DNA of 64,000 nucleotides from Anolis carolinensis (taxonomy: Eukaryota): assembly GCF_035594765.1 (NCBI RefSeq), contig NC_085842.1:276009749-276073748 (forward strand), in the 5' to 3' direction. Below the pieces are notes generated by a model that was not told the DNA's origin, ran no database searches, and saw only the letters and a list, made by a program, of their open reading frames with translations. Shown one piece after another: positions 1-64,000 of this stretch. Position numbers and translations under genes: made by a program. Numbering within the stretch: position 1 is the first letter of the stretch; every line of letters begins with the position of its first letter.

Positions 1-2044
1 AGTTTTACTGTCTCTGCTGTCAGTAGATAAGAAATATGGTTTTAAATTAATGTATTAGTGCATGATTTTAAGATGATCCCATTCCTAAAAAATACTGCTA
101 AAAAGAATATATTGTTGTAATACATTTTCTATAGCAAATAATTTCCTCACATGAAAGAATTAAATTTATTCTCCTAGCCAAAGGAAAAAGACAAATTCTC
201 AAAATGCAGTCAGAACAGATCCAGGTAATTTCATTTTCCTTCTCGAGAATGACCACTGCTGCCCCACTTCCAGTCTTCCAGGCCAATGCCCACGACTCCT
301 CCCAAAATACTGAAGACTGGAAATAGCTACAGTCCACCTTCTCTCAACTACAAAATGAAAGGATCTTCGATGGGGAAAGAAATAATGCAAAGAGCTATGA
401 AAAGTTAAGTTTTGGGCCACATCTCCCAGAAGCCCCTGGTCAGAATGGTCAATATACTACAACAAATATATATTTTCCATGCCCTGTTCATAAACTAGCA
501 GAGCCTACCACTAAACACTACCACAAAGAGATAGCAGATAAGTCGTCTCATTATGCAAAACTTTCTGTAAACAAAGTCAAGAAAACCTCCAGAAACTTAA
601 ATTTAGAAGGGTCTGTGAATAATTGTGTAGTCACTGCACAGCATTAAACACATTTCAGTGAGGTTTTTTAAATGGCAACCTTTACAGATTGTTTCACACG
701 TTTATAAAAGAGGCTTATGTGTCAAAAAGAATTTCTTTTCTAAGAAATAATCTTTGCAAAAGTTCCCGTTCCAGGCTCCAGTTTGCACAGCTGAACGAAA
801 AGAGAGCCAAGAGCTACAACAAAAATAAATTTACACATTTAAAAATACAACTTATTGCCTAACATTTTTTGTACATTAATCTTCAGTCATACTTGTTTGT
901 ATAATGGCCTTCATGCTGCACCCAACAGCTAGATTAACGAAGTCCATGATACTGGGTTAAAAGCAAGCAGAACTCAATATTAATGTACTAAGGAAATATT
1001 AATGCTTTAATTTTGCTACCTATACAATCTTGCAATGACTTCAAATAGCAGCAGATAAATGAAGAAAAATGAAGGCACATTCTTTGCAGAAACTCATTAA
1101 ATGTTCACTTCCTTGCCCCCTGAGGGAATCCAATAGCCCACGGAAAAAACAAATATTATGAAACAGGCCTTAGACAATTTTGACTTCAAGACATTTGACC
1201 ATCTGTAGCACACAGTATTGAATGAGCTGCCAGATTATTTTAGTGACCTAATGTACTTTCCCAAGCACAAGATCAAATTGTTCCAAGATGAGCCAATTGA
1301 AAATGAACAATATGCAGCAGATTGGTTGTTCTACTAGAAACCCCAAAAGAATTGGTTAAATCCAAAAAATACCGTCCCACAAGAAATTGTCTGCTTGAAA
1401 GTCTGCTCTCCACTCAGCAAAGACTTAAAGCCAATATGTTTGTAACCCAGGCGACCCATTTTGGAAGAAGGAGAGCTGCTAGAGAAGAAATGTTGGAATT
1501 GTGCTAGTGTGAGCCATGTATGTAATGATCTCAGTAAAGGATTAGGATGTAGCAGCAGCAAGAGAAGGGTGTCAGTTCTGTGCTACCTGGCTACTGGGAG
1601 GGGATCCTCAGCCCAAAGGCACTTTGGAAGGATTGATTCAAATGGCACAGTCCTCCAATTATTGTTGAACTACAGTTCCTAGCATTCCTCCTCACTGGCC
1701 AAGCTGGCTTAAGACTCTGGCATGCCAATAGTATTTTGAAAGATGTTTGAGCCCCATAGTCATCTGTGGCATAGGATAGATAACTGCCTAAGTCATACCC
1801 TTCAGAGTATCTTGGCTGTGGGGACGACTCACCACACATGAAAGCCAGGGATTTGGAATATAGACTGTAAGGGCTGGAAGCTTTCTGCTACTGCCACCTT
1901 TGTCACATTTTTACTGCTGCTGATGTACCTGCAGCTTTTTCATTCTGGTTGCCAGTGTGCCTTCAGTTGTCTGAGCTGCTGCTGGCACTATTGAGAAAGC
2001 TACATAATTCAAAGGTGCTACTGTATTTTTAAAAGTATTTTCAT

Positions 2045-3190
2045 GCTAAATCAGACTAACATGGCTATTTTGTAAATATCTGTTCAGGGTGTTTGGCAAT
2101 TTAACCTGATTTTCCTTGTATGTTCCAGATTCAATGTGTGTAGCCACCTAGCCGGTCTCAGGACTGCTTCCAATGGATGCAACCATAAGGGGATTTTTGG
2201 CTCTATCCCCTTCTTATACCTTTTCCATGTTGCTAAAAGGTTGGCTCTTATTATACGTGCATTAAATCCTTTATTCACCCTGTCCTTTTCATTCCAGATA
2301 GGCATGCCATCTATATCTTAAATTATGACCCTCTAGCTTAAGTATCTCCTTATTATCCAGTTTAATCCAATCCTTTAGCCAGCTAAAATCTGCAGCTTCA
2401 TAATAGTATGTGAGATCTGGCAACACCAGGCCTCCCTCTGTCTTTCACATCAATAAGGTTCCGGTAGGCCAGTGATGGGCAACCTTTTGAGCTTGGTGTG
2501 TCAAAATTCGCCAAAAAACCAAGCATAACTTGTGTGGTGTGTCACTTTTAGAAAAACCCCATAATTTTGCGATATTTATAGCTTGAATAACAAAAATGTA
2601 TAATTGTAACAATATTTAATACAGTGTTCCCTCACTTATGGTGGGGGTTACGTTCCACGCCCACTTTGGAGGCCGGTGGCGGCTCTCACTCCCTTTCCTC
2701 AGCTCCTCTTCCCTTCCCTCGCTATGCCTGGATGACGCTCCCCCTCCTTTTCCGCTCCCTCATCCGGGGCTTTGGCCACTCCCCCCGAACTGAGGCAGTG
2801 GCCTGGCCTGGTGGAGCCACTTTTGCCGCACTAGCGGTGACCGCCACATTACAACAAATGTTTCATCCTCGGCTACTGCAGCTGGCCATGCAGGAGCCAA
2901 GGATGAAACATCCTTCTTGGCACACAGCCGTGTGTCAGCAAAAATGGCTAGGCATGTCAGTGCTGACACGCGTGTCATAGGTTCGTCATCACTGCTGTAG
3001 GCGATTCTGGCTTTTTTTGCCTTTCCAAATGTATTGGACCAGATTTTTCTTCCATTTTTCAAAAACCTTTACCCTCTTGGTAATCTGTAAATTTTGAAAC
3101 AGAAACAACATTTTGGGTAGAACCATCATTTATATCACTGCTACCCTTCCAAACGAGATAAATTGAAGTCTTTGCCAATTGTTTTATATT
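2045..3190 (-). mobile_element. L1-clade LINE ORF2 fragment, split by a hAT MITE
   Basis: MMVLPKMLFLFQNL...YIWKGKKARI then LVLPDLTYYYEAA..WLKDW, with stops and frameshifts. Confidence 0.8.
2470..2994. mobile_element. hAT non-autonomous DNA transposon
   Basis: TIRs CAGTGATGGGCAACCT / CAGTGATGACGAACCT; 8-bp TSD CGGTAGGC/CTGTAGGC. Confidence 0.88.
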
Positions 3191-3662
3191 CTTGTGTTTT
3201 ATTGAAATTATGTTTGTTATTTTTGTTATTTTCAACTATGTTTTATTTTAACCTGTGTTTTTGCTTTGATTGATTGTTCGTATTTGTGTTTATGAGAATT
3301 TTGTCCCACATGTAAGCCGCCTGAGTCCCATTTGGGAAATGATGGCAGGGTATAAGAATAAAGTTATTATAAAGTTATTAACTTTCAAGATCTCCTTTGA
3401 TCTCCTACCATATTTTATCATAATTGTCTCACCTGTTGCATTGCCATATGCCGAGAATAATTCTGAGCCTTTACCAGGGCTTCGGCTGCCCTTTTAGCAC
3501 GTTGCTGGGGGGCACCCTTAGGAAAGCCTGGAAGGATAGCAAGCACGTTTTCAACAGTGAACTCTTGGGTCAAGGAACTCTTCAGGACTTCCTGAAAAAC
3601 ATTGGGGAAAAGCTCACTTTACAAAACAATATTTTTTAAAAGATATACATCTCTTCCCATGG

Positions 3663-3864
3663 CCAAAAATAGAAATAGACAACTCTCCTAGATAAAGTTA
3701 AATTCTAGGCAGTGTTAACATATCTGTATAACATGAAATCAGACTTGGATAGACAAATTACATGGGAGGACATTTCTTTTTCTCAATCATTCCCAAAAAT
3801 AGAAACAGATAACCCTCCTAGATAAAGTTAAATTCTAGGCAGTTTTACATATCTGTATAACATG
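3663..3864. repeat. Local direct duplication of about 72 bp (3663-3734 and 3793-3864)
   Basis: ccaaaaatagaaa.aga...cctagataaagttaaattctaggcagt..tacatatctgtataacatg occurs twice. Confidence 0.85.
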
Positions 3865-3939
3865 CTGTGCTTATACATACTGTGGAACCCAATAAACTTT
3901 TATACACATTCCCATGGTACACACTGTTATTTCAGAGTT

Positions 3940-4492
3940 CATATGGTTTGAGGATCCCTTATCTGAAATGTGTGGGACCAGAAGTGTTTTGAAATTATTA
4001 TTTTTTTAATTTTGGAAAAAACTGTATTTGCATATATGTGCATAATGACATCTCTTAGAAATGGGATTTAAATGTAAACACAAAGCTCATTTATGTTCCA
4101 TATATATCTTATAAACATAGCTTGAGGATAATTTTATACACAATCTTTTAAAAGTCTGTGTAATCTGAACTATCAGAAAGCAAAGGTATCACTATCTCAG
4201 CCACCAATTTTGGATTTTGGAGTACAGTTGGCCTGCAATATCTACAGATTCTGTACCCATGAATTCCATCAACCACAGCTTGAAAATATACTGGCCCCCT
4301 CCAAAAAAATCCAAAAGCAAATGTTGTTTTTGCCATTTTATATAAGGGACACTATTTTACTATGTTATTGTATATAATGGGACTTAAACATCCATGGATT
4401 TTGGCATTCACGGGGATATTGGAACTATACCCCAGCAGATACCGGAGACCCACAGTATTTTGGATTTCCAGATAACAAATGGTCAGTCTGTA
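3940..4492. mobile_element. Nested Tc1/Tigger-like MITEs (inner copy about 4224-4456); related outer copy at about 19130-19440
   Basis: TA|CAG...CTG|TA-type ends and shared body sequence between the two loci. Confidence 0.65.
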
Positions 4493-7400
4493 ACTAGTTG
4501 TAATCCCATGTTCCCGTATAACCACATAACTAGTACATTAAGAGTAGTATAAAAGTAAATGACTCAAACTAAAGCCACTGCTACAAGGAATCTGAATAAT
4601 CACTCATCAGTTTCAACAAAGGCTAGTTATTGTTTAGAGAGCAATATAGAAAGATGATATATTTGATTTCTACAAGATGTATTTTGAAATGTTATCAACC
4701 ATTAGAAACATTTCCTATAGCCCTATAAAGAAGGAATCACAGAATGATGTGCCATTAAATAGTAATTATATTCAGAAGTGGTTTTTTTGTACTATTATCA
4801 CATCACACTTTTTTGTAATATATATTTTCTCCATGGAAACTATATAAGCAAGGTTGAAATATGCTAAAAAGACCTAAGCACCTCTTGGGTTTCTCATGAC
4901 AGAATGGTTTCTCTGCTTCATTTGAAATTTATGATGAAACTAAATTCTACAAATACCTTATGAAAATGTAAAATTAATAACAGATGCCCTACAGCAATCT
5001 CTGGAGAAAATATTTTCAGCAAAAGACTGGGAGGAATTAATCAGAAGTTAAAACTCAGAGGTCAATTTAATATAAATCATAGCAAATTATTTTTATCAAT
5101 CGTAATATAAACTTAAATGCTTTTGATGTGAGATAAAAATAGAAAGACCTAATTCTAGACTCTCATGAAAAAAGGTCCATCCAATCCAATCACATTTACT
5201 GGAAAAACTGGCTGTTTTCCCTTCAGGATTCTAGCAGCGTTTTTTCACGGATAACTCACCAGCTTGATTGTAATAATTACTATGCTAAAAGTCAATCTAG
5301 TTAGAAATGTAATAACTGATACAGTTTCACCTTGCTTTTTCTCTCATCTCCTAATTTTCTGTGTAATTCATGTTGGAATTTCAATGTGCTGCAATACAGT
5401 TTGAGCATGAGAGCAATGATACCGTAACATGAACAGTTATGGGAGAGTTGAAGAGCCTGCATCAGTACTGAAAGTTCAAATTAGTAAAATGAGTAAGAGC
5501 ACAAATAGAAAAATGAGCAAAACCAACTATACACTAGTGATGCATCCCTCCTTCACTCATAAGTTAAAAATTGAAAGGAAAGACAATCAACACTTCTACT
5601 AAAACAGAATAGTAGGAAAGCAAAGGGGGATTTTAAAATGAACAGCAGGCAATCTCACAGGTTTGCCTCTCAGTCTATATTCTCTTTGTCTGATGCTACC
5701 TTGTGGGAAAAGAATGGTTTCTCAAAAAACTGATTTCATGTCTACTTTCATAATCATGTTTCTAGTTGGCAGAGTGTGGCTACCTAAAGGTGTGATTTTA
5801 ACGTTACAACTTGAAGTGTAATATAACTAAGCACCAAAGAACAATAGTGGAACTCTGGGTATGATAAGAATAACTATTTCAATTCTGCAACACTATAGAA
5901 AAGAATGAGCAGGTTCTGATATAGTAGAAATATAAAATGTAGCCAACTGTTTAGGAATTCAGATTTGTTATATATTTTAAAAAGTGGTGATGTGTGGGAC
6001 TCGGTGTACTAGTGATCGACTGTCGCCCATTAAAAATAGTTCAAGGTTCTTTTAAATATTTATTTTATAGTACCCCTGTGAAAATTATCCAGTATTACTG
6101 TTCTTTTAAAAGATAAGGCCTTGAGGCTGATGCCTCAGAGACTGTAATTTCCTAGCAGTTAGGTCTACAACTGGCTACAAATCTGAATGCAAACTTTCCA
6201 TGTCAAGTCCAACATTGTGCTTTTTGATTTACATTGAGTCATACATAATATGTCCCTGAAAGTTGGATTTCATTTGTATGCCTCATCAAAAACATGAATG
6301 TCACAAGTTAAAAATGAAAGGGTCTATAAGCTATTACAGTGGCAAGTTACTGCCATCTACAGACTAAAATAGATATCTCCCTTTGTAGAAGATAACCACA
6401 TTTGCTGTTAAAGTCTTAAAAGGCAGAAACCTGCATGTCCTCTTACACTCACTGACTCACCCCATCATATTTTGTGCTTTATGTTACTAATATTTAACTT
6501 CCATAATTTATCTCGACTTCCTTGTCAGTGCTACAATATTACACAAGCTAAGCATGGGACCATATGACTGGGCAGTGACTATTATATTTTAATAAAGCAG
6601 GAGTAATGGGACCTGTTTTCCAGACTGAATTTTTAATCTAACAGACTCATATATTGTTGCTGTCTTATGAAAGAGCTTACTGCCTTACTGGTTTTCCTTC
6701 TCTTTAGCAACAGTTAAGTGTTTGCTGCATTTAGACTGTGTATCCCTTTTCACAGAAAATAATATTTATAAATAACTGTTTTAATTGAAGTTTATATATG
6801 AATAACCAAACTCTTCCATCAAATATAAATAACATAAACATGTTCATTTTGAAGTAAATAAATAAATTTTATATCTGGAGCTGTTCACTCTATAGTTTCT
6901 CGATGAAATATTCACATCTAAGGAAACCTTAACTTTAAACATTCAGTATTCTAGAAGCCAGATGCTTGTTTTCAGTAGATTATGTTGTTTATACTTTAAA
7001 AAAAAAAAAAAAAACCTTATTTAGATTTTAGTAATTTAGAGAACATTTGTGTTTGTTGAGAATAAAACCAACAATTTCTTCCTGTAGGGTCAGTAAAAAG
7101 GATAGAAGCACGTGGCCATCGTAAGCACAGTAATAACTTCCAGAAGCGAGAGAGAGGATGATAAAACATTTTGCAGAACAGTTATTATGACAACCTGCAC
7201 ATGCTGATTTTGATAGTTACACATGATACATTACTTTCCTGAACGTGAAAACACAATTCCTTCATGCATTATCTAAGACAAAATTGCCCCAGGTGGTAGT
7301 ATCTCTAGGGGTACTTGACTACCGAATGAATTTATATTTGTTATATTGAGGCTGTGCTGCCTGAGAAAACATTAACAGAAGAATTGTTAAAATCAATGGC

Positions 7401-8991
7401 TGGGCTGGCTCATGTAACATCACAGTGTCATTGGTTTTTGTTGTTGCTGCTTCTGCTGTTTTTGCCACTCGCAAAGACTATACTGGAAGCCAACAATTAC
7501 TGAATCTCAGAGTGTCTTGCTCCACAGGCTCAAACCTCCTTGCAGACTCCATTTCATTTATTCCCAAATGTCAGCTGCAAGGAGTAAAGCTGAAATATGG
7601 ATGTTGAAAGGGAGATAGAAGGAAACTCAGCCCTAAATAAAGCAGACTGGACATTTAGTCACCTATTTAGGTGACTAAATGAGATTAATTTTATTATTTT
7701 CTTAAAGAACTAGCACAAATTTAGGCCTATACAATAGGCATATAATGACACTATAAACCAGCATCATCCTATAAGGCAAAGCTTTCCAAACATTTCATGT
7801 TTGTGACATGCTTTTTAGACATGCATCATTTTGCAACACAGCAATTCAGCTTTACTAGCAAACCAAAGGTTAAACCACCCCCTTATAAGAGATATAGGCA
7901 CATATATAAATTGTAATAACAAAATGGATGGGGGCATAACATATCCCATGAAAACCTTTCATTTATATTTTTTAAAATATATGATTTATAAGATAATAAT
8001 ATACTATACATTTCCAAGATTTTCCAGGGGGAATATGCGAGGACATCATACTAATTGGCATCTTTGCAACATCAAATTGCAAGCAAGTTGGTATTTTTTT
8101 ATTTCACATAGACTCAGAGGTTTCCTGTTACATTCGCACAACACACTTACACACGGCAGCTGACACATTAATGTATTGTGACATACAGTTTGGAAAGCTC
8201 TGTTATAAACTGAGCTTCAGACACCCTCCATGTACCGGTGAGATGTGTGTTTTACAAACAAAAAATAGCTGGGATAGGAATAGTCCCAACCAATACACCT
8301 CATTTGTACTAGTTACATGTTTCTGGAAAAAGGAAGCTGACAGCTCTTCAAAAGAAATGTTGCACCTCATGCAAACATGCGTTTCAGATACAGAGTGACT
8401 AGAGATTGTATAACACCTTCCGTTATGCATCCACTGCAGGACATAAGCATTTCTATAGCCGCAAATTTTTTAGAATTCTCTCTGGAGCCACAAAAAATCC
8501 CTCAGATTAAGATGATAACAGATTTTTTCCTGTTTAGATGAAGGTTAACCATAATTGCAGGTTCACTCATGGTCAAACAAGGGCTACAACTGCAGAGAAC
8601 TGACCAGTGGCCAGGCTTTTGTACTCGATCCTATCTGAAAAATAGTTAATTTGATAATAGATAAAATGTTTCTAATTCACAGTTGATTGATTACTATCTC
8701 CTGTCCCTAACAGTTCTCAAAAATGAAGTTCAAAAGTGAAATTTGAAAAAAAAATTCAAGTCTCAATTTAGAATAATTCCAGTGCTTGGGCTGCTCATTC
8801 CTTGTGAGTTGTAGTTCAGAAATTCCATTCCCAAATGGACTAGAAATTGTCTGCATCTCCTCACCAAACTGCATGTGTTGATTGTAACCTTGTATATGTT
8901 GCAAATGACTGCTCAACACAGCATAGCTTTCCAATATCTTTGTGTTCGATATACATTTGACCTTTAAGATTCCCAAATCAGTAATAAGACT

Positions 8992-9698
8992 TGTTCTGTC
9001 ACGCGCTGGGCCTGTGACTGACTGTCTGTTATGTAGGACATATGCTTTACGCCCAGCGGGAAGCCAGGGGCCTAAAAGAAGGGTCGTTGAGGAGTTTTCC
9101 TGAAAAGATGGCCTTGAAGTCTTTAAAGAAATAACAAAGTCTTTATTGACGAACAAATAATAAATCTTCAAGGAGTCTTGTCCCACAGGACAGGCGATAG
9201 GCTTTGAATAACTGTGAAAACCCTCTTATAACCCCTCCCAGGCTATCTGTTATCTGGGCCTAGCTAGTCTGGGACCCACTGCCAACTCCAAGTGCGTCTG
9301 GTTGTTGAGTGGACCTACCAGCCAATGGCTTGCAGATGTTTCTGTGCTGTTGTCGTATCCCTGGACAGTCAATATCCCTGGGGTTCTTTAACCTTGGTGC
9401 TCTTTATCCCCGGTGGTCTTTAACCCCGGTGGTCTTTATCCCTGGAGGTCTTTAACCCTGGAGGTCTTTATCCCTGGTATTCTTGAAATAGGAAGCCTTT
9501 TACGGGACGAGTTGGTTTATGTCCTACAGCTGAGCTTCCTAAGAGAGACTAACTTAAAAATGGCTCCTTCCCTCCCAGAGCCCTGAACAGGGGGCAGAAC
9601 CAAACTTAATGGTGACAGACAGGTGGCCTGTCCTATGGCTGCAAACATTTGCAGCAAGAAAGTAAAATAGAAGGTTCTGGTACAGCTGTACCAGCACA
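8992..9698 (-). repeat. 3' LTR of BEL/Pao element
   Basis: Direct repeat of 14729-15435 with three substitutions seen by eye; preceded on the minus strand by purine-rich AGGCCAGGAG (PPT position). Confidence 0.96.
9374..9485. repeat. 16-bp tandem repeat x7 inside BEL LTR (second copy 15111-15222)
   Basis: Units a(t/a)ccc(c/t)gg(t/a)ggtcttt, alternating AT/AA starts. Confidence 0.9.
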
Positions 9699-9771
9699 CT
9701 CCTGGCCTAGATTTCTTAATGATGAGAAATCTACACTAAAACATTAACAAACAAATTTGGCAATGAACTGA

Positions 9772-10326
9772 TTATACGTTCAACAACAACACAATATCAC
9801 AAATTGGTCTGTGTAAAACAGAAACATTGCCATTTTGGCACACTCTTAGTTTTACCTTCCTTACCAATCCGTCCGGACTTGGCAAGGTCTCTACAACTCT
9901 GGCCAAAGGCCACTTGAAACGAGGTAAGGATTTGTCTTTGAGAAGTACAATGTCTCCAACTTGGATGTTGGGTTTAGAGTCTTTCCATTTCCTGCGACTC
10001 TGAAGTTGAGCCAGATACTCTGCCTTCCAGCGTCTCCAGAACTGATTGGCAAGAGTTTGAGTTTGTTTCCAGAGTGCTTTGTGAGATCCTTCGGGGACAG
10101 GATACATTATCTCCTGCCATTCAGATGTCTTTTGAGTTAAAATGGATGCAGGAGTGAGAAGCTGTGGGTTGTCCGAATCTGTGGTGATGGGCACCAATGG
10201 ACGGCTATTTACAATGGCTGTCACTTCTGCCATCAAGGTGACCAAAACATCATGGGTCAAATTTTTACACTTTAAAAACATAGCATTTAAAATTTTTCTA
10301 CATACACCAATCATACGTTCCCACAC
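9772..10326 (-). pseudogene. BEL/Pao integrase C-terminal part, out of frame with the upstream ORF at a G13 run
   Basis: WERMIG, IVNSRPL, LTPASILT, FWRRWKAEYL..LQ.RRKW, WPLARV, DGLVRKV, RPI motifs; C run at 10326-10338. Confidence 0.9.
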
Positions 10327-13300
10327 CCCCCCCCCCCCATGTGAGACGCATGCGGTACATTAAACAGCCATGTAACCTTTTCTGAACTCAAATAACGGTT
10401 GACACTGTGGTCCTTGGCAAACTTAAAAACACAGTCTAACTCTTTGGTAGCCCCAACAAAATTTGTGCTGCAATTGGACCTGATTGTAATACCAATATGG
10501 GTAAAAGGAGGGTCAATCTGGGTTCTATCTGGGGGTAACTCTGACATGAGTTGGCTTTGGCAACTGGCTCTTAGCCTCTTGCATGTAACACATTTGTAAA
10601 TAACACTACTGACCAGCCTTCTAGCATTGACTAGCCAGAAACCTTGATTTCTCAGTGCCCCTTCTGTAAGGGCCCTGCCCTGATGCTGCACCTTGCTGTG
10701 AGCATAACGAACCAGCAAAGTGGCTAAATGGCCTTTAGGGATGATGATGGGGTTTTTGATGTAGTCCGAAAGCTTAGATCTATTTAATCTCCCACCCACT
10801 CTAAGGACTCCCTGAGAGTCTAGAAAGGGGTTCAACAACTTAATACAGCTGTCTTCAGGGAGACTGGCTCCCCTTTGAAGGCAGTCGACCTCTTTTTTAA
10901 ATGTGTCCCTCTGTACAGACCTTAAAATCAAATTTTCAGCCTTTAAAAGGTCTAAGCCTTGGGGATTGCCTCCCTTCTTGTGCACAGCTAAATGGAAGAG
11001 TCTGGCCACCATGCCCTTCAGTGTGGGCCAGCTTGAAAAGCGTTCAAAAATTGATGGATTCAAAGTTCCAAACAGCTTGCTGGGCTCTAGAGATGTGGCT
11101 TTGCAGGACTGAACCTCAGGAAGATCCGGCTCCTCCGTAAATGAAAAAACCTTTGGAAAGTCGGGATTGGCTAGACACTCTGGTCCTGTCAGCCAGGTGG
11201 AACTTAAAGTCTTGTGTGCAGTAGCATCACGAATAGTGATATTTTCAGGGTTGTCATCGGTAGTTAACTCAGATGAAACTCCTTGGCAGCATACAGAGAT
11301 GTGGCTGAGGCAACTCTGCATGAGGGTGACTCTGCCACAGCTGAGAATGTTTGGCTGATCTGGACACAAAGAAGATGGAGGATGCATTCTGTTGACACAT
11401 ACAGGTCCCTGTATGGTCCATCCTAAAGGAGTCTTCTGTGCCAAGGGTGCACCAGGAGGACCTCTCTTTTCAGCCCGGATGCTCATCAGGCTTGGGCAGT
11501 TGGATCCAATGAGCAGGACGATGTCGATGCCCGGCTCAAAGGGAGGAATGAGGTCCTGTAGTCCTTTCAGGTGAGGATGCGCTTGCACCACTTCTCTGGT
11601 AGCAATCTGGTCCTTGTTTCGTGGGATGGACGCACACTCAATAAGGTCAGGTAACTCAAAACGAATGTCTTTGCCACATGGCGAAATGATAAATCCAGAT
11701 GCAACACGGCCCTGTCTTCTTTGTTTGCCCATACAAGTAGAAATACAATAGTCAATAGTCTTTGCCTGCCCTTTGAAGAAGCTGAAGAAGTCAGGGGTGG
11801 CCAGTGAACTGTCACTTTGGTTGTCAAGGGCCACGTACATTCTCTTCTTCATCCATGGCTTGCTGGCGGGATAGACATCTGCCAAACAGATGGGGTGGCA
11901 AATCCTAGTTTTCTTTGGGCTGCCGCACAGCTGGGTGCAAGCCACAGGGGGTGCCTCAGTGCCCAATGAAGGTCCAGCCGAATCTTCTGGATGCACTTCT
12001 GGGGTGCGTTGACTGGTTGCTCCGCTCTTGGCCTTGAGGGGCACAAAATCCTTATCATGCATCGCTGAGCAATGTCTGACGGATTGACATACCTCGCATT
12101 TTACCTCTTCTTTGCATGACTTTGATTGGTGAGGGGTAGCACCACAGCACCTGAAGCAGATCCTGGATTTCTTGAGGATCTCAACTTTGTCTGGGTGAGG
12201 CTTTTTGGCAAACTCTCTGCAGCCGGCCAAACTGTGGGGCTTTGCGTGCAGTGGGCACAAAACTTCTTTTGGTGTCATCTTGGCATCAGGTAGAGATGGG
12301 ATGGTCTCCGTAGTCTTGACGGCGATGTTTCTTTTGGTGTTACTGTCTTTAGCAGGTTTCTTGGTTTCTTTGATGGGCCTATCCGTCCTTGGAGCCCCAT
12401 AAAGAGTTGGAAATCCTGTCTGTGGGTCATTAAGTTGCATGGCAGCATTTGTAACAAAATCCACAAGATGGGTGAATGGTGGGTAGACCTGATGATTGGC
12501 CTGCTTGTATCTGAAGACTTCCCTGCCCCATTCTTCCTGCAAGAAAAAGGGCAGTCTTTGAGTGATGGCAGTTTGGGACAAGTGCTGGTCCAGGCAGGCA
12601 AACCCTGGAAGCTGTGGGTTTCCCTTAGCCGACTGGAGCTCAACCAATAAGTCTGATAGGTCCCAAAGCTGTTCAAAGTCCTTAGGTTTGAGCACCGGGA
12701 ACTTATGAAGTCTGTCCATCAGCGAGGCTTCAATTTGGGTGCTGGACCCATAACGCTGGTTAAGCCTCGTCCATGCAGTGTCCAGTGCTCTTTCTGGTTG
12801 GTCGATGAGGGCTGAGAAGATTCTTCTCACCTGGTGGGCTGATGTTGGACCAAGCCAGGCAACCATAAGAGTTAGTTCCTCCTCAGAGGTGAGTCTTAAA
12901 TTCTGTATGGCACGCTGAAAGGTCTTCTTCCAAAGTAGGAAATCTTCTGGCCTGTCAGAGAATTTCTCCACACCTTTGTCCCTCAAATCCTTCTTCGGGT
13001 TTCTAAACAGAGACTCAAGCTGTGACTGAGGAGTCTGAAGAAACGGAAGGGGTTTTTGGTCAGGGGTAAAGGTGAAGTTCTTCTCAAAACTAGAAGGTCC
13101 CTTCAGAGGAACATCTGTGATCTCAGGTATGGGCGAAACCCTGGTTTCTATTGGCCTCGCAACCTGAGTTGGTGGCTCTGGGCTCCTGGCCCTGGATTCT
13201 TCGACCTGCCTGCGTGGCACGATGACGCTGTCCACCTGCACCAGCTTGTTGTCTTGGAAGCCATCGTGGGCTGGCAGAAGAGGTGTGCTTGGTGGTGTCG

Positions 13301-14141
13301 GTAGGCGGTTGACGTTTTCCTGAGACAGCTCTCCTTGCAGCGCCTTCGCCAGGATGTTGGCACGAACCCTCTTCTGAGCTGCATCTTGTTGGACACGTGT
13401 GAGCTTTAACTTTGCTTCTAATTCAGTTTGAGCCTGCTCGAAGTTCAGGCTTAGCTCTGCTGCTGCTGCCTCAGCTTCCGCCTCGAGGATCTTCTCCTGT
13501 AGCTCCATGCGCTTGGCTTCCTTGTTGTAGAAGGCCGCCATCGATGAGGAGCTGCTCCTTGAAACAGAAGATCCTGGCGTGGAGTCATGTCTGCTGTTTG
13601 ACTTCCTGCTGAGGTAGCTGTGCTTGCTATGGGCAGAAGCACTTCCCTGACCGCTCTTAGCACTCAAGGCCTTCAGGGAATGCCTAAGGAGCTCAGAACT
13701 CACACTATGAGTGGGAGAAGCTTGATCATCCCTTTCCCTTCTGGGGGAGGGGCTAAAGTCAGCTACATGAAACAGGTGTGCATAACTTAGCTCCCTATGT
13801 TTAACACTATTTAGAAACTGTAGAGCTCTAAGATCTGCTTCCTGGTTGTTTATTTTGCTAAGCACCTGTGTGATGCCATCCACTAGGGCTCTCCATTTGT
13901 TAATCAGAACCTTGAGATTAGCCCTGATACATTGAGACTCCCTACTGTCTTTAGAACCTTCTAGTTGACCATCAAGGTTAACAATAGAAAGCCAGACGCT
14001 TTCAGCCTTATTTGTCAGCTGAGCCTCTTCTAGCAAAAGCAGGTCTAAAGCCTTTTGGGTAGGATGAATTGAACCCTGAGATCTCAAACTATAAGCTTTT
14101 CCCTCTGATTTTGCAGAGCCTAGAGTATGAGCCATAATCAC
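10311..14141 (-). CDS. BEL/Pao Gag-protease ORF fused in frame to the RNase H tail and integrase N-terminal part; RT absent (1276 aa)
   Basis: Triple Cys/His knuckles CPLH..HSLAGC, CFRCC..HQSKSC, CEVC..HCSAMH; protease YVALDNQSDSSL; LLIG...TPLGWTIQGP; WLTGPECL; integrase HHCC H.KVQH...CVTC; no YVDD-type RT motif. Confidence 0.92.
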   Translation of the reverse strand: MIMAHTLGSAKSEGKAYSLRSQGSIHPTQKALDLLLLEEAQLTNKAESVWLSIVNLDGQLEGSKDSRESQCIRANLKVLINKWRALVDGITQVLSKINNQEADLRALQFLNSVKHRELSYAHLFHVADFSPSPRRERDDQASPTHSVSSELLRHSLKALSAKSGQGSASAHSKHSYLSRKSNSRHDSTPGSSVSRSSSSSMAAFYNKEAKRMELQEKILEAEAEAAAAELSLNFEQAQTELEAKLKLTRVQQDAAQKRVRANILAKALQGELSQENVNRLPTPPSTPLLPAHDGFQDNKLVQVDSVIVPRRQVEESRARSPEPPTQVARPIETRVSPIPEITDVPLKGPSSFEKNFTFTPDQKPLPFLQTPQSQLESLFRNPKKDLRDKGVEKFSDRPEDFLLWKKTFQRAIQNLRLTSEEELTLMVAWLGPTSAHQVRRIFSALIDQPERALDTAWTRLNQRYGSSTQIEASLMDRLHKFPVLKPKDFEQLWDLSDLLVELQSAKGNPQLPGFACLDQHLSQTAITQRLPFFLQEEWGREVFRYKQANHQVYPPFTHLVDFVTNAAMQLNDPQTGFPTLYGAPRTDRPIKETKKPAKDSNTKRNIAVKTTETIPSLPDAKMTPKEVLCPLHAKPHSLAGCREFAKKPHPDKVEILKKSRICFRCCGATPHQSKSCKEEVKCEVCQSVRHCSAMHDKDFVPLKAKSGATSQRTPEVHPEDSAGPSLGTEAPPVACTQLCGSPKKTRICHPICLADVYPASKPWMKKRMYVALDNQSDSSLATPDFFSFFKGQAKTIDYCISTCMGKQRRQGRVASGFIISPCGKDIRFELPDLIECASIPRNKDQIATREVVQAHPHLKGLQDLIPPFEPGIDIVLLIGSNCPSLMSIRAEKRGPPGAPLAQKTPLGWTIQGPVCVNRMHPPSSLCPDQPNILSCGRVTLMQSCLSHISVCCQGVSSELTTDDNPENITIRDATAHKTLSSTWLTGPECLANPDFPKVFSFTEEPDLPEVQSCKATSLEPSKLFGTLNPSIFERFSSWPTLKGMVARLFHLAVHKKGGNPQGLDLLKAENLILRSVQRDTFKKEVDCLQRGASLPEDSCIKLLNPFLDSQGVLRVGGRLNRSKLSDYIKNPIIIPKGHLATLLVRYAHSKVQHQGRALTEGALRNQGFWLVNARRLVSSVIYKCVTCKRLRASCQSQLMSELPPDRTQIDPPFTHIGITIRSNCSTNFVGATKELDCVFKFAKDHSVNRYLSSEKVTWLFNVPHASHMGGGGCGNV

Positions 14142-14728
14142 AAATTAAGCAAACAAAATGGCAATGCAGTTACAAAAGCACACTCAAAACTTATTACTTT
14201 AAAGCAAGAAATAAGAACACAGCAATAAATCAGTTGCAAACAAACTCCTGCAAGCACCAAGGAGTTTGCAAAACCCCTTTTGCAGGCACCTGGTAGATGA
14301 AGTAGCAAGCACTGTGCAGACTTAGTCCTGATGCTACTGGAACAAAATGTTGCAATTTGCTGTGGAAAGCTTGCTTCTGCAGAGCGAATGTAGCAAATGC
14401 TGTGCAGGACTTGCTTCAAAAAGGGCGGGAAAGGCTTGCTTCTGTTGCTGGATCAAAATGTTGCAAACTGTTGTGGAAGGCTTGCTTTTGCAGAGGCTGC
14501 TGCAAATGTAGCAAACTTGGAAGAAAGGAGGAATGCACCGGCCCCTCCCTTCTGGTCACATGGGCTGTCTTCCAAGATGGCCGAAAATGCAGGAACACAT
14601 TCACATGGATAGCAGGTAATGGAGGCTTGGAATGGTCCTGAACTGGCTCCCTTATGCACTGTCTTTTAGCTTTTTCAAGTCCTTTACTTTACTCCCGGGT
14701 GGCAGAAGCCACCAGCTCCCTATTTCAA

Positions 14729-15435
14729 TGTTCTGTCACGTGCTGGGCCTGTGACTGACTGTCTGTTATGTAGGACATATGCTTTACGCCCAGCGGGAAG
14801 CCAGGGGCCTAAAAGAAGGGTCGTTGAGGAGTTTTCCTGAAAAGATGGCCTTGAAGTCTTTAAAGAAATAACAAAGTCTTTATTGACGAACAAATAATAA
14901 ATCTTCAAGGAGTCTTGTCCCACAGGACAGGCGATAGGCTTTGAATAACTGTGAAAACCCTCTTATAACCCCTCCCAGGCTATCTGTTATCTGGGCCTAG
15001 CTAGTCTGGGACCCACTGCCAACTCCAAGTGCGTCTGGTTGTTGAGTGGACCTACCAGCCAATGGCTTGCAGATGTTTCTGTGCTGTGGTCGTATCCCTG
15101 GACAGTCAATATCCCTGGGGTTCTTTAACCTTGGTGCTCTTTATCCCCGGTGGTCTTTAACCCTGGTGGTCTTTATCCCTGGAGGTCTTTAACCCTGGAG
15201 GTCTTTATCCCTGGTATTCTTGAAATAGGAAGCCTTTTACGGGACGAGTTGGTTTATGTCCTACAGCTGAGCTTCCTAAGAGAGACTAACTTAAAAATGG
15301 CTCCTTCCCTCCCAGAGCCCTGAACAGGGGGCAGAACCAAACTTAATGGTGACAGACAGGTGGCCTGTCCTATGGCTGCAAACATTTGCAGCAAGAAAGT
15401 AAAATAGAAGGTTCTGGTACAGCTGTACCAGCACA
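14729..15435 (-). repeat. 5' LTR of BEL/Pao element
   Basis: Near-identical to 8992-9698; minus-strand CATAAA (15253-15258), TATAA (14963-14967) and AATAAA (14879-14884). Confidence 0.96.
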
Positions 15436-18400
15436 AGACTCAACATCTAATGCAAGACACATGAAGCAATGCAACTGCTCCCAGAAATTCCAGCACTAAA
15501 AAGGAAAAGATCAAGTTCTCTAATAAATGTATGAACCCTGTCTGATTTTATATAGAAGTCATACAATATAAAAATATTATAGCACAATTTCACCACTTGA
15601 TAAATTTATTGGAAAATCCATTAGCACTAAAAAAAATCTTGCTACATCACTACATCAAACTAGTGGCAGAAAGCATCAGCTGCAGTTATTAATTTCTCTT
15701 TATTTGGTTCTTACATTGCAAAAGTATAGGCTTATTCATGAGACTTCAGAGAAAAAAACATTCTTCTATCCGTTCATGGAAAAAAACAAAGGGACTACTA
15801 AATAATTCATCACAGCCACCCACTTACCAGGATCTCTCTAACCTAAGGCACTAAATGCCCTTGCTTACTAACACCATAAATAACTGTTCACAACCCTCTA
15901 GAGAAGGTTAGGTGCATGTGTTCTCATATAGGGTGGGTATTACATTAAAAAAAACCAAATTACAGATAATTAGGCCTCCATATATGTTAATTATTCATTA
16001 ATACCTTTTTTGCTAGATCAGTTGATTCAGGCGAGCATCTTTTAAAAAAAAACATGCTCAGTCACAGTTCATACCAGCAACCTAATATGCACATATATGA
16101 ATATAATAGACTATATATTGTAGTAGATGAGATTTATATACTGTACAACGAATATTCTACTATAGGTTTTTGAAACAGTAATAAGAAATTGATGCTCCTT
16201 TTCAAAACCAATTTAAGATCACTTAACAAAACAAAAACAAAAAAAACAAGCCAGCTTCTATATTTTAAACATGAGTATACAAGATTTCTGAAAGCCACAA
16301 TGCTTCCTGTAGGATAAGAGGGAGTACTTGCCTTCCTCTGGGTAAAGGTAAGTTTGATATGCCAGCAGTGCCCATGCTCAAATATTACTATGGGCATTCT
16401 GTGCTTTGTAATTCCATTTGCTTGCTTTTCAGGTACTCGAGCTGGCTGCATGAATACTTCTCATGCTAGACAGAGGACTGGAATAATTATTTTTGACACT
16501 GCTAATCACTTACATGGAACATGAAGAGGGTTGGAGCAGACAAAATCAACCTTCACCTTCCAAAAATAGGCAAGTTCTCCCATTTAGATCCAGTTGACCT
16601 TACAAGTCCCTACAAAACCACCAAAGTGGGGGACTAACATCTGTTCTTTGCAACTCATTCCCACAAATATGGTGAGATATATTACAATAAAAGTAACTCT
16701 TTTTCATCCACTATAGAAATAATCTTGCATTCCACATTTATAAGACAGACATAGGTGGCAGGCCACAGTCCATCCTAACATGGGAGGAAACAGTCTCCTT
16801 TTCATAATCATGCAGTCATCAGTTACAAGTTTCCTCTAAATTTAAAAGGGTGAGGTAAGCTTTTGTGTACTTTAGCTTCATTTGTAAGATAATCTTCATT
16901 GGCTGAAAGCCAAAACCTTGCCTCAACTTTACTATTTAAGAAGCTTCTTTATTGTTTCCAACAATATTACAGAAGCTTGTTTCTGGAGCTAACCACAAAA
17001 CATGTTAATTTCTGAAAGTATATTCATTGTTCAGTCTCCATGGCATCAACAAAAACATCTTCAAGTAGTTGCTCATTAGTGATGCTCAGCACAATAATTC
17101 ATAAGAACAAATATTTGTATGCAGTTTAGATAAATCATTTTGTCTATTCAATTAAATGTCAGAAATTACCAATCTGTGTATTAATCTTTTCATTTCTAGA
17201 GTCATCTAAATTGTTCACAGCTCAGCGCACTGACATCACTCCCAGGACTGACAATGCTACTGACTTTTAAGTCAAGATATGTAGTATTTGACCTCAACTT
17301 CTAAAAACTGGAGCCTCGGGGTAAACTAATACCAGCACACCTGGGTTTTTTTCTGATCAAAGAAGCCTGGGGAAGAAATAGTTTTGAATAGAGAAATTGT
17401 GCAGGAGAATATATTTAACCCTTTTTCCCATGGTCAATTTTTGGTTCTAGACAGAACTGGCTGTTGTACATCGAGAGGTTTCCCCAAGATGTTTTGACCA
17501 CATTTCCTCTAGTTTGAAGCCATCAAATGTGAGAGAAAATACGGGGGTAGTTTTCTAGGCTGTATTACAAAGCAGTGTTTCTTTAAAAGGCATTGTTAGG
17601 TCTAAATTATACACACTTGTATGTTACATATAATTTATTTCTCAGGTTTGGTTTATATATGGAAAGATCTGATGCATCTCTCAGAAATGTAGTTTGCTCC
17701 TCACACAGTTTATATACTGAAAGAGTGGATGTATCTCTATGGAAAAATATTTGCTCATCTCTAGAGACTACCTAGGATCTACATGAACACAATTGTTCAA
17801 ATGGTTTTAATTCACTAGTTGTCAACAGAAGAATATCCAGATGTGCAGTGGTTTTTTTTTTCATAGTGAAAGGTTCTCTTCAGGGCTGGATTATCACTTC
17901 TACTATTGAAGTAAATGTGTCAGGGCTCTCAGTGACAATGCCACCCATCCTGCTGCTGGCACTACGCACATGCATATACAAGCTGTACAGAAATGTTCCT
18001 AGGAATAGAGAAGTAGGAGTATAGGCATCTCTTCCAACCCTTCCCAAAGAGTCCCCACCCTGGACGCATTTTCCATCTGCAGAGTAAATAAAGAGTGTGT
18101 TGGGGTCACTTCCTTGGCCATTCTGCCCTCCTCTTAACCTGGCAGCAATACCAACATGCCACAACATGAAGCTGCCACACCAACAGCAGAATTTGAGCAT
18201 TAGTCCAAAGGGGGTTCTAGCTTAGAAAGTGATCCAGGACCCGAACCACCTCAGTCTAGCCCCTTTTCACTTAATAAGAATTCTAGACAGGATTTTCCCT
18301 ATTTAACAAGCAGAGTGCTGTTTTAATTCCAATATTCTAAGAATTATTTCTGCAACTGCAGTTAGGTATAATGTTGCTTGATAACACAAACCTATCTACC

Positions 18401-21400
18401 CCTTCGAAAATGAGTCTGACAATTATAAACTATATAAAGGAAGATCTAGCAAGGGGATGCTATGGTTTTTAACTTTGAATGTGTTTTAATGGATTTTAAC
18501 TGAATTTTTAGTGCTATTTGTGTTTAATTCTGTTTTAATATTTGTATATTTTAAATTAGATACCAATGCTTTTATGTCAAGCTGCTTTGAGACCCCTTTG
18601 GGAGATAAAGCAGGGTATAAATAAATATAACAACAACAACAACAACAACAACGGTCCAGGATATAAAGAAAGATCTCTGTTCTGATCCTCCGGGTATCTA
18701 GAGAGATGAGCTGTACATAGAAGAATAATGCACAGGATGTGAGCAGTCCAGCTATAACTGACCATGATATATATTTTTAAACTTTTATTCTATCTTTATG
18801 GGAACCACGGCAGCATGTTCAATCAACTCTGTTGTTTTGACAACCATAGTTATATGGTGATTCCATTCATATTTACACACTGTATTCAGAAAACAGAACT
18901 GCAGAAATATTGATTCTTCAGTCTATGGTATCTGAGGTATTGCGCATGACATTGTTTCATATCTTGATCTCCATGCCTTAAAATCTATATGAAGCCATTA
19001 AAGGAGATCATCTGGGAATAAGAAGTTAGTTGTCATCAGTATGTTAGTGAAGTCCAGCTTTATTTCCCCTTTGTCATCAGATTCAGCTGAGGTTGTGGAA
19101 GGGTTGATCTGCTACCTGGACTCATTGTAGGTCACTTGGGACTAGAAATGCTTTGTACCTCAGATTTTTTTTTTTGGGGGGGGGGGGGGGGTAGAGATTT
19201 TGAAATATTTGCATATAGTGTACTATAATGGCATCCAATTTTAAACATAACTTTCATTTATGCTTCCTTAACACTTCATACAGATAGCCTGAAAATAATA
19301 TTATAGACAATATCTCTCTGCATAAAACAAAGTTTGTGTACATTGAACCATCAGAATGCAGTGGTGTCACTATCCTAGCCACCAACATGAATAATTTTGG
19401 ATTATTTGGGATTTCCAGATAAAGAGTACTCAACCTGTAATAGGGTGAATGAGGATACATAATTTGAAGATGAACCTAACAGAACAGAAGCATCACGGGC
19501 TGGAGGTTATTTTTTTAAAAAGAAAGAAAGCCATTTTAATTGTTGGAACCTCAGTAGACATTTAACAATAAATAATTAAACCATAAATCTGCTAATAGTG
19601 TGCAAAGACAGTAATAAGGTATGAACAGCGTGAAACATCATCTGTAGTAAGAATATTATAGTTTCCTTTGTTCCTTGAGATTAGAATTTATTTTTTTCAT
19701 TTGTGATGCTTCCAATTATCATATGGCTAATTAGACTTCAGGATAATGCACTGTAAATAATGCCCAGAGACTGAAATCTCCATAACATGTTACACTCTAT
19801 TGCTCTGATGTGGAGGAAAAAACACATTGTTTACCAATATGCTCATCTGATCTCAGTGCCATGAGAATCTGAAGGGACCATGTTGCAAAATGGGCAAGGC
19901 TGATAATTCTCACCATTCCATTTTCTAGGCCACTTTTGGCCTTCACTCTCCATCAAGCTGCTCACTTCTGATCCCTCTACACTAATATGAAACAATTAAA
20001 TTTCATTTTTAAAGGTTCTTTATCAAACTTCTCTTCTCCGTGACAGCCCATTCATTGCAAGGAAACAATTAAATTCAAACCACTTTGTCACATTATACAA
20101 ACATTGGAGTTTTTAGAAATATCAAGCCCATTTCAATACTTAAACTCTGGCAAAACTGATCTGATGGTACTTTTAAAAAAGGTTTTCTATAACATATTGT
20201 TAAATAATTATCTCAATATAATTTGAAATTATATGGGTAGATTTCTGGCCATAATCCTTTGATAACATATGGATGCGTACATCAATTTGTGCAAGGAGCT
20301 ATTCATTATCAATTTAAGCAATGCTTTCCCATCTCACAAGCTTTCAGCAAAACGGCAACATACATTCTCTCAACCATTGGCTGGCCAGAGGAGGGTTAGA
20401 ATGGCTGGACAATATTGGGCTGGAAATAAAGAGATGTCTCCCTCACAACTCCCCTTACTGGATGGAGATCTGGAAGGAGGTTATCTATTTCTCCCAATGG
20501 CAAATGTGCAGTCCAGGAATCCACATGCTCCCTTAGCTACAATACAGCCAAATGAATGAATAGTTGGCATGCACATTAAAACCAGAGCAGCCAAACAAAA
20601 CTATGCATGTGAAGCATTATGTTTCACCCCGTGAAATGTAGAATCTTGCTCTCTGTGATTCTGTATGCTACAGCAGCAGACAGGAAGGGTAAATATTAAA
20701 AATCTATTCATTTATATTCATTTAGGCCTCTACCCTTTAGAAAGATCCAAAGATGCAGCTATATATTAAATTATATAAATATGAATGGGAGCTGTATATC
20801 TTCAGAAAAATGATGGTGCCTGCAATCTTCAAAGCAGAAGTTCTGAACAAAATCAAGTCTAATCCCCGTTTCAGATGGCCCTCCAAATGCATTGGAAGTG
20901 CTAGAAAGAATTACATGAGTTCGATGAGCTCGGAAATAGCTTCTGTCCCATGAACAAAACTGCAGAGTTAGAAATTTCCAGAAGAGATGGCATGAATTGA
21001 TAACTAGCTCTCGCCAAGCCTATGCACTCATTTTATATGTTTAAGGGATGCAAGATGATGTAGCCAGGCACTTCCTAGTAAATTAAGCCAGTTTGTAGCA
21101 AAAACTATTAACAATGTGGCTTTTAGTGGTTGCAGAAAATGGAGAAACAGCTCTCACTGCCTTGGAAACTGCCTTGGATGGGAATGATCTCACCATTTTG
21201 CCTGGGAACATGGCAGCACTTTTCAGAACAAGGGAGAAGGGATGAAGATCAGATTTCCAGTCGCATCTAGGAAGTGAAATGGGCTGTACTCCAGATCAGA
21301 GAACAAGTTTGTTGTCATGATTTCTAGTTCATTATAAGGATCCCAATACAACACCAGTAATAAAGGAATGTGTCACTCAGCTAAGGGATATGAGATAACT

Positions 21401-21987
21401 TCAGCTCAGGTTTTATTGCTGTACCCTGATCAATATCTCCATGTAATCAATAAACTATTGTTTTGGTTCCATTATGACAGACCTTGAGCCTGAATTGTAT
21501 TGGGAACTAAATGGAATCATTAGACCAATACGTTTAAGATTCTCCATCAAGATTAGGCAGTAGTAGTGATATATATTACAAACTCAATGTTCAGTTCACT
21601 GCTCACACTATAAGTCAAACCTATGTTAGGAATGAAATATGCAGCCATGGTGCCAGTGTAGAAGGGAGCTAAGTACAAATTTAGACATGGTTAGCTAGCA
21701 TTTAACAAATCTATAGAGAATAACAGTTTGGCAAAAGATACCTGTGCAGTGTTTTTAGAATGAACAGTACAAAATGCATGCAAATAGATTAATTTCATTC
21801 TCCCACTCTCTGTTTAAGGGAAAGAAATTGGCACATTCTATCCCTGCAGTATAACCAGGACTGAAGTAGTCATAATAGCCAGAGGCAGAATAAAACTTGA
21901 TTATGCACAACAAGCATGTAGCGTTCTGAGCAGCATAAAAATGCCTCTGAAACAACCTCCTTCCAACATGCTGAACACAACACTCAC

Positions 21988-22218
21988 CCAAGGTGCGGAA
22001 GGTACCAGAAGTGACAACATGAGCAAGTCACTGCAACATTCCTCCATGTACTGATGACACTGAGCCACATGATTTATCAGTCGAGCATAAACAACAGTTG
22101 GTAGGATATGATGAGCTGTCTCAGAGGACATCTGTCCTGGGGCAAGCAAGAAACTCAGATTTTGCCTCATGGCAAGCAGGTGTCTCCACAGCTTGCTAAG
22201 TTTTCCTTCAAGGGCACT
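21988..22218 (-). CDS. Host gene coding exon G (SALEGKLSKLWRHLLAMRQNLSFLL...CCSDLLMLSLLVPSAPW)
   Basis: ttttcacag| ... TGG|gtgagt; 231 nt, phase 0 to 0; lies inside track ORF 21901..22323. Confidence 0.88.
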
Positions 22219-23421
22219 CTGTGAAAACATAATACACACAGACACAAGGATTAGAATGAGTGAGAAGAAATGGTAAACATTGAGAGAATGAAAACATGCT
22301 AATGATGGCAGGTGAAAGGCCACATGCCCTAGCTATACACCTGCAGGCACCACACTGGACAAGCCAAGATTTATAAAACAATCTCTTGGGAGCATTAGCA
22401 GAGATGTCACACTCCAAATATTCTGCCTCCTCTCCTGCCCACTTTCTCAGCCATCTGTGGAGAACATGTGTTGAGGGAGCATGATCTGACAAAGCATAAA
22501 GCATAACAAAGTGCCAGACTTCTAGCTTCTTAAAACAAACAAGAAAATACAGATCAAAGCCACTGTCCAAATAATGCTGATTGCCCCCACACACAAAAGA
22601 ACAGCTCAGAGCCAGAAGATGAAAGAGGAAAAACTTTAAAATGTCCAACTTCTAAACAAGCGTATTAAGAAAGCATAAGCATGAGAATGTTTATCTTCTA
22701 CCTACCACAGAATCCTGTGTCCTTTTCTGCTTGGAAAAGGCCAGCTGTTCTTGAAATTTATTGAACACCATGTCTTCATTTAGTAAAAATATGGAGAAGT
22801 CAACCATATTTTGAAACAATCAAGACAAAAGGATTAAAAAATAAAGAAAAAAGAATGGTAGAATCTACATCTGTGCATCATAAAATTAGGTGAGTGTGTA
22901 TTCTGATAATATCAGACCAAACGTCCACTAAAAGTAATCACTCAAGACAAGTGTTTAGATGTAGGTGTTCATGCAGACATCTTCGCAAGGCAGCTTATTT
23001 GCTTGAATACCACAATACATTTCCCCCCTCGTCATTTATGTGCAATTTTGAATCCTTCAATTTCATTCAGTACTCATTTGAAGTCTCCAACTGTTACATA
23101 TAATTAAGCATTTCACAGCTGGTACCTTTTAAATTTCACAAAGGGACAACTGGAAATGAAAATCAAGTTATTTCAAGGACTGCTTTTTTTCATAATCCAG
23201 GTGCACATTTTCATGGACAAAGGGCACCAGAAAACAAATAGAAATGGCAATTTTTCTTCAAAAACGATGCTGTGTTTCACACAGATACACAAATTCTGCA
23301 CAACTAAAAAGAATATATACAAGTTTATCCCAGTCCTGAAATTTAGCACTGACCATCTATTTAAAACAGGAATCAGAAACTTTAGTGGGTGCAGGTGCCA
23401 TTTTTACCCTTGTCCAGACTT

Positions 23422-24075
23422 TAGCAGATTTTTATTTAACGTGTCAGAAGCGAATTGAGGGTACAGTTATAATGTACTTTAAAAAAAAATACACAAAACT
23501 AAAAACCTGACATTATACTAGATTTTCTTTGACTGGAAGCTGGCTACTTGGAGTGCCTCTAGTGTTGCTGTGATAAAGTCCTCCGTTGTGCATGTGGCGG
23601 GCTCAGACTGCATTGTAGTAAGTGGTCTATGGTTTGCTCTTCTCCACAACCACATGTCGTGGACTTCACTTTGTAACCCCATTCCTTAAGGTTAGCTCTG
23701 TATCTCGTCTCAGAGCGCAGTCTATTCAGTGCCTTCCAAGTCGCCCAGTCTTCTGTGTGCCCAGGAGGAAGATTCTCATCTGATATCAGCCATGGATTGA
23801 GGTTCCAGGTTTTAACCTGCCACTTTTGGACTCCTGCTTGTTGAGGTGTTCCTGCGAGTATCTCTGTAGATCTTAGAAAGCTGTTTCTTGATTTAAGGCA
23901 TTAGCATTCTGGCTGATATCCAAACAGAGGATGGGACAGAGATGTCACTGCCTTGGTACTTTTATTATTGGTTACTTCCCATGAATGTCAGGTGGTGCAA
24001 TACCTGATAAACAGTATAATTTCTCCAGCAGAGTAGGGCATAGGCATCCTGTGATAATGTGACAAGTCTCATTAA
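23422..24075 (-). mobile_element. Vingi/Ingi-like LINE 3' fragment
   Basis: Minus-strand translation LPPGHTEDWATWKALNRLRS...CGCGEEQTIDHLLQC. Confidence 0.8.
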
Positions 24076-24795
24076 GAGCTTGCAAAGCTGAAGAAGCAAC
24101 TTTCAGTATGCAACTTTAGCAGACTGCACCAGCCCATGTAGCCCCTCTAATTACTCCACATTTGTCACCTCTATTTTTTAAGATGACTACTTAGGACATA
24201 TACAGGCTCTGGGAGACTAAAATAACCTTTAAATAGATAGTTATGCCTCACAAGGACTTCAAAGAGGAAATGATTATTTTTATGCTAATTTTATTTTATG
24301 AGACTCCTGTGGGACCTCTGGTGTACCATATGTGTTCTGCTGCCCACTTCCATTAAAACATTTATATATTACCTATACATTAGTTTGTTTCATGGCAATT
24401 CTGGCAGTACACATCCAGGGACATGGGAACCTGTCACCCCATTCCCTACACTGTTTCCCCCCATCTTACCACATGGGTGAAGCATCTGCCAGCTGGCTTG
24501 CCTCATTGAGGACAATGCAATCACTGGAAGCCTCCAGTGTGGCAGCGTCAGCGACTCCAGTTCCGCAGCAGATTTGCCACGGAGCTGCCCTGGAAGTACT
24601 TCTCCGGGGTGTGATGGGAGCCGATAGGGTCCATGGCAAAGCTGCTGTAGAACCGGAGTTGCTGCCAAAATTTGCCCTTGTGAAGAGGTGACTAGTTTTA
24701 AAAATCTTATCCCAAATAAAACTTTTTTAAAAAATAGCACAATACTTTTTATTAACTGACTTAATTACTGTACATTATCCGCTAAATTGACATGT

Positions 24796-25080
24796 AGGTA
24801 AAGGTAAAGGTTTTCCCCCAAAATTAAGTCTAGTCATGTCCGATTCTGGGGGTTGATGCTCATCTCCATTTCTAAGCTGAAGAGCCGGTATTGTCCATAG
24901 ACACGTCCCAGGTCATGGAGCCAGCATGACTGCATGGAGCACTGTTAACTTCTCAAAGAAGTGATACCTATGGATCTACTCACATTTGCATGTTTTTGAA
25001 CTGCTAGATTGGCAGAACTGTCAACCTTTTGGTCAGCGAGTTCAGTGGCTCAGCGATTTAACCCACTGCGCTGCCAAGGG
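24796..25080 (-). mobile_element. Sauria SINE
   Basis: (AGGTAA)n tail followed by body sequence ctcatctccatttctaagc.gaagagccgg. Confidence 0.85.
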
Positions 25081-26201
25081 CTTCAATATATTTCCATGTA
25101 GGAAGAAACATATCACAATGAGGGGGAAAAAACCACAAATGTATTTAGTTGTATTTACGGATGATGGGAAACTGTAACAAATCCTTCATAGGATTACAGA
25201 TTTCAAAATGTTTGTCTCCTCTATCTTACTTAAAAGTGCAGAAGTCAAAATAAACGGCTGTTAAGCGTCTGCATCTCCTATTCCATTCCTCTTGCTGAGG
25301 CCAGTGAACTACAACATGAAAGCTAACAGAAAATAAATGTTCTTGTTGGCTGATCTTCGCTCTTATAATGCATGTGTACAGATATGTGCATGTATGCATA
25401 TTTCCCCTCTAAAAGACATAAAAAAGTCTAAAAACAGATGATGCAATGCTACTGCTGATATTTAGTTGCCTTAATGTGAGGTCACCTGGATTGATATGCA
25501 TGCAATCTCCCAACTTTGAACTGAAAAGCAATGCTGTGTAGAAACCGTGTAAAGCCTTGTTAGTTTTTGTGTATATATACCCTACATACAAACGCACATT
25601 CTAAGAATGAGTGATAACGTTTTTCTTTAACAATATTCAAAATCATGACTTGAATTTTATTACAGTTCACTGGTACAGGGTTTATTCCCATTCTATTTTC
25701 AAAAAGCTCTTGCAAAATCACTCCATAGTACAATCCTGTGCTCAAGGTTTCACCTTTGGTATGAGCAGCAGCTTGAGCCATCAAATTTGACCTTCAATAG
25801 ATAAAGAGCAACTAAGCATAGTAAACAGGAGCATACTTCTTCTTCCAGAACAAAGAGGAAAGGTTACCCAATCAAATCAGCTTTGATTAGCATCACCTCT
25901 CTGCCCATTTCTCTCTCTTTGCAGCTGAAGCCTTCTCTTCTGAAGCAGTTTTTCACTGCATTATTTCAAAGAAAGATCTAAAAGGTTCCACATTAAGGGC
26001 TTTTCTTTCATGCCAAATGTTTCCAATATATACAACCAACTTCTACTGTGGATTTAGTTAAGTAAACTAAACAAAGTTTATTTTTCAACAGAAGTGCCAT
26101 CATAAATTTACATGTTACTTGTTTGCTTGTTATCGTAATAAAATGGAATCCTATATCAACTGAAATTGTGCAGAATTATATTGTTTCTTTTTTATGACCT
26201 A

Positions 26202-27407
26202 CTAGCTTGGAGACCCGGCGATGCCCGGGTCATTTGAGAAAGGCATTGTTTGCCTGTGTTCCAAGTGTAGCCTATATCCAATGTCAGCTGGGTTCAGTGG
26301 GTGCGGGTGAGCTCCAACTCCCATATGCAAGTCCCATCGTCCAGTGTCCATCTCCCTCCAAACAGAGCCAGTATGAAGAATAGGTCATGAGGGCTCCATG
26401 TACCATGTTTGGTCTTGATCAGTCATTTGTGTGGGTCGCGGTGCTCTCAGGAAGTGAGTGAAGGTATTGGAAGTCCCATCGTCCATGGTCCATCATCCTC
26501 CAAACTGCACCTGGGTGTAGAGTGAGTCATGGGTGTTCTCTGTTTGAAGTTTGGTCTTGATGAGACATTGATGGGGGTGACAGTGGTCTCAGGAAGTGAA
26601 TGAATATACTGCAAGTCCCATCATCCAAGGTCCAAGCTCTTTCAAATCTCACCAAGATGTAGAGTGGGCCATGGTGGCTCTATGTGCCAAGTTTGGTCTT
26701 GATCAGTCATTGGTGGGGGTCACAGTAGTCCCAGGAAGTGACTGAAGATATTGTAAGTCCCCTCATCCCCGGTCCCTCTTCCCCCAAACTGCACCAGGAT
26801 GTAAAGTGGCTACCCTGCACCTACGTGTCTAGTTTGATACAGTTTTGTCATTCATGGGCATCACAGTGGTTTGTGGGAGGTGAATTGGATGAATGTACTG
26901 CAAATCCCATAATCCTTGGTCCACCCTCCGTCAAACTGCTGCAGCATGTGAAGTGTGTCATTTGGGATATGTGTGCCTGGTTTGGTTCAGTTCTGTGATT
27001 TGTGGCAGTTGCTGTGGTCTCAAGAAGTGAGGGAAGGTACTGCAAATTCCATCATCCTTGGTCCATCCTGCCCCAATATACATCAGGATATAAAGGGGTC
27101 GACAGGAGTTCTGTGTGCCAAGTTTGGTCCATTTCTATCATTGGTGGGCATTGCAGTAGTCTGTGGGAGTTAAAGTGTTTGAAAGTACTGCAAATCCCAT
27201 CATCTGTGGTCCATCCTCCCCCAAATGGCAGCAGGTCATAAAGTGCATCGTGAGGATGAAGTGTGCCAAGTTTGGTGCAGATCCGTCATTCCTGTTGGTC
27301 TCAGTGGCCTGGGATAGTGGCGGCCAATCAAAACGCGAGCACATATTCCGCCAGGCCAATCAAAACGCTGATACATACTCCGATTTCACTTTTATTATAT
27401 ATATAGA
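26202..27407 (-). mobile_element. Non-autonomous Helitron with about 142-bp internal tandem repeats
   Basis: Minus strand 5' TCTATATAT..., 3' hairpin (26213-26230) then CTAG, inserted at A|T; about 7 repeats anchored on gtttggtc. Confidence 0.82.
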
Positions 27408-29319
27408 TATATAGATTTAAGTCTACAATCCAACTAGTACCATAGGTAAGTGAGAAAACAAAATTGTTTATGTACATAAATATGTTTTGAAGCAAATTCC
27501 ATAGAAACATGATCAAAAGGAAGTATAATCCTTTAAAATGAGAAAGAAAAGTACACATAATCAAATACTAATGCATAGCAACCTCAGGAATAATCTTTCT
27601 ACAAGTTTAGGGGAAAATAGCATACTAGCAATAGATGTTGCATACCAGTTCTTTCATTGAGAACCATCAATCAGCAATATGGAGCGCCATCCCTAGTTAA
27701 ACCATCCATGAATATAAATGCAAATATAAGCATTTATTTGTATATGAATGTATTCATAAAGACAATAATCTAAACCAAACATGGCTAACTGCCAAACTAG
27801 CTCTTTGGGGTGCCTTGGAGATTCATACCTTCAGTACATCTCACTCTTTTAATTTTTATGCTTTTTTTCAATTTTTAAAACTAAACTATCCCCCTACAAA
27901 GGGAGTTGAGGAAACCATTCCTATATTTCTCAAACCACTCTTAATGTTACAGACTCTGAAAAGATAGTTTTTAAAACCATAAAGTAAACCAGAAGCCATA
28001 TTTTCCCCAGCCATAATCAAAACCATGCCTCACCTCCTCTGCAGAAATCAAGAAAGTTTCCACTTTTAGAAACACTTTTCCTAATTATCTATGGATGTGA
28101 GAAACTGGAATTTGTTCTAACAAAAGTCAGAATAAACCATGGTGTTAGATCCAGATTTGTTATATAACCATTATCAGGATAACCTCCAAAATGTTCCATT
28201 CTCTGCCTGTTGTATACAATCTTAGGAGTTCTGTAAGCTCCTTCCTATTAAGTAAGATAGTCATTTGAACCAAAGATGTAAAAATAAATGTATATTGCAA
28301 ACTTTAGTATATCATAGAGACAATCATCCATGTGTACCTTTTAGAGGTTTTCAAAAATTATATAAAATCAGCATTCAGAACAAAACTGTAGCAATGTTCT
28401 TTGAAACACCATAATGAAGAAAAAAATTCCAATACCAATAATAGAAAATGAAAGGCTAGACTTTTAAAATATTTACCTGCAATTGTTTACATGAAATTAT
28501 GGATTATAAAGATCTTGAAGCAGTTAGCATCAAACTGCTTCAAGATAATTTGAACCAGCTTTTAAAGAAAAACCGAACAATGAATTGGTAAAAAGATTAC
28601 AATCGGTTAAGGATGGCAAGCTTGAATTCCACAAAAAGATCTGAAATACTGCAGAGAAGAAATACTTTGCAGCAGCTATCAGCTTTCTGAACAGAATGTG
28701 AAACTTGCGGTAGGCCTGTTAACACCATATGGAATGAGAAGGTGTCAAGAAAGTGTTCTACTGTTGCAAACTTGTGAAGAAGTCAAGATAGAAACCTTAA
28801 AACTCTAATAAGGCAGGAGAAAAAAAATAAGGGGAAAAAAAGAACCAACAGTTAAAACAGAAGCATGTCACCCAAAGTGGTGGTTCAATGAACCACTGTC
28901 AGTACACAGAGTCTCTAGATACAACAGAAACAGGAGAGGCCAATTGCCACAAAAACAATATTCATCCCAAGCACATATGGAGTGGGGAAAAAGCAGGACA
29001 TATTCTTACCTATGGAAGAAACATGAGGGAGCACTGTGAATTGCTCCTCTGCACTATCCAAAAAATTAGAAGAGGCCAAGCATTAAATAAAGAACAGGAA
29101 TACCGTATATACTCAAGTATAAGCCGACCCGAATATAGCCGAGGCACCTAATTTTACCACAAAAAACTGGGAAAACTTATTGACTCGAGTATAAGCTGAG
29201 GGTGGGAAATGCAGCAGCTACTGGTAACTTTCAAAAATAAAAATGGTTTCTGCCTCTTTCTTTCCTTCCTTCCTAAGTGCTTGCTTTGCTTCCTCTTTAT
29301 CCGTCCTAGGTCCGGTTCT

Positions 29320-29540
29320 GTACAACATCTTTATTTTTCTTTACTTAGATGAAGGGTTAGAAGACATGATCAACAAGTTTGCAGACATCGCCAAATTGGG
29401 AGAGATAGCTAAAACTCCAGAAGACAGGAGCAGAATTCAAAATGATCTTAACAGATTAGAGAGATGGGCCAAAACCAACAAAAGGAAGTTCAATAGGGAC
29501 AAATGCAAGATACTCCACTTAGACAGAAAAAATGAAGTAT
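29320..29540 (+). mobile_element. CR1 LINE RT fragment
   Basis: LDEGLEDMINKFADIAKLG...IQNDLNRLERWA...KFNRDKCKILHL. Confidence 0.88.
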
Positions 29541-29550
29541 ATTATTAGAG

Positions 29551-29786
29551 CAGGGGTCCCCAAACTTTTTAAACAGGGGGCCAGTTCACAATTCTTCAGA
29601 CCATTGGACGGCCGGACTATAGTTGGCCACCGAGCATAAATAATAATAACAATAATAATAATAATAGCAATAATAATAATAAAGAGGGTTGGAAGACCCC
29701 TTGGGCCATTGAGTCCAACCCCCTTCTCCCTCTGGCACCAAAAGCACAAGCAAAGCACCCTTGACAGATGGCCACCCAGCCTCAAT

Positions 29787-29841
<55 letters not shown>

Positions 29842-29944
29842 GAGGGTTGGAAGACCCCTTGGGCCATTGAGTCCAACCCCCTTCTGCCTCTGGCACCAAA
29901 AGCACAAGCAAAGCACCCTTGACAGATGGCCACCCAGCCTCAAT

Positions 29945-29987
<43 letters not shown>

Positions 29988-30229
29988 GAGGGTTGGAAGA
30001 GACCTCTTGGGCCATTGAGTCCAACCCCCTTCTGCACACGCAAAGCACCCCTGAGAGATGGCCACCTAGCCTTAATAATAATAATAATAATAATAATAAG
30101 GATTGTAAGAGAAGAAGAGACCCCTTGGGTCATTTAGCCCAACCCCCTTATACCCTTGTGCCTTGGGGGCCGGATAAATGGCTTCGATGGGCCGCATCCG
30201 GCCCCCGGGCCTTAGTTTGGGGACCCCTG
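29551..30229. mobile_element. hAT MITE carrying tandem CR1-3'-end + (TAA)n cassettes
   Basis: TIR CAGGGGTCCCCAAACT at both ends; perfect 8-bp TSD TATTAGAG. Confidence 0.93.
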
Positions 30230-30347
30230 TATTAGAGGATGGCTTGCCACTTTTGGGGGCTTTTATTGTGGTGTTTCTGCATGAAAGCAGGAGAGGGTTG
30301 AACTACATGGCCTTTGGGGGTCTCTTCCTACATCATCATCATCATCA

Positions 30348-30397
<50 letters not shown>

Positions 30398-30496
30398 GGC
30401 TGGGTGCCACTTCTGGGAGCTTTTATTGTGCTTTTCCTGCATGGGAGCAGGAGGGGGTTGGACTACTCTATTCTTACCTTTGTGGAGCATGCCTTC

Positions 30497-30878
30497 TCTT
30501 GAAATCCACAAGCATGAGGACAATTTCAACAGAAAGGAGGAAACCATGAAAATGAACAAAATCTGGCTACCAGTATTAAAAAAAACTCTAAAATCAGAAT
30601 AGTAAATAAAGAGCAAGACTCAAAAAGCAGGGGAATTTCAGACAAGAATCAATCAGTAAGTGGGGTTTATATATCTGTGGAATGTTCAGGGTGGGGAAAG
30701 AACTCTTGTCTGCTTGAGGTAAGTGTGAATGTTGCAATTGGCCACCTTGATTAGCATTGAATGGGCTTACAGTGTCAAGGTCTGGCTTATTTCTACCTGG
30801 AAGAATCCTTTGTTGGGAGGTGTTAGCTAACACCTCCCAACAAAGAATTCCCCCAGGCAGAAAAAAGCCAGACCTTGA
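30497..30878. mobile_element. Penelope-like element fragments (related minus-strand piece at about 58530-58750)
   Basis: EIHKHEDNFNRKEETMKMNKIWLPVLK resembles the GIY-YIG C-terminal end; internal inverted duplication 30776-30878. Confidence 0.7.
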
Positions 30879-31121
30879 ACGGAGGGTGAGGAGGAGGGGG
30901 GGAGCAAACACAGCCTACCTGGAACATGCCTTCACTCCCCTCACTTCCCACCCCTTGCCTCCTGTCTCTCACCCAGTATGGCAGGGACAACACAGGAGAG
31001 GAAGAGAAGGAGGGAGAAGGAAAAGAAGAGAAAGGTGAAGGCAAAGAGACTTGTGACTTTGAGAGCAAGAGAGAAGGAGAAGGGTGGCGCGCGAGGGAGG
31101 AGGAAAAGGGCGGCGCGCGAC

Positions 31122-31637
31122 TGTTGTGATGTTGTAGATTGAAGGGAGAGATAACACCAAGAGAGATCCTTTTGAAAAAGTCCGGTTTATTATTTCAGCT
31201 GAGACTCTGGAAGTGGAATCTGTTCCAAAAAGCAAACCAGAGCCCCCTATCAAGGCGTTGACCTGCCTTTTATACATTTTCAGACAAAGAACATGCTCCT
31301 ACATACATCTCATCATTCGTACGTCACTTCACATGCTTACATACATGGGCATAAATATGCACAATCAGCATTTTTCTGTCTAAGCAACCTAAAAGCTTGT
31401 AGCAAGCTAGAGACACCAATCCATCATGAGGCCTACTTTGACCTGTCTGCTCTCCTTCCATTTAGCTGTACTAGGAACCACACTGGAATGTAGAAGGCCC
31501 CCCTTCTCCCCCCTGTCCTGTCAGCTTGTGCATCCCAAAAATCTAACACAGAGAGAGAGTTTGATTTTTCTACATTTCACTGCTTCTAATGTGCATACAA
31601 TATATGTCTAAAATCCATTTTTTTCCATTCCTCATCA
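31122..31637 (-). mobile_element. Solo LTR (516 bp)
   Basis: TG...CA ends; TSD GCGAC/GTGAC (CpG decay); minus-strand TATAAAA near 31270 and AATAAA near 31186. Confidence 0.75.
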
Positions 31638-31993
31638 GTGACGAGAGGAAAGAAGAGGCCTTCCTCTCCTCCTCTCTCGAGGTGAGGGTTTATACTCAGG
31701 TATATAAAGTACTTGTTCTTTCTTACAATTCAAGACTTATCTAGTGAAATAATGAAGTATATGCACAGAGCAAAAGATAGCAACCCTGTTGATCAGCTCT
31801 TTCATAATGAAAAGATTATGGAAGGAGATAAAAACATTACCAATCCAGGCTCCATCTTGAAAATAACAAATAGTTGAGACTGTAGCTTAGAAAGAAAGTG
31901 AAGCAAAGAAGAAACCAATTCCAAGCCAAAAAAAATCCCCTACTATTTAGAGGAGAAGAATAGGGCAAATATAGCATTAGGATAGCTGTAAGG

Positions 31994-32740
31994 CAGGGGT
32001 CCCCAAACTAAGGCCCGGGGGCCACATGCGGCCCATCAAAGCCATTTATCCGGGCCCCGTGGCAGCGTGTGGTGCAAGGGAGGAGGGAAAGGTGCGTGCC
32101 TTTCCGGCCGCCTCCCTCGCCCAGTGCATGCCTTCCAAAGCTTTGCTTGTTTATAATGATATTTTAACTATTATTTAATTAATAATTAATTATTAAGGGG
32201 TGCTTTGCTAGTGCTTTTGGTGCATAAAGGCGGAAGGGGGTTGGACTAAATGGCCCAAGGTCTCTTCCAATTATTATTATTATTATTGACACAAAGACAC
32301 AGTATAACACAGCAAACAAGATATATATGCTGGATTTGGTATCACAAAATCACAAGTTTAACACTTCCCAAGCATTTAGGACTGTGTGATGTATGATGGT
32401 GATTATTATTATTATTATTAACAACATTGAAGTTGGGTGGCCATCTGTCAGGGGTGCTTTGCTTGTGCTTTTGATGCACAAACGTAGAATTGGGTTGGAC
32501 CAAATGGCCCAAGGGGTCTCTTACAACCCTCTTTATTATTTTTATTATGATTATGATTATGATTATGATTAACATTGAGGCTGTATTTGTTCCCATTTGT
32601 TTTGTTTTTTACTTCAAAATAAGAGATGTGCACTGTGCATAGGAATTTGTTTATAGTTTTTTTTTCTACTATAGTCCGGCCCTCCAACGGTCTGAGAGAC
32701 CGTGAACTGGCCCTCTGTTTAAAAAGTTTGGGGACCCCTG
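31994..32740. mobile_element. hAT MITE, same family as 29551-30229, opposite orientation; contains an R4 3' end at about 32288-32395
   Basis: TIR CAGGGGTCCCCAAACT; perfect 8-bp TSD CTGTAAGG. Confidence 0.93.
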
Positions 32741-34865
32741 CTGTAAGGCATGTGGTTAAGATAAAGGTATGTCAGTAATGTAAATTTGGGTATACTGTAT
32801 TAGTGCAGAAGAAAAATGAAAGGAAATGTAAATCGCTATATGGAAAATAAATTATTTAGTTTGGCCAAGATTATGCAGAATATTCCAGCAACTTCTATTT
32901 AAATACATGTCTTCAGCTTTAGAATCTAAGAACTTTAGAATCTAGAATCCAGATTGTTCTGTTCTATATCTTGCCCAAATGTGAAATCACAGTTATGTGA
33001 AATCACATGTACAATGAACTACAATAGACTTGACAACAAACTCCTCTGCAAATAAATGCAAAACAGCCTCAGAATATACCTAAAAATCTAACAGTTATTA
33101 ACCAATTTTCAGGGAAACAAACTACATTTAAATTTATTGAACCTTAACTCAAGCAAATGTGTGTATCATTGAAAATGCATTCATTGTCAGACTCAACGCA
33201 ATAAAATTACAAGGAAAGAGAATTACAGGCATGCTTAAGAAAATGCTGCATATAACTCCCTCTATGTTTCTGGAAGGTGACCTTTTCCCAAAAAATAAAT
33301 TAAAATTATGAAGTGCTCCAAGAATGCAAATGCATATTTGTCATTGCCTTTAGCATAACAATTGTAACAGAACATAGAGTTGTATATTGGAGATTTAATT
33401 GCAAAACTTACTGCATGTATGTTAATATGCAATGCAAACTCTTCTCAGCAGGTGTTCCATGTGATGAAGTGAGTTTCATGAATAATTTATCAAGAAAGCC
33501 ACTTCTGCCAAGATAAAATTTGCAACATTTTTCAAGTGAGATCAGTAAAAATCAGGAGTGATCACTGCCAATTTGTTCCAATCCGGATCCTAAAGGTCAC
33601 ACCCTTAAAACGCTACAGAGGTTAGAAATGCCCTTTTCTTCTTTTACATGTCAACCACCGACCCATTTAGAACACAAGACAGTGATATTTTCTAGACAAA
33701 TCATAAAAAGAAAACCATGGAAAGCATGGCTTCATATCCAATTGGAGTCAACATATTGTGTTTTTCTGGATTGCAAGTATATATCCCCCCCCAATTCCCC
33801 TCTGCCCCCCCCCACACCAAATCAAGTGATTATGCAGATGACCAAACTATTCTTTGTGAAGGACACACATCTGTGGTTCACTTCAGATGTAAAGTAGGAT
33901 GTGCGTACACTGCCCTTCCCTCCTCCATTCTGACTTGGACACAAAGAGGACATTGAAACCTTTTTAGCACTGCCCACGATTTATAATTCTGGTTTGTTTC
34001 AGTATTTTAGTGTATAGTAACAACAGTTTGTACTTTTCAGATATAATGATAAATCACTAATTAGTATTAAAAGGAAATGAAACAATGGTTTAAAGAAATC
34101 TTCATAGCCACACAGGAGAAGGAACAGAATGCATAGCACCCCAAGGCTCAAACAAGTTTGTATGTAAAACTAGATTATAGCTTAATTTTGTTTCTAAGGC
34201 CATACTATCCTAAATCACTTTTCATTTTGATATTATTAAACATTACTAAATATTATTTTTCTAAAAATATGCATTATCCAACTTTGTTTAAATACAATAT
34301 ACAAAAAATAAAAGTAAATTTCAATCATCTTCATTTTGAGAGTCATGGCAGTAATACTCAATTCTGAACCTCTAATATATGCTTACTGAGAGCTAAGTAA
34401 TATTTGAACTAACTCTCAGAAAACACACAACTTAAGATAATACATTACAATGTAGAGGACTCTTAACAGACAATAGAGTATTCACAAATAAGTGTAGCTC
34501 TCTGATTCACCTCTGTCATTCTCAATGTGATCTGACTGACAGAATCTGAGACAGAGATGGGCTAAAACTACTGCATTGATCTCTTCATGTATTGATTCAA
34601 CAAGCTTCTGTGATGAATGAGCAGGGCTAATATAAAAGCAATGGTACAAGAAGACAAATATACCAACCATGCTGTGTAACAAGACAAGCCAGTATAGAAG
34701 TTTATCATAATAGGATGAGGGGCAGGGATACATAAATATTTTTTAAAAATAAAAATATATAAATATTTGTAGACACAGCAGTAGGCAGTCATGAGTAAGA
34801 TGCCTGCCCCACAATCCTCACGTCAAATAGCCAACTAGTCAAATATAAATATACTGACACCACAA

Positions 34866-35525
34866 GGCTACCAATAAGTTTCCGGGCCCAATTCAAGGTG
34901 CAGGTTATTACCTATAAAGCCCTAAATGGTTCAGGACCTGCTTATCTCCATGACCGCCCCCTCCCCTATGAACCCATGCGGGCCTTGAGATCTTCTGGGG
35001 AGGCCCTTCTCTCGCTCCCACCCCCATCCCAGGCGTGGTTGGTGGGGATGAGGGAGAGGGCCTTCTCAGTGGTGGCCCCTCGGCTCTGGAATTCCCTCCC
35101 TAGGGAGATCAGGCTGGCACCCTCCCTGTCCATCTTTCATAAGGATCTTAAAACATGGTTATTTCAATGCACTTTTGAATAACTAGTTCCAGTTAGATAT
35201 TTAGTTGCCACAACTATTGCACTTTATCAATGCTTCCTCCCTCGCTGATCTTAACTTTTAAATGAGATCCAATTGTCTTCCTTGATTCCCTCTTGTAGAG
35301 TCTGCATAATTTTTATCCATACAGATTGTACACTATGCTCAGACTCTAATGTTTTGATGTTTTATGCTGGCTTATACTGTTTATACTTTTTTTTACTGTT
35401 TTATATTGGCTTAATTATGTTGTATTTTAATGTATGTTGATGCTGGGCTTGTCCCCATGTGAGCCGCCCCGAGTCCCCTTTGGGGAGATGGGAGCAGGAT
35501 ATAAAAATAAAGTTATGATTATTAT
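34866..35525 (+). mobile_element. L2 LINE, 5'-truncated
   Basis: ORF2 C-terminus TYKALNGSGPAYL...RAFSVVAPRLWNSLP and conserved 3' end; other tail copies near 3310, 18580, 39280, 61290. Confidence 0.9.
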
Positions 35526-35527
35526 AA

Positions 35528-36288
35528 GTATGACACAGCAAACAAGATACATATGCTGGATTTCGTATCACAAAATCACAAGTCAAACACTTCCCAAGTG
35601 TCTAGGACTGTGTGATGTATTTTTGGATGATGCGTGCAGATCCCAGTAGGGTGGCCTTTTGCAGTTGGCAGATTGTAATTTTGTCAATGCCTATTGTTTC
35701 CAAATGCCGGCTGAGATCTTTTGGCACAACACCCAGTGTGCCCATCACCACCGGGACCACCTGTACTGGTTTCTGCTAGAGTCTTTAAAGTTCCATCATG
35801 CGGTCCTGATAGCAGCTGAGTTTTTCCTGTTGTTTTTCGTCAATGCGACTGTCACCTGGGATGGCAACATCAATGATCCAAACCTTTTTCTTTTCCACAA
35901 CTGTGATGTCTGGTGTGTTGTGTTCCAGAACTTTGTCAGTCTGGATTCGGAAGTCCCACAGTATCTTTCCGTGCTCATTTTCCAATACTTTTGCAGGTTT
36001 GTGATCCCACCATTTCTTTACTGCTGGGAGGTGGTACTTGAGGCATAAGTTCCAATGAATCATTTGGGCCACATAGTTGTGCCTCTGTTTGTAGTCTGTC
36101 TGTGCGATTTTCTTACAGCAGCTGAGAATATGATCAATGGTTTCGTCGGTTTCCTTGCAGAGTCTGCATTTTGGGTCATCAGCTGATTTTTCGATCTTGG
36201 CCTTAATTGCATTTGTTCTGATGGCTTGCTCTTGAGCTGTAAGGATCAGACCTTCTGTCTCCTTCAGGGTCCCATTCGTGAGCCATAT
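35528..36288 (-). mobile_element. R4/Dong-clade LINE 3' fragment with restriction-like endonuclease
   Basis: CRLC..ETIDHILSCC knuckle, RHN, PDITVV..IIDVAIP motifs; flanked by TTA/TTG microsatellite. Confidence 0.9.
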
Positions 36289-36687
36289 GATTGTTGTTGT
36301 TGTTGTTGTTGTTATTATTATTAAGGTTCCCTCTGGATTCTCTGTACTAGAAAATGTATTTCTCTGCCCATTCAATATAATATAGCTCATGTGGCTTTGG
36401 TATAATTGGCATAAAAGAAGTTACACTTACAAAAGTCACTTTTTGGAGGTAAGACAACAAGGTATTCTGTTGTCTCATTACTTAAACAGCTCTTGATTTC
36501 ATTTTTTAGTTGTAATATTTATACTTTTTATAGAAAGCAATAAGCCAAACATGATTTTGGAGATTTACCAGTAGAAAAGAGAAATAGATTTTGATACTAC
36601 ACTAATATATAAAAGTACAATAAAAATAAAAACATCCAATCAAGGCAAAATTTTGTTTGCTTACATTTCAGATTATTAAGCCCTTAC

Positions 36688-36807
36688 CACGTATCTAAGA
36701 TTTACATTTTCTATTTTGCCATAGCACACATCCAAAAGGGTCATAGGCTGCACAGTAAGGTTTCTTCCCAATGTCCAGGGCAATCCAAGTTTTGAAAGAT
36801 CAGAAAC
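36688..36807 (-). CDS. Host gene coding exon F (VSDLSKLGLPWTLGRNLTVQPMTLLDVCYGKIENVNLRYV)
   Basis: gtttcttttag| ... GTG|gtaagg; 120 nt, phase 0 to 0. Confidence 0.88.
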
Positions 36808-39800
36808 CTAAAAGAAACAAAAAGCAGAACAACATCCATTTAATTTATCCCCATTTGGTTAAATCCTAGATCATCTCCGTTTTCAAAACCATCTACTGAT
36901 TTCTAGGTAGTTTCATTTTTCAGTGCTCAAAATTTTAAAAACAATTTTTATATACTATTTTTAACAATACAATTTAATTAGGTTTAATTTATATTAAATA
37001 CTCAATATACCATAACGAATTGTGCTGACAGAAGTTGTAACTCACAACACCACCATTTTATTGACTTATTTCAATTATCAAAGCTACATTTCGTAGAAAT
37101 CAATAAATAGCAGAAAGACTAGGAAAAATCTTCTCCTTCTTCAGATAATAATGATTAGACTTTCTAATGCTTCACTTAAGCAGTATAAATAGCAGCGAAT
37201 TAGAAGAGCTAATTATAGATACTGCAATGTTAAAAGTTCCAGAGGAAGGCTATCTCTTATAAAATACATCAAGTACAGCTCAAGTTCACAACAGCTGAAA
37301 TAATAGAAAAGCACATACAGAAAAATATTATAGTTGTTGTTTCAGAAATGTGTTAAAAGACCACAAATCCTGGTCAGTCTCTATGATTTTATCTGGTTTA
37401 TATATCAGTTGCTCAAAAGACAATTCTAAGACTATTGCTGGCCACCAACGAGGCAGCTTCAAACCACCCATACTGAAGGAGAACTAGGTCCTGTCTTTTT
37501 AAAACAGGTAAAGGGGTTATTGTACTTATTTAAAACGATTAACTTTGCTTATTCTTGTTGTCCTGTGATTGAATTCCTTCAGTGCCTTTCAGGCTATGTG
37601 TTGAAACTTGTTTTCACTACAATTTTAACAACTAAGGAAACTGTATAGCAGCAACTGTGATATTGTCCCTCATACTTATTAACAGTGTAGCTACACTCTA
37701 GTAGATCATAGTATTTGTCCAGGAGTGACACTTGGTCTGAGGGGAGATTGGGCATATTCAGTTAACTGCTCAGCTTGTGGCTGACAAACCACAGACAGGA
37801 GAATTCTGCCCTAAGTCATAATGTGCCACAACCTAATGATGGATCCTCAGGCTGAATAAGCAGAATATCAACATCCACAACACTAAACAGATCTACAAAA
37901 TTAAATCCAGAACACTACCCACAGCATTCATCTTCTGAGCCTTTATTGATGACTGCCAACACATGGGGATTTGCTAATGACAATGGCTCCATGGCAATTT
38001 GAGTATTGTAATTCTTGCACCTGACCCCCTTCATTTAACTAATGTACACCGCATGAAGTAGGAGCACCATATGCAACTATAGATTTCTCAATATGCAGCA
38101 AATTAGTTTTGAATGAGCAGCTATAATGTAAGACTCATGGTGCTACTGGAATCATGATGAGAAACCAGTTCTCTCATACGAGACACATATTAAGGAGTCA
38201 CTCATGTGTATAAACAGCATAAACAGGAGAGGAAATGAAGCCTATCAAAGGCCCTTGAAGGGTATATTATTTTTAAAACCAGTTTTAATCTTCAGGAAAC
38301 TGATTTGCTTTTAAAATCTGCTTTATATTCCACCCTACAGGCATAGTTTGAAATTGGCTGCCTAGTTTTTTTATAGCATCATAATCTACAATGTTTACTC
38401 CAACCCTTCACGGGTGGGTGCCTATAGCACATTATAAGTAGGAAAGATCCTCCATGTGGGGAAGGAATGGGGGAACTTACTTGTTCCCACCATGATCTGG
38501 GTCCAGGGCTTGCCTTTCATGAAAAGTGAGACTTCATTCATAGAGGCTCTCTGTACTGCCTTACAGCTCACTCCATTCAGCAGGGTTCATAAACTTTTCA
38601 TCTAGCAATTTCCTAGTGATTAAGAAGTTACATACACCAAACCCATGATCTGTCACAATACCCTGTGGAATCTAAGGAATATGATGCAGAGGAGTTAAAT
38701 CTAGAAAGGCATCTGGCTCGAAATGACAGCTCCCTCAGAGAATATAATTTAGTAGCAAGCACAAATGATGAGGACCCTCAAAGAGACCCACACTTTAACC
38801 AAGTCTGATAAACACTAACAAATCCCCCCATCATTTGCAGCACATCAACAAGAAAATCATCATCATCAAAGAAGTCATCACTTTTTGCAGCTCTGTTGAA
38901 AAATGCTGGCATCTCAAGGTCAGCCAACTTGTTTTACACAATAGTTCTACTTGTCCCTCAGTGCTCTTGAATTTATTTGGATTCTCGACTTCTGGGCCAG
39001 CTTAAGAAATATGCCTTATCATCTTTCCCCTTTGGCTTTTCTTACTGTGACCAAACACTTCTGATGCTGGGAAGTGGAACAAAATGATCTGCATTAACAC
39101 CTGGAGATGAATGTTGAAAATAGCCAACTTTTTCCCTCTCTGCAACTTCCAACATCTCTAGCCAGCTTGTTTTTAAATAATGGTTTTAATGTGAAGATAA
39201 CTGATTTTAGTGTTTATGTATATTTATGGTTTATTTTATGATCCGGCATTGAATGTTTGTCATATATATCTTATGCTCCGCCCTGAGTCCCCTTCGGGGT
39301 GAGAAGGGCAGAATATAAATGTTTTAAATAAATAAATAACCAATGGTAAGGTAAACCTACCCATCCTTGCTCTGGATAAAGAGAGTAAATACAACAGAAA
39401 TAGTCTTCAAAAGCTGCTCCCCTTGTAAAACTTTAATTTTAAGCACCTGTTACTTTCCCTGTGTCACTAAGGTTACCACTGTAACCTCTATAACCTTATT
39501 TACTCAGATTCTGTATCTAGTCAAAAATACTTTAGCTGACAACCTATCCTCTCCATTTATATTTAATTAGGTCTGAAAATGAAAATGTATCATTTCTTCT
39601 AACCTAATACGTAGACATTTCTCTTAATGAAAATATGCACCATCTTAATTTTTTTCTGCTTCAGTGTCAAGACTGATTGAATACGCCATAAAATCATTTT
39701 TATGGAATATCATTTATTTTAGTTTTTCTCTCACCCTTTCACTTGCTTCTAAGTCAGATCTCAATTTTCTGTTTCTCATTTAATTTTTTGGGGTACATTT

Positions 39801-40940
39801 GAAAATTCAACCTACATGCCACTCAGGCAGAGAAGAGAGATATTAGACTAGATTAACCTGCAGAAGAACCAGAAAGCATTTCCTGCTGCTTCTTGAAAAA
39901 TTTAATTAGCTTGACATAGACTATGAAAAGTGATTTCTAATACCAGGGAGATAGGACAAGAACAAACTTGAGCTCAATTTCCTGAAAAATATATATGAGG
40001 GTTTAAAAAACTAGTTACTCCTGCTTTACTGACACAAAAAAATGAACATTCACTAGACAGATGATGTTTGTTTGTTATATTTTCATAAACTTTAAACTCG
40101 TAACAGGAAGAAGCATAATGTGAACCAGCAATTAAGCACAGCTCTCCATAGTCATCCGACAAAAGATAATCATCTTATAAAATCAGCTAATTCAAGGTTT
40201 ATCTAAAAAACAATGTTGTTTCCCCCTTCAGTATGATCACCCTAAAATGTTTTCATTTCTTTGTAACTTTTTTCTTTCTTCTTTCCTCAAGGAGTTCAAA
40301 AGGAGTGTATATACAAGTAATGCAATTGCATCCTAATGATCATTACTCCCTTGTACTTAAATGCAAGGTATACAATACCTCTACGGCAATTATGTGATTT
40401 TAAAAAAAACAAAATTATATTCAGGAACACTAATATCTGGAAACAAAGTTATAAGCTTCTGAATGAGAGAGCTGACAAACTAATTGGGCATTCCTCCTAG
40501 TATGGCCAAACACAAATTCACAAATTTATGGAAAGGCAATTTATACTTTTGCAGCTGGCAATCTTCTCCAACTATAGTGGGAGCTTGGAGCAAGGTCAAC
40601 AGGAAAATGGGCAGTTTTAGCAAAACCTCTGGCCCTCTAGAGCAATAGTACACTAGTGTATCACTGTGCATTTCTTACTGTGACCAAATACTTCTGATAT
40701 TAAACATCTAGGTAAACAAGACAAGCTATTTAATCCATCACGGCTTTCACTTGATGGGAAGAGCTGGTGGTGACGGATTGCCAGTGGTGAAGAAAGCACT
40801 GCTGGAATGATACCAAAAAAGAGGTAATACTTTGGGAAGACATGGTAGTAGAAATCACCATCTCTTTTGTTGGTAGTTGAAAGCAACTGATGGATACAGA
40901 GGCACACACTGGTCTCTGAGGGTGCCACCTTTATTTAGAG

Positions 40941-41074
40941 CAGTGGTGTCTAACCTTTGGTCCTCCATGTGTTGTAGACTCCAACTCCCAGCAGCTCTGG
41001 CCAACTTGTCAAATGGTCAGGAATTCTAGAAGCCAAAGCCCAAAACATCCAAAGGACTAAAGGCTGGACCACTG
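40941..41074. mobile_element. Short hAT MITE
   Basis: CAGTGGT...ACCACTG ends; perfect 8-bp TSD ATTTAGAG. Confidence 0.8.
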
Positions 41075-42251
41075 ATTTAGAGTGTCTGTGTGGTGATCCT
41101 ATTTACCATATTAACCTATTGGAGCAGCTCTGTATGATGGATGGAAAGCTCTAGGAGGCATAGTGGTGACTCAGCTGACTAAAGAAAGTGGCCTTGTTCA
41201 CTCCAGGGAAGTAACTCTTGTTAACCTGTGAGGCATCACAAGATTTCACTGTAGTCATCGTATTATTTAATACCTATTGAAATGGCTGGATGAACCCATC
41301 AGGAGTTTTGCAGTTAGATGGCACTGATATGCTGATAGCACTCAATTATATTAATCCTTGCATTAGGAGTCAGGTGAAGCTATACAGGAGCTGAACTGAT
41401 GGCTGGATGCTGTAATAGACTGAATAAGGGCCAATAAACTGACAATGAATCCTAGTAAGATGAAAGCTTTGTGGACTTGTTTCCACATTTGGGAATTCAG
41501 AGTGCATCTTGTCCTGGAGGGAAATATATTTATAGTAGCCGTGTTAGCCATGCAGTAAAATAGATAAAGTTGGCTAGTTTTGCCTGTACATTTTTCTACA
41601 TGAAACAGTACAGGGACTTCTTGGGAAAATCAATGTTCACTATCTAAGAAAGAAACAATTAACTCTGCATTGGACAGGGACACCTGGATATAAAGATAAG
41701 TTACTTTTCTATTAAGTAATGAAGGTGAAATTTTGTCATCTATCTTTTGGTACTCTTCATCCCTAGTCCTCACAGGGCCTATAAATGGAGTGTCTGCATT
41801 AAAATTCCTCAATAACATTTTAACTGACATCTCAAACAGAATGTAAGACGGTGGCAAAAACATTATCACCAAAGCATTAGTGCACTGCTTTCAACTGTTT
41901 CAAATCTATTTGATTTCAAACGATCTTATCATTTCAAATTGCTATTTTGAAAGCTGTTTTCCACAATGAAATCTTTTGATATAGCATAAAAGATAAAAAT
42001 TTAATAAATATTTATTAAATACAAATACTACTATGCAGATAAATATCTTAACTATCTTCTAGAATTTTTATTTATTTTGCTCTGCACTAGTGGGCTAACC
42101 TAGCACATAATGCAAATATGACCCCTAACCTCCCCTGTTTGAACAAGAGTGTCAGAACCTATATTTAAAAAATGATGTCTCTCTTCCCATTGACTGTGTC
42201 ATGGATCTGTTCCCCAACATTTGTGCCTAGTTAAATGGAACTATTATGTAT

Positions 42252-42445
42252 CTTGAAACTAAGACGGATCAGGCCTGGTTAGTACCTCAATGAGGAACTG
42301 TTAAGGAATACTAGGAGTTGTAGACTATATTTCAGAGGAAGTCAATGACAAGCCACTTCTGAGTATTCCTTGCCAAAGGAAACCCTACAAAATTCATGGG
42401 TTCATTAAATTCATGGGATCACCATAAGTCAGGCTGAAGACACTT
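42252..42445 (+). mobile_element. 5S rRNA-derived SINE
   Basis: Head gaaactaag...ggcctggttagtac resembles the 5S rRNA 3' half, followed by a non-5S tail. Confidence 0.7.
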
Positions 42446-42905
42446 AGAAACACATATGTACAAACACATACACAAACAAAACCATTAAGAAAAATACCTA
42501 AATAAGTAATTGGTTATTCTCTTTTACAGTTATTTTTCCCCAAACCCTGTTGTGTTCCTTCAAGTCATTTCTGACGTATGAAGACCCAAGACAATCTCTT
42601 ATAGGGTTTTGTGGCTTATGAGTGTATAACCTGGCTCAGGTGAGAACTTGGACCTTCATTTCTAGAGTCATAATCCAACACTCAAACCACTACACTATAC
42701 TGGTTCTCAATTAAATCCTTACTACAAATAGCATTACAGGTAAATATTAAAGCATGCAGGTTTCACGAGAAAGTCAAGGATAATTGTTATTGACAGTTTA
42801 TACTTGTACAATATCTCATATAGTTAAATATTTAAAATTCATCATTCATAAATAATTATACTAATTGTTTAAAATGATATTCTTGATGATGATATTTGAA
42901 CTCAC

Positions 42906-43020
42906 TTGCTGGTTTCTTTGCAGTTTGATTCTCATTGCTTCACATTGCTCAATCATTTGATGAAGTTCTGAACATGGAATGGTTATTTCAGAGGCAGTTC
43001 TCTCAGTGCTAAGAAAAGAG
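42906..43020 (-). CDS. Host gene coding exon E (SFLSTERTASEITIPCSELHQMIEQCEAMRIKLQRNQQ)
   Basis: ttgtgtccag| ... CAA|gtgagt; 115 nt, phase 2 to 0. Confidence 0.88.
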
Positions 43021-44408
43021 CTGGACACAACTATAATCTATTAATAATGTTGAAAGTATTTAACAAAGATATTTCATTCAAATCAGTTTACATAGTCACA
43101 CAGGACTCATCTCTAATAAACTTTTTAAATTTTAAAGATAGTTACAGATTTATAATAATTGCGATTTGGCAAAGTTAAAAGGTCTAGGGGAAGGCTATCT
43201 TTTTATGTAGCTGGAGTGGATAGCAAACACAATATAGATTATGTATACATGTTTGCAAAATGTACTTTAAAGTCTCTCCTTGAGTCTTTGTGATAATGAA
43301 GAAATGCACCACATTTGCCGAGCTTAGGGGCACAGGAACTCTTCAAAAGTAGAAAAATGCATTCCCCCATTTTTTTTAACCTGAAGGAACACCTCTCTAG
43401 GAATCTCTAGGTCTTTCAGCAAGCCTGTGATCTCCTGGAAATCGGACATAGAATCACACTGGAGGATGTGGAGATTCCTAGAGATAACATTTTTAATAAA
43501 CTCTGTGAATTATTAAATGTTCAAAAGTCAAACCCACGAAAGTGGGAGGCCAACTGTAGTTTATTTGTTTTTTACTGCTATACATACTTGCCAGTAGTGA
43601 GGAACATCGCTATACTTATCAGGAAGCAAGAGGTTACATTTTGAGAAATATGAATATTGGCCAGGATGGAAAGGATCTTGGAGGACAATAATGTGCTTGC
43701 AGGAAAGTTATAATTGTCCTCCACAGCAAAGAGTATAGCATCATCCTTAAACCTCAGCTCTTCCAGGAACAGGAAAGGCTAAGGAACATATAGAACACTT
43801 TTGGAAAATAAGGGACTTCCTAAAACAAGTTAAAATTGTAGTGTTCAGTGGTTTAGAACCTCCCAAACAGCCCAAAGGTATTGTATGTGGCTTATAGCCC
43901 AGGTTTTCCACACATAGAAGGAAATATAAAGAAAAGAGATTTAACACTTAATTGTCACTCAAGTACTGTACTAAGAAAATTGTGGCCAAATATCTTTTAC
44001 TTTATAAAACACTCTTATTGTAGCTGCAGTCCAAAATTCTCAGCCTAGAGTAACTAACTGCATGCGTAGGTATGTTGTGCTGGCATTGCACACTCCCCAC
44101 ACAGAACAGCAATATTTTGCAACAAATGGGTGCCACTGTGCAATGAGCAGTAGTGACTTTACACTGCATAACAGCAATGTGAAATATTAATACATGTTCA
44201 ACTCATTTCCACCACTGTCAGCAGAAGACATTTGTTGTGCTATGGCAAATAATTCCCGCAATATTCATAGTGCAATTTACGCATTAACGTCTCACCAACA
44301 GAATACCAGAAAATGTGTGTATTGTAGCTAACAAGATTAATAAGTAAGTTTACTTAAGAGAATGAAAGGTTTTTAAACCTCAAAACACTTAACACAACAT
44401 TTCGTGAT

Positions 44409-45013
44409 TGTTCTGTCCCCATGCTATCTTAACTACTTGGAAAGTGAACTGGCTGCGCAGGGAACAGGTCAGAGACTATATAGTTGAATCGAACAAGAAT
44501 TGACAAGAATTTTAAACTTTCTCTCCTTCTGAGTCTCACTATGAAGTCTTTATGTGGAGTGGTAAAGTCTTTGAGAGATCGACAGAGTTCTGGCCGAACT
44601 GAAGCCTTTGAATCTTTATTTCTTCTTATTGTTTCTTTCTTGTATGGTGTTCAACTGTCTCTAAGATGGTCTCAATATTTAACTCTGACTGGACTTAAAT
44701 ACAGCTCATAACAGCTCCGACTGGACTTGAATACAGCTATGAGTGGACGTGCTATTTTGTAGATTTCCAGCCTTCCTCTCTCTTCACCTTCTAGTCATGA
44801 AAAAAGGCTAACTCTACCAAGAACCAGAAGTGACTTGCCAGAGGCTCCACCCCTGAGGGGATTCTTAAAGGGGCAGAGTGACGGAGGCTTCAAATGCAAA
44901 GAGGCTGTCTAGACTGCCCCCCCCCCCAAGAAATGGTACATAAAATACTAATCCCTCTAACTAAAAAGGGCTTAAGTAGGGGTAGACAGCGAGGGTCTTC
45001 ATGGGGCACAACA
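44409..45013 (-). mobile_element. Solo LTR (605 bp), possibly BEL/Pao type
   Basis: Imperfect terminal inverted repeats TGTTCTGTCCCCATG / CATGGGGCACAACA; perfect 5-bp TSD GTGAT; minus-strand AATAAA near 44615. Confidence 0.85.
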
Positions 45014-45092
45014 GTGATCATCAGTTTATCCTAATGCCTTATTTCATATCCCTTTCATTCAAGGGAAGATCAAGTGTCTCTCCGCTGCTTAC

Positions 45093-45181
45093 CTAATCCT
45101 GTCACCAAGAGCTTCTAAAGAAGTGTTTAACTCCAACATAAGAGCAGCTCGAGAACTTAATCCTTCTGTAAGTAGAACCAC
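45093..45181 (-). CDS. Host gene coding exon D (VVLLTEGLSSRAALMLELNTSLEALGDRI-S)
   Basis: ttttctacag| ... AG|gtaagc; 89 nt, phase 0 to 2. Confidence 0.9.
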
Positions 45182-46322
45182 CTGTAGAAAAAAAAATTAT
45201 AAATGGAACATTTTTTAAAAAATACCCAATTGTACCTCTTCTGAAATACTATTTTATAAAAACTGGAAGAAAACATTGAAGTTAGATGGAGGCTTTGTGT
45301 TAACAATACAATGAAGAAATATAAGGAATATCCCTAGCTAAATATATGTCTCTATTGCACCTCTTTGTGATTTTACATAATCCTCCATGTTTTTCTATCC
45401 ACCTCATTGTTTATATGGTCCTTTCCTTTAGTTTGGCCAACCCTATTCACCCAGTATTGTAGGTATGCATAACAGTGAATATATTTAATTTCTCAAAATG
45501 TATCTTAATGTCCTGGAAATTATGTGATTCTGCTTAAAGCCACAAGTCTTTGTCTCATGCTTCTTTTTCTTGATGTCCAATAAACTAAAATATGTTCTTC
45601 CAGCCATCCCTAACTAGGGCTGCCAGAGTATAAACTGAAGAAGAATTTCAACAGATGTTGCTTATTTCCTGGTTGCATAACAAGCAACACCTGTTGGAAT
45701 TCCCTCCTTTACACAATTCTTAAAGGTACAAGAGCTGTCTCCAATTTTTCACTCTGCCAACCCTATCACTGACAGTTCCCAGCAAATTGCAGAGAAGGAA
45801 TGGAGAACTGGGGAAATTCCCAATCCCACCTTCTCATCTGTTCAATCACTACAATACCTAGTTCTAACAATATATAGTACATCTTATTTAAAAATGAAGT
45901 CAACAAAATAGTATATGAACTCAACAAAGAGTGACTAAGCTGCAACACTGAAAATTGTAAATATGGACAATGGGTTTTGGATTCATCAAAAGCCCCAATA
46001 TTTTAACATAAATTTAACAAGTGTATGCACTGTGTGTTATTCAGATATTCAAGCTAATAACGAATTACATCTCACCATGAATCATACACACACACACAAC
46101 ACAAACTAAAGTATCCACATAAGAGAAAAGAAAAAGGAGGGATGGAAAAGCTGCAATGAAGCACACAAAACCCTCCAGGAATTTAAGTTTCAAATAGCTT
46201 CAGGAGTTTTAAACACATATTTTTGAAAAATATATTTTCCCCATTCCCACATGTTGACAACTTTTATAAAGTTTTTCACAAAAAAAAATTCTGCTCAGTT
46301 GTTTTGTGAATTGCTATATTAC

Positions 46323-46422
46323 CTGCCTTTCGAGCTGCAGTACTTGAGCCTTTAGAAGATTAACACGTCTTTCATCAAAACATTCACTCTTCCCTTCTTC
46401 TATAAGCTTTTCATAACGGCTC
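46323..46422 (-). CDS. Host gene coding exon C (SRYEKLIEEGKSECFDERRVNLLKAQVLQLERQ)
   Basis: ctttcctag| ... CAG|gtaat; 100 nt, phase 2 to 0; heptad-like sequence. Confidence 0.9.
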
Positions 46423-46624
46423 CTAGGAAAGAAATTCACTTTTTTTTATAAAGAATGTCAAATCTTCAGAGTGCTATATTGATTTTCAATACCTACAATT
46501 TACTGAAACTATTAAAGGGGATATTCAAAGTAGAAAGATTCTTTTCTTTCTCCTTTTAAACTGATCACTCAAAACCTGTTATTTTCCTAGAAAATACTTC
46601 TAGTGTATTTTACTGTAATTTTCT

Positions 46625-47045
46625 TGTGGGGAGCAACTGTAAACCACACATACTATGTACGTACAAGTTGGTTGTGATGTCTATTTGTTCCAAATTTGTT
46701 CCAGATCCATCATCAGTGGCTCCGATGCAGCTCTCCAGATATGGGTGGATTACTACTCTCATCATCTTCTGTCATTCCCCCACCACCACCACCACCACGG
46801 TCATGATAGGTATCTGATCCATCATCAGTGGGATTCACACCGATGATGGCCCAAAAATGGCTGGAATATAATAATCTTCTGTCAATCCCCACCCCAGCCC
46901 CACCAGTATTTTAAGTTGAACAATGAAGAGCATGTGTGCCAGGTTTGGTCCAGATCCATCAGGCCATATAGGAGCCCTTTTTGGTTCAAGTATACATATA
47001 AATAAGCATATAAACATATAAACATACATATTTTTATACAGAGAG
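46625..47045 (-). mobile_element. Helitron-like MITE remnant
   Basis: gtgtgccaggtttggtccagatcc motif and AT-rich end similar to the 26202 element. Confidence 0.5.
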
Positions 47046-47224
47046 AAGATAGCGGGAGGTGGAATGTGTGGCCAGCCAAGGTCTCCAGGGAGGATAATGC
47101 GGACCCCTAGCTTTCCAGTTGCCTACACCTATTATACCACACTTTTTATCATAGAGAAATATCAGATTTAAGAGGCAGCAGAACTATGCTTTTGTAATTT
47201 TTTAAATCTAGAAACAATCAGTAC

Positions 47225-47274
47225 CTTAAATCTTCTAATTCATACTTTAGTCTTACATTTTCCTCTTGCAGTTT
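47225..47274 (-). CDS. Host gene coding exon B (KLQEENVRLKYELEDL-R)
   Basis: ttttatttttag| ... AG|gtactg; 50 nt, phase 0 to 2, compatible with both neighbours. Confidence 0.85.
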
Positions 47275-47427
47275 CTAAAAATAAAACCCACCAACAATAG
47301 TGTTAAATATATTGTTAGAACATATAAGTAACAATCTTAATTATCAGCTACGCAAAGAGTGCTCCAACATATACATGCCTTTTTAATAATCTAAAAAAAT
47401 GTAATAGTGTAAAATATCATAAAACAA

Positions 47428-47540
47428 ATGACTGGCTTGATCTTGAAAGAGCTGGGGGTGGCGACAGCCGAAAGGAGCTCTGGCGTGGGCTGGTCCATGA
47501 GGTCACAATGAGTCGGAAGTGACTGAATGAATAAACAACA
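47428..47540 (+). mobile_element. BovB 3' end fragment
   Basis: Matches the reverse complement of 53365-53465. Confidence 0.85.
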
Positions 47541-48265
47541 CTATAAAACACAGCATATATGACAGGTGCTGACCATGGAGCTGCCCTGGTGTATCTAGAG
47601 ATTCCTAGAGAAAACATTTTAATCAAATCTGTGAATATTCAAATCTACAAAAGTCAAATTTGCAAATATGGAATGCCAGCTATATTTTTATCAGAGGAAT
47701 TTTATTTTATTTTATTTACTTCCTTTCTATCCTGCCTTTCTTCCAATATAGGGACTCAAGGCTGACTCAAGTTAATCACAAAATCTTACTGGAGAACCAA
47801 GGGATTCCTAGCGGAGTGTTCTCTCAGGTAAAAAAAGTTGTTTTTATTCATAGTTTTTCATATTTGCAAATGTCCACTGTCCCTAACCCCAGAAATGTGG
47901 AGGGCTGACTATATAAGTAAGTAGTAGAAGAAGAAATAATAAAGTACGTACTAAATACATATGCTAAAGGCATCCAGGTTCAGTCCAATTTCAATACAGA
48001 ATATTGTATATATGGGAGGAGGCAGAATTCATTGGATAAGTAGATATATTTTTAGAATGAATCCATAGGGCTAATCATTTGAGTCATTTAACTGGCAAGT
48101 TATGTCTATGTATGCCCCATACACTTGTAATACTAGAATACTAATACATTTTGAAGTATTTAGTAGGAATGTCAATACATACATCCAATCTGATAACTGA
48201 TTTTTATTATTGATGAAATAATAAACTGATAACATACTGAATCCAAACAAACCAAACTTTTTCAC

Positions 48266-48403
48266 CTTTTGGTCATTCCTGTTCAAAAAAGGAGTTTGAA
48301 GTTCATTGATCTGTTTATCTTCTTGAAGCACTGAATTATCTTGACATGCTGAATCCCGAATCAGATGGCTACCTGCAGAATGTTTGGATAAGGGCTTTCC
48401 AAT
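48266..48403 (-). CDS. Host gene coding exon A (IGKPLSKHSAGSHLIRDSACQDNSVLQEDKQINELQTPFLNRNDQK), uncharacterised coiled-coil protein
   Basis: Minus strand ttttgtttttgtag| ... AAG|gtgaaa; 138 nt, open, ends in phase 0 and joins exon B. Confidence 0.75.
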
Positions 48404-48859
48404 CTACAAAAACAAAACCAGGATCATCACTGTTTAAAAAGAACAACAAAGGGGAGCACACTGACACAGGCATCAAGAAATGAAAGATCCTAACAGATAA
48501 CAAAAAATGGACAATTGAAAAATAATGAATCTGTCTTCATTTTGGTATTCCTGAACTTTCACTTAATTCCCTTCCATGTCTGAGTTAAAAGGAAGGATTA
48601 TAAAAGTATTGTCAGCTAATGGCTTTCTTTTTCCTTTTCAGCATGACAATTCCCAAAAGATTAATACTACAAATTACTGTTTATAAGCAAAGATATGCAT
48701 GCCAATCACTCTATAGAAATATAATATTTCTTGCCAAGACAAAAAAGCTAAGCATTCATCTACAGCAATCATGGAAGAAACACCAGCACTTTAAAAAATG
48801 GACAGATACATAATAAAGGAAAATACCACAAAATCCAAAATACATACCACAATGATCAA

Positions 48860-50460
48860 AACATACCCACAGAACTCTCCTTTAGCAGCAAATTTAAAAT
48901 GAGTTATCTTCCTATCAGCTTTCTTTACTGTCCCGCTTTCACAGTCATACAGTCGTACATTGGAACTGCAACAGCATGGACAATCCTTGGCTTTGGTATT
49001 CCATGGTATAACTTTAAAATTCCATATCTTGCCTAGTTTCTTCATAGGTACTCTTCCAAGTCCTAGTCTCCTTCAGATTTCTTCGCCAGTCTCTGTTTTG
49101 ATGTCTGAGCCAAGATACATGTAATCTTGAACTAGATCAAAATCTTGTGTGCTTTACAGTTATGCAAATCATCTGTGGTCATTATTTTTGTTTTCTTAAT
49201 TGTTCAGCTGTAAACCAACCTCTGCACTTTCTTCCTTGACTTTCTTCAGTAATGATTCCAAATCTCTTATTTTTTCTGCTAGTAATATGGTGTCATCTTC
49301 ATATAGTGTATTGTGTTGTTGATGTTACTTTCTTCAGTTTTCATGCCTGCTTCCTCTGAGTCCAATCCTGCTTTACATATGATTAGTTCAGCATACAAGT
49401 TAAATTGTATGCTTAACTTGTATGCTGTAATAAAAACCAGTCTTCCTTGACCACCTTGCCAGTTAGAAACCATTCTTTGCACAAGGCTTCACGTATACCA
49501 CAAACTGATTGTCTTCTGAAATTCTTTGGTGTGCTCCATTATCTAACATATATTTATAATACAATCTGTAGAGCCTCTTTCTCTCTTTTAAATTTTATTT
49601 TATTGTTTTATCCCACTCCCACCCTCTGCCCTTTCCCCTTGGATATACACTTTGTATAATAAACTACAGAGATTACATTTGAAATATCAGTCTTAATCTC
49701 AATTTTTCCACTCCACATCTTAAAACATTCTCTAAGTAATTCCTAATTGGATCCCACATACTCTTAATTATTATAACATTTTCTGTTTTATCTTTATTGT
49801 TCAATTGACAATTTGTTATTTCCACATTTAACATATTAACTATATAATTATACCAATTTGTCAAAGAGTCCATTTTGTTTTATCTTTCCAACCTCTCACT
49901 ATAACAATTCGAGCACACACTATTAATTTGTCAACCACCCTTTCTTTTTGCACATTATAAACTCCTGGTATTCTTGCATGTAATACATTTGTATTGGCTA
50001 TTATTATTTGAAGATTTAACATTCTATTAATTTCTCCTTCAATCATTCCCCAGTATGCCTGTACTCTATCACATTCCCATATCATGTGATTATACACATC
50101 TCTTTGTTTACAATCGAGCCTCTTCCTCTCTTGAACTCAGCTTGGATATCTGACATTACCATACTCCATGTATGGTAAAAGTCTTTGTTGTAGAATTTTG
50201 CCTATGATCTGCTTGTTTGGGAAATTAACACAATGTTCCTTTGGTTACTATAAACCTTGGTATCCCTTTCTTGGAGACTAGAATGTATGGTGGGTATTTC
50301 CACTTTGTGGACCAGTTTTGTCTTCCACTTTTATTCATAGGTTTTAATTAAGAATTGGGTGGCTTTTGTGGCTTGAAACAGCAATATTGGCTTGCCATCT
50401 GTTACTAGTGATTTATTTCTCCCAAATGCTTCAAGTGTAACTTCCACCTCACTTTCTTAA
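48860..50460 (-). mobile_element. Old RTE remnant with an L1 3'-end fragment inserted (about 49550-50110)
   Basis: YDCESGTVKKADRK (RTE) and HMIWECDRVQAYW (L1 cysteine-rich end). Confidence 0.65.
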
Positions 50461-62815: not shown

Positions 62816-64000
62816 ATGGCCACCAGGAAACAGAAAAAGTTGGCAGAGGAGGCGGAAGAGCTTTCCTCCTCAGATTCAGAACAAGTAACCTTGTCTGAAA
62901 TGTCTCTCAAGTATCAATTAGAGATGAAGAAATTAGAGATTGAGGAGAGAGAGAGAGCCAGGCAAGCTGAATTGGAAATGAAAAAGATGGAGGAAAGAGA
63001 GAAGGAGAGAGCCAGACAGGCAGAATTAGAGTTGAAGAGAATGGAAATAGATTTGGAGAAGCAAAGATTGACACACTCTCAACCTCATGCTGATACCCAA
63101 GAAGGGGATTTGAGAGCTGAAGCACCTGATGTAATTTTAAAAAGGTTTCCCAGATATAACAAGGAAGATGATATAGAAAAGTTCCTTATATCCTTTGAAA
63201 GGTGCTGTAAAGATTTTGAAGTGAGTGAAGACAAATGGATGTTATATCTGAGGCCACAAATTAGTGGAAAGCTTCTAGAAATATATAGTGATATGGCTGA
63301 AGACACTCACAGAGATTATAAGATGTTTAAACTGCAGGTACAACAAAAGTTTCAGTTGACGCCTGAATTTTACAGATTAAAGTTCAGAACTTTAAAGAGG
63401 GACAGACACCAAAGTTTTGCGCAAGTTGCTTCAAAGCAAGCTCAATACTTTGACAGCTGGGTGAGGATCTGAAGTAGATTCCTTTCTGCAACTTAAGGAA
63501 CTATTGAAGCTGGAACAGCTCTTTCACCTAGTTCCCTCAGAATACAGATGGCTAATTCAAGACCAAAACCCAAAGACAGCCAACGAAGCTGCAGTTATGA
63601 TTGACCAGCTAATTACCTTGAAAGAAGGCTTTAGGAAGGAGGAAGAACCAAAAGAGAAAAAACCTCTAAAGCCGACGTTTTACCCTCACTCTCGCACACA
63701 GATGCAAAGGGGAGGTTCAGGAGAAAACACCGCCTATAGGAAGCATGAGGCAGTTGCAGGCCAAGCCAAGCCTGAGGAAAAGATAAAATGTTACCATTGT
63801 GGAAGGCCAGGGCATCTTAGATATCAATGTAACCTAATCAAGAAAGACAGGTCTACTTTCTTTGTAAATAGAGCTCCAATAGAACAAGAAGTGGAACCTG
63901 AAGTTAAGTCTAGAAGCCCTGATGCGAGGCCAAAAGAAAAACAATGTTTATTTATCCTTTCAAGAGAAATCTCTGAAGACTATTTAGAATCTATTGTCAT
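62816..64000 (+). pseudogene. Gypsy gag(-pol) with SCAN-like capsid domain; frameshift near 63465
   Basis: LTPEFYRLKFR...YFDSWV, then a shifted frame GSEVDSFLQLKELLKLEQLFHLVPSEYRWLIQDQNPKTANEAA; CYHCGRPGHLRYQC at 63789-63830; open to window end. Confidence 0.88.

Follow-up and report, generated by a model that had tools for sequence, protein, structure and literature searches.

The window analysed here, a stretch of 64,000 nt from Anolis carolinensis, contains a BEL/Pao element of 6,444 bp on its minus strand, with the following features.

8987..8991, target-site duplication (TSD) AGACT, left
8992..9698, minus strand, 3' LTR, 707 bp, TG..CA, 16-bp tandem repeats inside
9147..9142, minus strand, AATAAA inside the 3' LTR
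9699..9708, minus strand, polypurine tract adjoining the 3' LTR, from sequence
9772..10359, minus strand, integrase C-terminal part in a second frame (Pfam DUF5641, E 6e-30)
10311..14141, minus strand, Gag-protease-remnant ORF, 1276 codons, first ATG at 14135
10326..10338, minus strand, G13 run, frame-shift site
10487..10491, minus strand, junction 2, in-frame deletion of 63 integrase-core aa, the first catalytic motif among them
10491..11265, minus strand, remnant with RNase H tail, connection region and integrase zinc finger (Pfam and alignment)
11265..11266, minus strand, junction 1, in-frame deletion that took RT and the greater part of RNase H, about 550 aa compared with P0009
11397..11936, minus strand, aspartic protease region, LDNQS motif at codon 772
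12048..12257, minus strand, nucleocapsid region, triple Cys-His
12402..13001, minus strand, capsid-like Gag region (Pfam DUF1759, E 1.9e-5, just under the curated cut-off)
14136..14728, minus strand, 5' leader, 593 bp
14729..15435, minus strand, 5' LTR, 707 bp, TG..CA
15436..15440, target-site duplication AGACT, right

The two LTRs, 707 bp each with TG..CA ends, differ at 3 of 707 sites, as the initial annotation had estimated, which implies a divergence of 0.21% per copy. Their length lies inside the 0.2-1.2 kb range that the ICTV profile gives for Belpaoviridae. The TG..CA ends and the 5-bp TSD agree with the hallmark of BEL/Pao described in PMC12440569 (TG..CA with a TSD of 4-6 bp), and a triple Cys-His nucleocapsid is given as a hallmark in PMC554778. 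The element is collinear with full-length relatives in the order Gag-PR-RT-RH-IN, with RT and RH deleted, and has the Pao-type domains DUF1759 and DUF5641, while Peptidase_A17 is found in the relatives. By its LTRs, TSD, triple Cys-His Gag, domain order and Pao-type domains, the element is thus assigned to BEL/Pao. An Rfam search over 8500-16000 gave one match only, at chance level.

The frame of 1276 stop-free codons was found at 14141..10311 on the minus strand, and the Pfam search of the element returned neither an RT nor a Peptidase_A17 match, so that both the long ORF and the absence of RT claimed at first were borne out. The ORF ends where the 13-base G run (10326-10338) shifts the frame, and the length of this run differs among contigs from other copies. 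The open frame by itself is weak evidence of selection. At 0.21% per copy, a neutral frame would have a probability of 0.77 of acquiring no stop, and of 0.45 of acquiring neither stop nor frameshift, and we therefore did not accept the absence of stops as proof of selection.

Aligned with P0009, a full-length relative, the ORF splits into three blocks, at reference 226-784, 1348-1625 and 1688-1738. The first gap takes in every P0009 motif of RT and RNase H (930, 1052, 1231 and 1307), and the second gap measures 63 aa. The A. carolinensis models P0003 (XP_062830229) and P0151 (XP_016848197) are 92-95% identical to the window proteins. P0003, at 95%, differs from the window element in keeping the first half of RT: it matches the window up to codon 958 and then enters RT. 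One contig of run X1 stops at 11266, the edge of junction 1. This junction had been placed at TTDD|NPEN; the true break is 11266|11265, inside codon 959 and five codons earlier, so TTDD is already part of the RNase H tail. For junction 2, put near 10485-10490 with removal of the first integrase Asp region, the loss was confirmed and the position moved to 10487-10491. The altered SNCSTNF integrase motif is also present in P0003, which keeps the integrase residues upstream of junction 2, indicating that the alteration is older than that deletion. Since RT-bearing and integrase-core-bearing siblings exist (P0003 and record 2 of X1), the deletions derive from a longer form, and they probably arose by RT template switching.

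The proposal that the deleted form replicates as a family gained support outside the window. In contigs of four public runs (X1, X2, X3 and X11), and requiring at least 31 letters on each side, junction 1 is bridged by five contigs in three of the four runs, from different studies (two in X1, two in X3, one in X11); run X2 had no cover there. None of these contigs is identical to the window and they also vary among themselves, with some variants possibly being alleles of one locus. Junction 2 is common to P0151, which differs at 26 of 409 aligned residues, and occurs with zero differences in a 403-letter contig of X11 whose short side is below the 31-letter rule. Run X11 resembles DNA runs. 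Relative to an 11-12%-diverged record, taken as one locus, depth ratios were roughly 10-13 for Gag, 7-9 for protease and 3.5-7 for junction 1; contig depth is no true copy number. In run X3, 11 contigs continue beyond the LTR end with an agreement of 0.43, which points to many flanks. The recurrence of both junctions, the variants and the depth favor a deleted structure at several loci, while a second TSD was not seen in the material searched. As the deletions are not unique to the window, the element is likely a member of a small non-autonomous subfamily.

Intact TG..CA ends and a TSD coexist with a dead integrase, so the enzymes would have come from elsewhere; this implies a supply of RT and integrase in trans, as suggested initially. 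The autonomous partner also predicted was not found in three word-index protein searches and a full HMMER search (best 120-150 matches in three of the four). Among the matches listed, only P0003 and P0151 exceeded 60% identity to the window proteins, no RT fragment exceeded 53%, and P0003 itself carries the altered integrase motif. A viral_contigs search gave 12 pattern matches and no relative, and a PDB sequence search gave nothing below E 0.2.

RT-less models at multiple loci are likewise found in two further anole families, B (P0004-P0007) and C (P0136), and in a frog. Families B and C, at 43-57% identity, have their own junctions; family B has an intact-looking integrase, unlike the window element. 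The RT-less junction recurs in 5/5 models of B1, 10/11 of B2 and 7/9 of C, and in 15/15 listed members of a frog cluster of 35, all read from gene models, which could be spliced. At the DNA level, the design was found in 1 of 38 metagenome loci. The junctions differ in every family, several lying at short repeated residues. In a quick capsid-protease tree (54 rows), the element, P0003, P0151 and families B and C form one anole clade (SH-aLRT 100), and the window element lies among RT-bearing BEL/Pao proteins; only the topology was used, as the RT/RTless tags came from a crude motif test that was wrong for at least P0003 and P0009.

The start of the internal region bears on how the element is primed, with three features involved.

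14714..14728, minus strand, PBS position directly after the 5' LTR, no TGG start
15220..15234, minus strand, predicted self-primer, LTR segment of 15 nt able to pair with the PBS position (twin at 9483-9497)
15253..15258, minus strand, CATAAA, TATA-like hexamer 24 nt before the predicted self-primer, function presumed

The ICTV profile, which calls replication poorly understood, gives tRNA-Arg/Gly priming for Belpaoviridae. The window element has no TGG at the LTR boundary and its PBS pairs with its own LTR, in 15 contiguous pairs at offset 0 from the first base after the LTR. A 15-pair match was reached by 5 of 2000 shuffled LTRs, and a single internal 14-mer out of 5016 matched the LTR, namely the PBS position. 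ARAGORN found no tRNA genes in the window. For relatives, 59 loci were fetched from the best 80 of at least 357 matches; 34 were examined upstream of the ORF, and 26 had a boundary motif noticed during the analysis, chosen by eye where a locus had several matches. Six were dropped as belonging to the same families (L007, L009, L014, L048, L051 and L054) and L040 for an unclear boundary, leaving 19 plus the window. Own PBS/LTR pairs reached at least 11 nt in 13 of 20 elements, as opposed to 1 of 372 swapped pairs, and the PBS sequence varies between families, co-varying with each family's own LTR. After this result had been seen, a second analysis relaxed G.U placement and widened the LTR segments; there, a predicted LTR intron completes the PBS match in 9 relatives, and 4 of 19 relatives had no 10-nt match even so. 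The distance of the predicted primer from the LTR end is 491 nt in the window but 65-151 nt in relatives; this and the relatives without a match speak against self-priming. For the window element itself, we rejected a primer assembled through an LTR intron, as the complementarity is unbroken and has no pyrimidine-rich acceptor in front of it. Judged from these complementarities, the element likely primes itself from its own LTR RNA, as Tf1 does and contrary to the ICTV profile.

The explanation that we favor, and hold to be fairly probable, is a young RT-less, integrase-dead BEL/Pao copy whose deletions are common to other copies, likely of a small non-autonomous subfamily with its own Gag and protease, borrowed RT, RNase H and integrase, and likely self-primed. 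Its anatomy, the shared junctions and the PBS-LTR complementarity are direct observations. Transcription from the 5' LTR would yield a genomic RNA in which the LTR segment 15234-15220 folds onto the PBS position, and which would be translated into the Gag-protease-remnant protein and co-packaged with a partner's Pol. The partner's RNase H would then cut the duplex and free the primer as in Tf1, its RT would copy the RNA, and its integrase would insert the DNA, making the 5-bp TSD.

It was also proposed that selection keeps Gag and protease translated. In the 39 coding rows among the differences listed, of 339 in all, silent and replacement changes number 11:11 in Gag/protease and 9:8 in the integrase/pol remnant (Fisher p=1.0), and the predicted contrast was thus rejected. 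Differences common to several copies are 16 silent to 9 replacement, where the neutral replacement share is 0.71 (p=2e-4). Gag-protease (9:6) and the pol remnant (7:3) show this silent excess alike, and it may therefore predate the deletion. The window-only differences look neutral (4 silent, 10 replacement, p=0.6), and their number, 14, fits the approximately 11 expected from the LTR age; probably, the window copy inherited both deletions and then drifted neutrally. At the protein level, the capsid-like region differs from P0003 at 1 of 200 residues, and capsid plus linker at 1 of 248. The corresponding counts are 14 of 184 for the integrase C-terminus (p=4e-5) and 46 of 708 for the remainder of Gag-protease (p=2e-5). 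Strong protein conservation thus appears confined to the capsid region, and could be inherited from autonomous ancestors. A passive subfamily, in which the deleted RNA is mobilised in trans and the ORF is an unselected leftover, open through the youth of the family, would account for the neutral window-only differences, the equal silent excess in the pol remnant, and a frame that has already a frameshift and at the LTR-implied age had a chance of 0.45-0.77 of remaining open. We consider it somewhat unlikely, since it does not explain the near identity of the capsid, nor why neither deletion broke the frame (1 in 9 by chance), nor the recurrence of long open RT-less ORFs across loci in other families.

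The PBS-LTR complementarity could instead form a regulatory or packaging hairpin, with an unrecognised host RNA, such as an internal tRNA fragment, as the primer. In its favor are the tRNA-Arg/Gly priming of the ICTV profile and the half-tRNA priming known in plant copia elements (PMC6317226). However, pairing starts precisely with the base that follows the LTR, and a fixed host primer would forbid the co-variation of the PBS with the LTR of each family, which makes this alternative unlikely. Less probable still are deletions at a single locus after insertion, with the junction contigs of the other runs being alleles of the window locus. The fourteen differences private to the window, 0.3% over 5 kb, would suit alleles, depths in X1 are low, and the material searched showed no other full copy with a TSD of its own. 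Nevertheless, P0151 has junction 2 in spite of its 26 differing residues, junction 1 reaches 3.5-7 times the depth of the diverged single record and, in X3, more than three times that of the record bearing the integrase core, and two separate in-frame deletions within 0.2% divergence would be unlikely. We find it very improbable that the RT-less form came about as a retrocopy, from a spliced subgenomic RNA, and not by a template-switch deletion: there is a GT dinucleotide two bases before junction 1 and the clade appears to use LTR introns, but the GT is kept in the window and the RT-bearing path matches through 11266, so splicing would need a downstream exon starting with the same letters, and the junctions differ in every family, several at short repeated residues. 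An assembly artefact is hardly credible, for although the G13 run could be mis-sized, independent runs bridge junction 1 and an older public gene model has junction 2, which largely clears the junctions.

With no RT, no functional integrase and a retained Gag-protease ORF, the element resembles known semi-autonomous Gag-Pro elements. The parallel drawn initially with plant Gag-only elements holds in that TR-GAG elements are non-autonomous and retain Gag; however, these are smaller than 4 kb with Gag only (PMC4350172), whereas the window element has 6,444 bp with protease and pol remnants, and wheat Sabrina_SA (Gag-Pro) and mouse IAP 1Delta1 are closer. RLG_Sabrina_SA/WHAM is semi-autonomous, with a Gag-protease ORF and without RT and integrase, but is a plant Gypsy element with thousands of copies and the partner RLG_Wilma (PMC9744471); the window element is an animal BEL/Pao with few copies, pol remnants fused in frame and no partner found. 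In IAP 1Delta1, an internal deletion likewise creates an in-frame gag-pol fusion ORF in a non-autonomous element using proteins in trans, and the fusion protein is reported in the review to aid retrotransposition in cis (PMC6466679). That element is a mammalian endogenous retrovirus, and the window element additionally lacks the integrase core. As to priming, Tf1/Tf2 and Tf1/sushi elements also have a PBS complementary to their own LTR-derived RNA and not to a tRNA, and self-priming is also predicted for TAR copia (PMC7175516, PMC6317226). Tf1/sushi elements are Ty3/gypsy, with the first 11 transcript bases as primer (same sources), against 15 nt and a presumed start site in the window. The listed homologues of the window element carry Pao-type domains, which places it outside the Ty3/gypsy chromovirus lineage, and in its relatives, unlike Tf1/sushi, the primer is predicted to be joined by splicing. 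In titles and abstract openings we found no description of RT-less BEL/Pao families or of BEL/Pao self-priming; Repbase Reports and most subscription papers were outside this scope, and a prior description is possible.

More tentatively, and with rather more doubt than belief, a whole clade of BEL/Pao elements may self-prime with its own RNA, ancestrally by LTR-intron splicing, and in-frame loss of RT/RNase H may be a repeated, selected strategy (at least four independent anole deletions, plus frog and fish). RT-less copies would then make particles of their own, bring a primer with them and depend on a partner for Pol alone. The window element would represent a late stage, its primer ready-made without an intron and placed at the transcript start, and its integrase lost too. 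With such families, the semi-autonomous Gag-Pro strategy seen in wheat Gypsy and in mouse IAP would also exist in the LTR superfamily that has been studied least. Moreover, as surveys based on RT miss them, the copy numbers and dynamics of BEL/Pao in lizards and frogs may be misread. The priming result weighs more than the RT loss, and the self-priming reading is directly testable by transcript-end and cDNA-end mapping. If true, a self-primer co-varying with the PBS, which many relatives would obtain only by splicing, would represent a novel way of initiating reverse transcription, and the spliced form would tie the mobility of these elements to host splicing.

The BEL/Pao element occupies part of the window as follows.

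15435..8992, minus strand: BEL/Pao element, 6,444 bp

It is bounded by two LTRs of 707 bp each, with TG..CA ends and three mismatches between them, and a 5-bp TSD is present on both flanks; the 3' LTR is preceded by a purine-rich tract. A single stop-free frame of 1276 codons runs on the minus strand from 14141 to 10311, in which Pfam recognizes DUF1759 (E 1.9e-5) and, weakly, an integrase zinc finger, but no RT domain. A second frame (10359..9772) carries DUF5641 (E 6e-30, Pfam); its overlap with the first falls on a run of 13 G. The closest relatives that carry a name are RefSeq models of Anolis carolinensis. Within the 5' leader, the stretch 14270-14500 contains imperfect direct repeats of about 52 bp, and contigs of other copies are rearranged here.

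Aligned to the full-length reference protein P0009, the ORF matches in three blocks (residues 226-784, 1348-1625 and 1688-1738), the first gap taking in the motifs by which P0009 shows its RT and RNase H, and the second spanning 63 residues. The deleted BEL/Pao feature is real, and the RT-less ORF with an in-frame jump described in the initial annotation stands, although the first break had been placed five codons too far along. The RT-bearing Anolis model P0003 (XP_062830229) is 95.1% identical to the window over codons 3-958, beyond which it enters RT, and one contig of the sequencing run X1 ends at 11266; therefore, junction 1 lies at 11266|11265. Integrase residues on the upstream side of junction 2 are still present in P0003, although the SNCSTNF motif is already altered there; this change therefore predates junction 2. 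Since in the window the first catalytic motif is gone, the second altered and the C-terminal part out of frame, we infer that its integrase is dead.

Contigs from four public sequencing runs belonging to four studies (X1, X2, X3 and X11) were compared over 9510-15060, a junction being considered bridged when at least 31 letters matched on each side. Junction 1 was bridged by two contigs in X1, two in X3 and one in X11, X2 having no cover there; at three sites close by, every one of these contigs departs from the window, and two variants are present in each of X1 and X3. Junction 2 is also found in the Anolis model P0151 (XP_016848197), in which 26 of 409 aligned residues are unlike those of the window, and in an X11 contig with 403 letters identical to the window, whose short side falls below the bridging rule. 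Other records depart from the window at junction 2, namely record 2 of X1 (174 letters onward) and joint rows in X2 and X3, and these point to putative siblings that retain the integrase core. When an 11-12%-diverged record in each run was taken as one locus, Gag had a relative depth of 10-13, protease 7-9, junction 1 3.5-7 and the form that retains the integrase core 2-3; as contig depth does not equal copy number, these ratios are only a consistent hint. Depth over the LTR exceeded that of the internal region by a factor of tens, and in X3 11 contigs exit the LTR end into dissimilar flanks. Among these contigs, a second complete copy flanked by its own TSD was not found. It is likely, from contigs and gene models, that the element is a member of a small non-autonomous subfamily, and the variant contigs of three runs at junction 1 together with P0151 at junction 2 favor a family, as had been proposed, over a one-off deletion.

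In the protein collections searched, the autonomous partner supposed to provide RT and integrase in trans did not come to light. Of the matches listed there, P0003 and P0151 alone are more than 60% identical; P0003 itself looks defective, and the fragments matching its RT reach at most 53%. P0003 and P0132 are BEL/Pao-derived models named in RefSeq as host gene isoforms (a LINGO gene, teashirt 2), which reflects either chimeric transcripts or annotation artefacts.

It had also been proposed that selection keeps Gag and protease translatable, which is no more than plausible. A neutral frame of the age implied by the LTRs would have a 0.77 chance of carrying no stop and 0.45 of carrying neither stop nor frameshift, and the window's frame does have a frameshift. 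The window and the contigs differ at 339 sites, of which 40 were listed, 39 of them coding. Fourteen of these 39 are private to the window (4 of them silent and 10 replacement, with about 11 expected from the LTR age) and look neutral. The other 25 are variable in the remaining copies, with 16 silent and 9 replacement changes (p=2e-4 for an expected neutral replacement share of 0.71), and the silent:replacement contrast between window-private and shared differences gives p=0.048. The proportions are alike in Gag-protease (9:6) and in the pol remnant (7:3), and therefore the silent excess may stem from autonomous ancestors. Over the capsid and linker only 1 of 248 residues departs from P0003, as opposed to 4-8% in the other domains, a pattern compatible with selection on the capsid and also with recombination with a donor.

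The bases directly after the 5' LTR do not start with TGG. The PBS position pairs at offset 0 with the LTR segment 15234..15220, over 15 contiguous nt with G.U pairs allowed, or 14 with at most one G.U. Such a match was reached by 5 of 2000 shuffled LTRs, and among 5016 internal 14-mers the PBS one alone has it; the duplex energy is -21.6 kcal/mol, compared with -15.8 +/- 1.8 in shuffles. Upstream of the pairing LTR segment, at a distance of 24 nt, is a CATAAA hexamer. Right after the PBS position there is a short GC-rich hairpin (14700-14716, minus strand), which may aid the priming structure.

From the best 80 of 357 matches, 59 related loci were fetched, of which 19 were non-redundant with an LTR/PBS boundary and were analyzed together with the window. 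Pairs of at least 11 nt were found in 13 of 20 elements with their own LTR and in 1 of 372 swapped combinations (15 of 20 and 6 of 372 after relaxed G.U placement), these related elements being non-independent samples and the evidence coming from DNA only. In five families (L010, L015, L019, the L049 family and L053) the boundary is set independently by both LTR copies, all with 11-13 nt. As in the window, the match is contiguous in four relatives, where its length is 12-13 nt. In nine others a match of 6-9 nt lies immediately 3' of a pyrimidine-AG acceptor and is extended to 11-14 nt by the bases that precede a GT(A/G)(A/T)G donor situated upstream.

L002, L003, L010, L015, L019, L023, L028, L049, L053: predicted LTR GT-AG intron, 90-418 nt, whose removal creates an 11-14 nt PBS complement

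In L002, L003, L010 and L028 the donor is the sole LTR position completing the duplex (1 of 489, 237, 389 and 840, respectively). The match is missing in L001, L018, L020 and L032 among the 19 relatives, LTR cover being short in two of them. It is likely, judging from these pairings, that the element would be primed by its own LTR-derived RNA. The LTR segment of the transcript would fold onto the PBS, and the RNA would both yield Gag-protease on translation and enter particles together with the Pol of a partner. The RNase H of that Pol would free the primer in a Tf1-like manner, and the partner's RT and integrase would complete the cycle. Intron-less primers of the window's type could come from a reverse-transcribed spliced 3' LTR copy, which is a conjecture.

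The ICTV profile of the family gives tRNA priming. The Tf1 primer is released by RNase H (PMC7175516), self-priming is known for Tf1/sushi, Tcn1 and TAR (PMC6317226), Gag-protease semi-autonomous elements occur in wheat (PMC9744471), and in mouse IAP in-frame deletions produce a gag-pol fusion that acts in cis (PMC6466679); TR-GAG elements differ from the window element in being shorter and Gag-only. A BEL/Pao survey (PMC3118150) reports an anole family of 397 copies, and the words "non-autonomous" and "primer" are absent from its accessible text. Within the limited literature searched, we found no published description of RT-less BEL/Pao families or of BEL/Pao self-priming.

Other mobile DNA is present in the window. 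A broken LINE-like fragment with RT (53464-56708, minus; RVT_1 E 2e-26) is presumably of the RTE/BovB type, and a zf-RVT match at 35785-36420 (minus) marks the tail of a non-LTR retrotransposon. A Gag-like ORF (62798-63472, plus) is probably a separate LTR element; SCAN, DUF1759 and retrotransposon-gag clusters are among its Atlas neighbours, with lead-level scores. The intervals 26326-27310 and 29545-32746 carry tandem repeats of about 142 bp and short, clustered repeats that end in (TAA)n tails and occur in either orientation.

Models P0004-P0007, P0123-P0134 and P0135-P0142 represent two more anole BEL/Pao families (B and C), in which models lacking RT occur at multiple loci and three distinct junctions are seen; the integrase of family B looks intact. 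Junction B1 is shared by all 5 members of one cluster, B2 occurs in 10 of the 11 members that three clusters comprise, C is present in 7 of the 9 belonging to one further cluster, and the RT motif YVDD was found in none of the B1, B2 and C models. In the frog Anomaloglossus, a cluster of 35 members has one RT-less junction in all of the 15 that were listed; these lie on several chromosomes, and 13 of them have both integrase motifs tested. This P0144 cluster (Anomaloglossus baeobatrachus) consists of Gag-protease-integrase models without RT, and the 12 members of 1487 aa that were compared differ at 5-43 residues. Protease and integrase without RT were found in 29 of the 187 proteins fetched, a set biased to the queries that may include spliced models, and in metagenome DNA an in-frame RT deletion occurs in 1 of 38 loci with protease and integrase (L011, a related BEL/Pao element at 263-3850 with RT/RNase H deleted in frame). 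A quick tree unites the anole families in a single clade (SH-aLRT 100) and places the RT-less proteins of frog and icefish elsewhere. These separate positions indicate that RT loss has been recurrent.

What the first reader, a model, noticed from the sequence alone, without database searches (positions are those of the whole stretch)
14715..15258. Candidate self-priming BEL/Pao retrotransposon: PBS position pairs with its own LTR, not a tRNA
Seen: directly after the 5' LTR the element strand reads TTGAAATAGGGAGC (14728-14715), with no TGG start as expected for a tRNA 3' end. The LTR contains GCTTCCTATTTCAA on the same strand (15233-15220; also 9496-9483). As RNA these form 14 contiguous pairs (13 Watson-Crick, 1 G:U), and the 3' end of the LTR segment abuts the terminal CA exactly, which is primer geometry. 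A CATAAA box (15258-15253) starts 25 nt upstream of that segment, so it could be the transcript 5' end. A 6-bp hairpin GGTGGC-TTCT-GCCACC follows the PBS position. Established: Tf1-group Gypsy elements prime from their own 5'-terminal nucleotides. Inference: this BEL/Pao lineage may use an analogous mechanism, which I do not know to be described for BEL/Pao. Caveat: a second TATA-like box at 14963-14967 would instead place the segment in U3, implying 5'-3' pairing of the RNA or chance.
Basis: partly seen in the sequence, partly recalled or inferred. Interest (0 to 1): 0.85.

Follow-up and report, generated by a model that had tools for sequence, protein, structure and literature searches.

The report
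Self-primed BEL/Pao retrotransposon in anole
A recently inserted, RT-less BEL/Pao retrotransposon of the green anole has no tRNA-type primer site; the 14 bases flush with its 5' LTR pair with a segment of its own LTR. Relatives from molluscs, fish and marine metagenomes show the same flush pairing with different sequences, so this branch of BEL/Pao most likely primes reverse transcription with its own RNA, against the textbook tRNA rule for the family.

Summary
TTGAAATAGGGAGC (14728-14715, minus strand) abuts the 5' LTR. It pairs with GCTTCCTATTTCAA in the LTR (15233-15220, also 9496-9483) as 13 Watson-Crick pairs plus one G:U, around a 10-nt perfect core (shuffle p about 0.001).

A second anole family with an unrelated LTR has a 14/14 flush match. 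Of 16 elements, 11 have a flush match at p<0.05 (Fisher 3e-13), each with a different sequence.

In the mollusc, fish and metagenome relatives the LTR segment follows an initiator-like YAG. In 8 of 13 it lies 13-31 nt upstream of the poly(A) signal, which is where R should start. That is the Tf1 geometry.

In the anole the segment lies 335 nt upstream of AATAAA, and also upstream of a canonical-looking CCAAT/TATA promoter. Whether it is the transcript 5' end here is unresolved, because no raw RNA reads were available.

The ICTV profile states tRNA priming for Belpaoviridae, and I found no paper describing self-priming in BEL/Pao.

This scan already found the same phenomenon on other DNA of this genome (s1-528321 and three further notes).

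Verdict: real, and a new variant of a known mechanism.

The parts
14729..15435 (-). 5' LTR (707 bp, TG...CA)
   Evidence: Alignment of the two copies and blastn at 100% / 99.58%. TSD AGTCT at 15440-15436.
8992..9698 (-). 3' LTR. It is preceded by the purine tract AGGCCAGGAG (9708-9699) and followed by the TSD AGTCT (8991-8987).
   Evidence: Relatives end their PPT with GGGGAG directly before TG.
15220..15233 (-). LTR segment GCTTCCTATTTCAA, the proposed self-primer. The Watson-Crick core CCTATTTCAA is 15229-15220. An identical copy sits in the 3' LTR at 9496-9483.
   Evidence: No variant was reported in this segment among family copies in 4 sequencing runs.
14715..14728 (-). Primer-binding site TTGAAATAGGGAGC, flush with the LTR's terminal CA
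   Evidence: Position 11 (14718) is G here and T in copy L001 and in the contigs of 3 of 4 runs.
14698..14713 (-). 6-bp GC-rich hairpin (GGTGGC-TTCT-GCCACC), one base after the PBS
   Evidence: It forms in the MFE and centroid folds. The second anole family has a different-sequence hairpin (AGCGG-TTTTT-CCGCT) at the same place.
15253..15258 (-). CATAAA box, 24 nt upstream of the segment. Candidate TATA-like element, weakly supported.
   Evidence: It is CATAGA in most other copies (15254 T>C).
15110..15215 (-). 6.6 copies of a 16-nt tandem repeat, starting a few bases after the segment
14879..15063 (-). Canonical-looking promoter and poly(A) module: ATTGG/CCAAT at 15063-15059, TATAAG at 14967-14962, AATAAA at 14884-14879
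   Evidence: Read from the sequence. No variants were reported in the TATA region among copies.
9772..14141 (-). Internal coding region. The 1276-aa ORF (14141-10311) carries Gag DUF1759, zinc knuckles, a Pao protease-like region and integrase H2C2, but no RT. A separate ORF (10326-9772) carries DUF5641.
   Evidence: The middle part (about 11265-10488) does not align with the sister copy L001.

Best explanation
The 14 nt flush with the 5' LTR are a primer-binding site for a piece of the element's own RNA, not for a tRNA.

Proposed steps:
- The LTR-encoded segment (15233-15220) folds back onto the PBS.
- A nuclease, by analogy with Tf1 the element-encoded RNase H, cuts just 3' of ...UUUCAA.
- The freed 3' OH is extended into U5, so the first base copied is the last base of the LTR.

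The geometry most likely matches Tf1. The replicative RNA would begin at or a few bases upstream of the segment, giving this anole lineage an unusually long R of about 350 nt. This copy has no RT, so it must use proteins supplied in trans by related elements.

What is shown: the flush complementarity, its recurrence with different sequences across the clade, the absence of a tRNA-type PBS, and the R-start position of the segment in non-anole relatives.

What is inferred: the cleavage, the primer function, and the transcript start in the anole.

My odds: about 0.8 that the element's own RNA is the primer in some geometry, and about 0.55 for the full Tf1-like statement.
For: 1. Flush complement in the window:
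- 10 Watson-Crick pairs, 14-15 with G:U, at shuffle p about 0.001.

2. Second anole family (L002, L003, L004, L007):
- The proteins share about 58% identity with this element and the LTR sequence is unrelated.
- GTTTTGAGGATGAT pairs 14/14 at offset 0 with LTR positions 273-286.

3. Mollusc and Logan-contig relatives carry 8-nt flush pairs with compensating changes:
- Haliotis: CCTTTTAC / GTAAAAGG
- Crassostrea: CTTTTTAC / GTAAAAAG
- Pinctada: TCTTTTAC / GTAAAAGA
- Logan contig L010: CTTTTCAC / GTGAAAAG

4. Metagenome relatives show further distinct pairs of 7-15 nt in L022, L027, L029, L038, L040, L044 and L080.

5. Over 16 elements:
- 11 have p<0.05 at offset 0. Binomial 2e-11, Fisher 3e-13.
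- Each PBS against other elements' LTRs gives a mean run of about 4-5.7.
- L022, L027 and L080 share the LTR end GGGAACGCGACA but differ in both PBS and segment.

6. In non-anole relatives the segment follows (Y)n-YAG. AATAAA or ATTAAA begins 13-31 nt downstream in 8 of 13 (p about 1e-10). That is the expected start of R.

7. No TGG occurs at offsets 0-5 in 16 of the 17 elements listed. The exception is L022, where it is part of the self-complement.

8. With an RNA starting at the segment, the MFE and centroid folds close on the segment-PBS helix, followed by the small hairpin, in both anole families.

9. Rfam finds nothing in the region.
Against: - In the anole the segment is 491 nt from the LTR end and 335 nt upstream of AATAAA. 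A conserved CCAAT + TATAAG module that would start transcription near 14940 lies downstream of it.
- The CATAAA box upstream of the segment is not conserved among copies.
- No RNA 5'-end data were available. All runs offered were Logan contigs, probably DNA.
- PBS position 11 is never the perfect complement (G or T against U). In the second family, positions 10-11 vary (AT, TC, TA, AC) in copies with near-identical LTRs. Simple re-copying of a 14-nt primer would not predict that.
- Anole tRNAs could not be compared.
- The catfish element has only 6 flush pairs, L070 pairs at offset 2, and two metagenome loci show none. Their repeat boundaries are doubtful.
Confidence: 0.55

Rival explanations
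1. The element's RNA is still the partner, but the segment lies in U3. [quoted passage not shown] It would pair with the 5' PBS in cis, cyclising the genome, or in trans between co-packaged RNAs. It would then either supply the primer after cleavage or bring the two ends together for strand transfer.
For: - A CCAAT (15063-15059), TATAAG (14967-14962) and AATAAA (14884-14879) module with classical spacing lies downstream of the segment.
- The 16-nt tandem repeats next to the segment look like U3 enhancer repeats.
- The TATA region is invariant among copies, while CATAAA is not.
- The second anole family also has a TATA-like TTTATAATC about 110 nt upstream of its AATAAA.
- From my own knowledge, not checked here: Ty3 is reported to use a bipartite PBS that bridges the 5' and 3' ends of its RNA.
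Against: - In 8 of 13 non-anole relatives the homologous-function segment sits at the expected R start, not deep in U3.
- A primer with a multi-kb 5' tail would let plus-strand strong-stop synthesis run past the PBS complement (inference).
- Cutting U3 of the same molecule would separate the 3' R from the template.
- The sharp 14-15 nt limit of complementarity fits a short primer.
Confidence: 0.25
2. The pairing is an RNA structural element for packaging, dimerisation, translation control or strand transfer. It is not the primer, and the real primer is something not recognised here.
For: Long-range 5'-leader helices are common in retroelement RNAs (general knowledge). The predicted fold closes a large domain.
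Against: - A purely structural helix has no reason to begin exactly at the first base after the LTR in 13 of 16 elements.
- No alternative PBS is visible. There is no TGG near the LTR end and no Rfam hit.
Confidence: 0.08
3. A host RNA primes synthesis, for example an internal tRNA fragment, a tRNA half or another small RNA ending in ...UAUUUCAA. The LTR copy would then be a coincidental or captured look-alike.
For: - Half-tRNA primers exist in Ty1/copia lineages (PMC6317226).
- Host tRNAs could not be screened here. No tRNA genes occur in the window or in 36 loci.
- Many PBSs in the clade share a GT(A/G)AAA start.
Against: - Two families in the same host have unrelated PBSs, each matching its own LTR over 14 nt.
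- Thirteen different PBS/segment pairs co-vary.
- A host primer would not explain why the complement is always inside the element's own LTR.
Confidence: 0.05
4. Chance complementarity.
Against: Shuffle p about 0.001 for this element alone. Fisher combined p is 3e-13 across 16 elements.
Confidence: 0.01

Closest known systems
Tf1/Tf2 of Schizosaccharomyces pombe and the vertebrate/fungal Tf1/sushi group (Ty3/gypsy chromoviruses)
   Same: There is no tRNA PBS. A short stretch flush with the 5' LTR is complementary to a segment of the element's own LTR-derived RNA. [quoted passage not shown]
   Different: - A different superfamily. The proteins here are BEL/Pao (DUF1759, Pao_retrotransp, DUF5641), not chromovirus.
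- Duplex length varies from 7 to 15 nt across the clade, against 11 nt in Tf1 (the Tf1 figure is from my own knowledge).
- In the anole the segment is about 300 nt upstream of the canonical promoter and PAS module, so the transcript-start requirement is unproven.
Predicted self-priming in the plant Ty1/copia TAR lineage (Houba, Osr-1) and the Tcn1 clade
   Same: Self-priming is inferred from sequence alone, in lineages outside Tf1 proper (PMC6317226).
   Different: Those are plant or fungal Ty1/copia and Ty3/gypsy lineages. None is BEL/Pao.
Classical BEL/Pao (Belpaoviridae, genus Semotivirus) replication as summarised by ICTV
   Same: LTR-gag-pol organisation, a PPT before the 3' LTR, and the protein families.
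   Different: [quoted passage not shown] This element and 16 relatives examined have no such site.
Tf2 alternative transcription start sites
   Same: An LTR can produce a replication-competent RNA that contains the self-primer, or a shorter RNA that lacks it, depending on TSS choice (PMC5341516). The anole LTR has two promoter-like arrangements, one on each side of the primer segment.
   Different: The anole has no TSS data. In Tf2 the short RNA starts downstream of the LTR, not at a second TATA box inside it.

Membership tests
Tf1-type self-priming (mechanism class) | No PBS complementary to a tRNA 3' end next to the 5' LTR | tested here: met
   The post-LTR sequence starts TTGAAATAGG. The first TGG is at +15, inside a hairpin stem. 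The host tRNA set itself could not be screened.
Tf1-type self-priming (mechanism class) | Sequence flush with the 5' LTR is complementary to a segment of the element's own LTR | tested here: met
   14 pairs at offset 0, with a 10-nt Watson-Crick core. Shuffle p about 0.001.
Tf1-type self-priming (mechanism class) | The complementarity is maintained by compensating changes in relatives | tested here: met
   13 different PBS/segment pairs, and 11 of 16 elements at p<0.05 at offset 0.
Tf1-type self-priming (mechanism class) | The complementary segment is the 5' end of the transcript (start of R) | tested here: inconclusive
   Geometry fits in non-anole relatives: an Inr-like YAG, and a PAS 13-31 nt downstream in 8 of 13. 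In the anole the PAS is 335 nt away and a canonical promoter lies downstream. No RNA 5'-end data were available.
Tf1-type self-priming (mechanism class) | RNase H-dependent cleavage frees the primer 3' OH | not testable with these tools
   This needs biochemistry or cDNA-end mapping.
Tf1/sushi family (Ty3/gypsy chromoviruses), phylogenetic membership | Gypsy-type Gag/Pol, usually with a chromodomain integrase | tested here: not met
   Pfam hits are the BEL/Pao families DUF1759 and DUF5641. The nearest proteins carry PF05380 Pao_retrotransp.
BEL/Pao (Belpaoviridae) | BEL/Pao protein families: Gag DUF1759, Pao protease/RT PF05380, integrase C-terminal DUF5641 | tested here: met
   DUF5641 at E=5e-30. 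DUF1759 at E=1.9e-5 (25.1 bits, against a curated cut-off of 25.4). PF05380 is absent from this RT-less copy but present in the 96%-identical anole protein P0001.
BEL/Pao (Belpaoviridae) | LTRs with TG...CA ends, a short TSD, and a PPT before the 3' LTR | tested here: met
   707-bp LTRs, TSD AGTCT, and the purine tract AGGCCAGGAG before the 3' LTR.
BEL/Pao (Belpaoviridae) | 18-nt PBS complementary to host tRNA-Arg or tRNA-Gly (ICTV profile) | tested here: not met
   No TGG-initiated site at the LTR edge. ICTV statement in PMC8742986.

The most novel reading that the evidence does not exclude
A large and old clade of Belpaoviridae, spanning molluscs, fish and lizards, has replaced tRNA priming with Tf1-like self-priming. 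In anoles the primer segment sits about 300 nt upstream of a second, canonical core promoter in the same LTR. The choice of transcription start site would then decide whether an RNA carries the primer and can replicate, or is translation-only. That would be a built-in switch of the kind shown experimentally for Tf2.
Probability: 0.3. Interest if true: 0.8.

Novelty: new variant of a known kind. Interest (0 to 1): 0.68.

Why it matters
Self-priming has been demonstrated only for Tf1/Tf2 and inferred for a few Ty3/gypsy and Ty1/copia lineages. The ICTV profile of Belpaoviridae states tRNA priming.

Finding the same solution in a broad BEL/Pao clade would mean tRNA-independent priming arose, or was retained, in all three LTR-retrotransposon superfamilies. 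That bears on the old question of whether hairpin or self priming preceded tRNA priming (discussed in PMC3601003).

Practical consequences:
- LTR annotation pipelines that require a tRNA PBS will misjudge these elements.
- The flush LTR-PBS complement gives a sequence-only marker for the start of R in this clade.
- The anole families are very young (LTRs 99.6-100% identical), so the mechanism is probably in use now and can be tested on natural RNA and cDNA.

Tried and rejected
- **RNA evidence for the TSS.** The look-up of sequencing runs offered only Logan contigs labelled 'RNA? (a guess)'. Laid on 14500-15500, they show many flanks beyond 15435 and variant branches, so they are probably DNA. 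No starts or ends were reported, which gives no TSS information.
- **Fold z-scores.** I compared sub-regions upstream of the segment, from the segment to the canonical TSS, and from the canonical TSS to the PBS, to see which part behaves as structured RNA. All fell between +0.4 and -1.9, which is uninformative.
- **Host tRNA comparison.** There are no tRNA genes in the window or in 36 fetched loci. The supplement with tRNA 3' ends (PMC13524379) is not held.
- **Rfam on the LTR and leader.** No hit.
- **IMG/VR search with an anole-family alignment.** No relatives found.
- **Second weak look-alike of the primer's 3' end near the canonical TSS** (cacag|TTATTCAA at 14951-14941; CTAAAAC in the second family). 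These give only 5-6 flush pairs, within the chance range of the controls. Not claimed.
- **Shared k-mers between the two anole LTRs** (ACCAGGGATAA, AAGCCTATC). They are not collinear and are near chance expectation.
- **Two metagenome loci without a flush match** (L012, L021). Their repeats are tandem or far from the ORF, so the LTR ends are unreliable.
- **L001 as an autonomous partner.** It is the same length as this element (6441 vs 6444 bp) and encodes only 1487 aa, so it is also a deletion derivative.

Full report
**What is there**

The window holds a 6,444-bp LTR retrotransposon on the minus strand, from 15435 to 8992.
- The two LTRs are 707 bp each, start with TG and end with CA, and differ at 3 positions (99.58% identity).
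- The element is flanked by a 5-bp target-site duplication, AGTCT.
- The internal part has a 1,276-aa ORF with a BEL/Pao Gag domain (DUF1759), zinc knuckles, a Pao-protease-like stretch and an integrase zinc finger, but no reverse transcriptase.
- A separate ORF carries DUF5641 at E=5e-30.
- The nearest database protein (96% identity) is from Anolis carolinensis and carries PF05380 Pao_retrotransp.
- That sister copy (L001) is the same length and is also deleted, so neither is autonomous.
- The scan's note s1-554217 on the same window already called this an RT-less BEL/Pao element. My results agree.

**Checking the observation**

Every coordinate in the finding is right.
- TTGAAATAGGGAGC (14728-14715) follows the LTR's terminal CA directly.
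- GCTTCCTATTTCAA is at 15233-15220, and in the 3' LTR at 9496-9483.
- As RNA they give 13 Watson-Crick pairs and one G:U. One more G:U can be added.
- The perfectly Watson-Crick part flush with the LTR end is 10 nt.
- Only 1 of 1000 dinucleotide shuffles of the LTR reaches that. The same PBS against other elements' LTRs gives a mean of 5.0.
- The CATAAA box, the 6-bp hairpin after the PBS, and the second TATA-like box are all present.
- Rfam finds nothing here, and the window contains no tRNA genes.

I fetched related elements through their proteins and through a metagenome scan with a clade alignment. LTR ends were defined from the repeat pairs, independently of any pairing.

Results within the anole:
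- Copy L001, of the same family, keeps the LTR segment and the PBS except for position 11, which is T instead of G.
- A second anole family (L002, L003, L004, L007) has proteins about 58% identical to this one and an unrelated LTR sequence.
- Its post-LTR sequence GTTTTGAGGATGAT pairs 14/14 at offset 0 with LTR positions 273-286 in L002.
- A small GC hairpin of different sequence follows that PBS too.

Results outside the anole:
- Mollusc and Logan-contig elements carry 8-nt flush pairs that differ by compensating changes:

| Element | LTR segment | PBS |
|---|---|---|
| Haliotis | CCTTTTAC | GTAAAAGG |
| Crassostrea | CTTTTTAC | GTAAAAAG |
| Pinctada | TCTTTTAC | GTAAAAGA |
| Logan contig L010 | CTTTTCAC | GTGAAAAG |

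- Metagenome elements add further pairs: TTTTTCCAC, a 15-mer in L027, GTTTGAC, AGTTTTTAC, CGATGTTTTAC, TTCTCAC and GCGTGGT.
- L022, L027 and L080 share the same LTR end but differ in both partners.

Statistics over 16 elements:
- 11 have a flush run with shuffle p<0.05. Binomial 2e-11, Fisher combined 3e-13.
- Two of the five that fail have doubtful repeat boundaries.
- No element has a TGG at offsets 0-5, except one where the TGG is part of the self-complement.

The complementarity is therefore real, selected, and anchored exactly where a primer's 3' end must sit.

**Where the segment sits in the LTR**

In the 13 non-anole elements:
- The segment is preceded by a pyrimidine run ending in YAG. 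This fits a metazoan initiator with the A as +1 (inference from the YYANWYY / TCAGT consensus, which is general knowledge).
- In 8 of 13, AATAAA or ATTAAA begins 13-31 nt downstream (p about 1e-10).
- The segment is 82-194 nt from the LTR end.
- That is where R should begin, so these elements have the Tf1 geometry: the first bases of the transcript pair with the PBS.

The anole families differ:
- The segment is 491 nt (this family) or 432 nt (second family) from the LTR end.
- It is 335 or 292 nt upstream of the only AATAAA.
- In this element a canonical-looking module (ATTGG/CCAAT at 15063-15059, TATAAG at 14967-14962, AATAAA at 14884-14879) lies downstream of the segment.
- That TATA region is invariant among family copies.

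Two readings remain:
- The replicative RNA starts at the segment and R is about 350 nt long.
- The segment is in U3 and acts from the 3' end of the RNA.

I could not decide between them.
- The only sequencing runs offered were Logan contigs, probably DNA, with no start or end information.
- Fold z-scores of the sub-regions were uninformative.
- Mechanistically, a short primer whose 5' end is near the start of the complement is easier to reconcile with plus-strand transfer than a multi-kb primer. This is inference. With the geometry of the relatives, it is why I put the Tf1-like reading first at about 0.55 and the U3 reading at about 0.25.
- A two-promoter arrangement has a precedent. In Tf2, start-site choice decides whether the RNA carries the self-primer (PMC5341516).

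**An unexplained detail**

- PBS positions just beyond the 9-10 nt core are variable in very young copies, while the LTR segment is constant.
- In this family position 11 is G or T.
- In the second family positions 10-11 are AT, TC, TA or AC in L002, L003, L004 and L007, whose LTR pairs are 99.9-100% identical.
- Three more Watson-Crick pairs follow in both families.
- If a 14-nt primer were re-copied into the PBS each cycle, these positions should be homogenised.
- One possibility is that the variable positions mark the 5' end of the working primer, where RT tends to add untemplated bases. This is my own speculation, drawing on general knowledge of RT behaviour at template ends. It was not tested.

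**Comparison with what is known**

- The mechanism class is Tf1/Tf2 self-priming. It has been extended by prediction to the Tcn1 clade and to the Ty1/copia TAR lineage (PMC6317226).
- Phylogenetically this element is not a member of any of those. It is BEL/Pao.
- The ICTV profile of Belpaoviridae states an 18-nt PBS for tRNA-Arg or tRNA-Gly and tRNA-primed replication (PMC8742986).
- The main survey of BEL/Pao does not mention primers at all (PMC3118150).
- Full-text searches combining self-priming with BEL/Pao terms returned no paper describing it. The searched library lacks most subscription journals, so an older description cannot be excluded.

**Earlier results of this scan**

- The scan has already met this phenomenon on other DNA of the same genome.
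- Note s1-528321 carries a follow-up that reached the same conclusion, and three more first-reader notes describe similar elements.
- I treated those as leads and tested the claim independently on my own set of relatives. I did not examine the ticks and frogs they mention.
- This report adds a second anole family, the statistics, the R-start/initiator/PAS geometry in the invertebrate and fish members, the contrasting anole geometry with its downstream canonical promoter, and the PBS hypervariability.

**Verdict**

- The element's own RNA as primer: about 0.8.
- Full Tf1-like geometry in the anole: about 0.55.
- It is a new variant of a known mechanism in a superfamily where it is not described.
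- This particular copy is a non-autonomous, recently inserted member that keeps all the cis signals.

**Restrictions observed**

Noticed in passing
window 15110-15215 (and 9373-9477): 6.6 copies of a 16-nt tandem repeat (unit about CCAGGGATAAAGACCT) start a few bases after the primer-like segment. The repeat shares ATAAAGAC with the context of the real poly(A) signal at 14884-14877.
   Followed up: partly
L010 (Logan contig of SRR29525323), ends of the contig: This circular unitig (30-nt end overlap) is broken exactly at the base after its primer-like segment CTTTTCAC, which is the predicted cleavage site. It may be arbitrary.
   Followed up: no
L001:8660-8700 (3' LTR of the sister copy): The 3' LTR of L001 has a deletion of about 120 bp that removes the primer-like segment and part of the tandem repeats. 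Its 5' LTR is intact.
   Followed up: no
window 11265-10488 vs L001: The middle of the internal region does not align between this element and the 96%-identical sister copy, although both elements are about 6.44 kb. They carry different deletions or replacements of the RT region.
   Followed up: partly
3' LTR junctions of L002-L010 and window 9708-9699: The polypurine tract ends in GGGGAG directly before the LTR's TG in the anole second family and in the catfish, abalone and two oyster elements (GAGGAG in L010). In this element it reads AGGCCAGGAG.
   Followed up: no
window 14714-14692: The stretch beginning TGGTG and ending CCCGGGAG, which forms the hairpin after the PBS, loosely resembles a tRNA-Gly-type PBS interrupted by a short insertion. 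This rests on tRNA sequences recalled from memory and was not verified. The second anole family has no such resemblance.
   Followed up: no
L022, L027, L080 (metagenome loci): These three elements share the LTR terminus GGGAACGCGACA but have different PBSs and different LTR segments. They form a closely related set, suited to dating compensating changes.
   Followed up: partly
window 15300-15290 and L002 LTR positions 204-214: Both anole families have a CCATTTT(T)A(A)G motif about 60-70 nt upstream of the primer-like segment, in LTRs that otherwise do not align.
   Followed up: no
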